Source: Heterodontus francisci
Taxonomy: Eukaryota
Direction of reading: 5' to 3'
Assembly (NCBI RefSeq): GCF_036365525.1
Contig: NC_090373.1
Location: 130,581,962-130,645,961 of the forward strand
Length of the DNA stretch: 64,000 nt
Made by a program: the position numbers and the translations under genes. Below are positions 1-64,000 of the stretch, piece by piece. The notes under the pieces are model-generated. The model ran no database searches. It was not told the DNA's origin and worked only from the letters and a program-made list of their open reading frames with translations. How positions within the stretch are numbered: the stretch's first letter is position 1; the number at the start of each line of letters is the position of its first letter.

Positions 1-139
1 GATCGTTGGATATTGCAGTGCCGTTGCAGCCCTCAATGGCAGCGACCATATCAGAGTTCATTGCCTTGGGAAAGGAAAATCTGGACCAATATTTGTTGTC
101 AGGATGTGGGCAATGCAGATAAGGATGCATTTACTTTTG

Positions 140-500
140 TTTTATTTGTTTGTGGGACGTGGGCGTCACTGGCTAGGCCACCACTTATTGCCCATCCCTA
201 ATTGCCCTTGAACTGAGTGATTTGCTAAGCTATTTGAGAGGGCATTTAACAGTCAACCACATTGCTGTGGGTCTGGAGTCACATGTAGGCCAGACCAGGT
301 AAGGATGGCAGATTTCCTTCCCTAAAGGACATTAGTGAACCAGATGGGTCACCATTAGACTAGCTTTTAATTCCAGATTTATTAATTGAATTCAAATTTC
401 ACCATCTGCTGCAGTGGGATTTTAATCCATGTCCCCAGAGCATTAGCATGGGCTCTGGATTACTAGTCGAGTGACATTACCACTACACCATCGCCTCTCC
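140..500 (-). mobile_element. tRNA-headed SINE (family A) sharing its body and 3' tail with the LINE at 33022-36030
   Basis: Minus strand starts GGAGAGGCGATGGTGTAGTGG (A-box-like) with a degenerate B box. Body is CCCATCTGGTTCACTAATGTCCTTTAGGGAAGGAAATCTGCC and tail is CAAGGGCAATTAGGGATGGGCAATAA plus an A-rich end. Homologous to 11320-11660 and 38978-39391. Confidence 0.85.
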
Positions 501-964
501 ACATTACTACCAATTCCTAAAATAAAAACAAGAAATGCTGGACCCACTCAGCAGGTCTGGCAGCATCTGTGGAAAGAGAAGCAGAATTAACGTTTCGGGT
601 CAGTGACCCTTCTTTGGAACTGACAAATATTAGAAATGTTATAAGCAAGTGAGGTGGGGGTGGGGCAAGAGATAACAAAGGAGAAGGTGTAGATTGGACA
701 AGGCCACATAGCTGGCCAAAAGGTCATGGAGCAAAGGCAAACAATATGTTAATGGTGTGTTGAAAGACAAAGCATTAGTACAGATAAGGTGTTAACGGAC
801 TGAATATTGAACAACAGCAAGTGCAAAGATGAAAAAAAACAGTGGGTAAGCAAACTGAACAAACTAAGATGAAATGAAATAAATGCAAAAAAAAAGATTG
901 TAAAAAAATGTAAAAAAGAAAAGAAGAAAAAAATAACTAAAAATGAAAGTAAAATGGGGGGCTG

Positions 965-2922
965 TCATGCTCTGAAATTATTGAACTCAATGTTCAGTCC
1001 GGCAGGCTGTAGTGTGCCTAATCGGTAGATGAGATGCTGTTCCTCGAGCTTGCGTTGATGTTCACTGGAACACTGCAGCAATCCCAGGACAGAGATGTGA
1101 GCAGGAGGGAGTGTTGAAATGGCATGCAACCGGAAGCTCAGGGTCCTGCTTGCGGACTGAGCGGAGGTGTTCCGCAAAGCGGTCACCCAGTCTGTGTTTG
1201 GTCTCCCCAATGTAGAGGAGACCACATTGTGAGCAGCGAATACAGTATGCTACATTGAAAGAAGTACAAGTAAATCGCTACTTCACCTGAAAGGAGTGTT
1301 TGGGGCCTGGGATAGTGAGGAGAGAGGAGGTAAATGGGCAGGTATTACACCTCCTGTGATTGCAGGGGAAGGTGCCATGGGACGGGGATGAGGTGGTGGG
1401 GGTAATGGAGGAGTGGACCAGGGTGTTGCAGAGGGAACGATCCCTTCAGAATGCTGACAGGGGAAGGGAGGGGAAGATGCGTTTGGCAGTGGCATCACGC
1501 TGGAGGTGGCGGAAATGGGGGAGGATGATCCTTTGGATATGGAGGCTGATGGGATGGAACGTGAGGACAAGGGGAACCCTGTCACGGTTCTGGGAGGGTG
1601 GGGAAGGGTTGAGGGCAGAGGTGTGGGAAATGTGTCGGACACGGTTGAGGGCCCTGTCAACAACAGTGGGAGGGAATCCTCGGTTGAGGATAAAGGAGGT
1701 CATAGAAGGTAGCATCATCAGAGTCGGAGACGGAGAAACTGGGAGAATGCAACGGAGTCCTTACAGGAGGCAGGGTGTGAAGAAGTGTAGTCGAGGTAGC
1801 TGTGGGAAACGGTGGGCTTATAATGGATATTAGTGGACAACCTATCCCTGAGATGGAGACAGAGAAGGTGTCTTGATGTCTTTGGACGGTGGCTTGATGT
1901 TCGGTGGTGGGGTCATGGTCCAGAGGGAGGTAGGAAGAAGTGTCCGTGAGTTGGCGTTGAGCTTCTGCAAGGTAGAGGTCGGTACGCCATACGACGACAG
2001 CACCACCCTTGTCTGCAGGTTTGATGACCATGTCGGGGTTAGACCTGAGAGAACGGAGTGCCTCAAGTTCAGAGGGGGACAGGTTAGAGTGAGTGAGGGG
2101 GGCAGAGAAATTGAGATGACCAATGTCTCGCTGACAGTTTTCAATGAAGAGATCAAGAGCGGGTAAGAGGCCTGGGGGAGGGGTCCAGGTAGAGGGAGAA
2201 TGCTGGAGGCGGGTGAATGGGTCTACTGGTCGGGTGTAGGACTCCTGGTCAAAGAAGTGAGCCCGGAGGCGGAGGCGACGGAAGAAGAGCTCAACGTCAT
2301 GCCGAGCGCGAAATTCATTGAGGTGGGGGTGTAAGGGGATAAAACTGAGACCTTTGCTGAGTACAGAACGTTCAGCATCAGAGAGGGGGAGGTCAGAGGG
2401 TATAGTGAATACACGCCAAGGGGTCAGATCAGATAGGGTGGGATCAGAGGGAAGTGAAGCGGAAGGAGGATCTGGAGGAGCATTCGTCCCCATCAGCTGC
2501 TGGAGCTTGCGTTCCTTAACATCTGAAAGGAAGAAAAAAAGTTTTTTGTTAATGCGTCAGATGAGATGAAAGATGAAATGAAACTGCGGAGCAGAACGGC
2601 TTTGAGATAAGGTGAGGTGGTGCTGCTGGAGAGAGAGGTCCAGTGTGTGCATGTGGCGGCGCATAGCATTGAGTGTGGATCTCAGGATGCGGCGAGAGTA
2701 GCAGTCCGAGGAACGTTGTATTTCTCGGAGATACCTGTGATCCTGGGTGGATTCAAAGCATGATGGGTGAAACTGCAGTTGGAATCCACGTGGAATAAGT
2801 CGGAGCCGGAGACAGTCACTGAGGAAGGAGATGTGGCTGTGAAAACGAGTTTTGGTAGACACTTTATCAAACACCAGGAGGGAAATAGAAAGCAATGAAG
2901 GTGAACAAGGTAAAAGAGACAA
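965..2922 (-). pseudogene. PLE polyprotein (N-terminus, RT start, GIY-YIG endonuclease), frameshifted, RT core deleted
   Basis: FLSDCLRLRLIPRGF N-terminal motif, NLSPSELEALRSL...VIKPADKGGAVVVW, VAYCIRCSQCGLLYIGET and C-terminal LGTLQPAGLN. A jump near 1870 removes the RT catalytic core. Confidence 0.92.
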
Positions 2923-3339
2923 ACAAAAATCCCGTCAGAGAGAAGAGCAGAACTTTTTCAAGGTAGGCATTCCTGGAAAAGAAGTGGCAGTGAATTAAAC
3001 ACTAAAATAAAAGCAAAATACTGCGGATGCTGGAAATCTGAAATAAAAACAAGAAATGCTGAAACCACTCAGCAGGTCTGGCAGCATCTGTGGAAAGAGA
3101 AGCAGAGTTAACGTTTCGGGTCAGTGACCCTTTTTCGGAACTGACAAATATTAGAAATGTTATAAGCAAGTGAGGTGGGGGTGGGGCAAGAGATAACAAA
3201 GGAGAAGGTGTAGATTGGACAAGGCCACATAGCTGACCAAAAGGTCATGGAGCAAAGGCAAACAATATGTTAATGGTGTGTTGAAAGACAAAGCATTAGT
3301 ACAGATAAAGGTATACAGACAGATAAAGTACAGATAACT

Positions 3340-4532
3340 CCACGCACTTCCTTCAAGTAAAAGGTGTCGCTATGGGTACCCGCATGGGTCCTAGTTATGC
3401 CTGTCTTTTTGTGGGATATGTTGAGCATCTCAGGCCCCCTCCCCCAACTCTTTTTCTGGTACATTGATGACTGTATCGATGCCGTTTCCTGCTCCTGCCC
3501 AGAACTGGAAAACTTTATCAACTTTGCTTCCAATTTCCACCCTTCTCTCACCTTTACATGGTCCATCTCTGACACTTCCCTTCCCTTCCTCGACCTCTCT
3601 GTCTCCATCTCTGGGGATAGGTTGTCCATAATAATATCCATTATAAGCCCACCCACTCCAACAGCTACCTCGACTACACTTCTTCACACCCTACCTCTTG
3701 TAAGGACTCCATTCAATTCTCCCAGTTTCTCCGTCTCTGACGCATCTGCTCTGATGATGCTACCTTCCATGACGGTGCTTCTGATATGACCTCATTTTCC
3801 CTCATCCGAGGATTCCCCCCCACTGTTGTTGACAGGGCCCTCAACCGTATCCGGCCCATTTCCCGCACCTCTGCCCTCAACCCTTCCCCTCCCTCCCAGA
3901 ACCGTGACAGGGTTCCCCTTGTCCTCACTTTCCACCCCATCAGCCTCCATATCCAAAGGATCATCCTCCCCCATTTCCACCACCTCCAGCGTGATGCCAC
4001 TACCAAACGCATCTTCCCCTCCCTTCCCCTGTCAGCATTCCGAAGGGATCATTCTCTCCGCGACACCCTGGTCCACTCCTCCATTACCCCCACCACCTCG
4101 TCCCCGTCCCATGGCACCTTCCCCTGCAATCGCAGGAGGTGTAATACCTGCCCATTTACCTCCTCTCTCCTCACTATCCCAGGCCCCAAACACCATTTTC
4201 AGGTGAAGCAGCGATTTACTTGTACTTCTTTCAATGTAGCATACTGTATTCGCTGCTCACAATATGGTCTCCTCGACATTGGGGAGACCAAACACAGACT
4301 GGGTGACCGCTTTGCGGAACACCTCTGCTCAGTCCGCAAGCAGGACCCTGAGCTTCCGGTTGCATGCCATTTCAACACTCCCCCCTGCTCTCATGCTCAC
4401 ATCTCTGTCCTGGGATTGCTGCAGTGTTCCAGTGAACATCAACGCATGCTCGAGGAACAGCATCTCATCTACCGATTAGGCACACTACAGCCTGCCGGAC
4501 TGAACATTGAGTTCAATAATTTCAGAGCATGA
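3340..4532 (+). pseudogene. PLE polyprotein 3' half (RT motifs B-C, thumb, Cys-rich linker, GIY-YIG), frameshifted
   Basis: QVKGVAMGTRMGPSYA, WYIDD, LPFLDL, FPCNRRRCNTC (Zn-finger linker typical of the Neptune clade) and VAYCIRC...LLDIGET...RFAEH. Confidence 0.92.
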
Positions 4533-4879
4533 CAGCCCCCCATTTTACTTTCATTTTTAGTTATTTTTTCTTCTTTTCTTTTTTGCATTTTTTACAATTT
4601 TTTTTTTGCATTTATTTCATTTCATCTTAGTTTGTTCAGTTTGCTTACCCACTGTTTTTTTTCATGTTTGCACTTGCTGCTGTTCAATATTCAGTCCGTT
4701 AACACCTTATCTGTACTAATGCTTTGTCTTTCAACACACCATTAACATATTGTTTGCCTTTGCTCCGTGACCTTTTGGTCAGCTATGTGGCCTTGTCCAA
4801 TCTACACCTTCTCCTTTGTTATCTCTTGTCCCACCCCCACCTCACTTGCTTATAACCTGTGACATTTCTAATATTTGTC

Positions 4880-4916
4880 AGTTCCGAAGAAGGGTCACTG
4901 ACCCGAAACGTTAATT
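4880..4916 (+). ncRNA. Minimal type I hammerhead ribozyme motif in the PLE 3' UTR (U4C core variant)
   Basis: AGTT-CCGAAGA-A-GGGTC(ACT)GACCC-GAAAC-GTT-AATT. More degenerate copies at 585-621 (-) and 3106-3142 (-). Confidence 0.65.
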
Positions 4917-5027
4917 CTGCTTCTCTTTCCACAGATGTTGCCAGACCTGCTGAGTGGTTACAGCATTTCTTGTTTTTGTTTCAGATTTCCAGCATCCGCA
5001 GTATTTTGCTTTTACTACCAATTCCTA

Positions 5028-5430
5028 GTTGCCCTGAGAGAGCGGCAGTGGACTTGCTCCTTGAACTGCTTGTACTGATCATGTTAGGTAGGGAATTCCA
5101 GATAAGTTGAAAGTATGGCCAAGTCAGGATTTTGTGTGATGAGAGGCAAAATTGGAGGTGACAATGTTCCCGTGAACTTGCTGCCTGGTTCCTTCTTTAT
5201 TCTGGAGGTGGCAGCATTGTGAGATGTTGTCAGAATAAACTCAATGAGTTGTTACAGTGCTGCCTGTAGAAAATACAAACTGTAGCCATATTGCACCAGT
5301 GGTGGAAGGAGTTATTATTGAGTCCAGTGGGAAGGGTGCCAATGAAGCAGACTCCCCTGTTGTGAATGGTGTCAGGCTTCAGTATTGTTGTAGCTGCACC
5401 CATCCTGGCAAGTGCTAAGTGTTCCATTAG
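5028..5430 (-). mobile_element. Old decayed 3' fragment of the family-A-tailed LINE (the target of the PLE insertion)
   Basis: Diverged similarity to 49240-49760 and to the reverse complement of 35500-36000. Confidence 0.65.
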
Positions 5431-6184
5431 TCTCTTGTGTATACTAAAATAGTTTTGGCAGTGGCCGGTGACCAGGCCACACCATGGCAGGTCCCAGAGT
5501 CATTAGAGCCACTGAGTCATTACAGCATTGAAAGAGGCCATTCGGCACATCAAGTCCATGATGAAACTGAATGGAGCAGGCTGAGTTCCAGCTTTTCTCT
5601 TCAGGACACCAATTTCCTGAGAGTTACTAAAACAGGCGTGAAGCCCTTTTAGTTTGGGTCAGATGTCTTTCAGAGATCATTGGGCCACAGAACTTTGGTC
5701 CCCAGAATTGGGCTGCCTTGTGCCTGTTTCACATCAGTACAATGAGTGCAATGAGGTATAATTTCTACCCCACTATCCCTTAAAAGTCTATAATGACAAC
5801 AAATCAAAGGGGTTTTCTCAGTATCTAAAGTTTCTGTCCCCAGAATTCTTGAGGCTCAGACCTCAGAGTGCTCAAATGTTTTTTTTTAATTATTGCTTAC
5901 TGCTTCTTTTTCCATTGGGCAGCTGGCACACAACAGGAAATATGGTCAGAGATTGTTCTGACTTGACAAATGCACCAAAACTGATTCCTCTAAATACCTG
6001 AACCTCCTGTAGCTGCAGTGCAGTGCGGATCTCCTCAGCTAAGGAAAGGGAGTTTATGGCAGCCTACTGAGAGTGGAAACTGGAATTATTGCCCTTTGCC
6101 CATTTTCCTGATTAAGAACATAAGAAATAGGAGCAGGAGTCGACCATATGCCCCCTCAAGCCTCCTCCGCCATTCAATCCGATC

Positions 6185-6405
6185 TTTTTTTTTATTAGTT
6201 CTTGGGATGTGAGTATCACTGGCAAGGCCAGCATTTATTACCCATCGCTAATTGCCCTTAAGAAGGTGATCGTGAGCTGCCTTCTTGAACTGCTGCAGTC
6301 CATGTCATATAAGTACACCCACCATTCTGTTAGGGAGTGTGTGCAAGGATTTTGACCCAGCAGCAGTGAAGGAGCGGCGATATAGTTCCAAGTCAGGGTG
6401 GTGTG
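6185..6405 (-). mobile_element. 3' end fragment of the family-A-tailed LINE inserted in the CR1 3' UTR
   Basis: Poly-T followed by GGGATGTGAG...GCATTTATTACCCATCGCTAATTGCCCTT; matches the reverse complement of 35820-36030. Confidence 0.85.
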
Positions 6406-7808
6406 TGATGGCTGATCTTCTACCTCAACTCCACTTTCCTGCCCACTCCCCATATGGTTTGATTTCCTAAGAGACCAAAAATCTGTTTATCTCATCCTTA
6501 AATATATTCAACGATGGAGCATCCACAACCTTCCAGGGTAGAGAATTCCAAAGATTCACAACCCTTTGAGTGAAGAAATTTCTCCTCATCTCAGTCCTAA
6601 ATAATTGCCCCCATATCCTGAGATTGTGCCCCATGCTCTAGATTCCCCAGCCAGGGGAAATAATCTCTCAGTGTCTACCCTATCAAGCCCCCTCAGAATC
6701 TTGTATGTTTCAATGAGACCAACTCTTATTCTTCTAGATGCCAGAGAATATAGGCCCAATTTACTCAACCTCCCATCATAGGACAACCGTCTCATCCCAG
6801 GAACCAATCTGGTGAATCTTTGCTGTACTGCCTCCATTGCAAGTATATCTTTCTTTAAATATGGAGACTGAAACTATATTCCAGGTGTGGTCTCACCAAA
6901 ACCCTGTACAATTGTAGCAAGACTTCCATATTACTGTACTTCAATCCTCTTGCAATATAGGTCAACATGCCATTTGCCTTCCTAATTGCTTGCTGTATTG
7001 TATGATTACCTCCTGTGTTCCTAGTATGAATATATCCAAGTCCCTCTGAACATCGAAATTTAGAAATTTCACACCTTTAAAAAAAATCTGCTGTTCGATT
7101 CTTACTACCGAAGTGAAAAACATCACACATGTGAGGAAACATTATACTCCATCTGCCACCTTGTTGCCCACTCACATTTCTATATTTCTTTGCAGTCTTT
7201 TTGTTTCACCTCACAGCTTACATTCCAACCTAGCTTTGCATCATCGATAAACTTAGGTACATTACTCTCTAACTCTTCGTCTAAGTCATTAATATAGATG
7301 ATAAATAACTGAGGCCCCAGCACTGATCCTTGCCGCACTCCACTGGTTACAGCCTGCCAGCCTCCCGATTTATCCCTTCTCTCTCCTTCCTGTCCATTAA
7401 CTAACCCTCCATTCATGCTAATATATTATCCCCATTCCATGAGCCCTAATCTTGCATATATGTGGCACCTTATCAAATGCCTCTTGGAATTTCAAGTATA
7501 CTACATCTACTAGCTCCCCTGTATCTACCCTACTAGTTACATCCTCAAAAAACTCTAATTAATTTTGTCAGACATGATTTTCTTTTCATAAAACCATGTT
7601 AAATTTGCCTGATAAGGCTATGATTTTCTAAGTGCATTGTTAAGATTTCCTTAATACTAGATTCAAGCATTTTCCTAATGACCAATGTCAGGCTAACTGA
7701 CCTGTTTTCATTCTCCCCGCTTTCTTGAATAATGCTGTTACATTTGCTATCTTCCAATCTGCTGAGACCATACTAGAATCAAGGGAATTTTGGAAAATCA
7801 TAATTAGT

Positions 7809-8073
7809 TGTTACAATCACTTGAGGAGGGGTTGAAGGGCTCCCCTCTTGTGCCTCTCCTTGTTTGACCACAACAGGTTTCTTTCTTTTTTAGAGTGAAT
7901 ATACTTGCCAATTCAGTGAGTGTTTGGCTATTGATGTGCTCTGATCATAAAAAGAACCAATTGGATAGGTTTCCTTGAGTTTAACAAAGAAAGAGTTTAG
8001 CTTTATTGTACTTAAACCAATCAAAGTAAAATAATAAAATATGCTCCAACTTTCACACACACACACACTTGAG

Positions 8074-8109
<36 letters not shown>

Positions 8110-8915
8110 TACAGTGTGGGGAAGGGTATATTGATCGAATTAGAGTCTGGAGCAATAAAAAGGGGTATACAGTTTGTGTAGGTTGGTGACTCGGCTGGCT
8201 GTAGGCTGAACTCACTGGTCCTGAGGTTTCCAGTTTGCAAATATGGCCAGTGAATTTGGTAGTTCTCCTGAAGACAGCGATGCAGATGATTTCCTTCACA
8301 GGGTCTCTGTGTGCAGTAGTGAAAGGCCTAGGTGGTTACAGCCAGCAGGCAGGGTTCAAAGCTTGCAAGGTGGACTGGAGAGAGAGAGGGAGAAAGGACC
8401 TCCACTTGGGTCTTCTCTTATTGGTGTCTAGCTGCTTGTTGGTTGCTGCAGAGAAAACACCAGCTTAAACACACAGATGGTGGGTCTGTCACATGACTGT
8501 CACCCAGTGATTCAACATGAAGACTACCAGTGTGTATTCCCTCTTGCAACTTAATCAGACCATGTCTAGGAATTCCTTTCTCTCAACTAGGGCCCCATTG
8601 CTCGAGTGATTATGTTTGAGTGATTCATCTCCATAAGTTTAATGTCCCAAGTGATTGCTTTAATGTCTTGTTAATGGAGCAGGATAAGTAGTTCACTCAA
8701 ATTCCCCAAGTCATTGTTCTTGAGGGGACTGGGCAGACAACTCGTTTCTATCTCGATGCATTGGAATGCAGTATATAGTGATGCAAATTAGGGTGGCCAT
8801 CTTAACTGCTAGTAAAGTCACCTTTTACCTGCTCCTTTTTTCCTTTTCAAAATTTAATTCAAGTCTCCAACTGGTGGATTAAAAAAATCATCATTCGGCA
8901 TACCTTTCTATGACA
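7809..8915 (-). mobile_element. Solo LTR, divergent relative of the 14794/19286/31782 family
   Basis: TGTTACA...ATGACA termini; flanks TAGT/CAGT; interrupts a CR1 that resumes at 8916. Confidence 0.7.
8055..8106. repeat. (CA)n microsatellite
   Basis: Two CA runs separated by TTGAGATT. Confidence 0.95.
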
Positions 8916-9032
8916 CAGTGCATCCACTATCTCTGCAGCTACCTCTTTTAGAACCCAAGGATAGAGACCATCAGTTCCTTGAGATTTGTCGGCTTTAAAT
9001 CCCTTAAGTTTCTCCAATACTTTTTCTCTGCG

Positions 9033-9575
9033 TATGTTGGTGAGACCACACCTAGAGTACTGCGTACAGTTTTGGTCTCCTTATTTAAGAAGGGATATAC
9101 TTGCATTGGCGGAAGTTCAGAGAAGATTCACTAGGTTGATACCTGGGATGAAGGGGTTGTCTTATAAGGAAAGGTTGAACAGGTTGGGCCTATACTCATT
9201 GGTGTTCAGAAGAACGAGAGGTGATCTTATTGAAATGTATTGGTTAGATGCTGAGAGGATGCTTCACCTCATGGGGAAATCTAGAACTAGGGGGCACATT
9301 TTCAAAATAAGGAGCCTCCCATTTAAGATGGAGATGAAAAGGAATTTCTTTTCTCAGAGGGTCATTAGTCTTTGGAATTCTCTTCCCCAGGGAGCAGGGT
9401 CATTGAGTATATTCAAGGCTGAGTTAGACAGATTTTTGATCTACAAGGGGGTAAAGGGTTATGGGGAGCAGGCAGGAATGTGAAGTTAAGGCCACACTCA
9501 TCTTATTAAATGGCGAAGCAGACTCGAGGGGCTGAATGGCCTACCCCTGCCCTTATTTCATATGTTCTTATGTTC
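9033..9575 (+). mobile_element. CR1 LINE 3' fragment
   Basis: LVRPHLEYCVQFWSPY...QRRFTRLIPGM...FFSQRVISLWNSLP; tail ATGTTCTTATGTTC. Confidence 0.92.
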
Positions 9576-10345
9576 TCTGCTGATATTAATTACCTTACAT
9601 TCCTCACTCTTCTTAGTCCCTTGGATACCATTTATTTCTGGCATGATTCTGGCATGGCTCTGGTTGGCTGCATCTCCCGTCCAGGCACTCCTGGAGATTT
9701 ATACCTAGGAAATATCAACCTTATTGGCCATTGGAAGATGAAAGAATATTACTTTGAAACATTGTGTGCTGCAAACATAGGATCTATTTTTTGGAGCATC
9801 CATTTATTCCTGTCTCATGTATTAAATGTACTTGTCACTAAACTGAAAATGGTTTGAGCAGTACCTAACACAAGACTGTCAGTATTGAAGTCAGTAAAAA
9901 CTTCACTATGTCTCACTCTGTGATAACACCACTTCAAGAGATTCAAAGAGTACATTTCTATAGAGGGAGGCTTATGTACTAAAATAACATATCCTTGGTT
10001 TTTTTGACCCTGTCATTAATAAGAATGTCAGTGTGTTTGTCAGGACTGTGTCAAATACTGATGTCTTACATGTGCTTCACAGATGCAAACTACCACCTAC
10101 GTATTTCTATGCATCTCTTAAATATCTATTTTCTGTGGTATTTGATCAACTTGAATAAAGGGATTGTCAATATTCTGGATTCACGTTCCTATCATGAACA
10201 TAATCTGTATTAAGTGGAGGTGGAGTGTCAGCAGTAGACATGTGCCAGTGAAAGCATGTACATATATTTGATGCCCACAGCTCCAGTGACTTGAGGCAGA
10301 CTGTACCAGTACCTTGCATCTTCAGTCTTTTCATTGCAGACCATA

Positions 10346-11011
10346 TGGGCAGGACTTTTTTTAGCCCCTGTTTGCCAGCGCCATCCTCCCCCAGGCCATT
10401 TTCCAGAGGCGGGATCAGGGGCGGTAGGGATACCTGCCTGCAGGTGGCAGGTAGCCAATTCAGGTGAGTAAATGGCCACTTAAGGCCTATTGTCAGAGGC
10501 CGACTGCAATTTTCCAGTTGGCCTCTGGGCCCTTTGAGGCGTCAGGGACTAGGCCAGCCACCAGGAAGCGCCCTTCCACCAGTAGACCGGGGGACCAGTG
10601 CTCCAGGCAGGCTTTGATGCTCTCCCTACCTCTCTGACTTCAGCTGCAGCCACAGGCTGCCCTGTGGAGAGAGTCCCCTCCAAAGTGGTGGCCTGGCCTC
10701 GAAGGGTATTTTTTATTTAAAATTTTAAAAAGTTTGAGAGAGGACTCTCCATCTTGAGGTGCCCTCTCCCTCACTTACCTGAAATGGCAGGCTGCCGCTG
10801 CTGCTTCCAGGTTGGAGGGCCTCCTATTGGCCCTCCAGCTTTGAGAGCCTGCCTGCCATCCTTAATTGGATGGCGAGTCCGGCTTCTGGCTGCTAATTGG
10901 TCAATTCAGGGAAAATCACTGCTGGGCGACTGTTCCCTACACAGCGCGGTGTTGTGACCCTCATTTGACTCCAACTTTGGGGTCCCAATGCAAAACTCAA
11001 AATCCTGCCCC
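10346..11011. mobile_element. GC-rich Harbinger-type MITE
   Basis: TIRs GGGCAGGACTTT / AAAATCCTGCCC; 3-bp TSD ATA/ATA. Confidence 0.8.
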
Positions 11012-11319
11012 ATATATCACTACACATATGGTAATCGTTGTGGGGAGACATTGGCAATAATGAACAATTCAGTAGCACCTCTGACTCAGCCATACGTAAT
11101 GCAAAAATCAGATCTTTTACCACCTTGAAAATGCCAACCATACCACTGGAATATACGCTGCCCTGCCTTTGGTTGAGTGCAGCAGCTCCAACGATGACCA
11201 CTGGGAAATTATTACCTCTGTACTCAGCAAGATGTGTTGTACCAATGACCAGAAATTTGGGACTGACCGCACTGCCGATTCTCCTATCTAAACTCCAGTT
11301 GTGTTTGACTACATGCCAT

Positions 11320-11660
11320 GGTAATGCTCTGGGGACATGGCTTCGAATCCCACCACAGCAGATGGTGAAATATGAATGCAATTAATAAATCTGGTATTAT
11401 AAGCTAGTCTAACGGTGACCATGAAACCATTGTCAATTGTTGTAAAAACCCATCTGGTTCACTCATGTCCTTTAGGGAAGGAAATCTGCCGTCCTTACCT
11501 GGTCTGGCCTACATGTGACTCCAGGCACACAGTAATGTGGTTGACTCTTAAAATGCCCTCTGAAATGGCTTAGCAAGCCATTCAGTTCAAGGGCAATTAG
11601 GGATGGGCAATAAATGGTGGCCTAGCTAGCAACGTCCACATCCCACAAACAAATAAAAAA
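11320..11660 (+). mobile_element. SINE family A, 5'-truncated
   Basis: B-box-like GCTTCGAATCCC, same body and tail as 140-500, A-rich end. Confidence 0.88.
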
Positions 11661-12469
11661 AGAGCAGTCTTGTAATTTTATGGCTGATAACTATAGCATC
11701 AAAGCATTAGAAAGAAGGCATATTGTCAAAGGTGATGTCCTTCTAAATTGGCTCTGTGAAAATATTGGTTGCTCATTATGGATGATCAAACAGTGAGAAA
11801 GAAACAGAAAGAGGTTTGTTGACAAAAGTAATAAGGCCTGCAGCCGTGGAATACAATGCACAATCAGTAGACCAGAACATACTGTTAACTTGCGCATTGC
11901 TGCAGGTCAAACAGGTCAGTGACAAAAGAGTTCTGTACATGCTTATTTCATTCTGGGTTAGAGTTATAATTCACCCAATGCACTCTTAAAGCTCTTTGAG
12001 ATAGCTTCCTGGCTTGGGAATCAGATCAGCACCTGAATCTAGAGTTAAGGGGCTGGATTCTCCTCTGTGGAGAATTCAGGCACTGAAATATACTAGCGCA
12101 TCACTACTCACTGCCTTCACTGGGACCACTACTGGCCTCTCATTCCCCGTCTGCTACATATAAAGGCCAGCAGCAGTCTGGGTTCTGGTTTCCCAGGGGA
12201 TATTCCTCCTGTCGACCTGCGTTACCACGAGGGCTGCCTTGGGGAGCAGTAGTAATAATCCTGAGGTTTGATAATTGAGGGATAGGGTCTTGCAGCGTTA
12301 CTCACTCTCTGTCCAGTCTGAATGTAATGATTTATTTGTGTCGGGTGCAGGATGATTTTGTCCCTTTAAAGTCATTCCCACCTCTTGCAGTAGCCTTTCA
12401 CTTGAAGACTCTTGGCAGCAGGTGCAAATGTACTCGACCTGTTGTTTGATTCAATTAAATTGTCATCAA

Positions 12470-12690
12470 CTAACTAGGCCCTAAGCTCTGGAATTCTCCA
12501 CCTCGCTACCTCTTTCCTTCTTTAAGCTGCTTCTTAAAACCTAACTCTTTGACTAAGCCTTTGGTTGCCTGTTCCAATGTCATTTTATGTGACTTTGTGT
12601 CACATTCTGACTGATAACCTTGCTGTGAAGCACCTTGGGTTATTTTACTATGTTAAAGGTGCTATATAAATACAAGTTGTTGTTGTTTCC
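12470..12690 (+). mobile_element. L2 LINE 3' end
   Basis: CTAGGCCCTAAGCTCTGGAATT...AAAGGTGCTATATAAATACAAGTTGTTGTTG; homologous to 41980-42195. Confidence 0.75.
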
Positions 12691-13177
12691 TCCTTTTTGT
12701 CTTGCCAAGTACAGAAAGAATCAATCAAATGGAATTTACTTAATCTGCACATGCACTCTGTTCTATTATTGATCCTTTTAGACATATGCAGCATGGGAAA
12801 AAGTTCATAGTTTACAAAATGATTGCCCCACACATGCACCCAAATACAATTATATCATGTTGAATATAATATTTATCTATCTACATTCACATTCTTTCAG
12901 CCATTCATTTTCACACAGTTGCAGTAAAATACAGTCGATGTGTATACACACACACACGCAGACACACCTACGTAAATAAGCTTTCTTTGAGGAGTTACAT
13001 TGAAATATAAGAACTGATGTTTGAATACACTGCAATAATGATGATCAAGGCAGCTGGCAAATACATTTTAGCATGCTGTAGTAATACAGATGTAAGATCC
13101 AATTGCCTGAGATCAAGAAATGTGTCCCTTTACATGGCAATTGATATCTGTTTGAAAGTACTCCAATGCTCCAAGAC

Positions 13178-13588
13178 TTAAGAACATAAGATATAGGAAG
13201 AGGAGTAGACCATTTGGCCCCTTGTGCCTGCTGTACCATTCAATATGATCATGGCTGATCTTCTACCTCAATTCCACTTTCCTGCCCACTCTCCACATTG
13301 CTTGATTTCCCGAGAGACCAAAATCTATCATTCTCAGTCTTGAATAGACTCAATGGAGCATCCACAACCCTCTGAGAAAGATAATTCCAAGCATTCACAA
13401 CTCTGTGAGTAAAGAAATGTCTCCTCATCTCAGTCCTAAATGACTGACCCCTTATCCTGAGACTGTGCCCCCATGTTCTAGATTCCCCAGCCAGGGGAAA
13501 CAACCTCTCAGTGTCTACCCTGTCAAACCCCTTCAGAATCTTGTATGTTTCAATGAGATCAGCTCTCATTCTTCTAAACTCCAGAGAT
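13178..13588 (-). mobile_element. CR1 LINE 3' fragment
   Basis: MRADLIETYKILKGFDRVD...FFTHRVVNAWN; near-copy of 6400-6750. Confidence 0.9.
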
Positions 13589-13609
13589 CAAAAATTAAAA
13601 GCTGAAACT

Positions 13610-13950
13610 CCAGGGCAATACTGAGGGTGTCAGAAGTGCCATCTTTTCGATAAAACGTTAAACCGAGGTCCCGTTTGTCCTCTCAGATGGATGCAAAGAT
13701 CCCATGGCATGATTCTGAAGAAAAGCGAGGGAACTATCCCAATATTTATCCCTCAATCAACATCACAAAAAACAGATTACCTGATCATTATCACATTGCT
13801 GTTTGTGGGAGCTTGCTGTGTGCAAATTGGCTGCCACATTTCCTATGTCACAACAGTGACCACACTTCAAAAAACACTTTATTGGCTGTAAAGCACTTTG
13901 CGATGTCCTGTGGTTGTGAAAGGTGCTACATAAATGCAAGTTTTTATTTT
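13610..13950 (+). mobile_element. DeuSINE (SacSINE1/AmnSINE1-like)
   Basis: Deu-like core TGTCCTCTCAGATGGATGCAAAGATCCCATGGCA...AATATTTATCCCTCAATCAACATCAC and L2-like tail GAAAGGTGCTACATAAATGCAAG. Confidence 0.75.
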
Positions 13951-13998
13951 AATGGTTACACCTACACTTCATCAAACCATCATTGAGAATGAGAGCAC

Positions 13999-14167
13999 TA
14001 AAATAAAAGCAAAATACTGCAGATGATGGAAATCTGAAATAAAAACAAGAAATGCTGGAAATACTCAGCAGGTCTGGCAGCATCTGTGGAGAGAGAAGCA
14101 GAGTTAACGTTTCAGGTCACTGACCCTTCTTCAGAACTTCAGAACTTCCAGCATTTCTTGTTTTTAT
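13999..14167. mobile_element. Miniature fold-back PLE 3'-end element with hammerhead motif
   Basis: PLE 3' terminus (-) plus a short inverted arm. Exact 16-bp TSD TTGAGAATGAGAGCAC at 13983-13998 and 14168-14183. Confidence 0.9.
14102..14138 (-). ncRNA. Minimal type I hammerhead ribozyme motif with canonical core
   Basis: Minus strand AGTT-CTGAAGA-A-GGGTC(AGT)GACCT-GAAAC-GTT-AACT: CUGAnGA and GAAA boxes, stem II, palindromic stem III (AACGTT) and stem I AGTT/AACT. Confidence 0.75.
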
Positions 14168-14793
14168 TTGAGAATGAGAGCACCAGTTCTACCACAAGAG
14201 GGAGCTGTAGTCTATTTATAACAACAATTGTCGCGGTAGTATGACGCTATCTTTCAAAAAAAATCTTTCCCTTCTAATTTCCCTCTCTCAGAACACTACT
14301 TTTTGACCTTGTAACTTCACTTTGCCCTGCTTCAAGTATAATGTTGAACCAGGCAGACAGCAGACTTCCATGGTTGTGTGATTACCTACAAGAGACGGTC
14401 ATCTTGGGCAGCATCGCAACATGGGCTGGTGCATCGACATGCAAATTGGGTGGAGTGTAAAACGGGCTGCCCATGTGCTATTGTCCACTTTGTATCACCG
14501 CATCATCCCCAAGTTCTCCACAGTTCCAGCCAGCTTCTCCTGTCCCCAGAAATCAAGCTGCCTGTTGAACACACTCCATAATATACAGAACGCTGTGCTG
14601 ATGTCCTGATTGGATTAACCTAGTTTTATTAGCTCTGTCCCAGGGCCCCAGTGATTTGCTTCAAGATATCTGAATATCCTGCTTTTAATTCACATAAATT
14701 ATTTCTTAAAATAAAAATCACTCACGGCAGGTACCAAGCCCTGAAGGTTTGCATCCAAGAATGTCGAGAGAAATCAGTGGAGGAATGTCATAG

Positions 14794-16071
14794 TGTTACG
14801 ACCAGGTGAGAAAGGTGTCTAGGGGTCTCTCTCAGCCTTCACCTGGTCTTACCATAACAGTATTTAATTTTAAACACACTGTGTTCTTAGCTCCCCTTTG
14901 GTGAATCCTTGTTCACCGCTTTCCAATTGTAAGGCAAAGAAGCCAGCACAAACATGTTTTCTTAGGTTTAATGAATAAAAGTTGAAATTTATTAAACTTA
15001 AACTCTCATTCGGTTAATGCCTATTGATACATGACACACCCACGCTGGCATGCATACGTGATAAACACATGCAGATAGAGACAGAAAAGAGCAGAAAAAT
15101 TAAAGTGGAAAAGTTTGAGGCAATGTCTGAAGATGGTTTTGGTTACTGTTCTTTGAGCTCGCTGTCGAGTCCTTGATTGGAGGTAGGTCTTGCTTTTCGT
15201 TGGGGCCCTGTATTTTTCTTAAACCTTGTTCGATGTAGGAGACTTTTCCCTCTTGAGGCTCACGTCTTCAGTGGATTTGGAGTCCTGTGAGAAAGCGGCA
15301 CAGTGGCGCAGTGGTTAGCACCGCAGCCTCACAGCTCCAGCGACCCGGGTTCAATTCTTGGTACTGTCTGTGTGGAGTTTGCAACTTCTCCCTGTGTCTG
15401 CGTGGGTTTCCTCCGGGTGCTCCGGTTTCCTCCCATATGCCAAAGACTTGCAGGTTGAGAGGTAAACTGGCCATTATAAATTGCCCCTAGTATAGGTAGG
15501 TGGTAGGGAAATATACAGGGACAGGTGGGGATGTGGTAGGAATATGGAATTAGTGTAGGATTAGTATAAATGTGTGGTTGATGGTCGGCACAGACTTGGT
15601 GGGCCCAAGGGCCTGTTTCAGTGCTGTATCTCTAAACTAAACTAAAAGAGATGGGAGCAGACAGGAGAGGCTGTGGCCAGCCAGGAGAGGTCTTTATAGT
15701 CCAGGAGCAAACAGTCTCTTCCTCTCAAAACTGTCTGTACAATTCAAAAAACTCAGGTTGCCCTGCAGGTTAGTCATGTGACTAGCTGGTTTGACCACGT
15801 CTGTTTGTGGATTCGGCCATCTTAGCAGTCATCCTGGAATATGAGCTTCTTCACTGTCAATGTCTGGTGATCAAAGTCTATTGTGGGTTGACTGTGTCAG
15901 GGAATGGTCCTTTGGCTCCACAAGCACTGTCTGTTAGTATGTAAATTTTTTTTCCAGCCACAGATGATCTATTTAACAGGTCATTTCTTCGCTCCAGCAA
16001 CAGTTTAAAATCAATGTTCATATGACAAAATTAATATGCCTCATTCTTGACAGGTGGGGGTCTGCATGACA
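14794..16071 (-). mobile_element. Solo LTR (Gypsy-like) containing a V-SINE
   Basis: TGTTACG...CATGACA termini; 5-bp TSD CATAG at 14789-14793 and 16072-16076; homologous to 19286-20160 and 31782-32621. Confidence 0.88.
15295..15645 (+). mobile_element. V-SINE (HE1-like) with CR1-derived tail
   Basis: GCGGCACAGTGGCGCAGTGGTTAGC head, GGTTCAATTC B box, V-domain-like GCGTGGGTTTCCTCCGGGTGCTCCGGTTTCCTCCC, tail GGGCCTGTTTCAGTGCTGTATCTCTAAACTAAACTAAA. Confidence 0.9.
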
Positions 16072-16789
16072 CATAGGCTTTGACCATAATCTTTCAAACA
16101 TCCTTGGTTGTGGATGTAGTGCCAGAGGATAGAAAGATGCCAATGTCCAAGAAGGGACAAACTGGCAACTATAGTCCACTTAGCCTAATACGTGTAGTAT
16201 AGTTTCTAAAGGTTATAATATGGCATAACATTAATATTGACTTATGAGGCTGTCAGGGTATCAAAAAACTGCTGGTGGTGCTCCCTGATTTGACTGCTGG
16301 AATGTGCTATCCTGGGCGCTGCACCGATGACCCCATCAAAGTTTGCAGAGTCAGCAGAGATCACTTAATTATCATACCAATAGGCTCACATGAGGGCTGC
16401 ATCTGGGGCACCTGTCTAATGGGGGAAGGAAAACAGGGCCCACGTCTGTCTTTTTTATTAGGGGACCACATTAACATCAATTTTTTTAAATCTTTCTCTT
16501 CGGCATTCAAGGCCATGTTTCCATTCTACTCTACTGCCCCCCAATCCTACCCCCACCGCAGCCACCCTCCAAGTTGGCTCAATGCACACATTTGGCAGCG
16601 TGTTATGCCTGGTAAATGGCTCTACACCTCGCAAGGTCCCAAAGAACCTTTGACAGAAATTTTGGGTCCTGGCCCAGTTTAGCAGTTGATCCCAGTTTAC
16701 AGAGTCATGGTGGAAGCGCACCAGAATAGCTGTAGATCTTTGAATTCAGATTAAGTAAGAGCGTGCCAGCATAGATTTCTAAATGCTAT

Positions 16790-18048
16790 GATTTTCCTGA
16801 CAAATTTAATGGAGTTTTCTTTGTGAAAATAATGCATTGATAAAGGAAATGTAATGGATGTTATGCGTATGGATTTTTAGCAGCTGTTTGATAAAGGTCC
16901 CGTATGGGAGATTGGTCAAGAAGGTAAGAGCCCATGGGATCCAGGGCAATTTGGTAAATTGGATCCAAAATTGGCTTAGTGGCAGAAGGCAGAGGGTGAT
17001 GGTTGAGGGTTGTTTCTGCGATTGGACGCCTGTGACCAGTGCACCGCAGGGATTGGTGCCGGGACCCTTGCTGTTTGTAGTGTACATTAATGATTTAGAC
17101 ATGAATATCGGAGGTATGATCAGTAAGTTTGCAGATGACACGAAAATTGGTGGTGTCGTAAATAGTGAGGAGGAAAGCCTTAGATTACAGGACAATATAG
17201 ATGGGCTGGTAAGATGAGTGGAGCTGTGGCAAATGGAATTTAATCCTGAGAAGTGTGAAGTGATGCATTTTGGGAGGACTAACAAGTCAAAGGAATAAAC
17301 AATGGATGGTAGGACCCTAGGAAGTACAGAGGGTCAGAGGGACCTTGGTGTATTTGTCAATAGATTACTGAAGGCAGCAGCACAGGCAGATGAGGTGGTT
17401 AGGAAGGCATATGGGTTACTTGCCTTTATTAGCTGAAGCATTGAATATAAGAGCAGGGAGGTTATGATGGAGCTGTATAAAATGCTAGTTAGGCCACAGC
17501 TGGAGTACTATGTACAGTTCTGGGCACCGCGTTATAGGAAGGATGTGATTGCACTGGAGAAGGTGCAGAGGAGATTCACTAGGATGTTGCCTGGGCTGGA
17601 GAATTTCAGCTATGAAGAGAGACTGAATAGGCTAGGGTTGGTTTCCTTAGAGCAGAGAAGGCTGAGGGGGGACCGGATTGAGGTGTACAAAATTATGGGG
17701 GGCATTGATAGGATAGATAGGAAGAAACTTTTTCCCTTTAGCGGAGGGATCAATAACCTGGGGGAATAGATTTAAGGTAAGGTGCAGGAGGTTTAGAGGG
17801 GATTTGAAAAAACATTTTTTCACCCAGAGGGTGGTTGGAATCTGGAACACACTACCTGAAGGGATGGTCGAGGCAGGAACCCTCACAACCTTTAAGACGT
17901 ATTTAGATGAGCACTTGAAACACCATAGCATACAAGGCTACAGGCCAAGTGCTAGAAAATGGGATTAGAATAGATAGGTGCTTGATGGCCGGCATGGACA
18001 CGATGGGCCGAAGGGCCTGTTTCTGTGCTGTGTAACTCTATGACTCTA
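16790..18048 (+). mobile_element. CR1 LINE, 5'-truncated (RT through 3' tail)
   Basis: WIQNWLSGRRQRVMV...GPLLFVVYINDLD...KFADDTKIGG and LVRPQLEYYVQFWAP; tail GGGCCGAAGGGCCTGTTTCTGTGCTG. Confidence 0.92.
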
Positions 18049-18314
18049 AATCACCAGATAAAGAGGCTTGCTAATAAAATTGCAGTATTATGTGTTAGCA
18101 TGGATAGGAAGTTGGCAAAAGGAATGAAACAGAATAGCAGATAATAAATGCTTTCTAACTGGAGTGATATGAACAGTGGACTCCCTCAGGTGATCAGTGT
18201 CAGGACATTGCTCTTCTCAAAATAGCTGACTCGGTACAGGGTTCACAATATCAAAATTTGCAGACACTAAAATAGGCAGTGTAGCAAACTGTGAGGGGCT
18301 TGTATATGACTTCA

Positions 18315-18685
18315 ATTCAAGTCCCCCTCGAGGACGTGAGCACATAATTGAACTGACACTTCAGCACAGTACCCTCAAAGTGCTACACTGTCAGAGGTGA
18401 GATGAAACTTTAAATTGAGACCCCCCTCCCCCCCCCCCTCCCCCCGTGTCTTTTCAGGAAGATCTAAAAGATCTCCCAGCACTCTGTGAATAACAACAGA
18501 AAGTTCCCCTGGTGTTCTGCCAACAACCCTCATCTGTTGTTTGAAAAACTTGGATGTGCACAAATTGGCTGCTACATTTCTCTAAATAACAACAGTGACA
18601 AAACTTTAAAAATAATTCATTCTGAAGCACTTTGAGATGTTTCAGTGATGTGAAAGGTGTTATATAAATTCAAATGTCTTTCTTT
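18315..18685 (+). mobile_element. DeuSINE (SacSINE1-like), diverged
   Basis: Similar to 13610-13950, including GTGCACAAATTGGCTGCTACATTTC and the GAAAGGTGTTATATAAAT tail. Confidence 0.65.
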
Positions 18686-18890
18686 CTGGAGGACATAGAC
18701 AGATTAGTAGATTGGCCAGATGGACGTCAGATAAAATTTAATGCCAGAGGGGATGAAGTTATATATTTTGGGGAGAGGGATAAGTGAGGAGACATGCACA
18801 CTAAATGATAAAACTATAAAAGGAATAAAAGAGGAGAGACACTTAAAGGTGCAGATACATACACCTTTATAAATAGGAAAGCCAGTGGGT

Positions 18891-20501
18891 GGGCTGAGTT
18901 TTACCAGGCCCCCAATGTCAGGGTTGTGGGAAGGCCCTGTCCCATATTACTGGCGCTGGCGAGGCCTTGTGGTGCCCCCCGCCCCACCACCGCTCAGCAA
19001 CAGGACCAGGATTTAAATATGTCAATTAATGAATTAATGACCTACCTGCTCCCATCGGCCGTTCCACAGGTTGGGAGGGGGGAGAAGATAGGTTTTTCAG
19101 GTCAGGCGGGTGGGGTGGAGTGGAGAAAACTATTGCAATTGGTGGAGGAGATGGTGGGAAGGGGTTGAAGGTGAAAAGGTAATAAATGTTGTGTGGGGGT
19201 GGGCGAAAGTCAGGATTGCCAGGTAAGTTTTTTGGGGGGAGTGAGGGCAATTAATAAATTGTTTAGTCATGGAGGGGGGGGGGGGTGTTACGACCTGGTG
19301 AGAAAGATGTCTAGGGGTCCCTCTCAGCCTTCACCTGGTAACAGGGTTTAATTTTAAACACACCGCGTTTTTAGCTCCCCCTTGATGAATCCTTGTTTAC
19401 CGCTTTCCAACTATAAGGCAAAGAAACCAGCACAAACAGGCTTTCTAGGTTTAAAGAAGAAAAGTTGACATTTATTAAACTTGAACTTAAATTCTAATTT
19501 GGTTGAGCCCTGTGGTACACAACACGCCCATGCTAGCATGCATACGCGATACACACACTCAAATAGAGACAGAAATGAAAATAAAGTGGAAAGGTTTGAG
19601 GCAATATCTAAAGCATTTTTGTTATGGTTCTTCAAGCTCATGATAGAGTCCTTGATTGTAGGTAGAGCTTGCTTTTCGTTGGGGCTCAGTATTCTTCTTA
19701 AACCTTGTTCGCTGTAGGAGACTTTTCTCTCTTGGGGTTCATGTGTCTTCAGTAGATTCAGAGGCTTGTGAGAAAGAGATGGGAGCAGACAGGAGAGATA
19801 GAACATAGAACATAGAACAGTACAGCACAGTACAGGCCCTTCGGCCCCCGAGTCCAGGAGCAAATAGACTTTCTCTGAGTTCAAACTCTCTGTTGCCAGT
19901 TCAAAAGAAAACCCTGGAACAGCCAGTTAGTCATGTGACCAGCTGGTCTAACCAGTTCTGGCCCTTGTGGATTGTATCCTCCTTAGCAGGCCCTGGAATG
20001 CGCTTCCTCACCTTCGATGTCTTAGTATGTAAATGTTTTTTTTCCAGCCACAGCTGATCTGTTTAACAAGTCATTTCCTAACTCCAGCAACAGCTAAAAA
20101 TCAATGTTCATATGACAAAACCAATGTGCCTCATTCTTGGCAGGTGAGGGCCTGCATGATGGGCGTGGGGGATGGAAGAGGGCTTGAATCTTTTATTAAT
20201 TTTTTAAATTTAACTTTAACATGTATATAACTTTAAAGATTCAAATTACATGTGAGGGCTTGAAGCCCTTTAAAAATGGCGCCGGCGCCTTCGCTGAGGC
20301 GTTGGAAGCCGTTGCCGGGGATGGAGCGCCCTCCCCCTCCATGTTTTCGAGGGGGGGGGGTGGCGGCAGTCTACCCCGGTCATGTAAATGAGCTGCCGCG
20401 TCTAATACCACGGTGGCTCCGTGGAGTGAAAGCTGTGCGTGTGGGTCGCCATCTTGGAAGCTCGCTACCGAGATTGGCGGCGAGCTGGAAAATTGCAGTC
20501 T
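18891..20501. mobile_element. Harbinger-type MITE with a nested solo LTR
   Basis: Ends GGGCTGAGTTTT / AAAATTGCAGTCT; 3-bp TSD GGT/GGT; the interrupted old CR1 resumes after 20504. Confidence 0.75.
19286..20160 (-). mobile_element. Solo LTR of the 14794 family, with a ~50-bp CR1 tail inserted at ~19798-19848
   Basis: TGTTACGACCTGGTGAGAAAG start and GCCTGCATGA end; colinear with 14794-16071. Confidence 0.88.
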
Positions 20502-20504
20502 GGT

Positions 20505-21050
20505 AAAGCTGTGAAAAAGGCAGTGAAAGATATCCTGACTTTAATGAAAAGTGATATAGGACACAAATAGCAGAGGGATAATGCTAATTCTAAACACATC
20601 ACTGGTTAGGCTACAGTTGGAATATTGATTCCAGCTTTGGGTACTCTAAGAAGGATATTAAAGCCACTGAAAGGGTACAAACATGATACAAGATATGAGA
20701 GATATTAATTATTCAGAGATACTAGAAAAACGGATACCTTTTCACTAAAATAGACAAGTGGTGATCTGATAGAGTTGTTCAAAATTAGGAAGATTTTTGA
20801 AAAGGTAAATAGGGAAATTTGTTTCCACTGGTTGGTAACTTGCTAACTAATGGGAGAGATTAGGAGATATTTTTTTACATGCAGAGGCTTGTTAGGTCAA
20901 TGGTGGAAGCAAAGTCCATAACAGCATTTTAGAGGAGCTGGATACATTTTTGAAAATGAAACATTTACAAAGATATGAATAAAACACATTCAGAGACCAA
21001 AGTCACGATGGACCAACTAGCTAAGCTCTGTATGGTAAAATCCAATGATT
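20505..21050 (+). mobile_element. Old decayed CR1 3' portion (probably continuing fragments at ~16075-16250, 18050-18310 and 18690-18890)
   Basis: Degenerate LVRLQLEY and GDLIELFKI motifs. Confidence 0.65.
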
Positions 21051-21902
21051 GTGTCATTCTACATGTGTACAATTATTAATCTTGGAATATGAACACTGCA
21101 GTCCTGCTCACCCTTCTGTATATTTTTAAATTCTTATTTCATAAAAATAAAAGACCATTCCCTCTCTACCTGACCTCGAACTACTTTTGAAACATTCAGT
21201 GTTTGACTTTGGAAAATATTAAATCTGATGGCTAAGTTTACGGTAGATATTGTTTCGTGACTGATGTTGGCATGTATAGGCAGGTCTAATATGGGCGCTG
21301 CATTCACTGCTTGAACAAGAGATGTAGATAATTTATGCAGATTCTGTGCCTATCTGAAATAAAATTGAATGATCTTGCATTTGACAGCAGAACAATCTAT
21401 TTTGGCAACAGAGGAGCTGCGCGAAGACGTCGGGCTGGGTCCCCGGTGTCATTACGCGCTGACGCAATTTAACCAGCGTGGGAAGTCGGGCGCGATCGAG
21501 TTTGCGCTCACCGCCCGACTAACATCGATTGAGAACTAATTAAGGTAATTCAGAATCCAATTGACAGAGATTTTACGCTACGTATCTGATTTTATGGCCG
21601 TTAATCGGGTCGTGGGGTGTGTCGGGAACCCGACAGGTTCAAAAGGGCAGCAGGCATTGATTCATGAGGGAGTTGGAGGTAAAAATGAATTTATTGAACT
21701 TTATTAATGCTGATGTTATTTGTGTGCCCTAACAAGGGGTGTAACTTGCAGGTTGTGCAGAAGGTTTAATCTGAATGTTATGCACTGCTGATAGGGACCC
21801 ATGTAATATTAGTTATTGCCTGAAGGAAGTACCTGAAGTGAGCCAGTCACAAAAGCTGGAAGCTATTACCTGTGGTCAAAGCATTTGTTCTGCTGTTCAA
21901 CA

Positions 21903-23117
21903 ATGGGAATTGTTCACTCTGGAGGTGGATCATCAGATGAGGAGGATAATGATTCAATGAGTGACAGAAGTACAAATGGTCAGGGGAACGTACAGCAAGC
22001 TGCACCAGTGCATCCTCATGCTGCTGGAGGGAGAGTAGTTCGCAGAGTCGCCCGGGAGCGACCACATGTCAGGAGACGTACCTACCCAGTAGTAAGGGGA
22101 TACCGAATGCGTCTGAACTACCTGCAGCTGTCAGAACGCCAGTGCAGAAGACTGCGGCTGTCACGGGAGACTGTCACATCTCTTTGTGAGATGCTGGCAG
22201 TGGATGTTGCATCAAACTGTCTCGGTGGCCATCCAATGCCAGTCACTCTAAAGGTCACAGTAACTCTTAACTTCGATGCGTCTGGCTCCTTCCAAGCCTC
22301 AGCTGCAGACTTATGTGTGGTGTCTCACAATCAGCAGCGCACCATTGCATAAAGGTTGTGACTGATGCATTGTTTCAACGTGCTGAACATTTCATCATGT
22401 TCAAGACGGACAACACCAGCCAGGCTGAGAGAGCCAGAGGCTTCAGCATTATATCCGGCTTCCCAATAGTACAGGGCATGATAGACTGTACTCATGTGGC
22501 CCTTAGAGCACCAGCTGGACTGTCGGGGGCATTCATGAACCACAAGGGATTCCATTCAATGAATGTTCAGCTCATCTGTGATGATTGGAAGCGAATCATG
22601 CAGGTGTGTGCACGTTACCCTGGTAGTTGTCATGATTCTTTCATTCTACATAACTCACAGGTGCCTGCAATTTTCAGTCCTCCACACAGTCCTTGGCAAC
22701 AGGGGTTATCCTCTGAACACATGGCTCATGACACCAGTGAGGAACCCAAGGGGTGAGGCAGAGGAACGATACAATGGGAGCCATGCGGCCACCAGAGTGA
22801 CAATCGAGCAAACTATAGGCCACGTAAAGATGAGATTTAGGTGTCTTGACCGCTCTGGTGGATCACTGCAGTACGCACCATCGAGGGTTTCCAGAATCAT
22901 TGCCGTCTGCTGTGCCTTGCATAACCTGGCGATTGAACATGGAGATGCCCTAGAGGATGATCAATGTCAGCGCGATGTGTCATCAGATGATGACAACGTT
23001 TCTGATGAGGAAGATGGGCATCAGTCTAATGATGATCATGGAGAGGAAGCTGAATGTAACTTGGCTCTAACTGCTAGAGAAACAAGGGAATCTCTAATAG
23101 GAACGTGTTTCAGTTGA
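21903..23117 (+). pseudogene. Harbinger DDE transposase (HARBI1-like, DDE_Tnp_4), frameshifted
   Basis: [33 protein letters not shown] (usually GDxGYP), [36 protein letters not shown] and an acidic tail; split over three ORFs. Confidence 0.93.
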
Positions 23118-23418
23118 AATTATATAAATCTTCACACATTTCAATCTGCTTTATGACATTAATCATTGTGAGGATCTGACAGTGCAAAATCTCTAACCTT
23201 TAGGGGGTGAGACAAAGCGAATAACCAATCCATCACATCATGAGGGACGCGAACCAAGTGTGTGGCCTCACATTTCAGACAACTTGAGTTGACTAACTAT
23301 GTAGTATCTGACTTCAGGAATGACATGTCCAATGATAAAATCTCCAATTTAATCAAACACTATTATTTTACAAATCAAATAAATGTATTTCAAGTCACCC
23401 AGTGCACCAATAGTGAAA

Positions 23419-24662
23419 TTAAAGTGTTTTCTTAATCCGTTTACGTGTGCTCATTCATGTGCATGATCCCTCACCACCAGACTTACCAGAGGCAGGTGGC
23501 TGATCCTGTTGCCGCCCGGCTTTTAATGACTTGGGCGGACGTCCTCTGCATGCTCGCGGCCGTGCTGGCCCTGGCATCTCAGGGTTCTCATGACAACTAT
23601 CATGAGCACCCTCTATCACCCTGGGATTTAGAGGTTCATATGTCCCTGGCGGAGGGAGCAAGGAGCTGCAGGATGCCAGAAGTGCCGTGAGAGGAGCTCC
23701 CATATGCGATCTGCTGCCCCTGTGCTCTCGTGAGGCTCTGGTGGTCCTCAATGGTGGCATCAGAGGGCTGAGTGTCCTCATCCTGGCGCAGTCGCATCAG
23801 ATTATGCTCTCTGATGCTCTGGTCCAGGGAGGCCACAGTCGCTCTGAGGTCCCGAATTGCATGAAGAACTGGTCCCTCACTGCAGCCATCAGTCTATCAA
23901 TGGAGGAAGCCAGATGTTCAAATGCCTGTGAGTTTGCTGAACTCATACTCTGGATGGATGTCTCCAGAGAATGAGTCATAGTGCGCAACGTCTCAGGCAA
24001 CTCCGCCAGATTTCCATGGACCGCATTCTGCACCTGCAACATCGCCCGATGAAAGGATGATCTCAGAGGCACGTCATCAGCTTGCGGCTCTGCACTGGCC
24101 TGGTATCCCACTCTCCTCCGAGTGTGTGATGCATCGGCTGATTCTGCCTCTGGTGTCTGGCCCGGCAACTGTGCTGTGCTCACACCAGTATGTGACATTG
24201 ATTCCCCAGACACAGTCATCCCAACCGAAGTGTCAGTATCTGCTGTGGTACTTGGTGCGTCGCAATGATGTGACGGTGCAACCTCTGAGGTACCCTCTTC
24301 CACTTCAGAGGTGGATGGTCGGGCAACGATAATGCTTCCTTGCACATGCTTGGTTTCACCTATTGGGAAAAGCATTGTGATCAGTTTCATCATCAATCCA
24401 GAATTAAGCACAGGTTTGTGCCTCCAGCATGGTTACATCTGGGTGATGTTACAATTGAGGGCAACATTCACTACATTTGACTTTCACCAAATCATTGGCA
24501 CAGTAGCGCATCCTCACCACCGCCCACCCCTCCCTCCTTCGGAGGGTCTCCTTCTCCCATCTGAGCTGAACAGAATTTCTCTCCTCTCCTCAACGGCCTG
24601 CAGGAGGACCTGCAGTGAATCGTCAGAAAATCGAGGTCAACACGATTGCTTCTGCCCTCCAT
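23419..24662 (-). pseudogene. Harbinger Myb/SANT-like DNA-binding protein, decayed and probably intron-containing
   Basis: Manual translation near 24540-24636 gives PRFSDDSLQVLLQAVEERREILFSSDGRRRP (Myb/SANT-like helix 1). It is followed by an S/T/E-rich linker and helical region (ORF 23797-24411) and a basic C-terminus RKRIKKTL*. Confidence 0.78.
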
Positions 24663-25118
24663 CACCTCTAACAGCAATATTTTTGTCTCCCAGTTTTTCT
24701 TGGTATCAATGAATGGAGCCTTTGAAATCTCCAGATCTTAACACAGTTGTATCTTCCTTTACATCAAATGGGGAACTCAATGCTCTGTTTAAAATCAGTA
24801 ATCCTTTATGTAGGGCTTACAAGCAGCCTTCCGCGTATGTGGCCCCGCCCCCAATGATGCTGAAGTTCCCGCCCGCGCGTGCCATTTCTTTTCGGAGTTA
24901 CGCCACAGGCCCGCTGATCAGCGCGTGATGCCGGCGGCCAGGCGATGCAGAGCAGGATCAGGAGCCTGATCCGCTTTGGGCGATTCGGCCCCGAGGCCAC
25001 CGGTAAGCGAAAAATTCAGGCCGTGATGTTCATCTTTGCACAGAACATCTACTATGCACACTGTGGTCTGCTATGAATTAAGATGAAACAATTTTAACCA
25101 AATAATATCCATTATTTA

Positions 25119-26100
25119 ATATAAAAACAGAAAGTGCTGGAAATACTCTGACAACATCTGTGGAGACAGAAACAGAGCTAACGGTCGGAATTTTACACCC
25201 CCCCCCCAAATGAGTTGGCTGGTGGTGGTGGGTGGGTGTGTACAATTGAGTGGGAGGCGCGCAGGGTGGGGGGCTGTTCCCGTTCCCCCCCAACCCCCCC
25301 ACCCCTGTTGCAAATTTACACGGGGCGGCGGTGGGGAGAAATGGCTCGCCTGCCCCTGGCTAATCAAGCCGCTTAAGTGCCCAATTAACTGGCACCTAAG
25401 GGGCTCCACCTGCCACTGTGGGTATTTTACCCTTGGCTGGCAGGTGGATGAGGCCTCTAAAAGCCTGCTGGGTGAAAACAGGCGGCCTTCTTGTGGGCTG
25501 GTGGGGGACCTTCCTGATCAGGCACCCTGTGCCCCACGGAGGGCTGCCCCCAAAGCCCCAACCACTCCCAATGCACAACTGTCTCCCCGCTTCCCTAACC
25601 AACTCCCCTTGCCTCACTGGGGCCCAATTAATTGTCCCCAGCGAGGCCCTAAAAACTTACCTTTTTCCAGTACCATCCTTCCTGCTGCTTCCGATGGCTG
25701 GGTGTAATCCCAGCAGTGGCCACTGCTCCCGGTGGTACTGCTGGGACTAAGAGCTGCCGGCCCGCTGATTGGCCGGCATCTCCATTAAGTGGGATGTCCT
25801 GCCTCAATGAGGTGGAAGTCCCGCCCAAGACCAAATAAAGGCATGTGGAGTGAAAAATCCCAGTCTGGCTCCCCCGGCTCAGTGGAGGTGGGCTTGCCAC
25901 CGGCTTTTCGGTTTGTGGACGGGGCCTCCTGCCCAACAAAAAAATTCCAGCCAACGTTTCAAAGTTCTGATGAAAGGTCATTGACCTGACACATTAAATC
26001 TGTTTCTTTCTCCATAGATGCTGCTGAACCTGCTGAGTATTTCCAGCACTTGCTGTTTTCATTTCAGATTTCCAGCATGCGTAGTATTTTGCTTTTATTT
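25119..26100. mobile_element. Older miniature fold-back PLE element split by a MITE, with a degenerate hammerhead at 25963-25999
   Basis: Inverted PLE 3'-end arms at 25119-25182 and 25963-26100; AGTTCTGATGAAAGGTCATTGACCTGACAC; imperfect TSD ATTATTTAATAT / ATTATTTGATAT. Confidence 0.78.
25183..25952. mobile_element. Harbinger-type MITE
   Basis: TIRs GGTCGGAATTTT / AAAATTCCAGCC; exact 3-bp TSD AAC/AAC. Confidence 0.88.
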
Positions 26101-26149
26101 AACTATTATTTGATATTTATTCAGAAGCAAGGTTATTTGGTGCAGTGAG

Positions 26150-27612
26150 GCACAGTGTGGCTTTCGTGCAGAGAGATCGACCGTTGACATGCTGTTCTCC
26201 CTTCGTCAGATACAGGAGAAATGCCGCGAACAACAGATGCCCCTCTACATTGCTTTCATTGATCTCACCAAAGCCTTTGACCTCGTCAGCAGACGTGGTC
26301 TCTTCAGACTACTAGAAAAGATTGGATGTCCACCAAAGCTACTAAGTATCATCACCTCATTCCATGACAATATGAAAGGCACAATTCAACATGGCGGTAC
26401 CTCATCAGACCCCTTTCCTATCCTGAGTGGCGTGAAACAGGGCTGTGTTCTCGCACTCACACTCTTTGGGACTTTCTTCTCCCTGCTGCTTTCACATGCG
26501 TTCAAGTCTTCTGAAGAAGGAATTTTCCTCCACACAAGATCAGGGGGCAGGTTGTTCAACCTTGCCCGTCTAAGAGCGAAGTCCAAAGTACGGAAAGTCC
26601 TCATCAGGGAACTCCTCTTTGCTGACGATGCTGCTTTAACATCTCACACTGAAGAGTGTCTGCAGAGTCTCATCGACAGGTTTGTGGCTGCCTGCAATGA
26701 ATTTGGCCTAACCATCAGCCTCAAGAAAACGAACATCATGGGGCAGGACTTCAGAAATGCTCCATCCATCAATATCGGCGACCACGCTCTGGAAGTGGTT
26801 CAAGAGTTCACCTACCTAGGCTCAACTATCACCAGTAACCTGTCTCTCGATGCAGAAATCAACAAGCGCATGGGTAAGGCTTCCACTGCTATGTCCAGAC
26901 TGGCCAAGAGAGTGTGGGAAAATGGCGCACTGACACGGAACACAAAAGTCCGAGTCTATCAAGCCTGTGTCCTCAGTACCTTGCTCTATGGCAGTGAGGC
27001 CTGGACAACGTATGTCAGCCAAGAGCAGCGTCTCAATTCATTCCATCTTCGCTGCCTCCGGAGAATCCTTGGCATCAGGTGGCAGGACCATATCGCCAAC
27101 ACAGAAGTCCTCAAGGCGGCCAACATCCCCAGCTTATACACACTACTGAGTCAGCAGTGCTTGAGATGGCTTGGCCATATGAGCCGCATGGAAGATGGCA
27201 GGATCCCAAAAGACACATTGTACAGCCACTCGCCAATGGTATCAGACCCACCGGCCGTCCATGTCTCCGCTTCAAAGACGTCTGCAAACACGACATGAAG
27301 TCCTGTGACATTGATCACAAGTCGTGGGTGTCAGTTGCCAGCATTCGCCAGAACTGGCGGGCAGTCATAAAGGCGGGGCTAAAGTGTGGCGAGTCGAAGA
27401 GACTTCGCAGTTGGCAGGAAAAAAGACAGAAGCGCAAGGGGAGAGCCAACTGTGTAACAGCCCCGACAAACAAATTTTTCTGCAGCACCTGTGGAAGAGC
27501 CTGTCACTCTAGAATTGGCCTTTTTAGCCACTCCAGGCGCTGCTCCACACACCACTGACCATCTCCAGGCGCTTACCCATTGTCTCTCGAGATAAGGAGG
27601 TCATAGAAGAAG
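26150..27612 (+). mobile_element. RTE-clade LINE, 5'-truncated, with a near-intact RT and a C-terminal C2H2-like finger
   Basis: QCGFRAERSTVDMLFSLRQIQEKCREQ, FIDLTKAFD, GVKQGCVL, LLFADDAAL, FTYLGS, LLYGSEAWT and CSTCGRACHSRIGLFSH. One frameshift near 27225; short 3' UTR. Confidence 0.93.
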
Positions 27613-28359
27613 GTAGCGGTGGGTGGAGTGGTGGCTCAGATCCCTATTTTGATGAGTTATCTATCTGACAGGTCCTACTGTTGGAGGTTTGAAACCTTCC
27701 TCTGGATTTGTCAAGTTCACAGGATATATTGCGATCCCAGTGCAAAACGTTGAAGTTTAATGATCAGCAACAAATCTATGAAATTGTTTAAAGGTGAAAT
27801 TATATTCAAAAATCAAAAAATAAAGCTCGATGACACCATCAGCGGCAAGCCAACGATGCTTGCCGCTGACCTAAAAGAAAGTTGCCCACAAAGATCTAGC
27901 AATCTTTGCGGTATGTATTTCCCCTTTCCCGATATTATTTTGACTCTGGTGCCTAGTCACAGGGGTCTGCAGGTGTCCAGCAGCAGTGGTGTCATCAAGA
28001 AGGATAAGCAGCTAATCACATTGATGTATTCTTACAGACAGCAAGTGACTCCCTTCACTTCTAATTTTAAATGCTACGGCTAGTGGAAGGAATGGTTGGG
28101 ACGTACACGTGGAATTAAGGTAGAAGCTAAAATATCATAAACAAACTTTTGATCAAAAAATTATTATTTTAATAATATGTGGCATTGCTTAAGATAATAA
28201 AGAAATCCAAAATTCAACAAATGCGAAATTAATGTTTCAGGACCACTGAGGCTATTTAGCAGTAATTATGAACACAGAACGCTGTTAAAAACTCAGTTCC
28301 ACCTCATTCAATAAGCTGTACTTTTTTCAAAGGTTTTTACACTGAGACTAAAAGCCTAA

Positions 28360-29050
28360 GGGCTGTATTTTGTGCAGGAAGTGGGGCTCCTGGTGCTGGG
28401 CCGAAAAGCATTTTTTCGGACTCCCAGAGTGATCGTCCAGTCTTTTGAGGTCAAAGTTTAAGGAGGCGGGATCCCTATCCCTGTGAAAGCTTTATCGGGA
28501 TGGGGATCCCGCCTCCAAGAGCTGCCAGCCAATCAGAGGACCGACAGCTCAGCAGTATCTGCAGCGACACCGGGAGCAGTGGCCACTGTCAGTACTGGAA
28601 AGGCCTTGGACCCAGGCGCAGCGCTGGAACCCGGAGAAGATGTAGGTGAGGCGGGGTCACCGGGGCCAGTCCGGAAGGCCGCGACGAGGGGGGTGGGGGG
28701 GCGGGCATTCGGTCCAGGGGGAGGGTGTCCCGGTGGGGGTCCTCTGTGGGCCATACATTGCCCACTGTTTTCCAAGGCGTCCTCCCTGCGTGGCGCAGGC
28801 CACCCCTCCCCCCGCCGCTGGTAAGATCCCAGTGGCAGCGGGAAGAGCCCTTAATTGGCCTCTGGGCGGGAAGGTCGTCGTTGGCCTATCCTGTTCCTGG
28901 GAGAATTGGAAGCGGGAATCCCGATGTCGGGTTCTGTGGTGGGTGATTGTGCCCGATTCTCCGGCTCTCCCCCCCCCCCTCCCCACACCCCCCCCCCCCC
29001 CACCCCGCTGCCACGAAACCTGCTGTTGGGACGAGAACAAAATCCAGCCC
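28360..29050. mobile_element. Harbinger-type MITE, apparently nested in an older repeat (~27930-29285)
   Basis: TIRs GGGCTGTATTTT / AAAATCCAGCCC; flanks TAA/TGA. Confidence 0.85.
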
Positions 29051-29566
29051 TGAGACTGGAAGTCCTTGTCAGTTCAGTGATTTCTAATAGATTGCATTTG
29101 GGAGGGAGGAGTGGGGGAACCACAACAGCGCAACCCCTGGAGAAGCATAGAATCACTGAAAGCAACATCTGGATTTCTGCATTTAACCGCGCATGTGTGA
29201 ACTCCAGAAGCTGCTGTCGATTTCAGAGGATTAGCAACTGCAAACGCTGACAGTTTTGCCACCAATACTACCGCAAAATCCGGGCTAACGATCGCGTATG
29301 GAAATTTTGGAAGACCCTGTGGGAGAATTGCGCGATTGCCATGTTTAGTCACTCTTCAGTGGAAATGGCTGATGATAATATTTCTGTAAGTAACATTTTT
29401 ATTTGTATCACAGAATCAGGGCCAATGGCAAAGTTCTGTGCATAAAGTTCATAAAACATCAATTTTAAAGTGTGCTTTTAGAAACAATAAAAAAGGTAAA
29501 GAAATATTTGTGAATGTAATAAAATTCTAAAAACGTCCCAAGGTCTTGGAGAGTGCAATTAAAGAT

Positions 29567-29961
29567 TTATTTATTTTATTTATTTATTTAGAGATACAGC
29601 ACTGAAACAGGCCCTTCGGCCCACCGGGTCTGTGCTGACCATCAACCACCCATTTATACTAATCCTACATTAATCCCATATTCCTACCACATCCCCAACT
29701 TCCCTCAATTCCCCTACCACCTACCTATACTAGGGGCAATTTATAATGGCCAATTACCTATCAACCTGCTAGTCTTTGGCTGTGGGAGGAAACCGGAGCA
29801 CCCAGCGAAAACCCACGCGGTCACAGGGAGAACTTGCAAACTCTGCACAGGCAGTACCCAGAATTGAACCCGGGTCGCTGGAGTTGTGAGGCTGCGGTGC
29901 TAACCACTGCGCCACTGTGCTGCCCCAACTGTGCCGCTCCACTGCGCCACTGTGCCGCCCC
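29567..29961 (-). mobile_element. V-SINE (HE1-like) with a duplicated 5' head
   Basis: Reverse complement of 15295-15645; (TAAA)n tail at 29567-29590. Confidence 0.9.
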
Positions 29962-30739
29962 TTTTTGATTGTTGCTGTTGTCGAAACGGATGCCTTTCCG
30001 ATAACTCAAAAATAATAGAATTTGCCGATTTCCTGCTTGTTTTGACATAAGAAGTACTTTTAGCAAGCTAGAATTTTATTTCTATGCCTCAAGCATGAAT
30101 AGAGCTGCACAGCAAGCCACTGGATTTCAAGTCAGCTGCAGAATAGAAGCTTTCCTGTGTCATTAGGTACATGGGTTAAGTATTTGCTCAGAAGAAAGGC
30201 ATGCTTTCAAAGGGTGAGAAACTTTTTTTTCCAAGTAAAGAAAAATTGGATGATCTCAGACTCCAACTGTCTTTTGCAACTAATGATGAAATAAAAGCTG
30301 CAATAAAAATGTTGGAGGTTGTTATTTATTCTGCTTTATAGAGGTGATTGTATTTCAAATATAAAAGGAAGGTGGCTTCTGAAACAGCCATGGTCTTTTC
30401 CTGTTTTATCTTAATAAAGTAATTGGTTTGCAACTAATTAGGTAGGATAACATTATAGTTATGCCAAGAATATTCACAGGATTAACAGTATATCCTAATG
30501 ATGCTCAGCCGATCTACAGAATATAATCACAAACTTATGGCTTTAACCATTTATTCTATGAGAGCTTATGGCCCAAGAGGGCAAAATCTGTGAAAGTAAA
30601 TCCTTTCTGACCCAGAATAACTTAACATGCTTCCTTCACAACTGCTGTGGTCACACTGTTATCGTCTGTATTTGCATTGGAATTCATGATGCATTAGGAA
30701 TGTAATGCATGATGTGACCTGTTGAGGGGGCTCCTACAG

Positions 30740-30912
30740 GAAACATGTATTTGTCACTGGTGTTCAATCCCCGTACCAGCTGTGGTAGTTCATGGAGGCC
30801 TGCCTCCTTGCCTTGCTCCATGCTTGAGGAGTGGTGACCCTCAAGCTACACATCACCACCTGTCTCCAATGGGGGAGAGGTGCCTATGGACCCCAGGGAC
30901 TATGGCTAGAGT
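30740..30912 (+). mobile_element. Unclassified SINE-like repeat (second copy at 38125-38266)
   Basis: B-box-like GTTCAATCCC followed by ATGCTTGAGGAGTGGTGACCCTCAAGCTA...GGGACTATGGCTAGA, shared with 38125-38266. Confidence 0.6.
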
Positions 30913-31781
30913 TCAAAAGGAATGGAAACTTGGTGCTGCGACTGTTCTGTGCATTGATCCATGTCAGCCTAAAGTATGAGCTTCATGCTGACCCTGGATC
31001 TCAGTATAATAAAGCATTACAGGACAGATTTTTCTCTTCTTGTCCCTGGGTGAAGGATTGAAGTGAGGAAAAACAGCTGAAGAGGTCTGTACAACCACCA
31101 TGGAATCCACCCAGTTTTTCACCTCTTTAAATCAATGAACAGAATTAAATATATAATCATAGAGTCATAGTGATTTATGGCATAGAAGGAGGCCATTTGA
31201 CCCATTGGGTCCATGCCAGCTGTCTGTGGAGCAATCCAGTCAGTCCCACTCCTCCGTTCGATTCCCGTAGCCCTGTAAGTTTATTTTCTTCAAGTGGCTA
31301 TCCAATTTCCTTTTGAAATCATTGATTGTCTCCACTTCCACCACCCTAGTGTGCAGCGAGTTCCAGGGCATTACCACCCGCTGCATAAAAAAAGTTCTTT
31401 CTCATATTCCCCTTACATCTCTTGCCCAAAACCAATCAATGTCCCCTAGTCCTTATACCATCAGTTAATGGGAACAGTTTTTCCTAGTCTAACTTATCTA
31501 AACCTGTCACAATCTTGTACACCTCCATCAAATCTCCCTGCAATCTCCTTTGCTCCAGGGAGAACAGCCCCAGCTTTTCTAACTTAACCTTGTAGTCTTT
31601 AGAACTGTGCTATTAAGCATATATTGCCTCTCCCTATTCCTTCTGCCAAAATACATCACCTCAGACTTGTCTGTATTAAATTCCATCTGCCACTCATCTG
31701 CGCATTCTGCTCGCCCATCTATGTCCTGTTGCAGGCAGTTCATATCATCCTCACTGTTTGCCATTCCTCCAAGTTTGTTAT

Positions 31782-32621
31782 TGTCATGCAGGTCCCTGCC
31801 TGCCAAGAACATTAATTTTGCCACATGGACATTAAATTTCAAATTGTTGCTGGGAAGAAGAGAAGGCCTGTTACAAGGGGTTGCCAGGCCCCTGGCTGGA
31901 AATACACTTTTGCATATTAACAGACAGTGCTTGTAGACAAAGGAGCTATTCCCTGCTCCAATTTAATCCAAAAAGCCAGAAGTGGTTCTACCAGTCGGTC
32001 ACGTGACCACCCTGCTGGCCAACTTGGGGAGTTTTAAATTGTAGAGACAGTGTTTGAACTGGCAGAAAGTTGAATGCTCCTCGACTGCAGCAGACATCCT
32101 CTCTCCTGTCTGCTCCCATCTCTTTCTCACGGAACTCCAAAAACCGACTGAAGACACATGAAACCCAAGAAAGAAAAGTCTCCGACAGTGAACAAGGTTT
32201 AAGAAGAATACTGGGCCCAAATGAAAAGCAAGACCTACCGGCAATTAAGGACACTACAGTGAGCTCGAAGAACCATAACAAAAACTCTTCAGATATTGCC
32301 TCAAACCTTTAGACTTTAATTTTTCTTCTCTTTTCTGTCTCTATTTGCATGTGTGTATCATGTATGCATGCTAGGGTGGGCGTGTCGTGTATCCGTAGGC
32401 GTCAACTGAATTAGAGTTTAAGTTTAATAAAATTTCACCTTTCTTCTTCAAATCTAAGAAAGCCTGTTTGTGCTCGTTTCTTTACCTTATAATTGGAAAG
32501 CGGTGAACAAGGATTCACAAACGGGGGAGCTAAAAACAGTGTGTTAAAAAAACCCTGTTACAGTAAGTTCAGGTGAAGGCTGAAATGGAACCCTAGAATT
32601 CTTTCTCACCTGGTTGTAACA
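31782..32621 (+). mobile_element. Solo LTR of the 14794 family
   Basis: TGTCATG...GTAACA termini; exact 5-bp TSD GTTAT; AATAAA near 32426. Confidence 0.92.
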
Positions 32622-33021
32622 GTTATCATCAGCAAATTTTGAAATTCTACTCGGTACTCCAAAATCCAAGTCATCTATATATAGCAAAAAAAGCAATGGT
32701 CCCAGCACTGACCGATGGGGAACACCACTGTCTAGCAGCCTCCAGTCTGAGAAAAAACTACTTACCATGACTCGGAGTTTTCTGTCCTTAAGCCAATTTT
32801 TTAAATCCAATTTGGCACTGACCCTCCTATTCCATGAGCCTCAATTTTGTTAACCAGCCTTTTCTGTGATACTTTCTCAAATGCTTTGTTAAAATCTATA
32901 TAATCAACATCCACTGCATTCTCTTCATCAACCTTCCCTGTTACTTCATCAAAAAATTCAATTAGATTAGTCAAGCACGATCTGCCTTTTACAAATCCGT
33001 GCTGGCTATCCTTAATTAACA

Positions 33022-36000
33022 ATGAATGAATATGGAATTAAAAAAGCTAGTCTAATGATGGCCATAAAACCATTGTTGATTGTTGTAAAAACCCATCTGG
33101 TTCACTAATGTCCTTTAGGAAAGGAAATCTGCCATGCTTACCTGGTCTGGCCTACATGTGATTCCAGACCCACAGCAATGTGGTTGACTCTTAAATGACC
33201 GAGCAAGCCACTCAGTTGTATTTAACCGCTACGAAGTCAATAAGGAATGAAACCAGACAGATCATCCGGCATCCACCTAGGCACTGGAAATGACAACGGC
33301 AAACCTAGTGCTGTTGACCCTCAAAAGTCCTCCTGACCAAGTCTGGGGGCTTGTGCCAAAATTGGGAGAGCTGTCACACAGACTAGTCAAGTAACATCCT
33401 CACATAGTCATACTCACATGCCTTATAGACAATGTCCCAGACACTGCCATCACAATCCTCGGGTATGTCCTGTCCCACCGGTAGAATAGACCCAGCAGAG
33501 GTGGTGGCACAGTGGTATACAGTCAGGAGGGAGTTGCCCTGGGGGTCCTCAACATCGATGCCAGAGCCAATGAAGTCTCATGGCATCAGGTGAAACATGG
33601 GCAAGGAAACATAGGAGCAGGAGTAGGCCATTCAGCCGATCGTACCTGCCCGCCATTTAATATGATCTTGGCTGATCATCCACTTCAATGCCTTTTTCCC
33701 ACACAATTCTCATACCCCCTTATGTCATTTGTATTTAGAAATCTGTCAACCTCTGCTTTAAACATACTCAATGACTGAGCTTCCACAGCCCTCTGGGGTG
33801 GAGAACCTCCTGCTGATTACCACCCATCACCATCCCCTTCAGCTGATGAAACGGTACTCCTCCATGTTGACCAGCACTTGGAGGAAGCACTGAGAGTGGC
33901 AAGGGTGCAGAATGTACTCTGGGTGGGGGACATCAACGTCCATCACCAAGAGTGGCTCGGTAGCACCACTACTGACCATTCTGGCCGAGTCCTAATGGAG
34001 ATAGCTGCTGGACTGGGTATGCGGCAGGTGGTGAAGGAACAAACAAGAGGGAAAAATATACTTGACTTCATCCTCACCAATCTGCCTACCGCAGATGCAT
34101 CTGTTCATGACAGTGTGGTAGGAGTGATCACCGCACAGTCCTCGCCAAGACAAAGTCTCGTCTTCACATTGAGGATACCCTCTATCGTGTTGTGTGGCAC
34201 TACCACCATGCAAAATGGGATCTAGCAATGCAAAACTCGGCATCCATGAGGCCATCAGCAACAGCAGAATTGTACTCAACCACAATCGGTAACCTCAGGG
34301 CCACATCCTCAACGATGGAGGAGCCCAGCACATCAGTGCAAAAGATAAGACTGAAGCATTTGCAACAATCTTCTGCCAGGAGTGCCGAGTTGATGATCCA
34401 TTTCGGCCTTCTCCTGAAGTTCCCAGCATCACAGATGCATGTCTTCAGCCAATCCAATTCATTCTGCGTGATATCAAGAAATGACTGAAGGCACTGGATA
34501 CTGCAAAGGCTATGGGCCTTGACAACATTGCAGCAATAATACTGAAGACTTGTGCTCCGCAACTTGCCATGCCCCTAGCCGAGCTGTTCCAGTACAGCTA
34601 CAACACTAGCACCTACCCGACAATGTGACAAATTGCCCAGGTATGTCCTATACACAAAAAGCAGGACAAGTCCAACCCGCCCATCAGTCTACTCTCAATC
34701 ATCAGTAATGTGATGGAAGGTGTCATCGACAGTACTATCAAGCGGCACTTGCTTAGCAATAACCTGCTCACTGATGCTCAGTTTGGGTTCTGCCAGGGTC
34801 ATTCAGCACCTGACCTCATTACAGCCTTGGATAAAACATGGACAAAAGAGCTGAACTCAAGAGGTGAGGTGAGAGTGACTGCCCTTGACATCCAGGCAGC
34901 ATTTGACCGAGTATGGCATCAAGGAGCCTTAGCAAAATTGGAGTCAATGGGAAACAGGGGGAAAGCTCTCCGCTGGTTGGAGTCATACCTAACGCAAAGG
35001 AAGATGGTTGCGGTTGTTGGAGGTCAATCATCTCAGTTCCAGGACATCACTGCAGGAGTTCCTCAGGGTAGTGTCCTAGGCCCAACCATCTTCAGCTGCT
35101 TCATCAATGATCTTCCTTCAGTCATAAGGTCAGAAGTGGGGATGTTTGCTGATGATTGCGCAATGTTCAGCACCATTGCGACTCCTCAGATACAGTCCGT
35201 GTAGAAATACAACAAGACTTGGGCAATATTCAGGCTTGGGCTGATAGTGGCAAGTAACATTCGTGCCACACAAGTGCCAGGCCATGACAATCCCCAACAA
35301 GAGAGAATCTAACCATCACCCTTTGATGTTCAATGGTATTATGATTGCTGAATCCCCCACTATCAATATCCTGGGGGTTACCATTGACCAGAAACTGAAC
35401 TGGAGTAGTCATATAAATACCATGGCTACAAGAGCAGGTCAGAGGCTAGGAATCCTGCGGTGATTAACTCACCTCCTGACTCCCAAAGTCTGTCCACCAA
35501 CTACAAGGCACAAGTCAGGAGTGTGATGGAATACTCTCCACTTGCTTGGATTGGTGCAGCTCCAACAACACTCAAGAAGCTCAACACCATCCAGGACAAA
35601 GCAGCCTGCTTGATTGGCACCCCATTCAAAAATATTCACTCCCTCCACCACGGACACACAGTGGCAACAATGTGTACCCCATCTGCAAGATGCACTGCAG
35701 CAATGCACCAAGGCTCTTTAGACAGCACCTTCCAAACTCACGACCTGTACCACCTAGAAGAACAAGGGCAGCAGATGTATGGGAACACTACCACCTGCAA
35801 GTTCCCCTCCAAGCCACATACCATACTGACTTGGAACTATATTGCCGGTCCTACACTGTCGCTGGGTCAAAATCCTGGAACTCCCTTCCTAACAGCACTG
35901 TTGGTGTACCTACCCTACATGGACTACAGAGGTTCAAGAAGGCAGCTCACCTCTCAAGGGCAATTAGAGATGGGCAATAAATGCTGGCCCAGTCAGCGAC

Positions 36001-36030
36001 GCCCACATCCCATGGATGAATAAAAAAAAA
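33022..36030 (+). mobile_element. CR1-group LINE (APE + RT, no ORF1 seen) whose 5' region is the SINE-A body; decayed
   Basis: APE motifs WGLVPKLGELSHRL, RPSRGGGTVVY, WVGDINVHH and NILDFILTN. RT motifs QFGFCQGHS, ALDIQAAFDRVWH, AGVPQGSVLGPTIFSCFINDL and MFADD. Poly-A end at 36030. Small CR1 tail inserted at ~33607-33805. Confidence 0.9.
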
Positions 36031-37733
36031 CCTCAAAACTGTCACAGTGCCTGTGGATTTTTTCCCCCTGATTATTGTTTCTAAAACCTTATCCATCACT
36101 GATGTTAAACTACTTGGCCTGTATTTGCTAGGACTATCCTTACACCCTTTCTTGAATAAGGGTGTTACAATTGCCACTCTCCAATCCTCTGGTACCTCCC
36201 CCCATATCTAAGGAAGTTTGGAAATTTATGGCAAACCCTTCCACTATCTCCACCCCCACTTCCTTTTGCAACCTGGGATGCAAGCCATCCGGACCAGGTT
36301 ACTTATCTACCGTAACCTACCCTTTCCATTACCTCCTCCCTCTCCGTTTTTACCCTATCCATTGACTCTACTCTCTCCACTTCTACTGATAGTTTGTCAG
36401 CATTCTCTTCCTTAGCAAATACCTGTACAAAGTACTCATTAAGTATTCTAACCTTGCCCTGTGTTTCAAGGGTCATATTACCCTCTTTGTCCCTAATAGG
36501 TCCCACTCCACTTCTGACTACTCGCTTACTATTTACATGCTGGTAGAAGATTTTTGGGTTCCCTTTTATGTTGACTGCCATTCTATTCTCATATTCTCTC
36601 TTTGTCAGTCTTATTTTCCTCTTCACCTCCCCTCTCAGATTATTGTATTTGGCCTGGTTCTCACTTGAAGAATTCACCTTTCATGCATCATACAACCTCT
36701 TTTTGTTTCATCATAATCTCTATCTCCCTCGTCATCCAAGGAGCGCTGATTTTGGCTCCCCTGCCTTTTGTCCTTGTTGGAATGTTCCAAGCCTGTACCT
36801 GAAGCATCTCTTTCTTAAAGATAACCCATTGTTCCATTACAGATTTTCCTATCAATATTTGGTTTCATTTTATCCTGGTTAGATCCCTTCTCATTGCATT
36901 GAAATTAGCCCTCTTCCTATCTAGCCATTCTAGCATATACCATTCCTTGCTTTTCTGCATTACGAGTCTAAACCTTATGATACGATGATTATTCTTAACC
37001 AAGTGCTCTCTAAAAGACACTTGGTCCACTTGGCCCATCTCATTTCCCATCAGCAGAGACAGCAATGCCTCCTTTCTAGTTGAACCGAAAACATACTGAT
37101 CAAAGAAATTTTCCTGAACAGAATCTAAAGATTTCTCCCCCCTCCTTTCCCTTTACTGTAAAATTATCACATTTGATATTTGGGGAATTAAAGTCCCCCA
37201 ATATCACCACTCCATAGTTCTCGCACTTCTCAGTGATTTCCTTGCAGATTTGCTCCTCTATCTCTCTCTCTCACTATTTGGAGGCTTATAAAATATCCCG
37301 AGTAAAGTGATCATACCCTTTTTCCTTCTCAACTCTAACCACATGGATTCTATCCTTGCCCCCTCAAGAACATCCTCCCTTTTTAACACTACAATGTCTT
37401 CCCTAATCAGTACCGCCACCCTACCTCCCTTTTTTCCTTGTCTAGCTTTTAAGTATTAAGTGCCCAGTCCTCACAATTTTTAAGGTATATTTCTGTTATT
37501 GCCACTACATCATATTCCCCTACTACTATTTGTGCTTGCAGCTCACCAACTTTATTCACTACAATTTGTGCATTTACATACATGTATTGTAAGCCTGTCT
37601 TTGCATTCCTCGTAGCCCTTCTCAGTCTGCTCCTATCTAATATGGAACTATTGCCTTCTCTGGTACACTCTCACATTATGCACCTTCTTCCTCTTCTCTA
37701 TTTCTATATGCTGGTGCCCATCCCCCTGTCAAT

Positions 37734-38042
37734 CTAATTTAAATCCTCCTCAATCATACTAGTGAACCTCCCGATGAGGACATTGGTCTCAGTCCTCTTG
37801 AAGTGCAATCCGTCCGTTTTGAATAGATGCCTCCTGCCCCAGAACTGATCCCAATGTCTCAAGAATCTGAAGCCATCCTTCCTGCACCATGCTTCAAGCC
37901 ATGCATTGATCCTCCCTATCTTCCTATTTCTACTCTCATTAGTGCATGTCACTGGGATTACTTCAGAGATTATTACCTTTGAGGTCCTACTCTTTAACTT
38001 CCTCCCTAGCTCCTGAAAATCTGACCATAGGACCTCCGCCAC
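37734..38042 (-). pseudogene. CR1 ORF1 SGNH-esterase domain remnant
   Basis: LKSRTSKVIIS...INAWLEAWCRKDGFRFLRHWDQFWGRRHLFKTDGLH (DGLH esterase motif). Confidence 0.88.
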
Positions 38043-38124
38043 TTGATTTTCTTCTGTGTGCTGTGCTTATGTAATCCTTTGTGCCCAAGTGCAAGGGAAA
38101 CAAATTTCTCCTACGTTTCTCAAT

Positions 38125-38266
38125 TATGGAGGCTTGCCTCCTCACCTTGCCCCATGCTTGAGGAGTGGTGACCCTCAAGCTATACATCACCAACTGTGTC
38201 TCTCTCTCATGGGGAGACATGCCTATGTTCCTTTGGGACTATGGCTAGAACAACAAGAACAACAAA
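38125..38266 (+). mobile_element. Unclassified SINE-like repeat, 3' part with a (CAA)-rich tail
   Basis: Homologous to 30790-30912. Confidence 0.6.
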
Positions 38267-38977
38267 ATTTCTCAATACCAGCATCTACGCAGCATCATCT
38301 GTGCGCATAAACAGGGTTAGTGAAGTTACGACAGTGGAGCAGGAGATGCTCTGAGGAAATTCTCAGCCCAAGATATTTGCATTATGCCTATGATCAGCTC
38401 CTTTATAAAAATGTTATGTTATGCATCTATATTACTGGGATAATATTTTCACGTTCTGCTGAGCGATTTCACCGATAAATTATTAACAGAAGACCATGTT
38501 AGCTCTTGTGAAGAGATCCGATAAGAGGGAAGGGAAAACAATTAAAAGTATAATATATCAAAACTGCTCCTGCGCAAACAGGCCACTGTTTACAAAATCT
38601 GTAGTTGAAATATTCTAATGATATACTGCCCAGCAAACCTTTTGCTGTACATTGATAGATGTTCATGCATCAAAGATTGATTTGATTACTCATAGTGAAT
38701 CTAGGCTTCAGTTGACTGCATAACTGAGGACTAAACTTCTATGGCTCTCCCGGTATATTCCTTGTAAATCCCACTGAAGTGTGGCTAGGGCTGAAACCTT
38801 CCCTGTCGGTTTCTGCAGTGCCTTGTTTGGATTAGAGCTTCCACTTTCCCCAGATATTGTTATCTGTGTCAGAGTATGGTCATGGAAAAGGAGACCCAGG
38901 CGAGAATTTATGTTGCACCTTTGATCATCAGTAAATCCATACACTCAGCGAAAGTATGCATATAGGTGTGCCTTCCC

Positions 38978-39391
38978 ATTTTTTTATTCTTTCATGGGAT
39001 GTGGGCATTGCTGGCAAGGCCAGCATTTGCTGCCCTTCCCTAATTGCCCTTGAGAAGGCAACTAAGTGGCTTGCTAGGTCATTTTAGAGGGCAGTTAAGA
39101 GTCAACCACATTGCTGTGGGTTTGGAGACACATGTAGGCCAGACCAGGTAAGGATGGCAGATTTCCTTCCCAAAAGGACACGAGTGAACCAGATGGGTTT
39201 TTATGACAATCGATGACAGTTTCATGGCACCATTACTGAGACTAGCTTTCAATTCCAGATTTTATTTTCTTAATTAATTGAATTTAAATTCCATCAGCTG
39301 CCATGGTGCGATTTGAACCCACGTCCCAAGGGTATTAGCCTGGGTTTCTAGATTACTAGCCAAGTGATATCACCACTACACCACCGTCTCC
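38978..39391 (-). mobile_element. SINE family A, full length, with a variant body/tail junction
   Basis: Minus strand GGAGACGGTGGTGTAGTGG (A box), GGGTTCAAATCGC (B box), body and LINE tail; junction CACTTAGTTG|CCTTCTCAAGGG. Confidence 0.88.
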
Positions 39392-41719
39392 AGGATTTCT
39401 CCTGGAAGTCTAGGCATCGGTCAGATGTGGTCTGCAGCTTGAATGATTAATAAAAAAAATTCAGTTCCCTTAGTTATTAGAAATCATCATTGACAGATAA
39501 ATGAGCCAGAGTATCCTGGAATAGGCAATGCCAAAGGTTCCTGGCAGGGGAACCCCAGCACTTACTGCTGATATGTTGATTGCATGCAGGTTTGGGGACC
39601 AGATCTTGATAGCTACTTTTCAGTTCATTGAAACATGTAAATGAAGCTTATCCTCACCTCCACATGAATGGTGGAAACGTTGAGCAGGATGAATTAAGGG
39701 TAGTGAAAATGTTTAAACCTAAAAGATATTGTGAAAAAGGGTTAGAATGAGATGAATATCTATAAATATAGAAAGGTCTTGCCTCTGGCATACATTCATC
39801 ATACTCCAGATGTCACTTTTTATTTAAAAAAAGAAAGCCTAAACTGAGTTCTTTTTACCTGCAGCTTGAAATCTACAAGCAATTTACTGACCTTGAAATC
39901 ACTCATCATATTTACAAGCAGCTATGATTATTCACATTGCTACAGGGAGCATTGGAGAAATAGCCTAAAAGGGACAGGCCATGTCTGTAGCAGAACATCC
40001 CGAGCTAGTCCTGGCCCCAGAGAGTACCACAGGAGATCTGTTAGCTATCGAAAAAGAGTAAAATCAACTGAGAATAAATAATCCTAATATTGTGATATTG
40101 AAACTAACAAACAGGATTAGTTAATTCACACCTAAAACACATTGGCCCTGCATTTCCACAGAGTTCTCCAAATGTCCCACCATAGCGTCAGTAATAGATT
40201 GGCAAAAACACTGAACTATTGGCTTAATACTGTTTATACCATTTACCCAGTTTTTGTTGGGGCTCTGTCAGCCTGCCACTAGAAAATCCACATGGACATT
40301 CTAAAGTGAATTTTTAGATTTTTAAAATAAAATTGTGTTTTAAGTGTTACAGTTAAGTTTACTTCAATAAAGCTATTTTGATGCTTGAGTGGCTTTATTA
40401 CGGTAATTCTACATTTCCCTCTCCCTTCCTGGTTGGTGTCCATTTTTCTTAGACCTATCTGTGAAGAACCTTAAGAATATTCTTTATGGTAGAAGTGCTA
40501 TACAAATGCAAGCTGTTATATTCAGTGTCACAGGGCTGAATCAAAGAGAATCAGTTGGCCTGGAAGACAGGAGTTTCCCTTAACCTGCAAGCAGTCTGAC
40601 GGTTAACACATTCATTGTTCAAGCTAGAAGTAGGCATAACATAGGTGTGGGCTAACATTCAGGACTTATGTTTTAAGTGGCACTATCTGATGCATAAAAG
40701 GCTAATTCAGATGAAGCACATAATGAAATATGTTAGAAAGGTTCAAAAATCTACTTTGGTTTTCTACTTGGAGCAATAAACATTAGCATCTTCCAAAAGA
40801 TGGGGGCAAAAATAAACAGAAACTTTCATGTTAAAATGGGCGTTAGAGAAAATTAAGCTGTCAGAACCACTGCTATGATAAAAATTTATGTGGGAGATAT
40901 ATTGAGGATTGGGACACTTGGGACAATACTGAACCAGTGCTTACAACATTTCTGCAGACAATTCTGACAAGACATAGAAATAGAGGAGTGTATGAACAAA
41001 TCCTAACAAACTAAAGAGATAAGAAAGAAAAAATTAAACAGATAACATACAGTTCTGCAGTTGTTCTCTGACAATCTCCTTTTTCAGTCTTTTGGTTTAG
41101 CTGATGATTAGGGATGAGCAATAAATGCTGGCCTCGCCAATGACGTCTACATCCCATGAATGATTACAAAAAAGTCTTCAACAGGAGGCAGCGATAATAA
41201 AACAACTGCATACTCAGCACGTCTTACAAATTCAATTGAAAATTCTGTCATTAGAATTTTTTGAGCAACAGTTAAAATATTTTTTCTGTATAAACATTGG
41301 TCCATTAGGCCCGGACCATTGTATTTACCAATGATAATGATGATGCTGCCGAATCATAGCAATCAATTTCTATTAATTAATCTACAGCAGACCCAGAAAT
41401 GATATGAGGAAAGCCCCAGGGGTGGAGAGTTTTGGGAACCACAGGTCCAAAATCACCTTTTTCCCAATGAAGCATGGAACACTTGCCACATGCCATGCCT
41501 CAAATTACAAATATACTGTATCCCAAAATGCCATTTCCTGCACAAAATCTATCCAATTAGCATTTGAATGAATCAATACTAACTACTTCCACTTTTTTTG
41601 GGGAGCCTGTTCCATAGACTAACCACTCACTCAATGAATTGTTGTACCATAGAATTTTTTTTCGATTTGCCACCCTTCAAGCTTGCGCCTTGTCCCCTGG
41701 TTCTACTCTTCTGGGCAAC

Positions 41720-42195
41720 TGCCCATGTCCTCACTTGCACCAAGGCCCATTCATATGTCAGTCTTGTGCTCGCTGACTGATCTTAGCTCCCGGTCAAGCA
41801 ATACCTTGATTTTAAAATTCTCATCCTTGTTTTCAAATCCCTCCAAGGCTTCGCCTTCTCTATCTCTGTAATCTCCTCCAGTCCCACAAACCTCCAAGGT
41901 ATCTGTGTTCATCCAATTCTGGCCTCTTGAGCATCCCTGATTTTTCATTGCTCCACCATTGGTGGCCGTGCTTTCAGCTGCCTAGGCCCTAAGCTCTGGA
42001 ATACCTTCCCTAAACCCCTCCGACTCTCCACCTCTCTTTCTTCCTTGAAGACATTCCTTAATACATACCTCTTTGGCCAAGCTCTTGGCCATCTGCCCTA
42101 ATATTGTCTTCTGCACCTCATCTGTCTCAGTTTTCAATTTTGCTTGGAGCGTTTAATTATGTTGAAGGCACGATATAAATATAACCTGTTGTTGT
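41720..42195 (+). mobile_element. L2 LINE 3' fragment
   Basis: DFKILILVFKS and GGRAFSCLGPKLWN-type C-terminal motifs, then the L2 tail. Confidence 0.8.
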
Positions 42196-44753
42196 AAGTT
42201 GTGGACTATTGATTCTTGTCAGTTTCTGGCCTTAATGTCTTGTATCCTGAAGCTTTAATGGTAGAAACAGTGACTAACATGTATTTGCTTTTCTCTCTTG
42301 TCCCAGACACAGATTTTGAATTTGCATTACTGTTGTATTTTTAGTGACAAGTAGACCAATACATACTTGTACTGGCAATCCAGATACAGTCTGTTTGAAA
42401 CAAGCAAGTAAAGTATGATCAAGGCTGAGGAATTTTGGAAATTCACAGCCATACAATCTGTCACAGAAATGAATGGTGTCTGCTGTTCCATGGTTTCACT
42501 TCTCTTCCTTGGTTTCTCAGTGAAAGATTTGGAACTGTAATACTCTGCAATTTTGACAGTGACAGGTTGTGTTGTTATTTCAGTTTAGCTTAAAGAAAAA
42601 ACCCTTTTACTTAGAAAAACAATGCACACCCACAATGCAAAATGTTAGTTACAACGTGGGGTTTTGTCTTTCATGTGACAAAAATTACTTTAAATATTCT
42701 AATAGGGATTTAATGTAGCGTTTTCTGTGATTGTATGCTTGGAATGCATTTTCTACAGTAAATTAGTATATAAAATATTTGCATTTTATAGAAGGCACAG
42801 AAAAAGAATAGGATTTACCTGTTGAATAATTTATCTTAATACTTGTATTGAAGTTATTAAAGCTATTCCATATCCATATGTATTTCTACAGCGGTCTAGA
42901 GATTTAGGCAATGGAATGTAACAATAATTTTTTAGATCAATGGGATTTCAGGGATGTTACCCATCAACTCCATGTCTTTTGACAACCAATTGAATGCAGT
43001 TGCATTCCCAATAACCTAGAGTTTGCCATTTCTATTTTAGGACTTAGTTAAAGGTATTAGCACTGTATGAGATGATCAAGTATTCTATCTGGCATGATCG
43101 TTCTTAAATTACTGGGATTCGTGGAGCATGGGAACCAGTTACTCTGGATAGCATTCAGTAGTAGTGGTGATGGGATAGATATTCTGGGGCGTGGGGGGGT
43201 GGGGTGGGCTTGTTTTTATGGAACCTGAGACTTTTTATTCCACACTTTCTTACCCTCTTATTACTTTGTAGAATTAACATCGTTCACTCAGCGCAAATTC
43301 AGGAAGCATGGAGTTGCATCTCTGTTTGTATCAATGCATTTGAAATCCAAGCACGGCGATCCTGCTATCTTTATGGTACTGTGATTTCTGTTGTTAAAGC
43401 TGTTGATGCAGGAATCATTATCCATTGCATATTTGTCACTTACAATGTGCTGCTGATCTCTCACACTTTTTGGGACACAACTTGTTTGTTTTGTAATTGT
43501 CTAAAACAACTTGTGGTCTCAATAAAAAGATCCATTTTTGTCTTCTTGGCTGATAGTGTATTAGGATGTGTAACCAGGGGATCAGAAAATTCGACTAGGA
43601 TCCCTATTGCTAGATCTCCAGATCACCAGATTGCCACCATTCTGTAATGCACATGCCTCTTAGGTTCGACTGAAGTAGTCTTGTTATTGCAATGATTTAC
43701 ATGAAGTACAAAAGTAAAGAAATAATAGCCCAAAAATTGCTGTGCCAGGCCAATGAACAGTTCCCGCCGTTAGTTAAATTTACTCTTGCACATTTAATGA
43801 CGACAATATTTTGCACTGCAAGTTGTCGGAGGTGGGAGATGGAAATGGGGCGGCGCCCTCTACAGGACTTCTGGGACTTCAGTGCACAGGGGAAGGAACT
43901 GTGTGTCACATTAACCAATTAGATTGAGGGATTCTGAAGTTAACAGTGCAAAGACCAAGAAGGAAGTGTAAATTAGAGTGGGTGAATTCAATGTCATATC
44001 AGGTGCGGAAAGAAAAATAAAGAGAGGGAAGAAAGATTGGATTAGGAAAGAGAAAAAAGAAACAGAACAAAAACATTAAAAAGGTTTAATTTTAATCGTT
44101 TTTTGAATCTCCAACAACAATTAATACCTGAAGGAATTAGACCCTACACTTTTAAATTTCATTTTCAGGCCAGAGAGGTTGATTGGCACTAATTAACACT
44201 TGTCAGGTTGTTAAAAGTGTACTTCAACTTGAAATGACTTGACTTACCTTTCAGTGGCTAGATTATTATGTATCAACAATGCAAGTATGGAAACTTCACG
44301 CCGGTCAATACATTTGAATGGGGAGACAGACAGTGAGATGCCATTTTCAAAAAGCTAATGATTTCCATGTATAATTGCCCACTGGCCAAAAGGTTGGCGG
44401 CGAGTCCACTTCCACCAGGCCTGAAAGCCATGCGTGATTGTACATGGCGTCGAGTGGACTTCCGCCCTTCTGAGACAGGAAGTCCCGCCTCCAAGAGCTG
44501 CTGGCCAATCAGCAGGCGGGCAGCTCCTCAGTCCCAGCAGCACCACTGAGAGCGGTAGCCCCTGCTGGAACTGCGCCCAGCTTCAGGAGGATCATGGAGC
44601 CAAAAGTTCCTGTCATAATAAGAGCAAGGCTAATAATGCTCACCAGTGCAGATTTATGTGCAGATTACATAGCAACTTCAGGTGATAAATTTGCACAAAA
44701 CATTATTGTGAGTAGTTATGGATGTTCCATAATAGAAAGGACATTAAAGACAT

Positions 44754-45458
44754 AGGCTGGAATTTTGTGTCGGGGTGAAGGCCCCACCCACTGGCTAAAA
44801 AGTCGGCGAACCCGACTCTGCTGGGCCTGGAAGCCATGCTGTGTTTTTATGTGGCCTCGAGCACGACGTCTGCCCCTCTGAGGCAGGATGCCAAACCTCC
44901 AAGAGCTGCTGGCCAATCAACGTGCCGGTAGCTCCTACGTCCTCGTAGCGCCACTGGGAGCGGTGGCCCCTGCTGGGACTGCACCCAGTTTCAGGAGGAT
45001 CATGGACGCTGATGCAGAAAATGGTAAATGGGGTTTTGTGCCTCGCTGGGGATAATCGGCTGGGCCCTGGTGAGGAGGGTGGGAGTCGATCAGGCGGGTG
45101 GGGGGAGGTGCGCCACTGGGGGCAGCAGGAGTTGCTGGAAGGGCCCTCTGTGGACACAGGGAGCCCGATCAGGAGGGCCCTGCTCGAGTCCGCAAGGAGG
45201 CCTCTGGGTAATACTCGGTGACCTCCACAGCTGGCGATGTGCCTGTTTGAAGCTAGTAATATACCAGCGGTGGTGGGATGAGGCCCTTAAGTGGTAAATG
45301 ATTGGCCACCTAAGGGCCTCAATTAACCTGGGGCGGGTGGGCAGGCCGTTTGTCACCTCCCCCGCCGCTCGTAAAATTGCAGCCTCCCACACAATTTAAC
45401 ACCCACACCCCCACCCTTGCCTCCTGCACACTCCCATAGGCGATGTACAATTCCGGCC
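44754..45458. mobile_element. Harbinger-type MITE (an internal fragment of the same family lies at ~44350-44605)
   Basis: Ends AGGCTGGAATTTT / ACAATTCCGGCC; shares the CCAAT/hairpin core with the 25183 and 50779 elements. Confidence 0.8.
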
Positions 45459-45597
45459 ATTGAGTATGCAGTGTGAATTTATTAGGATGATGGCAGGGAT
45501 GGGAACCTATATTTATGAGGAGATTGTTGAGATTTGGCTTCCTTCTCTATTGCAAACTTCTATGGTTTTATGCTTCCGTCTTAGGATGGGATCATAC

Positions 45598-45932
45598 AGG
45601 GCGGCACAGTGGCGCAGTGGTTAGCACTGCAGCCTCACAGCTCCAGGGACCCGGGTTGGATTCTGGGTACTGCCTGTGTGGAGTTTGCAAGTTCTCCCTG
45701 TGACCGTGTGGGTTTTCGCCGGGTGCTCTGGTTTCCTCCCACAGCCAAAGACTTGCAGGTTGATAGGTGAATTGGCCATTGTAAATTGCCCCGAGTGTAG
45801 GTAGGAGAATGGTGGGGATGTGGTAGGGAATATGGGATTAATGTAAAATGACTATAAATGGGTGGTTGTTGGTCAGCACAGACTTGGTAGGCCGAAGGGC
45901 CTGTTTCAGTGCTGTATCTCTCTCTCTCTCTA
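45598..45932 (+). mobile_element. V-SINE (HE1-like)
   Basis: Colinear with 15295-15645. Confidence 0.9.
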
Positions 45933-46439
45933 TGAATTCGGAAGGCAGTGTGCAACTGAAACAAGCAAGTCTCTTGCCTGGCTGTGTCTCTCTCTCTCAC
46001 TTTCTCCCGAAGACACGTAAACCTCAAGAGAGAATAAATTCCTACATCGGAACAAGTTGAAGCATGAACTGGGCCCCAACTGGCAACCAAAGACTCCACA
46101 TTGAACTTAAAGGACTGTAACTACCAGATATTGCCTCAAACTTTTCCCCTTTATTCCTTTTACCTTTTCTGTCTCTATGTGCGTGTGTGTTTATTACGTA
46201 TGCATGCTAGTGTGGTAACGTCGCCTATTCGTAGTCGTTAACCGGATTAGAGTTTAAGATTAATAAACTTCTATCTTTCTTGTTTAAATCTAAGGAAACT
46301 TGTTTGATTTCTTTGCCATACAATTGGAGCAGTCAACGAGGGTTCACTAAGGGGGAGCTAAAAACAGTGTTTTCAAATTAAACCCTGTTGTGATTAAACC
46401 AGGCAAAGTCTGAGAGGGAACCCCTACCTAGTCGTAACA
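45933..46439 (+). mobile_element. Partial LTR (3' half), related to the 31782 family
   Basis: CAGATATTGCCTCAAAC...GCATGCTAG...GGGGGAGCTAAAAACAGTGT...GTCGTAACA end. Confidence 0.8.
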
Positions 46440-47594
46440 CTAGCCTGTCTATGTCCTTTTGAAATCTATGACAATCATTCTCACAGTTCACAATACTTCC
46501 AAGTTTTGTATCATCTGCAAATTTTGAAATTGTGCCCTGCACACAAGTGTAAGTACACTATTATGCTATTGTTTCTTTGACTGAATCTGAACTTTTGATT
46601 TCTGAACAGCACGGATCATTTTACAAGCAGCCTCTGGCAAAACTTGTCACATCACCTGCCACCACACATACCCTGGAATACGCAGAGGTGCTGGCCAAAT
46701 TTTGAATTGATTGAAACTAGACTAATTTAGAAAGAATTGAGCCAATTTGCATTTGTGACTGACTATGTTAGAGCTTTATTCTGGATTTAAACACGTAACC
46801 CAGTGCAGACTCAACACACTGTAGCAATATCGATTCAGAAATGTATCTCTTTTCCCCATGGGGCCACACTAGGGTGGCGTAGCACTCTTCCTCTGTTCTG
46901 TGATGCTTGCATCTAAGCAACAGGAGATTTTGCTGCATGCACCAGCTACTTGTTTATATTTTATGAAGGTGAATGGTGGCCGCAGTTCAAACTAGGATCA
47001 AATGCAAATTACAAAAGAATACAATTGATTAAAAGGGGATCTAGGCCCTATTTGGCAGGAAAGGCAACAATAGGATTGGGATACACAAGAACACAAGAAA
47101 TAGGAGCAGGAGTAGACCATATGGCCCATTGAGCCTGCTCCGCCATTCAATTTGATCATGGTTGATCCAACTCCACTTTCCCGCCCGCACAATGATTCTT
47201 GGTACAGTTGCAGCTGTACTGGCAGCTCTGGGAGTAGGCTGTGCTGAATTTATCAGTGCAAGAAATCTTTTGCTTTTTGTTGCTTGGTGTAAAAGTCATG
47301 TTGCTGTCTACATTATCATCTATTATAATAATATGCAGTTTCTGTCTCCACATTTTTCTGATTGGTTGGTGGGTTGAAAGGGTGGGCAGAGCCAGCACTC
47401 AGCACACAGTCGGAGGTTTATTGGACCCATTTTCCACTGCAAGGAGAGTGAGTTGTACAAATGAAAACTTCCCTTGGCATTTAGATTTGGCTCCAAACGA
47501 GAAATCAGGTCTGCAGTGGATATGTTCAAGGTTTTCGCACGTACGGTGAAAGATGAGTTTGGTACACACTCGTGAGACTATAATATAAAATTAA

Positions 47595-48535
47595 GAGAGA
47601 CTGAGGTAAAATTTAATCAATGTAATATCTAATAGAGTCTGAGGTTAAATATAGCCAGTATAATATCAAATAGAGAGAGTCTGAGGTAAAGTCTAATCAA
47701 TGTAATATAAGGATCGCAGAGAGAGAGAGACCTATTTTCAAAATAGGACAACTTCTGTTGGGTTTGTAGGTCTTGGTTTGTGGAGTGTTTTGTAAGGTCC
47801 AGTGAAGATTTGCACCTGTGGGCTGACATTTCGTTGATTGGATATTGTAACAGTTTGTTGTTACATTAAAATACAGCGTGTGTTTTGAGTGACAGTTTTT
47901 TGATTGATTCTATACAAGACACCTGGTGAACGGGGAAGACGCATCTTTAATGAGCGGTGCCCGGTGCCTGCATGGGGAGGAGACTATGGTGATTGGTACT
48001 GGAAAGATTTGGAAGCAGATTGGGAGAAAACAGGTTTGACGTTGCAGAATTGAAGGAAAAAATAGAGAGAGACTGAGGTAAAATGTAATCAATGCAGTAT
48101 CTAATAGAGAGACTAAGGTAAAATAAGAACATAAGAAATAGGAGCAGCACAGGCCATTCGATCCCATGAGCCTGCTTCACCATTCAATAAGACCATGGCT
48201 GACCTGATTCTGGTCATTAACTCCACATTCCTGCCTGCCCCTATAACCCTTGACTCCCTTGTCAATCAAAAATCTGCCTAACACAGCCTTGAATATATTT
48301 AATGAGCCAGCCTCCACTGTTCTCTGGGGAAGAGAATTCCAAACACTAATGACCCTCTGAGAGAAGAAATTCCTCCTCATCTCTGTCTTAAATGGGAGAC
48401 CCCTTACTTTGAAACCATGAGGGGAAACATCCTTTCAGCATCCACCCGGTCAAGCCCCCTCAGAATCTACCAATACAATATAAGATAGAGACTGCGGTAA
48501 AATATAATTAAAAAGAGAGAGAGAGAGACTGAGGT
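47595..48535. repeat. Dispersed ~40-bp minisatellite (GAGAGACTGAGGTAAAAT.TAATCAATGTAATAT)
   Basis: About 3 units at 47595-47730, 2 at 48062-48125 and 2 at 48480-48535. Confidence 0.75.
48124..48470 (-). mobile_element. CR1 LINE 3' fragment
   Basis: MRRNFFSQRVISVWNSLP...FKAVLGRFLIDKGVKGY; CR1 tail. Confidence 0.88.
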
Positions 48536-48822
48536 GATGATGGGAGGGATGGTGTTGGCATGAGCAGGATGGGGATGACATGGGAGAGATGGATGGAATG
48601 GGATGGGGTTGGCTAGAGATGGATGACATGGGAAGGATCGGATGCCATGAGATGGGGATGGCATGGAAGGGAGGAGATGGCATGGGAAGGATGGAATGGG
48701 GGGGTATGGGGTGCGAATGGCATGGGGTGGGGATGGCATGGGAGGGAGGGGATGGCATAGGAAGGCTGGAACGGCATGGGATAGGGATGGCATGGGATGG
48801 GAGGGGTGGATGAGATGATGGA
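48535..48822. repeat. Purine-rich (GGATG/GGCAT)n low-complexity tract
   Basis: Degenerate pentamer repeats. Confidence 0.85.
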
Positions 48823-49102
48823 ATTGGTTAAGTGTAATAATTTGACTGCAAATAATTTGTGGATCTCTGCTAGTTTTAAATAATATCCTAATCTAGGTTG
48901 TGAACTATTAAGAATTAAAGAATAAATATATGGCAATGTTTTAGGAAATACCGCATTACCAGCTCAGGGGGAGGTTTAATGGGAAATCATGGTGCAGTGT
49001 CTATGGGCAAATGAAATCTCAGAAAATTATGCTCACTGGTTATTGAGTTGGTGAAGGTGTATTCAAAAAGTTGAGGAACAAAATATTACCATTATAGATG
49101 TC

Positions 49103-49237
49103 CAAAAACAAAAAACTGCAGATGATGGAAATCCGAAACAAAAACAGAAAATGCTGGAAATACTCAGCAGATCAGGCAGCATCTGTGGAAAGAAAAGCAG
49201 AGTTAATGTTTCAGGTTGATGACCGTTAATCAGAACT
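49103..49237 (-). mobile_element. PLE 3'-end fragment with a degenerate hammerhead
   Basis: Diverged copy of 13999-14138. Confidence 0.8.
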
Positions 49238-49239
49238 CA

Positions 49240-50232
49240 TTTTTTTTATTTGTTCACGGGATGTGGGCATCGCTGGCTAGGCCAGCATTTATTACCCATC
49301 CCTAATTGCCCTTGAGAAGGTGGTGATGAGCTGCTTTCCTGAACCACTGCAGTCCATGCAGGGTAGGTACACCCACAGTGCTGTTAGGAAGGAAGTTCCA
49401 GGATTTTGACCCAGCGACAGTGAAGGAACGGCGATATAGTTCCAAGTCAGGATGGTGTGTGACTTGGTGGTGAACTTGCAGGTGGTGGTGTTCCCATGTA
49501 TTTGCTGCCCTCGTCCTTCTATGTGGTAGAGGTCGCGGGTTTGCAAGGTGCTGTCTAAGGAGCCTTGGTGCATTGTTTCAGTGCATCTTGTAGATGGTAC
49601 ACATTACTGCCACTGTGCATCGGTGGTGGAGGGGGTGATTATTTGTAAATGGGGTGCCAATCAAGTGGGCTGCTTTGTCCTGGATGTTGTTGAGCTTCTT
49701 GAGTATTGTTGGAGCTGCAACCCATCCAGGCAAGTGGAGAGTATTCCATTACACCCCTGACTTGTGCTTTGTAGATGGTGGACAAGTTTTGGGGAGTCAG
49801 GAGGTGAGTTACTCGCTGCAGAATTCCTAGCCTCTGACCTGCTCTTATAGCCAGGGTATTTATATGGCTGGTCCAGTTCAGTTTCTGGTCATTGGACATG
49901 CCTGGTCAATTTTCCACATTGCCGGGTAGATGCCAGTGTTATAGCTGTACTGGAACAGCTTGGTTAGGGGCACGGCAAGTTCTGGAGGACAGGCCTTCAG
50001 TATTATTGGCGAAATGTTGTCAGGGCCCATGGCCTTTGCAGTATCCAGTGCCTTCTGTCATTTTTTGATTTCACGCAGAGTGAATCAAATTGGCTGATGG
50101 ACTGGCATCTGTGATGCTGGGGACTTCAGGAGGAGGCCGAAATTAATCATCCACTTGGCACTTCTGGCTGAAGATAGTTGCAAATGCTTCAGCCTTATCT
50201 TTTGCACTGATGTGCTGGGCTCCCCCATCATT
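49240..50232 (-). mobile_element. Family-A-tailed LINE fragment with an internal deletion
   Basis: Reverse complement of 35380-36030 joined at ~49895 to 34315-34640. Confidence 0.88.
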
Positions 50233-50329
50233 ATAGATGTGACAGATTAATGGAAATCCTTTGCAATGGCACTGACTCAATTTTATATTTATTTTATGGA
50301 TGCCCTTCAAAATGCAGTTTGTGGTGCAG

Positions 50330-51622
50330 ATTCCTAAATGAAAACTAACTTCAGTTGTTGCTATCTACACAAAGCACTTTACAACTAATAGATTACTTTT
50401 GAAGGAGTATCACTGTTGTTATGTAAGCAAATACAGCAGGCAATTTACACCTGCAAGATCCCACAAGTATAGATCCTACAAGAGCGTAACTCCACAAGAG
50501 AGAGCCATGTAGAAGGAATACACTTCAAATAAATGCTTAAGTGCTACAAAAACAGCCAGTCCAATTCCTAAAATGAAGATCATAAAACCAATACAGAGTG
50601 CATGGAAATTAGTTGGATGAACAAATAATCTGTTCCTGGTGTTGGTTGAGGGCGAAGTGCTGGCCAGGATGCTGGGAGAACTGCCTGCTCCTCTTCAAGT
50701 AGTGACCTTTCAAGTAGGCTCAATTATGCCCACCTGTGCATTTTGGGTCTCGGCCTCACAACTAATTCAAAAGACAGCGGGCTGAATTTTACGACGGGTC
50801 GGATGGTGGCGTTTGGCCAGATGGGGGCGGCGTAAAATTGAACGGGAGCCTCCGGGAGGCCTTCCCGCCCCGCTCCCACCTCCGGCCAACTTTACAGGGG
50901 TCAGCCGGGGTGGGGGGGCGGGGGGTGGAAATGGCCTGCCCACCCACCTTAGGCCAATCGAGGCTCTTAAGTGGCCACTTAACGGCCATTTTAGGGCATA
51001 TTTTAACCATGGCAAGTGAACGTGCTGGGTTCGTGAAAGGCCGCCCAGTGATAGCTGCCGGCCTTTCCGCGCGCTGGAGTGGGGGTTGCCATGGCAGTTG
51101 GCCACAGGGTGCCTGACTGAGGACCGCCCCGCCTCCCAACCCACCCCCGGGACCCAAGATGCCTCCCCCTCCCCCCAAACAACTACCCTTGCCTCGCCAC
51201 CACGACTGACCATCCCTACCGGCGAGGCAAGCCCAATGTAGCTGAGGTCCTGGCTCCATGGCATCGGCTGGGCTGCAGTCCCAGCAGTGGCCACTGCTTC
51301 CGATGGTGCTGTTGGGACTAAGAGCTGCTGGCCCGCTGATTGGTCGGCAGATTTCTGAGGCGGGACCTCCTCTCTCAAGTAGCTGGAAGTCCCGCCTCTG
51401 GACAATTAAAGCCTGGGCTAGGCGGAAGTGGGTTCACCACCGACTTTTACGTCCCATCCGCCTATGGTAAAATCCAGCCCAGCACCTTTGATGATGCAGC
51501 ACTTCTTCAGTGCTATATTGAAGTGGTAGCTTAGATTAGGTGCTCAAGTTTGTAGTGGGGGCTTGAACCCACTATCTTCTGACATAAAAGAAATAAAACT
51601 ACCAATTGAGCCAAACTGACAC
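50330..51622 (-). mobile_element. DeuSINE (SacSINE1-like) split by a MITE
   Basis: Minus-strand tRNA head TGGCTCAATTGG...GGTTCAAGCCC at 51565-51615; Deu-like core and tail at 50330-50775. Confidence 0.65.
50779..51480. mobile_element. Harbinger-type MITE
   Basis: TIRs GGGCTGAATTTTAC / GTAAAATCCAGCCC; exact 3-bp TSD AGC/AGC. Confidence 0.9.
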
Positions 51623-54600
51623 TTACTTACAGAGCCTCAAGTGCTATTACTTTCATGAAGCTGCTGTGAATATTTAGCTCTGTTGTTCCACACAAATATT
51701 AGGATATATTGCAAAATTTGGCTAGAGTTGTCTTTTGAAAAGGGAGACAGGCAGTTTTTAGCAGTTGTCACTGTCAAGTGCCTGAATATAATAGTAATTA
51801 TAGAGACAGAATTAGAATTAGCATTCCATTGGATAATCTTTGTGCCACATTGCAAGACATTAATATTGGAGATCATCTCAATTAAGTTATTTCAAACAGT
51901 GGTGGCATAAAAAATGATCTGTTAAAATTATTTTGGTGTCTGCCATTTCAAAGTATACAAGTGTATAATTTGTACCCCAGGTTTGCAAGTCACAAACATT
52001 TCTTGTGAGTTATACAGCGCCCTTTATTGTAACACATTTAATTTTATTGATGCTCTGGCACAGTATGATATTTGTGCTTTGCCTTTACTTCTTGTGATTT
52101 TAATTAGAATTGTTGAGGCAGACTTCTTATTTCATGATGTTAAAGATAAAAGTTCCCACTACAGGCTAAATATCAGTACTTTTCACCCCAGCAAAAATAT
52201 TAACACTTGATCGTACCCATATTATCTCAAATTGTAATGGCACTTGTTTTTAATCCAGCAGTCCCATTGATCTTGTTAAGGAAAAAAACAATTAGTTTTG
52301 ACATATGCGGTCAGGTTATCAATTCATTTTACTTCACTAATCTCCTGTCTTTTTATTCTGCCTACTCTTCTTTCTTTCTTGAATTCTCTCTGCTGTCTCT
52401 TCCTCTTTTCCCCAAAGGTCACCATGGGGTCTGTGTGACTCGTTAATGGAAGAGTACAGCTTGCTAACAGCCCTGTCAGTGCCGTCATACCACAGCCACT
52501 CAGCCCTTACATCAAGGAGCTTTCTCTGTTTCTCTGCCTGCAAAATGACTCTGAGGAGCCAACCCGGATGATATTTTTTTAACAGTGCTCATTTTATTTG
52601 AACTGCGCTCCCCGAGAGTGCTTGGGGCTGCCACGCACTGCTCGCCGCCTACCTGCTCAACTGCGGGGAAACAAGCTTCTGAAGGCTTTAATGGGATTTT
52701 GCCCGAGGCTATTTTATTAAGATGTCGGCTTTCTGCTGCCTATGCAGCTGACACCATTCCCTGTCAGCTGGCCTTCAACAATGCGCTGAATTACTCGCTT
52801 CAATTAACATTCATGGCTTGGTGCAGGGAAATGATGGGGAAAGAGCTTTGCAAGCCAGATGAGCCATGGTTAGAGAGGTTAAAAAGACACCGTTCCGCTT
52901 TGAAAAAAAAAGAGTATTGTTTTCTGTAGAGGCTGCATTTTAAACAGTTTAATTAGAATTGTTTTTCTTCTTTTATCCTATGTTATATATTCTGTTAAAA
53001 CTATCCAACAGGTCAAACACAGATAAGTTGAAGTCAATAGTTTATATGAAAGCTTGTGCAAACAACTATACCTGCATACATTTTAAATTGTATATATAGT
53101 CAATTTTAGATAAAAGGCCCCAAATTTGGCTCCATATAAAATCAGTTTTAGAGTCAGTTTATAATCCTAGATTTTCAAAAAATAATCAAGTGTATTGTTA
53201 ACATAAGTAATCCATGTAGAAAACTTTACAATTGAAGAGGTCAGAGTGAATTTTCGTGCATTTGGATAGGAAATTCAAGAAGTTATCCTTTTTAACAGAA
53301 CCTGCAGATTGACCACATATTGTGTGATCCCTCAGGTTTTAACACTTTGAACTATTCCCTCGACCTTGATTTCCAGAACTCCTCCAAGTCCAGTTATATA
53401 CAGAAGAGTATCCTCTGTGAACATTTTTAAACTGAAAAATTAATAAAATAGTTGCTCAAATTGTAACCACTTTGCAATTATAAGCCTATATTTAAGTCTG
53501 AGCAATAAACCTCCAGGACATTATTAACCTATATTGAGGATTGAGTTGCTATTTTCACTTTTTTACATTGTACAGATTTTTTGTACAATTTGTAAAATGT
53601 CATTTCTTCATGTGTTTCTGTAAAACAGATATACATAAAACAGATACAAATCAATAAAGATTTTGTTTAAATCAACCCAGATTCCATGTACAATAAATGA
53701 CTTTTTTCTAGCCTACATATATTCTGGGAGCTGTTATCTATGTCCTTTCCTTCATTTGCTGTTTGAAAACAACTGCATGTTTTGAAATATATTTTTAGGG
53801 TTTGTGTCCTGTTCCCTTTTTTTCCCCTTTCCATAGCCTCCTCTGCCATCCTTGCTGTCTTCCTTGGTTAGCAGGTTGAAACTCTCCAGCCTGCAAACAT
53901 ATGCTGCTCTTCACTTGACCTGGTAGGAAGTGTGCATGAGTTGTACATTAAGGGATGCTCCTCTGCTTAATTCCCCTTCCCTCCCCCCAGATGAACCAGC
54001 AGACTGGCAAATTGCACTCCAGGGAGAGCCAGAGTGCGAATATCAATCAAGACTGGGATTGGAACTGAGTTCTCCTAGCTGAGAATCCAATGCCCTAGCA
54101 CTGTAACTAGTGGGATGGCATACCAATAAATTATTATTTTAAAAGATTAATGATTTTTCAACATGGTAGGTGATGTCACATAAAAAAGCTCTGCAAGAAA
54201 CACATTGATCAGTAAAATGCTTGAAACTGTTAACAGGTCTACAGACGATTTTTTTCCAACTGTGTTTAAAGTCGAACACATATGGCTTTTTTCTCATATT
54301 TTTGTAATGAAGTTAGTTGCTTTGCACTATAACAATAAAATTGGTTTATTAACTCTTTACTGAAGGGAAGAATACATAATTGGCGAAATGTTTATGATTT
54401 GAAATTGTTTTCTTTAATTATAATACTGCAAGCACCACAAACATGATTAGTGTGGGGAAGGAAAACAGTAAGTATACTGATACACATCATTCTCCAAATT
54501 TCACAGAAATGAGGCTCAATTTTTCTATTTAGAGTGCAGACATTCCAATTTAAGAGAACAAAACTAGTATCCTTGTATCATTGTGCAGTGACAGCATAGC

Positions 54601-57600
54601 TCCTATCAACTGGCCATGTAGTCACGAATTCAGGCACAAATCTCACCTAGGTTACTTCATGGAGCTAAGTAGTTATGTGAAGAAAGAGGAGAGAATTATA
54701 TCAATACAATTCTTTGGAATAGCTTACAATTCTTTGAAATAGCTTACAATTTATTTGCTAAAGCCTAAAACAGTGATGCAGTTCCTTTAAGGATCCAATA
54801 TATCAATGCACACTTTTAAGTTCACCAAAATTTAAGATAAGAATATAAGATACTGAATTATCTCAGATTTTCAGCATTCAGTTTTTTCTTGTTATCCTCC
54901 CAAATTTAAAATGTTTACTGAGATTGTATCCTGTGCTATCAAAAGTACTGAATAAATCAAGAAAAATACATATTGCTTATAATTACTGAAAATTGATCTT
55001 ATGAAATAATGTAATGTGCAGAAAATACTGATATCTGCACAGTCTATTCCTGATAAACAAATAGTCTGTTGGGGAAGTTTACCAAACTCACATATCCAGT
55101 TGAAATCCATGCTTGAAGAAAACATGGGTCAGAGATAAGGCAACAAGCTCCATTCTTTAACCTATTATTCCTCTGAGTATGAGTCTTTACTGGGAGTGTT
55201 GGATTGGTGAATGTACCTTATGAGGAAAAAAAAATCCACTAAAATAGTCTAGAAATTACTGAAAAATAAATATCCAGGACGTTAGATTAACATGGTTTCA
55301 TGAAACAGGGAACAACGAAGCTTGAGAGTTCCAAACAAAATCAGATAGTTGGGTAGCAAAAGTCATCCAAGACCCAAGCATCCACATGGCTGCAGAAGAA
55401 TCTCTGCCAAGCAATAATTACACGGTGAAGCCATCTAACTAAAGAAGCTAATGATTTATTCAGTATAGTAAACAGCTCTAAAATTGCTCACTATTTGGTT
55501 CATCCGTTATAATCCTAAATCATACGGCGAATAAATATTTGACCCTCTAATAAAACTACTTAAAGGCTAATTAAAACATGGCTAATTATCAACATTTCTA
55601 AAATATCAGAACAAGCATTGCTGCCTTATAAAAGAAGTGAAAATACACTTGATCTGAGTGATTTCAGGCCTAATTTGTTTTCTATATCTAAAATGCTAGA
55701 GAGGGTGACACTTGTTACGAGCGACCACAATTCTGACTGTGGTGGGGAAAACGCACTGTTAATTCAATCCCATCCCTCCACAGATCACCTAACATATCAT
55801 TTTAAACTTTCCAAATTAAAGAAAGACCCAGCCAAATTGTACCATCTATTAACTCCCGAATGAGGCTAACCAAACCAGGTGTCTTTAAATCAACAAATTA
55901 ACTGTTTAATTAGAAAATCTAGATTTTCAAACACTACTCAGACATAAACAACATTTAAAATAGAAAAAAATTAGAGTCCTTGCAAATTTACAGTCCAATG
56001 TTGCTTGAAGTCCTCAGAGTCGTCCGATGAGAAAAAAAGGATCTTCAACAATCAGTGGGCCGAAGGGCCTGTTTCAGTGCTGTATCCCTAAATGAATAAA
56101 TAAATAAATAAACAGTAGAACAGTCCGTAGTCTAATTCCAGCAGTAAGTGCTGCTTTCCTTCTCCAGTGATGAATTTCAACAATTAATGACTTGCAAACA
56201 CTTTTTAAATGAATCAATTTGGCTTTAGAATTTTGAGGCTTAAAAATATAATCACAGTTTAAATTCTTCCTTCAGTTTAACTTATCAGAGATCTCGCCTT
56301 TCAGGTGCTAACACACAGCTGTCTGTCTGTGTCCTCTGTTAGAACAGGCTGTTTGCACTATAAGCCAGTTCAAAATTAAATTGTAATAAATGTATCTCTT
56401 GATACTCAGTCTGAGTGGCTGTATCCAAGGCAACAAGGATGCATTCTTTGAATCGCAGTCTCCAAATGGCCGTATCCAAGGCACCTTCTCGGTAACTCCT
56501 GAGGCCTGCTTGTTCTTAGAGCAATACTGATCCTTTGCTGTCTTAAAGACACACCACATATTTCCTGGAGACAGAAAAAAAAACAGGATCATGATACACT
56601 CAAAAGCTTCATTAACATCCAGAGGCAAATGTCTTGTTATATGTCAGCTAATATGACTCTTATAGTGCAAGCACACTAAATATTCTTCATGGCTCTCATT
56701 ATCATTTCAAAAATCTTTTACTCAATTTTAATCATTGTTTAATATTTAAGTTGATTTCAGTCAAGAACATTTACTCTATCTATTCATCCACACACATACA
56801 TTACTGTAACCTTGCCTTCAGGCTAAGTCAGGTAAATGATTGTAAAAAAAACCCTCGAATAAGTGTAACACATGTAATAAGTAAACTGTTTTCATGTGTG
56901 GAAAACCTATTCAAACATTTAAGAAAATAAATTAAGATACACTACAATAAACTGAATTTTTCAGAAGCAGCCACTCAACTGTAATTGCCTATGAAGTGCA
57001 AGATGCAATTTTCATTTTCAAACGTTTTATGTACGATATAATGACTTCTCAAACATAAACCATCTTGTGACATAGCAAATTTTGTATCTTTGTTTTGACA
57101 GCAACTTTGAATCATGATTACTGCAGAAGGCATAGAAGACATAATCCTGATTGGCTGGAACAGGAAGCTGGAGTTGGCACTAGCGGTACACTTTAGTCTC
57201 ATTTATATAAAATAGGATTTTGCCACTAGAGAAATAAATTTTCCAAAACCTTCAACTATATTTAAGCTATAGGAGGGAGAAATGGACACTACACGTGCTG
57301 TCAGTTGAAATTGATATCATTTTACATATGTATATGTATATTTCATCTGGAAGATTCAGGGTTAACACTTCTTGCCAATGTTCTTTGTATTGAGATCAAG
57401 AAAACCCAACTCCAGACCAACATATCTGTAACAGTTTTCTTTGCATTTCACACTCATATTTTTGACCTCTGTACTAATTAGTCCCACACAATTGACCCAT
57501 TGTAACTGTTGGGCCAATAATATCCAAAACCAATTGGTGCAATAAGCTGTTTCATTCTTCAATCAGAGGACTGGATTGGGGTTTTAACTCCTAAAATTAT

Positions 57601-58179
57601 ACAATTTGTTCTGTATTTTTCTGGTTTTCTTTTTCTATGTCTCTCATTTCTGTTTAGGATTTAACCTGGGTCACTTCCACTCTCTTTCATCTCCAGGGAC
57701 CCTTCTGCAATACCAGTAACAATTCTTCCAGGCTGATTTGCGATGCTAAAGTCGCAGTATAGTTCATGTTATACTGTGAGTAATGAGAATATGTCAAATT
57801 TGATAATTATATGTTAACTCAGCTGGTAGACCTTGCTGCTGAAAACACCTAACAAATAATTTATGTCACATTGCATTCACCCTTATGAGGCCTACTTAAT
57901 ATTTGTTAGATTAACTTGCTATTGATACAATCACTAAATAATAATTAAGGCATGAAACATTTGCATTACAGGGTACCTACAGTGTTTAGACTGTAAGATT
58001 AGGTTTAGGATTTTCAAGGAAAAAGAAATCATATGCTGGTTTTGTTGGTTTCCTTATTCAAAGTAATGCAAAAATTCTTCATTTTATTTTATAAAAGCAC
58101 AATTTTCCCTTGGGTGAGTAGTAATAAGTCTGCTGGTTAGTATTTATATATATTTTTTATTTTATTTTTACTCATCAAA

Positions 58180-60400
58180 GCAAAGAATGACTAAAAGATT
58201 AATAAGGAGGGAAAAATTAGAGTACAAGAGAAAGCTTGCTAGAAATGTAAAAACAGATAGTAAGGGTTTCTACAGGTAGTTTAAAAAGAAAATAGTTAGC
58301 AAAGTGAGCATTGGTCCTATAGAATGTGAGTCTGGGGAATTAATAATGGAAAATAATGAGATGGCAGATGAATTGAACAGGTATTTTGCATCAATCTTCA
58401 CTGTAGAGGATACAAATAACATCCCAGAAATAGCTGTAAGTCAGGTTGTGGAAGGGAGGGAAGAACTCAAGAAAATTACATTCACCAGGGAAGTGGTACT
58501 GAGCAAATTGTTGTAGCTGTGGGCTGACAAGTCCCTGGGTCCTGATGGACTTCATCCTTGGGTCTTAAAAGAAGTGGCGAGTGAGATAGTTGATATGTTG
58601 GTTTTAATTTTCCAAAAGTCCCTAGATTCGGGGAAAGTTCCATTATTTGGAAAATAGCAAATGTAACTCCTTTATTCAAAAAGGGAGGGAGATAGAAAGC
58701 AGGAAACTACAAGTTGTTAGATCCCATTAGTTGCACAAAGAGAGATGAGGTCCGACTGTAGCTTTAAGAAACTTTATTGCAGTACTTCTTGGTTACATCA
58801 TCAGCAAAGCAAATTACAACAACACCTTTGCCTCCACCTTTCTCCTCCGTGGTGGTGCAAGGAAATCAAGCCTTTCTTATAGTTCTTCATACACATCAGT
58901 GACACCCCCTTTAAGTTCCCAATTGGTTTATAAACTCTGCAGTTTCTTGGTGTCAGGGCCTGATTGGGGTCCTGCCATGTCAATGTGTTTTTAACTTCTT
59001 ATTTCATTTTCTCATGGCTCTTATCTGTTTTTGAACTGTAGTACAATATAGGCTTTTATGAAGCTGCTTACAGCTGTCCTGTGAATCTTGCTTGCTAGTC
59101 TACTCCTTCTTCTCCTACTGATAAGCTGTCCCTACAGCACTGAAAGAGCTACTATAAATTTCTGATAAGCTGTCTCTGCAACTCCGAAGCTAACTTGTTA
59201 GCAATACATGATTGATTAATTATTTCATCTTAAATGTCCCCATAAAATTCTGTTCTCGAAAATTCTGTTCTCACAGGCCAGTTAGCTTAACATATGTCAT
59301 AGGGAGAATTTTAGAAGCTATTATTAAAGACGTTGTAGCCGGGCATTTAGAAAAATTCAAGGTAATCAGGCAGAGTCTACATAGTTTTGTGAAAAGGAAA
59401 TCATGTTGAATCAATTTATTGGAGTTCTTTGAAGAAGTAATATGTACTGTGGATAAAGGGAAACTAGTGGATGTACTATACTTAGATTTCCAGATGGCAT
59501 TTGATAAGGTGCCACATCAAAGGTGATTGTGGAAAATAAAAGCTCATGGTGTAGGGGGTAACATATTGGCATGGATAGAAGATTGGCTAGCTAACAGGAA
59601 ACAGAGAGTAGGCATAAATGTGTTGTTTTCTGGTTGGCAAAATGTAACGAGTGGTGTGCCACAGGGATCAGTGTGGGAGCCTCAATTTTTTACAATTCAT
59701 ATAAATGACTTGGATGAAGGGACCGAAGGTATGGTTGCTAAATTTGCTGATGACACAAAGATAAGTTGTGAAGAAGACATAAGGGGGATACAAAGGGATA
59801 TAGATAGGTTAAGTGATTTAGCAAAGATCTGGCAAATGGAGTATTATGTAGGAAAATGTGAAATTGTCCATTTTGGCGGGAAAAATAAAAAAGAGACATA
59901 TCTAAATGATGAGAGATTGCAAAGCTCTGAGATGCAGAGGAATCTGGGTGTCCTAGTGCATGAATCGCAAAATGTTAGTATGCAGCTTCAGGAAGTAATT
60001 AGGAAAGCTAGTAGAATGTTATTGTTTATTTTGAGGGGAATTGAATACAAAAGTAGGGAGGTTATGCTTCAGTTATACAGGGCATTGGTGAGACCACATC
60101 TGGATTACTGTGTCCAGTATTGGTCTCCTTATTTAGGGAAGAATTTAAATGCGTTGGAAGCAGTTCTGGGAAGGTTTACTAGACTAATACCTGGAATGGG
60201 CGGGTTGTCTTTTGAGGAAAGGTTGGACAGGCTTGGCTTGTATCTGCTGGAGTTTGGAAGAGTAAGAGGTGACTTGATTGAAATATAGAAGATCCTGAGG
60301 GTTCTTGACAGGGTGAATGTGGAAAGGATGTTTCCCCTTGTGGGAGAATCTAGAACTAGGGGTCACTGTTTAAAAATAAGGGGCCTACTCCTGCTCCTAT
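58180..60400 (+). mobile_element. CR1 LINE, 5'-truncated and decayed, with a nested LTR
   Basis: WIEDWLANRKQRV...SGVPQGSV...INDLD...KFADDTK...LVRPHLDYCVQYWSP. Confidence 0.92.
58715..59273 (-). mobile_element. Solo LTR of a distinct family
   Basis: TG...CA termini; degenerate 5-bp TSD CAAGT/CAGGC; minus-strand CCAAT, TATAAG and AATAAA in LTR order; splits the CR1 NYRPVSL codons. Confidence 0.7.
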
Positions 60401-61494
60401 GTGCCACTTAAACTCATTTGCATATCGCTGAACACAAAATCTGTCATGAACTAGTGTAATCGGGCAGCATTGTAAAATGTAACTTTTAAAAAATTGCTTT
60501 AAAAATATTCCTTGGTATGTTTAAGAGTGTAACTTGGTAGAATTTGATTAATACAGCTGAAAATGTGTTTATCACAAAGGAAAGCATTTTTAATCTCAGT
60601 GTCAATCCACCACCAATGAGTAACTCAATTTTAAATTACTGAAAATGATTTTCAGTAGTCAGTGCCTTAGTAAATTAAAAAAAAATTGATCTGAAACCTT
60701 TCAAAACATACCTATTAATGTCCTTGCGCACAAAGGTTCCAGCTTCATTTTTAGAGCCTCCCCAAAGGCCTACAAATGAACTCAATTTGCAAAAATTCTC
60801 AATGATAATTGATTCACCCTGGGGGTATGGTCAGTTGTGTGGGTGGGGGTTGCTTCTAGCGCAATGCTTTTTAAATTACTGCTAAACATTTTGCTGAACG
60901 CAGGTTATGCCTAAAGTTCTGTGAACTTTTGCGCCGGTTACACTGATACCAGGCGAATTGCACTGTAAAATCAGCACAATCAAGCAAAAACTCCACTCCA
61001 GCATATTACATTTTTATGTAATTTGGTTCAAAATTTAAATTGACTATTCTGGAAGAATGAAATATAACAGGACACATCGAATCAAAGCATGCTAGGAATG
61101 TAAATAAAGTAAAAATTAGGAATAAAGTTTCCACTTATTTACGCTAGTAGTATCAGTGCAATTCATCATGCAGAATCGGATGAATCACAGAAAAATTGTG
61201 GAATTCAGAATAGAAATGAATTATACGCCAAACCACTTACATTCTTGTTTTCTGCAATCTTTTACACTTGTTCAAGACTCAATCCATCCAAACCAGGCTC
61301 CACCCACAAAACTGGCCCAAACATGCCCCAAATCAAAATGGAGATTCTGTCGATTGTGCTGGTTTGGGAGGACTTTTCGAATTGCACTTATTTTCTTAGC
61401 GCACAGGCACCAAGAAACGCATATTAAAAGTTTCTTCATATCATAAAATATTTAATTTACTAAGAAACTGTCTAGTGTACACCAATTTAACTAT

Positions 61495-61852
61495 TAGAAA
61501 CCATAGAAACATTACGGCACAGAAGGAGGCCATTCAGCCCATTGTGTCCATGCCGGCCGAACAGACTAGCCGCCCAATAAAATCCCATTTCCAGCATCTG
61601 GTCCATAGCCATGTGGTTACAGCACGTCTGATGCATGGTCCAGGTACCTTTTAAAAGAATTGAGGGTTTCTGCCTCCACCAACATTCCTGGCAGTGAATT
61701 CCAGACACCCACCACCCTCTGGGTGAAAATGCTTTTCCTCATGTCCCCTCTAATCCTTCTCCCAATCACCTTAAATCTGTGCCCCCTAGTAATTGACCCC
61801 TCCACTCGGGGAAACAGGTTCTTCCTGTCTACTCTATCTAGGCCCCTCATAA
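61495..61852 (-). mobile_element. CR1 LINE 3' fragment
   Basis: MRGLDRVDRKNLFP...FTQRVVGVWNSLP. Confidence 0.88.
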
Positions 61853-61854
61853 TT

Positions 61855-63500
61855 CCAGATTGTTACCCACAGACGAATGAGTAAAATTGGAAGTGGGAAA
61901 AGAGCTTTAATTTATAAGTTGGTTTCCCTGATCACTCCTCACAAATCCGAAAAGGACAAAGGGTGTTAGAAGTCCAGGCAGTCCTGGAAGAGAAAGGAAA
62001 GCAGGAGACACAGGGCGCCCTCCTTCAACCAAAAAGGAAGGTTCTGTGAGCAAGAGTGAGACCTGGAGACCTGTGCGCTTCCATTATAATAAAGCAGGGC
62101 ATTCAAAAGCTGACTGCTGGAAACTAAAGGGGAAACCAGTAGGGTTAATCAGGGCACACCCGCTCAGTGCAGACGGGATCCTGATGGAAAACACAGAACA
62201 AGCTGTGGCTTTAACTGCAGTAAGAGTGCAACCCAGGAAGCTAACTACGAGCAGTGAAGGAAAAGTTAATAGGATTCCTGAAGGTTATCAGGGTTTTGTA
62301 TTTGAAGGGAAAGTAACCCCATATCCCTCGAGTGGGACAAGTAAGCCTATAGTGATTCTCAGGGACACAGGGGCCACTAGATCCCTTTTACTGGGAAAAG
62401 GCCTGACCTTTCCCGCAGAGAGTGCAGTGAACACCAAAATGGTGGTGAATGGTATTGGAGGGCAGTATGCCTGTACTGGTATACTGGGTGCACCTGTATT
62501 GCGACCTAGTTTCAGGACCAGGACTAGGGATTGTCCCTAGTTTGCCTGTGGATGGGATTGACCTGCTCCTAGGTAATGATCTGGCAGGGGTGAGATGGTA
62601 ACCCCTCCCCAAGTAGTGAAAGAAAGACTACAGGAGGTCAGAGAGACAGGGCCTTGGCAGGGGATTGTGTAGTGGATCAGGCCACGATCAAACCAGCTCC
62701 CCCAGAGGAGGCACTGCAAGCAAATGACCATGAGGTTTGCCTGTCAGAGATTTTCTTTGGAAAGTTAGGAGACCCAGGGAATGAATTAAATGGATTTTCC
62801 CTAGGTGGGGCTCAGCGAGCTGAACCAGTATTAGGAGAGTTAGCACAGGCTGCCCAGTCTGAAAGTGAAGCAGAGGGAGTCCCTGATTGCTACTATTTAA
62901 AGAATGAGATACCGATGAGGAAATGGAGTTCTCCTCACAGATCTGAGAGCAAGTAGCAGACATTAGTTCACCAGTTAGTGGTGCTGCAGAGGTACCGGAG
63001 AGAAATACTAAGAAGGGCCTATGAGACTACAGTGGCTGTACATGCTGGTATATAAAAGACCAAAGCCCGCATAAGACAGCAGTTTGACTGGCCAAAACTC
63101 CACAAAGATGTGGTGGAGTATTGCAGGAACTGCCACACGTGCCAGGTAGAGGGGAAACCCCAACCTACAGTGAAACATGCAACCATAAGTCCTGGAATAA
63201 AACCAAGAAATGCTGGAACCACTCAGCAGGTCTGGCAGCATCTGTGGAAAGAGAAGCAGAGCTAACGTTTCGAGTCAGTGACCCTTCTTCGGAACTGACC
63301 CGAAATGTTAACTCTGCTTCTCTTTCCACAGATGCTGCCAGACCTGCTGAGTGGTTCCAGCATTTCTTGTTTTTATTTCAGATTTCCAGCATCCGCAGTA
63401 TTTTGCTTTTATTTTAGCCCATAAGTCCTGGACAGGTGTTAGGAGAACCCTCCAGCAGAGGGCTGGTGAACTGTAAGGGACCCCCACTGAGAACAAAAGG
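61855..63500 (+). mobile_element. Gmr1-like Ty3/Gypsy internal region (gag knuckle, protease, integrase N-terminus), decayed
   Basis: FHYNKAGHSKADCWKL (degenerate CCHC), ILRDTGATRSLL and DLLLGNDL (protease), then HAGI*KTKARIRQQFDWPKLHKDVVEYCRNCHTCQ (integrase H2C2) with no RT in between. Confidence 0.8.
63197..63418. mobile_element. Miniature fold-back PLE 3'-end element with hammerhead motif
   Basis: Near-perfect inverted arms of the PLE 3' terminus; exact 14-bp TSD CCATAAGTCCTGGA at 63183-63196 and 63419-63432. Confidence 0.92.
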
Positions 63501-64000
63501 GGACAGGCATGCACAAGGCTGGCAAAAGTTTAGAAAGAGAAGGGGAGAAAATGACCAAGAGGTCAGGAAGTCCGGTAAGAATTCCGGATGAAAACCCCTA
63601 CTGTCTGGTCAACCAACCCCGAAAATAGTGAAAAGTTAGATCCCACATCCTCCTAGCTGAATGCAGACTCTAGAAGCACCACACCAGAGTTGCTAACAGT
63701 ATTTACAGCAACCTGCAGAGACAAAGAGAGACCTCTAAAGGGCAGAGAAACCGAGGGTGATGCCTCACCTAGTCGCAGTGTCACAGGAAAATGCAGTTAA
63801 GTCTGCACAAATACCTGCAGGTAGGAGTGTCCCAGAGAACAAAGGGGAGAGTAACAAAGACTCCTCCCCGACAGTCAGAGGAAAAGGGAACCACCCATCC
63901 CCTGAAGCCAAAAGTCTTTGCATGAATCAGGGAGTTCAGGATAGACCTCCCCCCATCACTAACTCTTCTGAGAAAAAAGAGAGAAAATTAAAGCAGCCCT

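Follow-up and report, generated by a model that had tools for sequence, protein, structure and literature searches.

A Zenon LINE of Heterodontus francisci that shares its 5' region with a SINE bearing a tRNA-like head

In LINE biology it is established that the APE endonuclease makes the nick and that the reverse transcriptase (RT) primes on the 3' tail. A locus in a 64,000-nucleotide stretch of the Heterodontus francisci genome (the window) raises the question of how a LINE comes to share its 5' region with a SINE as well, and of which of the two elements gave that region to the other. The first-pass annotation of this DNA had taken it as a rule that SINEs share only the tail with their partner LINE; RTE and Vingi provide cases of SINEs that also share a LINE 5' part (PMC5786205), and the rule is therefore too strong.

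The LINE copy and the SINEs of the window

We found that 33020-36030 is a decayed copy, truncated at its 5' end, of the Zenon LINE of elasmobranchs, an abundant element in these animals, in the order SINE body, 120-nt linker, APE, RT and SINE tail, with ORF1 absent. A single ORF with APE and RT and no ORF1 is a Zenon feature, as is the poly-A 3' end, here the A run at 36021-36030 (A runs also end other copies in the window); among elements of the CR1 group, this ending is described as unique to Zenon (PMC13343379). The parts of the LINE, the older element that received it and the related copies in the window are as follows.

138..497, minus strand: SINE copy with type 1 junction; its tRNA-like head has the A box at 490 and the B box at 427
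6185..6407, minus strand: short 3' fragment of the LINE family, from sequence match within the window
11316..11662, plus strand: SINE copy cut at its 5' end, with type 1 junction; a B box but no A box
32626..33019, minus strand: older CR1, recipient of the insertion, downstream half of RT; flank of the LINE
33020..33217, plus strand: SINE-shared body, the LINE 5' UTR, by BLASTN and alignment; same segment in published Zenon consensuses
33218..33337, plus strand: LINE-only linker; covered in all 4 sequencing runs laid on the element, also in Zenon consensuses
33338..33610, plus strand: APE endonuclease, first part; 2 stops, 80% to whale-shark P0158, match to P0161
33611..33805, minus strand: later insertion in the APE, a 195-nt 3' fragment of the window's CR1-type family; matches 9500-9556, 13193-13282 and 47100-47167
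33806..34114, plus strand: APE endonuclease, second part; Pfam PF14529, E 6e-9
34302..35177, plus strand: reverse transcriptase; 2 stops, Pfam PF00078, E 4e-25
35178..35953, plus strand: remainder of the ORF, frameshifted; ends just before or inside the tail
35954..36030, plus strand: 3' tail common to LINE and SINE; ends in an A run
36031..36600, minus strand: older CR1, recipient of the insertion, upstream half of RT; flank of the LINE
38978..39391, minus strand: SINE copy with type 2 junction, longer by 7 nt; at relaxed threshold its head forms a cloverleaf that has a long variable arm
49240..50241, minus strand: second copy of the LINE, 5'-truncated; 86-87% identical

Between the body of the LINE (33020-33217) and the three SINE copies, identical bases number 151/165, 172/195 and 171/194 of those aligned (BLASTN E values of 2e-45 to 5e-59), the same level at which the SINE bodies resemble one another (163/177, 162/177 and 181/206), and the initial identification of the LINE 5' region with the SINE body is thus upheld. 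By overall identity, the LINE body is no closer to one SINE type than to the other. The LINE tail is identical to each of the three SINE tails at 52/63 positions, confirming that LINE and SINE end alike, and both parts of the SINE, 5' and 3', therefore match the partner LINE. The SINE itself is short, non-coding and dispersed, with its LINE-shared tail and three copies in 64 kb. MetaSINEs have been described (PMC4824008), and we considered the Meta-domain as the identity of the body and dropped it as not supported; in a comparison aimed at the known conserved SINE bodies (Meta, CORE, V and Deu), five short body and tail motifs had no exact match in the supplementary data (one file aside) of two papers.

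The APE reading of the LINE begins at about 33320-33338, 100-120 nt past the body, in agreement with the earlier estimate of about 110 bp, and ORF1 has no space there. The linker translates as a decayed Arg-rich arm running into the APE, with a 1-nt loss near 33333-33340, where the sequencing runs have insertion rows (33333/33340). Decay extends to the body, in which about 12 nt are missing near 33192; its 5' cut falls about 25 nt downstream of where the tRNA-like head would end, and this copy thus lacks the head, as had been cautioned at the outset. The fragment at 33611-33805 is private to this copy, three of the four runs having the joint 33607>33804, with a loose end at 33610. Pfam Exo_endo_phos_2 and RVT_1 matches are above cut-off, and the nearest close proteins are those of the whale shark, at 80% identity. 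No relative emerged when viral contigs were scanned with a profile, a long-protein search gave no match above 45% identity, and the 2, 0, 1 and 1 loci picked up by DNA pattern in viral, metagenome and prokaryote collections are without exception chance matches of 20-23 nt. Two metatranscriptome runs (X19 and X20) contained 7-11% of the LINE's words.

Body and LINE arrived at this locus together, as one insertion event. Once 33020-36030 is removed, two RT motifs of the host CR1 lie 119-121 nt apart, the spacing being 117 nt in 7/7 bird CR1 proteins, from which it follows that body and LINE are a single insertion. Target-site duplications were sought for the LINE and SINE copies in the window, and none was found beyond one 5-mer. 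The locus has three layers of nesting (CR1, then Zenon, then the CR1 fragment at 33611-33805), which orders the activity of these elements. Other Zenon 3' ends in the window adjoin a Penelope-like end (49104-49240) and a CR1-type end (6112-6185), representing further insertions into or beside repeats, and 41107-41173 is a solitary 67-nt tail fragment of the Zenon/SINE family.

The RT of the LINE does not group with vertebrate CR1 of the HER1 type and forms a separate branch nearer to invertebrate-type elements. Identity to three CR1 RT pieces of the window is 32-33% (47% over one 47-residue piece), and in a quick tree of 47 rows, made up of every third long match plus named sequences, among which there is no named Zenon RT, it falls outside the group of bird and window CR1 elements (support 98) and near a crab protein (91). 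This position is in line with the placement of Zenon in PMC13343379.

The join between body and endonuclease across elasmobranchs

The join between body and linker is not confined to this locus. A frame spanning it, used as a protein query, returned seven proteins; in whale-shark P0161, a predicted gene known from its protein only, the body translation is followed by the letters of the LINE-type junction and then by the start of the APE, and P0159 and P0160 have the SINE-type join. Contigs of four runs from four organisms cover the entire element, linker included, at depths that are not copy numbers. One of the runs is only presumed to be RNA, and we therefore claim no expression; the contigs reveal neither a start nor a strand. 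No contig among the 32 pieces listed from these runs crosses the body/linker join, and the run contigs therefore do not prove contiguity.

Published consensuses carry the same join. Zenon LINEs have been reported from five elasmobranchs, the coelacanth and hagfish, none of them having an ORF1 and each ending in poly-A (PMC13343379), and exact motif matches of our LINE are present in the supplement to that paper. We compared by eye the first 400 letters of each consensus in its Table S2. In 7/7 elasmobranch consensuses, from five species (CarCar_Zenon-1, RhiTyp_Zenon-1, ScyCan_Zenon-1, SquAca_Zenon-1, -2 and -3 and HypSab_Zenon-1, by their name codes white shark, whale shark, catshark, spiny dogfish three times and stingray), the tRNA-like head of the SINE and then its body lead through the same join into the linker. 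Over these letters body, junction, linker and APE start are collinear and agree with our copy, and the likeness extends to the absent ORF1, the A-run end, the length of about 3.3 kb and the grouping with crustacean elements; there is no structural difference, 33020-36030 being a truncated copy. The three consensuses from hagfish and coelacanth have another start. The single-ORF LINE with a tRNA-like head at the 5' end of the family, which the first-pass annotation had suggested, is thus borne out by published consensuses. That annotation had named two findings as contrary to its reading, a join unique to the locus and full-length copies with a normal 5' UTR and ORF1; since the join recurs and the consensuses are headed and lack ORF1, neither applies.

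Lengths of genomic insertions are compatible with end-to-end copies in three species, whose three longest insertions average close to the consensus length (3299/3288, 3299/3293 and 3322/3314; Table S3 of PMC13343379). For the other four consensuses the values are 3220/3283, 2870/2886, 3240/3096 and 4347/3244, and as in the last case such insertion lengths can be inflated. Among the data examined there was no single genomic copy with both head and ORF.

Two explanations would confine the head or the join to less than the whole family. A template switch from LINE RNA to SINE RNA could have produced a one-off chimera at this locus, in keeping with the single copy of this kind within the window; we give this practically no chance, as it is already refuted by the same join in P0161 and in seven consensuses from five species. 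More serious is a version of Kojima's bipartite model, in which the LINE begins at or in the body and the head, belonging to the SINE only, has been grafted onto the consensuses from SINE copies. The consensuses were extended automatically, then inspected by hand and curated (PMC13343379), extension is open to grafting, and abundant SINEs could therefore have donated the head; moreover, the LINE copy at 33020-36030 is headless, and the bipartite model has many precedents among RTE and Vingi. However, grafting would be needed in 7/7 consensuses, and the longest insertions equal the consensus length, head included, in three species. An A at about 33059 in the body is common to the LINE copy and four consensuses and is not found in the three window SINEs, and the heads of white shark, whale shark and catshark depart from those of the window SINEs just before the B box (a weak point, these being other species). 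We thus consider grafting very unlikely, and the arrangement head, body, linker, ORF and tail very probably genuine and common to this known LINE family as a whole.

The absence of ORF1 is ordinary for Zenon; what is unusual is the tRNA-like head on the autonomous element itself. It is present in published sequences, yet apparently unremarked. The main text of PMC13343379 speaks neither of tRNA or a promoter nor of polymerase III or an internal deletion, the word SINE occurs there only in a reference, and its preprint mentions neither tRNA nor promoter. A tRNA-headed Zenon or its SINE was not described in the full-text literature that we searched, with subscription papers mostly, and repeat databases, beyond its scope, and the SINE may already have a name. 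For the whale shark, CR1-Zenon-like repeats have been reported (10.1101/443036).

Origin of the SINE and direction of descent

Because the LINE consensuses start with the head and body of the SINE, the SINE is likely the LINE minus its coding middle. The loss would have taken place at the body/linker boundary, by a deletion or template jump, probably more than once or with subsequent exchange of 5' ends, and the LINE protein would copy the resulting SINE in trans through the common 3' tail. SINE-type joints, from 33192-33197 to 35953-35975, occur in 4/4 runs from four organisms, with 12, 17, 14 and 7 contigs at the joint 33194>35954.

The two SINE junctions that had been distinguished at first reading both exist as described, but they are nested: type 1 (the SINEs near 140 and 11320) is type 2 (the SINE at 38978) minus 7 nt, type 2 keeping an additional base of the linker and an additional six from the 3' end of the LINE, and at the type 1 joint at most 1 nt fits either side. 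At five diagnostic sites, the SINE at 38978 corresponds to the dogfish-type LINE 5' end and the SINEs near 140 and 11320 to the white-shark type (PMC13343379 consensuses), the copy near 140 lacking one of the five; the LINE at 33020-36030 clearly covers two of these sites and is of the white-shark type there, and the catshark and whale-shark consensuses are a mixture of both sets. This pattern fits either two births of the SINE from different LINE variants or one birth with a 7-nt loss and a later 5' exchange. The proposal that the LINE has spawned SINEs repeatedly is thus only partly supported, since the two SINE types do match two LINE 5' variants but their junctions are nested.

Alternatively, one could envision descent in the reverse direction, a template switch having moved head and body from an older tRNA SINE onto a Zenon LINE, with later exchanges keeping the two alike. 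The 5' ends of Zenons from hagfish, coelacanth and butterflies are different, so the head has been acquired, possibly from an older SINE, with its direction unrooted. Such a donation would also suit the star-like distances between LINE and SINE bodies, and chimeras of other RNAs with LINEs do arise by template switching, those described with L1 being one-off (PMC13174262). Against it, the SINE at 38978 retains the extra linker base and the six LINE 3' bases, as a deletion product would, and within the window no SINE pairs this body with another tail. We consider the SINE a rather unlikely donor; a donation of this kind would be compatible with either of the promoters discussed below.

Derivation of the SINE from the LINE has a parallel in butterflies, where a Zenon of about 3.3 kb yields a short element of 5' and 3' parts, Persaeus, reportedly several times (PMC6740152). 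Both butterfly elements differ from ours in being without tRNA similarity or Pol III boxes, according to the same source, and the Persaeus deletion is flanked by a 5-bp direct repeat, whereas the shark type 1 joint has at most the 1 nt given above. Our SINE behaves like a SIDE, an element defined, as in Persaeus, by having no small-RNA head; the shark element has one. Closer in composition are the bipartite SINEs derived from RTE and Vingi (Bov-tA, CoeSINE4, WALLSI2 and SINE2_Gav), which join a tRNA head to 5' and 3' LINE parts (PMC5786205), but in these the head is on the short element alone, whereas the Zenon head is on the autonomous element. In the available parts of that paper, RTE and Vingi were the only groups found to supply LINE 5' parts to SINEs, and RTE-1_DAn (RTE clade), mentioned there as a LINE containing tRNA-like sequence, is the nearest precedent that we found. 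The HE1/HER1, SacSINE1/L2 and CmiSINE/L2 pairs of cartilaginous fish likewise include tRNA-headed SINEs with a LINE tail (PMC5499810, PMC3747384); unlike ours, they are described as having CR1 (HER1) or L2 partners and sharing the tail only. Bivalve SINEs use Zenon tails (PMC11481361, PMC10294476).

Transcription and translation of the LINE RNA

For transcription of the 3.3-kb LINE RNA from end to end we favour Pol III, with the tRNA-like head as its likely internal promoter. With search patterns that we take to represent the A and B boxes, both complete window SINE heads have a pair 63-64 nt apart, among 23 loose pairs in the window. With ARAGORN, 1/3 heads gave a cloverleaf, and this only once the score threshold was relaxed (a level reached by 2 of 500 shuffles and giving 31 calls over the window), and Rfam gave no tRNA match to the window SINE heads at E<=10. 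An A box occurs together with a B box of canonical sequence in the white-shark, whale-shark and catshark consensuses (PMC13343379). Because the evidence from the window heads is modest, we term the SINE head tRNA-like, with A- and B-box-like motifs.

If the LINE is transcribed by Pol III, runs of T should be avoided on its sense strand. There are no runs of four or more T (T4+) in 2806 nt of this strand, with 5.2 expected from a base shuffle (P 0.006), 3.1 when codons are shuffled over 2001 coding nt (P 0.019) and 2.5, no significant difference, from a dinucleotide shuffle (P 0.068); runs of A, C and G are at expected levels. The antisense strand has 15 T4+ runs and CR1 sense strands have 35 in 5276 nt, and among 34 T-matched blocks of 2806 nt the LINE block is the lowest (one run, from the inserted fragment; the next has 4, the mean is 10.9). 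The second LINE copy also has none in 992 nt, being of the same family and thus not independent; the old fragment at 5119-5429 (311 nt) has two, and the T-poor non-coding strand of a Penelope-like repeat likewise has none in 1.35 kb. We regard this depletion as suggestive of Pol III use, the chances of which, judged from sequence, seem about even for the headed LINE.

As a rule, LINEs are transcribed by Pol II and SINEs by Pol III, the latter being too weakly processive for long elements (PMC10886601). With the same anatomy, Pol II could accordingly make the LINE RNA, starting in the body or at promoters of the flanking host DNA; the head would then be carried along or act as a helper, with its Pol III promoter at work in the SINE only. 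Besides the general rule and the shortness of Pol III products, this would spare the LINE an uncapped RNA, and it has the example of the butterfly Zenon, which functions with a 5' end lacking tRNA similarity (PMC6740152); the signal from T runs is also modest. Against it stand the retention of the A and B boxes at the extreme 5' end in five species and the contrast of no T4+ runs on the sense strand with 15 on the antisense, and we judge transcription by Pol II unlikely. On balance, we lean slightly towards a headed, single-ORF Zenon that uses its head as a Pol III promoter and has given rise to the SINE by loss of its coding middle.

Translation of such an RNA would be cap-independent or start at a non-AUG codon. 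An ATG at 33195, open in this LINE copy, was rejected as the start of the family, as it meets a stop two codons on in 6/7 consensuses and is deleted in the seventh (PMC13343379). Within 33195-33260 of the window, the family has an ATG in strong context at the end of the body, followed by one codon and a stop, and a conserved linker ATG (33249) lies in a frame different from that of the APE; the length of the linker, by eye in the consensuses, alters the frame between species. As no conserved in-frame AUG is visible and the linker varies in length, we infer that translation begins without a cap or at a codon other than AUG. When body, linker, tail and heads were folded, none reached a significant z-score (best -1.68), and we thus claim no ribozyme or IRES structure. 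In its fullest form, which we put forward tentatively and hold to be doubtful as a whole, the LINE would since the common ancestor of sharks and rays have been transcribed entirely by Pol III from a captured tRNA head, its 3.3 kb purged of terminators, and translated without a cap or in-frame AUG through the conserved body, shedding SINEs at one hotspot.

A head-bearing autonomous LINE in five shark and ray species, with head, body and tail of the SINE all contained in its partner, brings into question the working rule that the head of a SINE is added to the short element alone, and it extends the origin of SINE bodies in LINE 5' UTRs from RTE and Vingi to Zenon. Whether Pol III can produce a long, coding retrotransposon RNA becomes testable, as does the role of a highly conserved SINE body, here directly 5' of an ORF. 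In shark repeat annotation, a full-length Zenon will be recorded as two elements, a SINE and a LINE.

The window also holds a second, unrelated SINE family (15295-15646, 29579-29925 and 45599-45921), presumably HE1, with A/B-box pairs 44-52 nt apart; BLASTN gave no match between this tRNA-headed family and the Zenon-partner SINE. Two Penelope-like elements, at 517-1865 and 3000-5014, are 93% identical and have a GIY-YIG-type reading frame, and repeated ends of this type also lie at 13996-14138, 25963-26100, 49104-49237 and 63192-63417.
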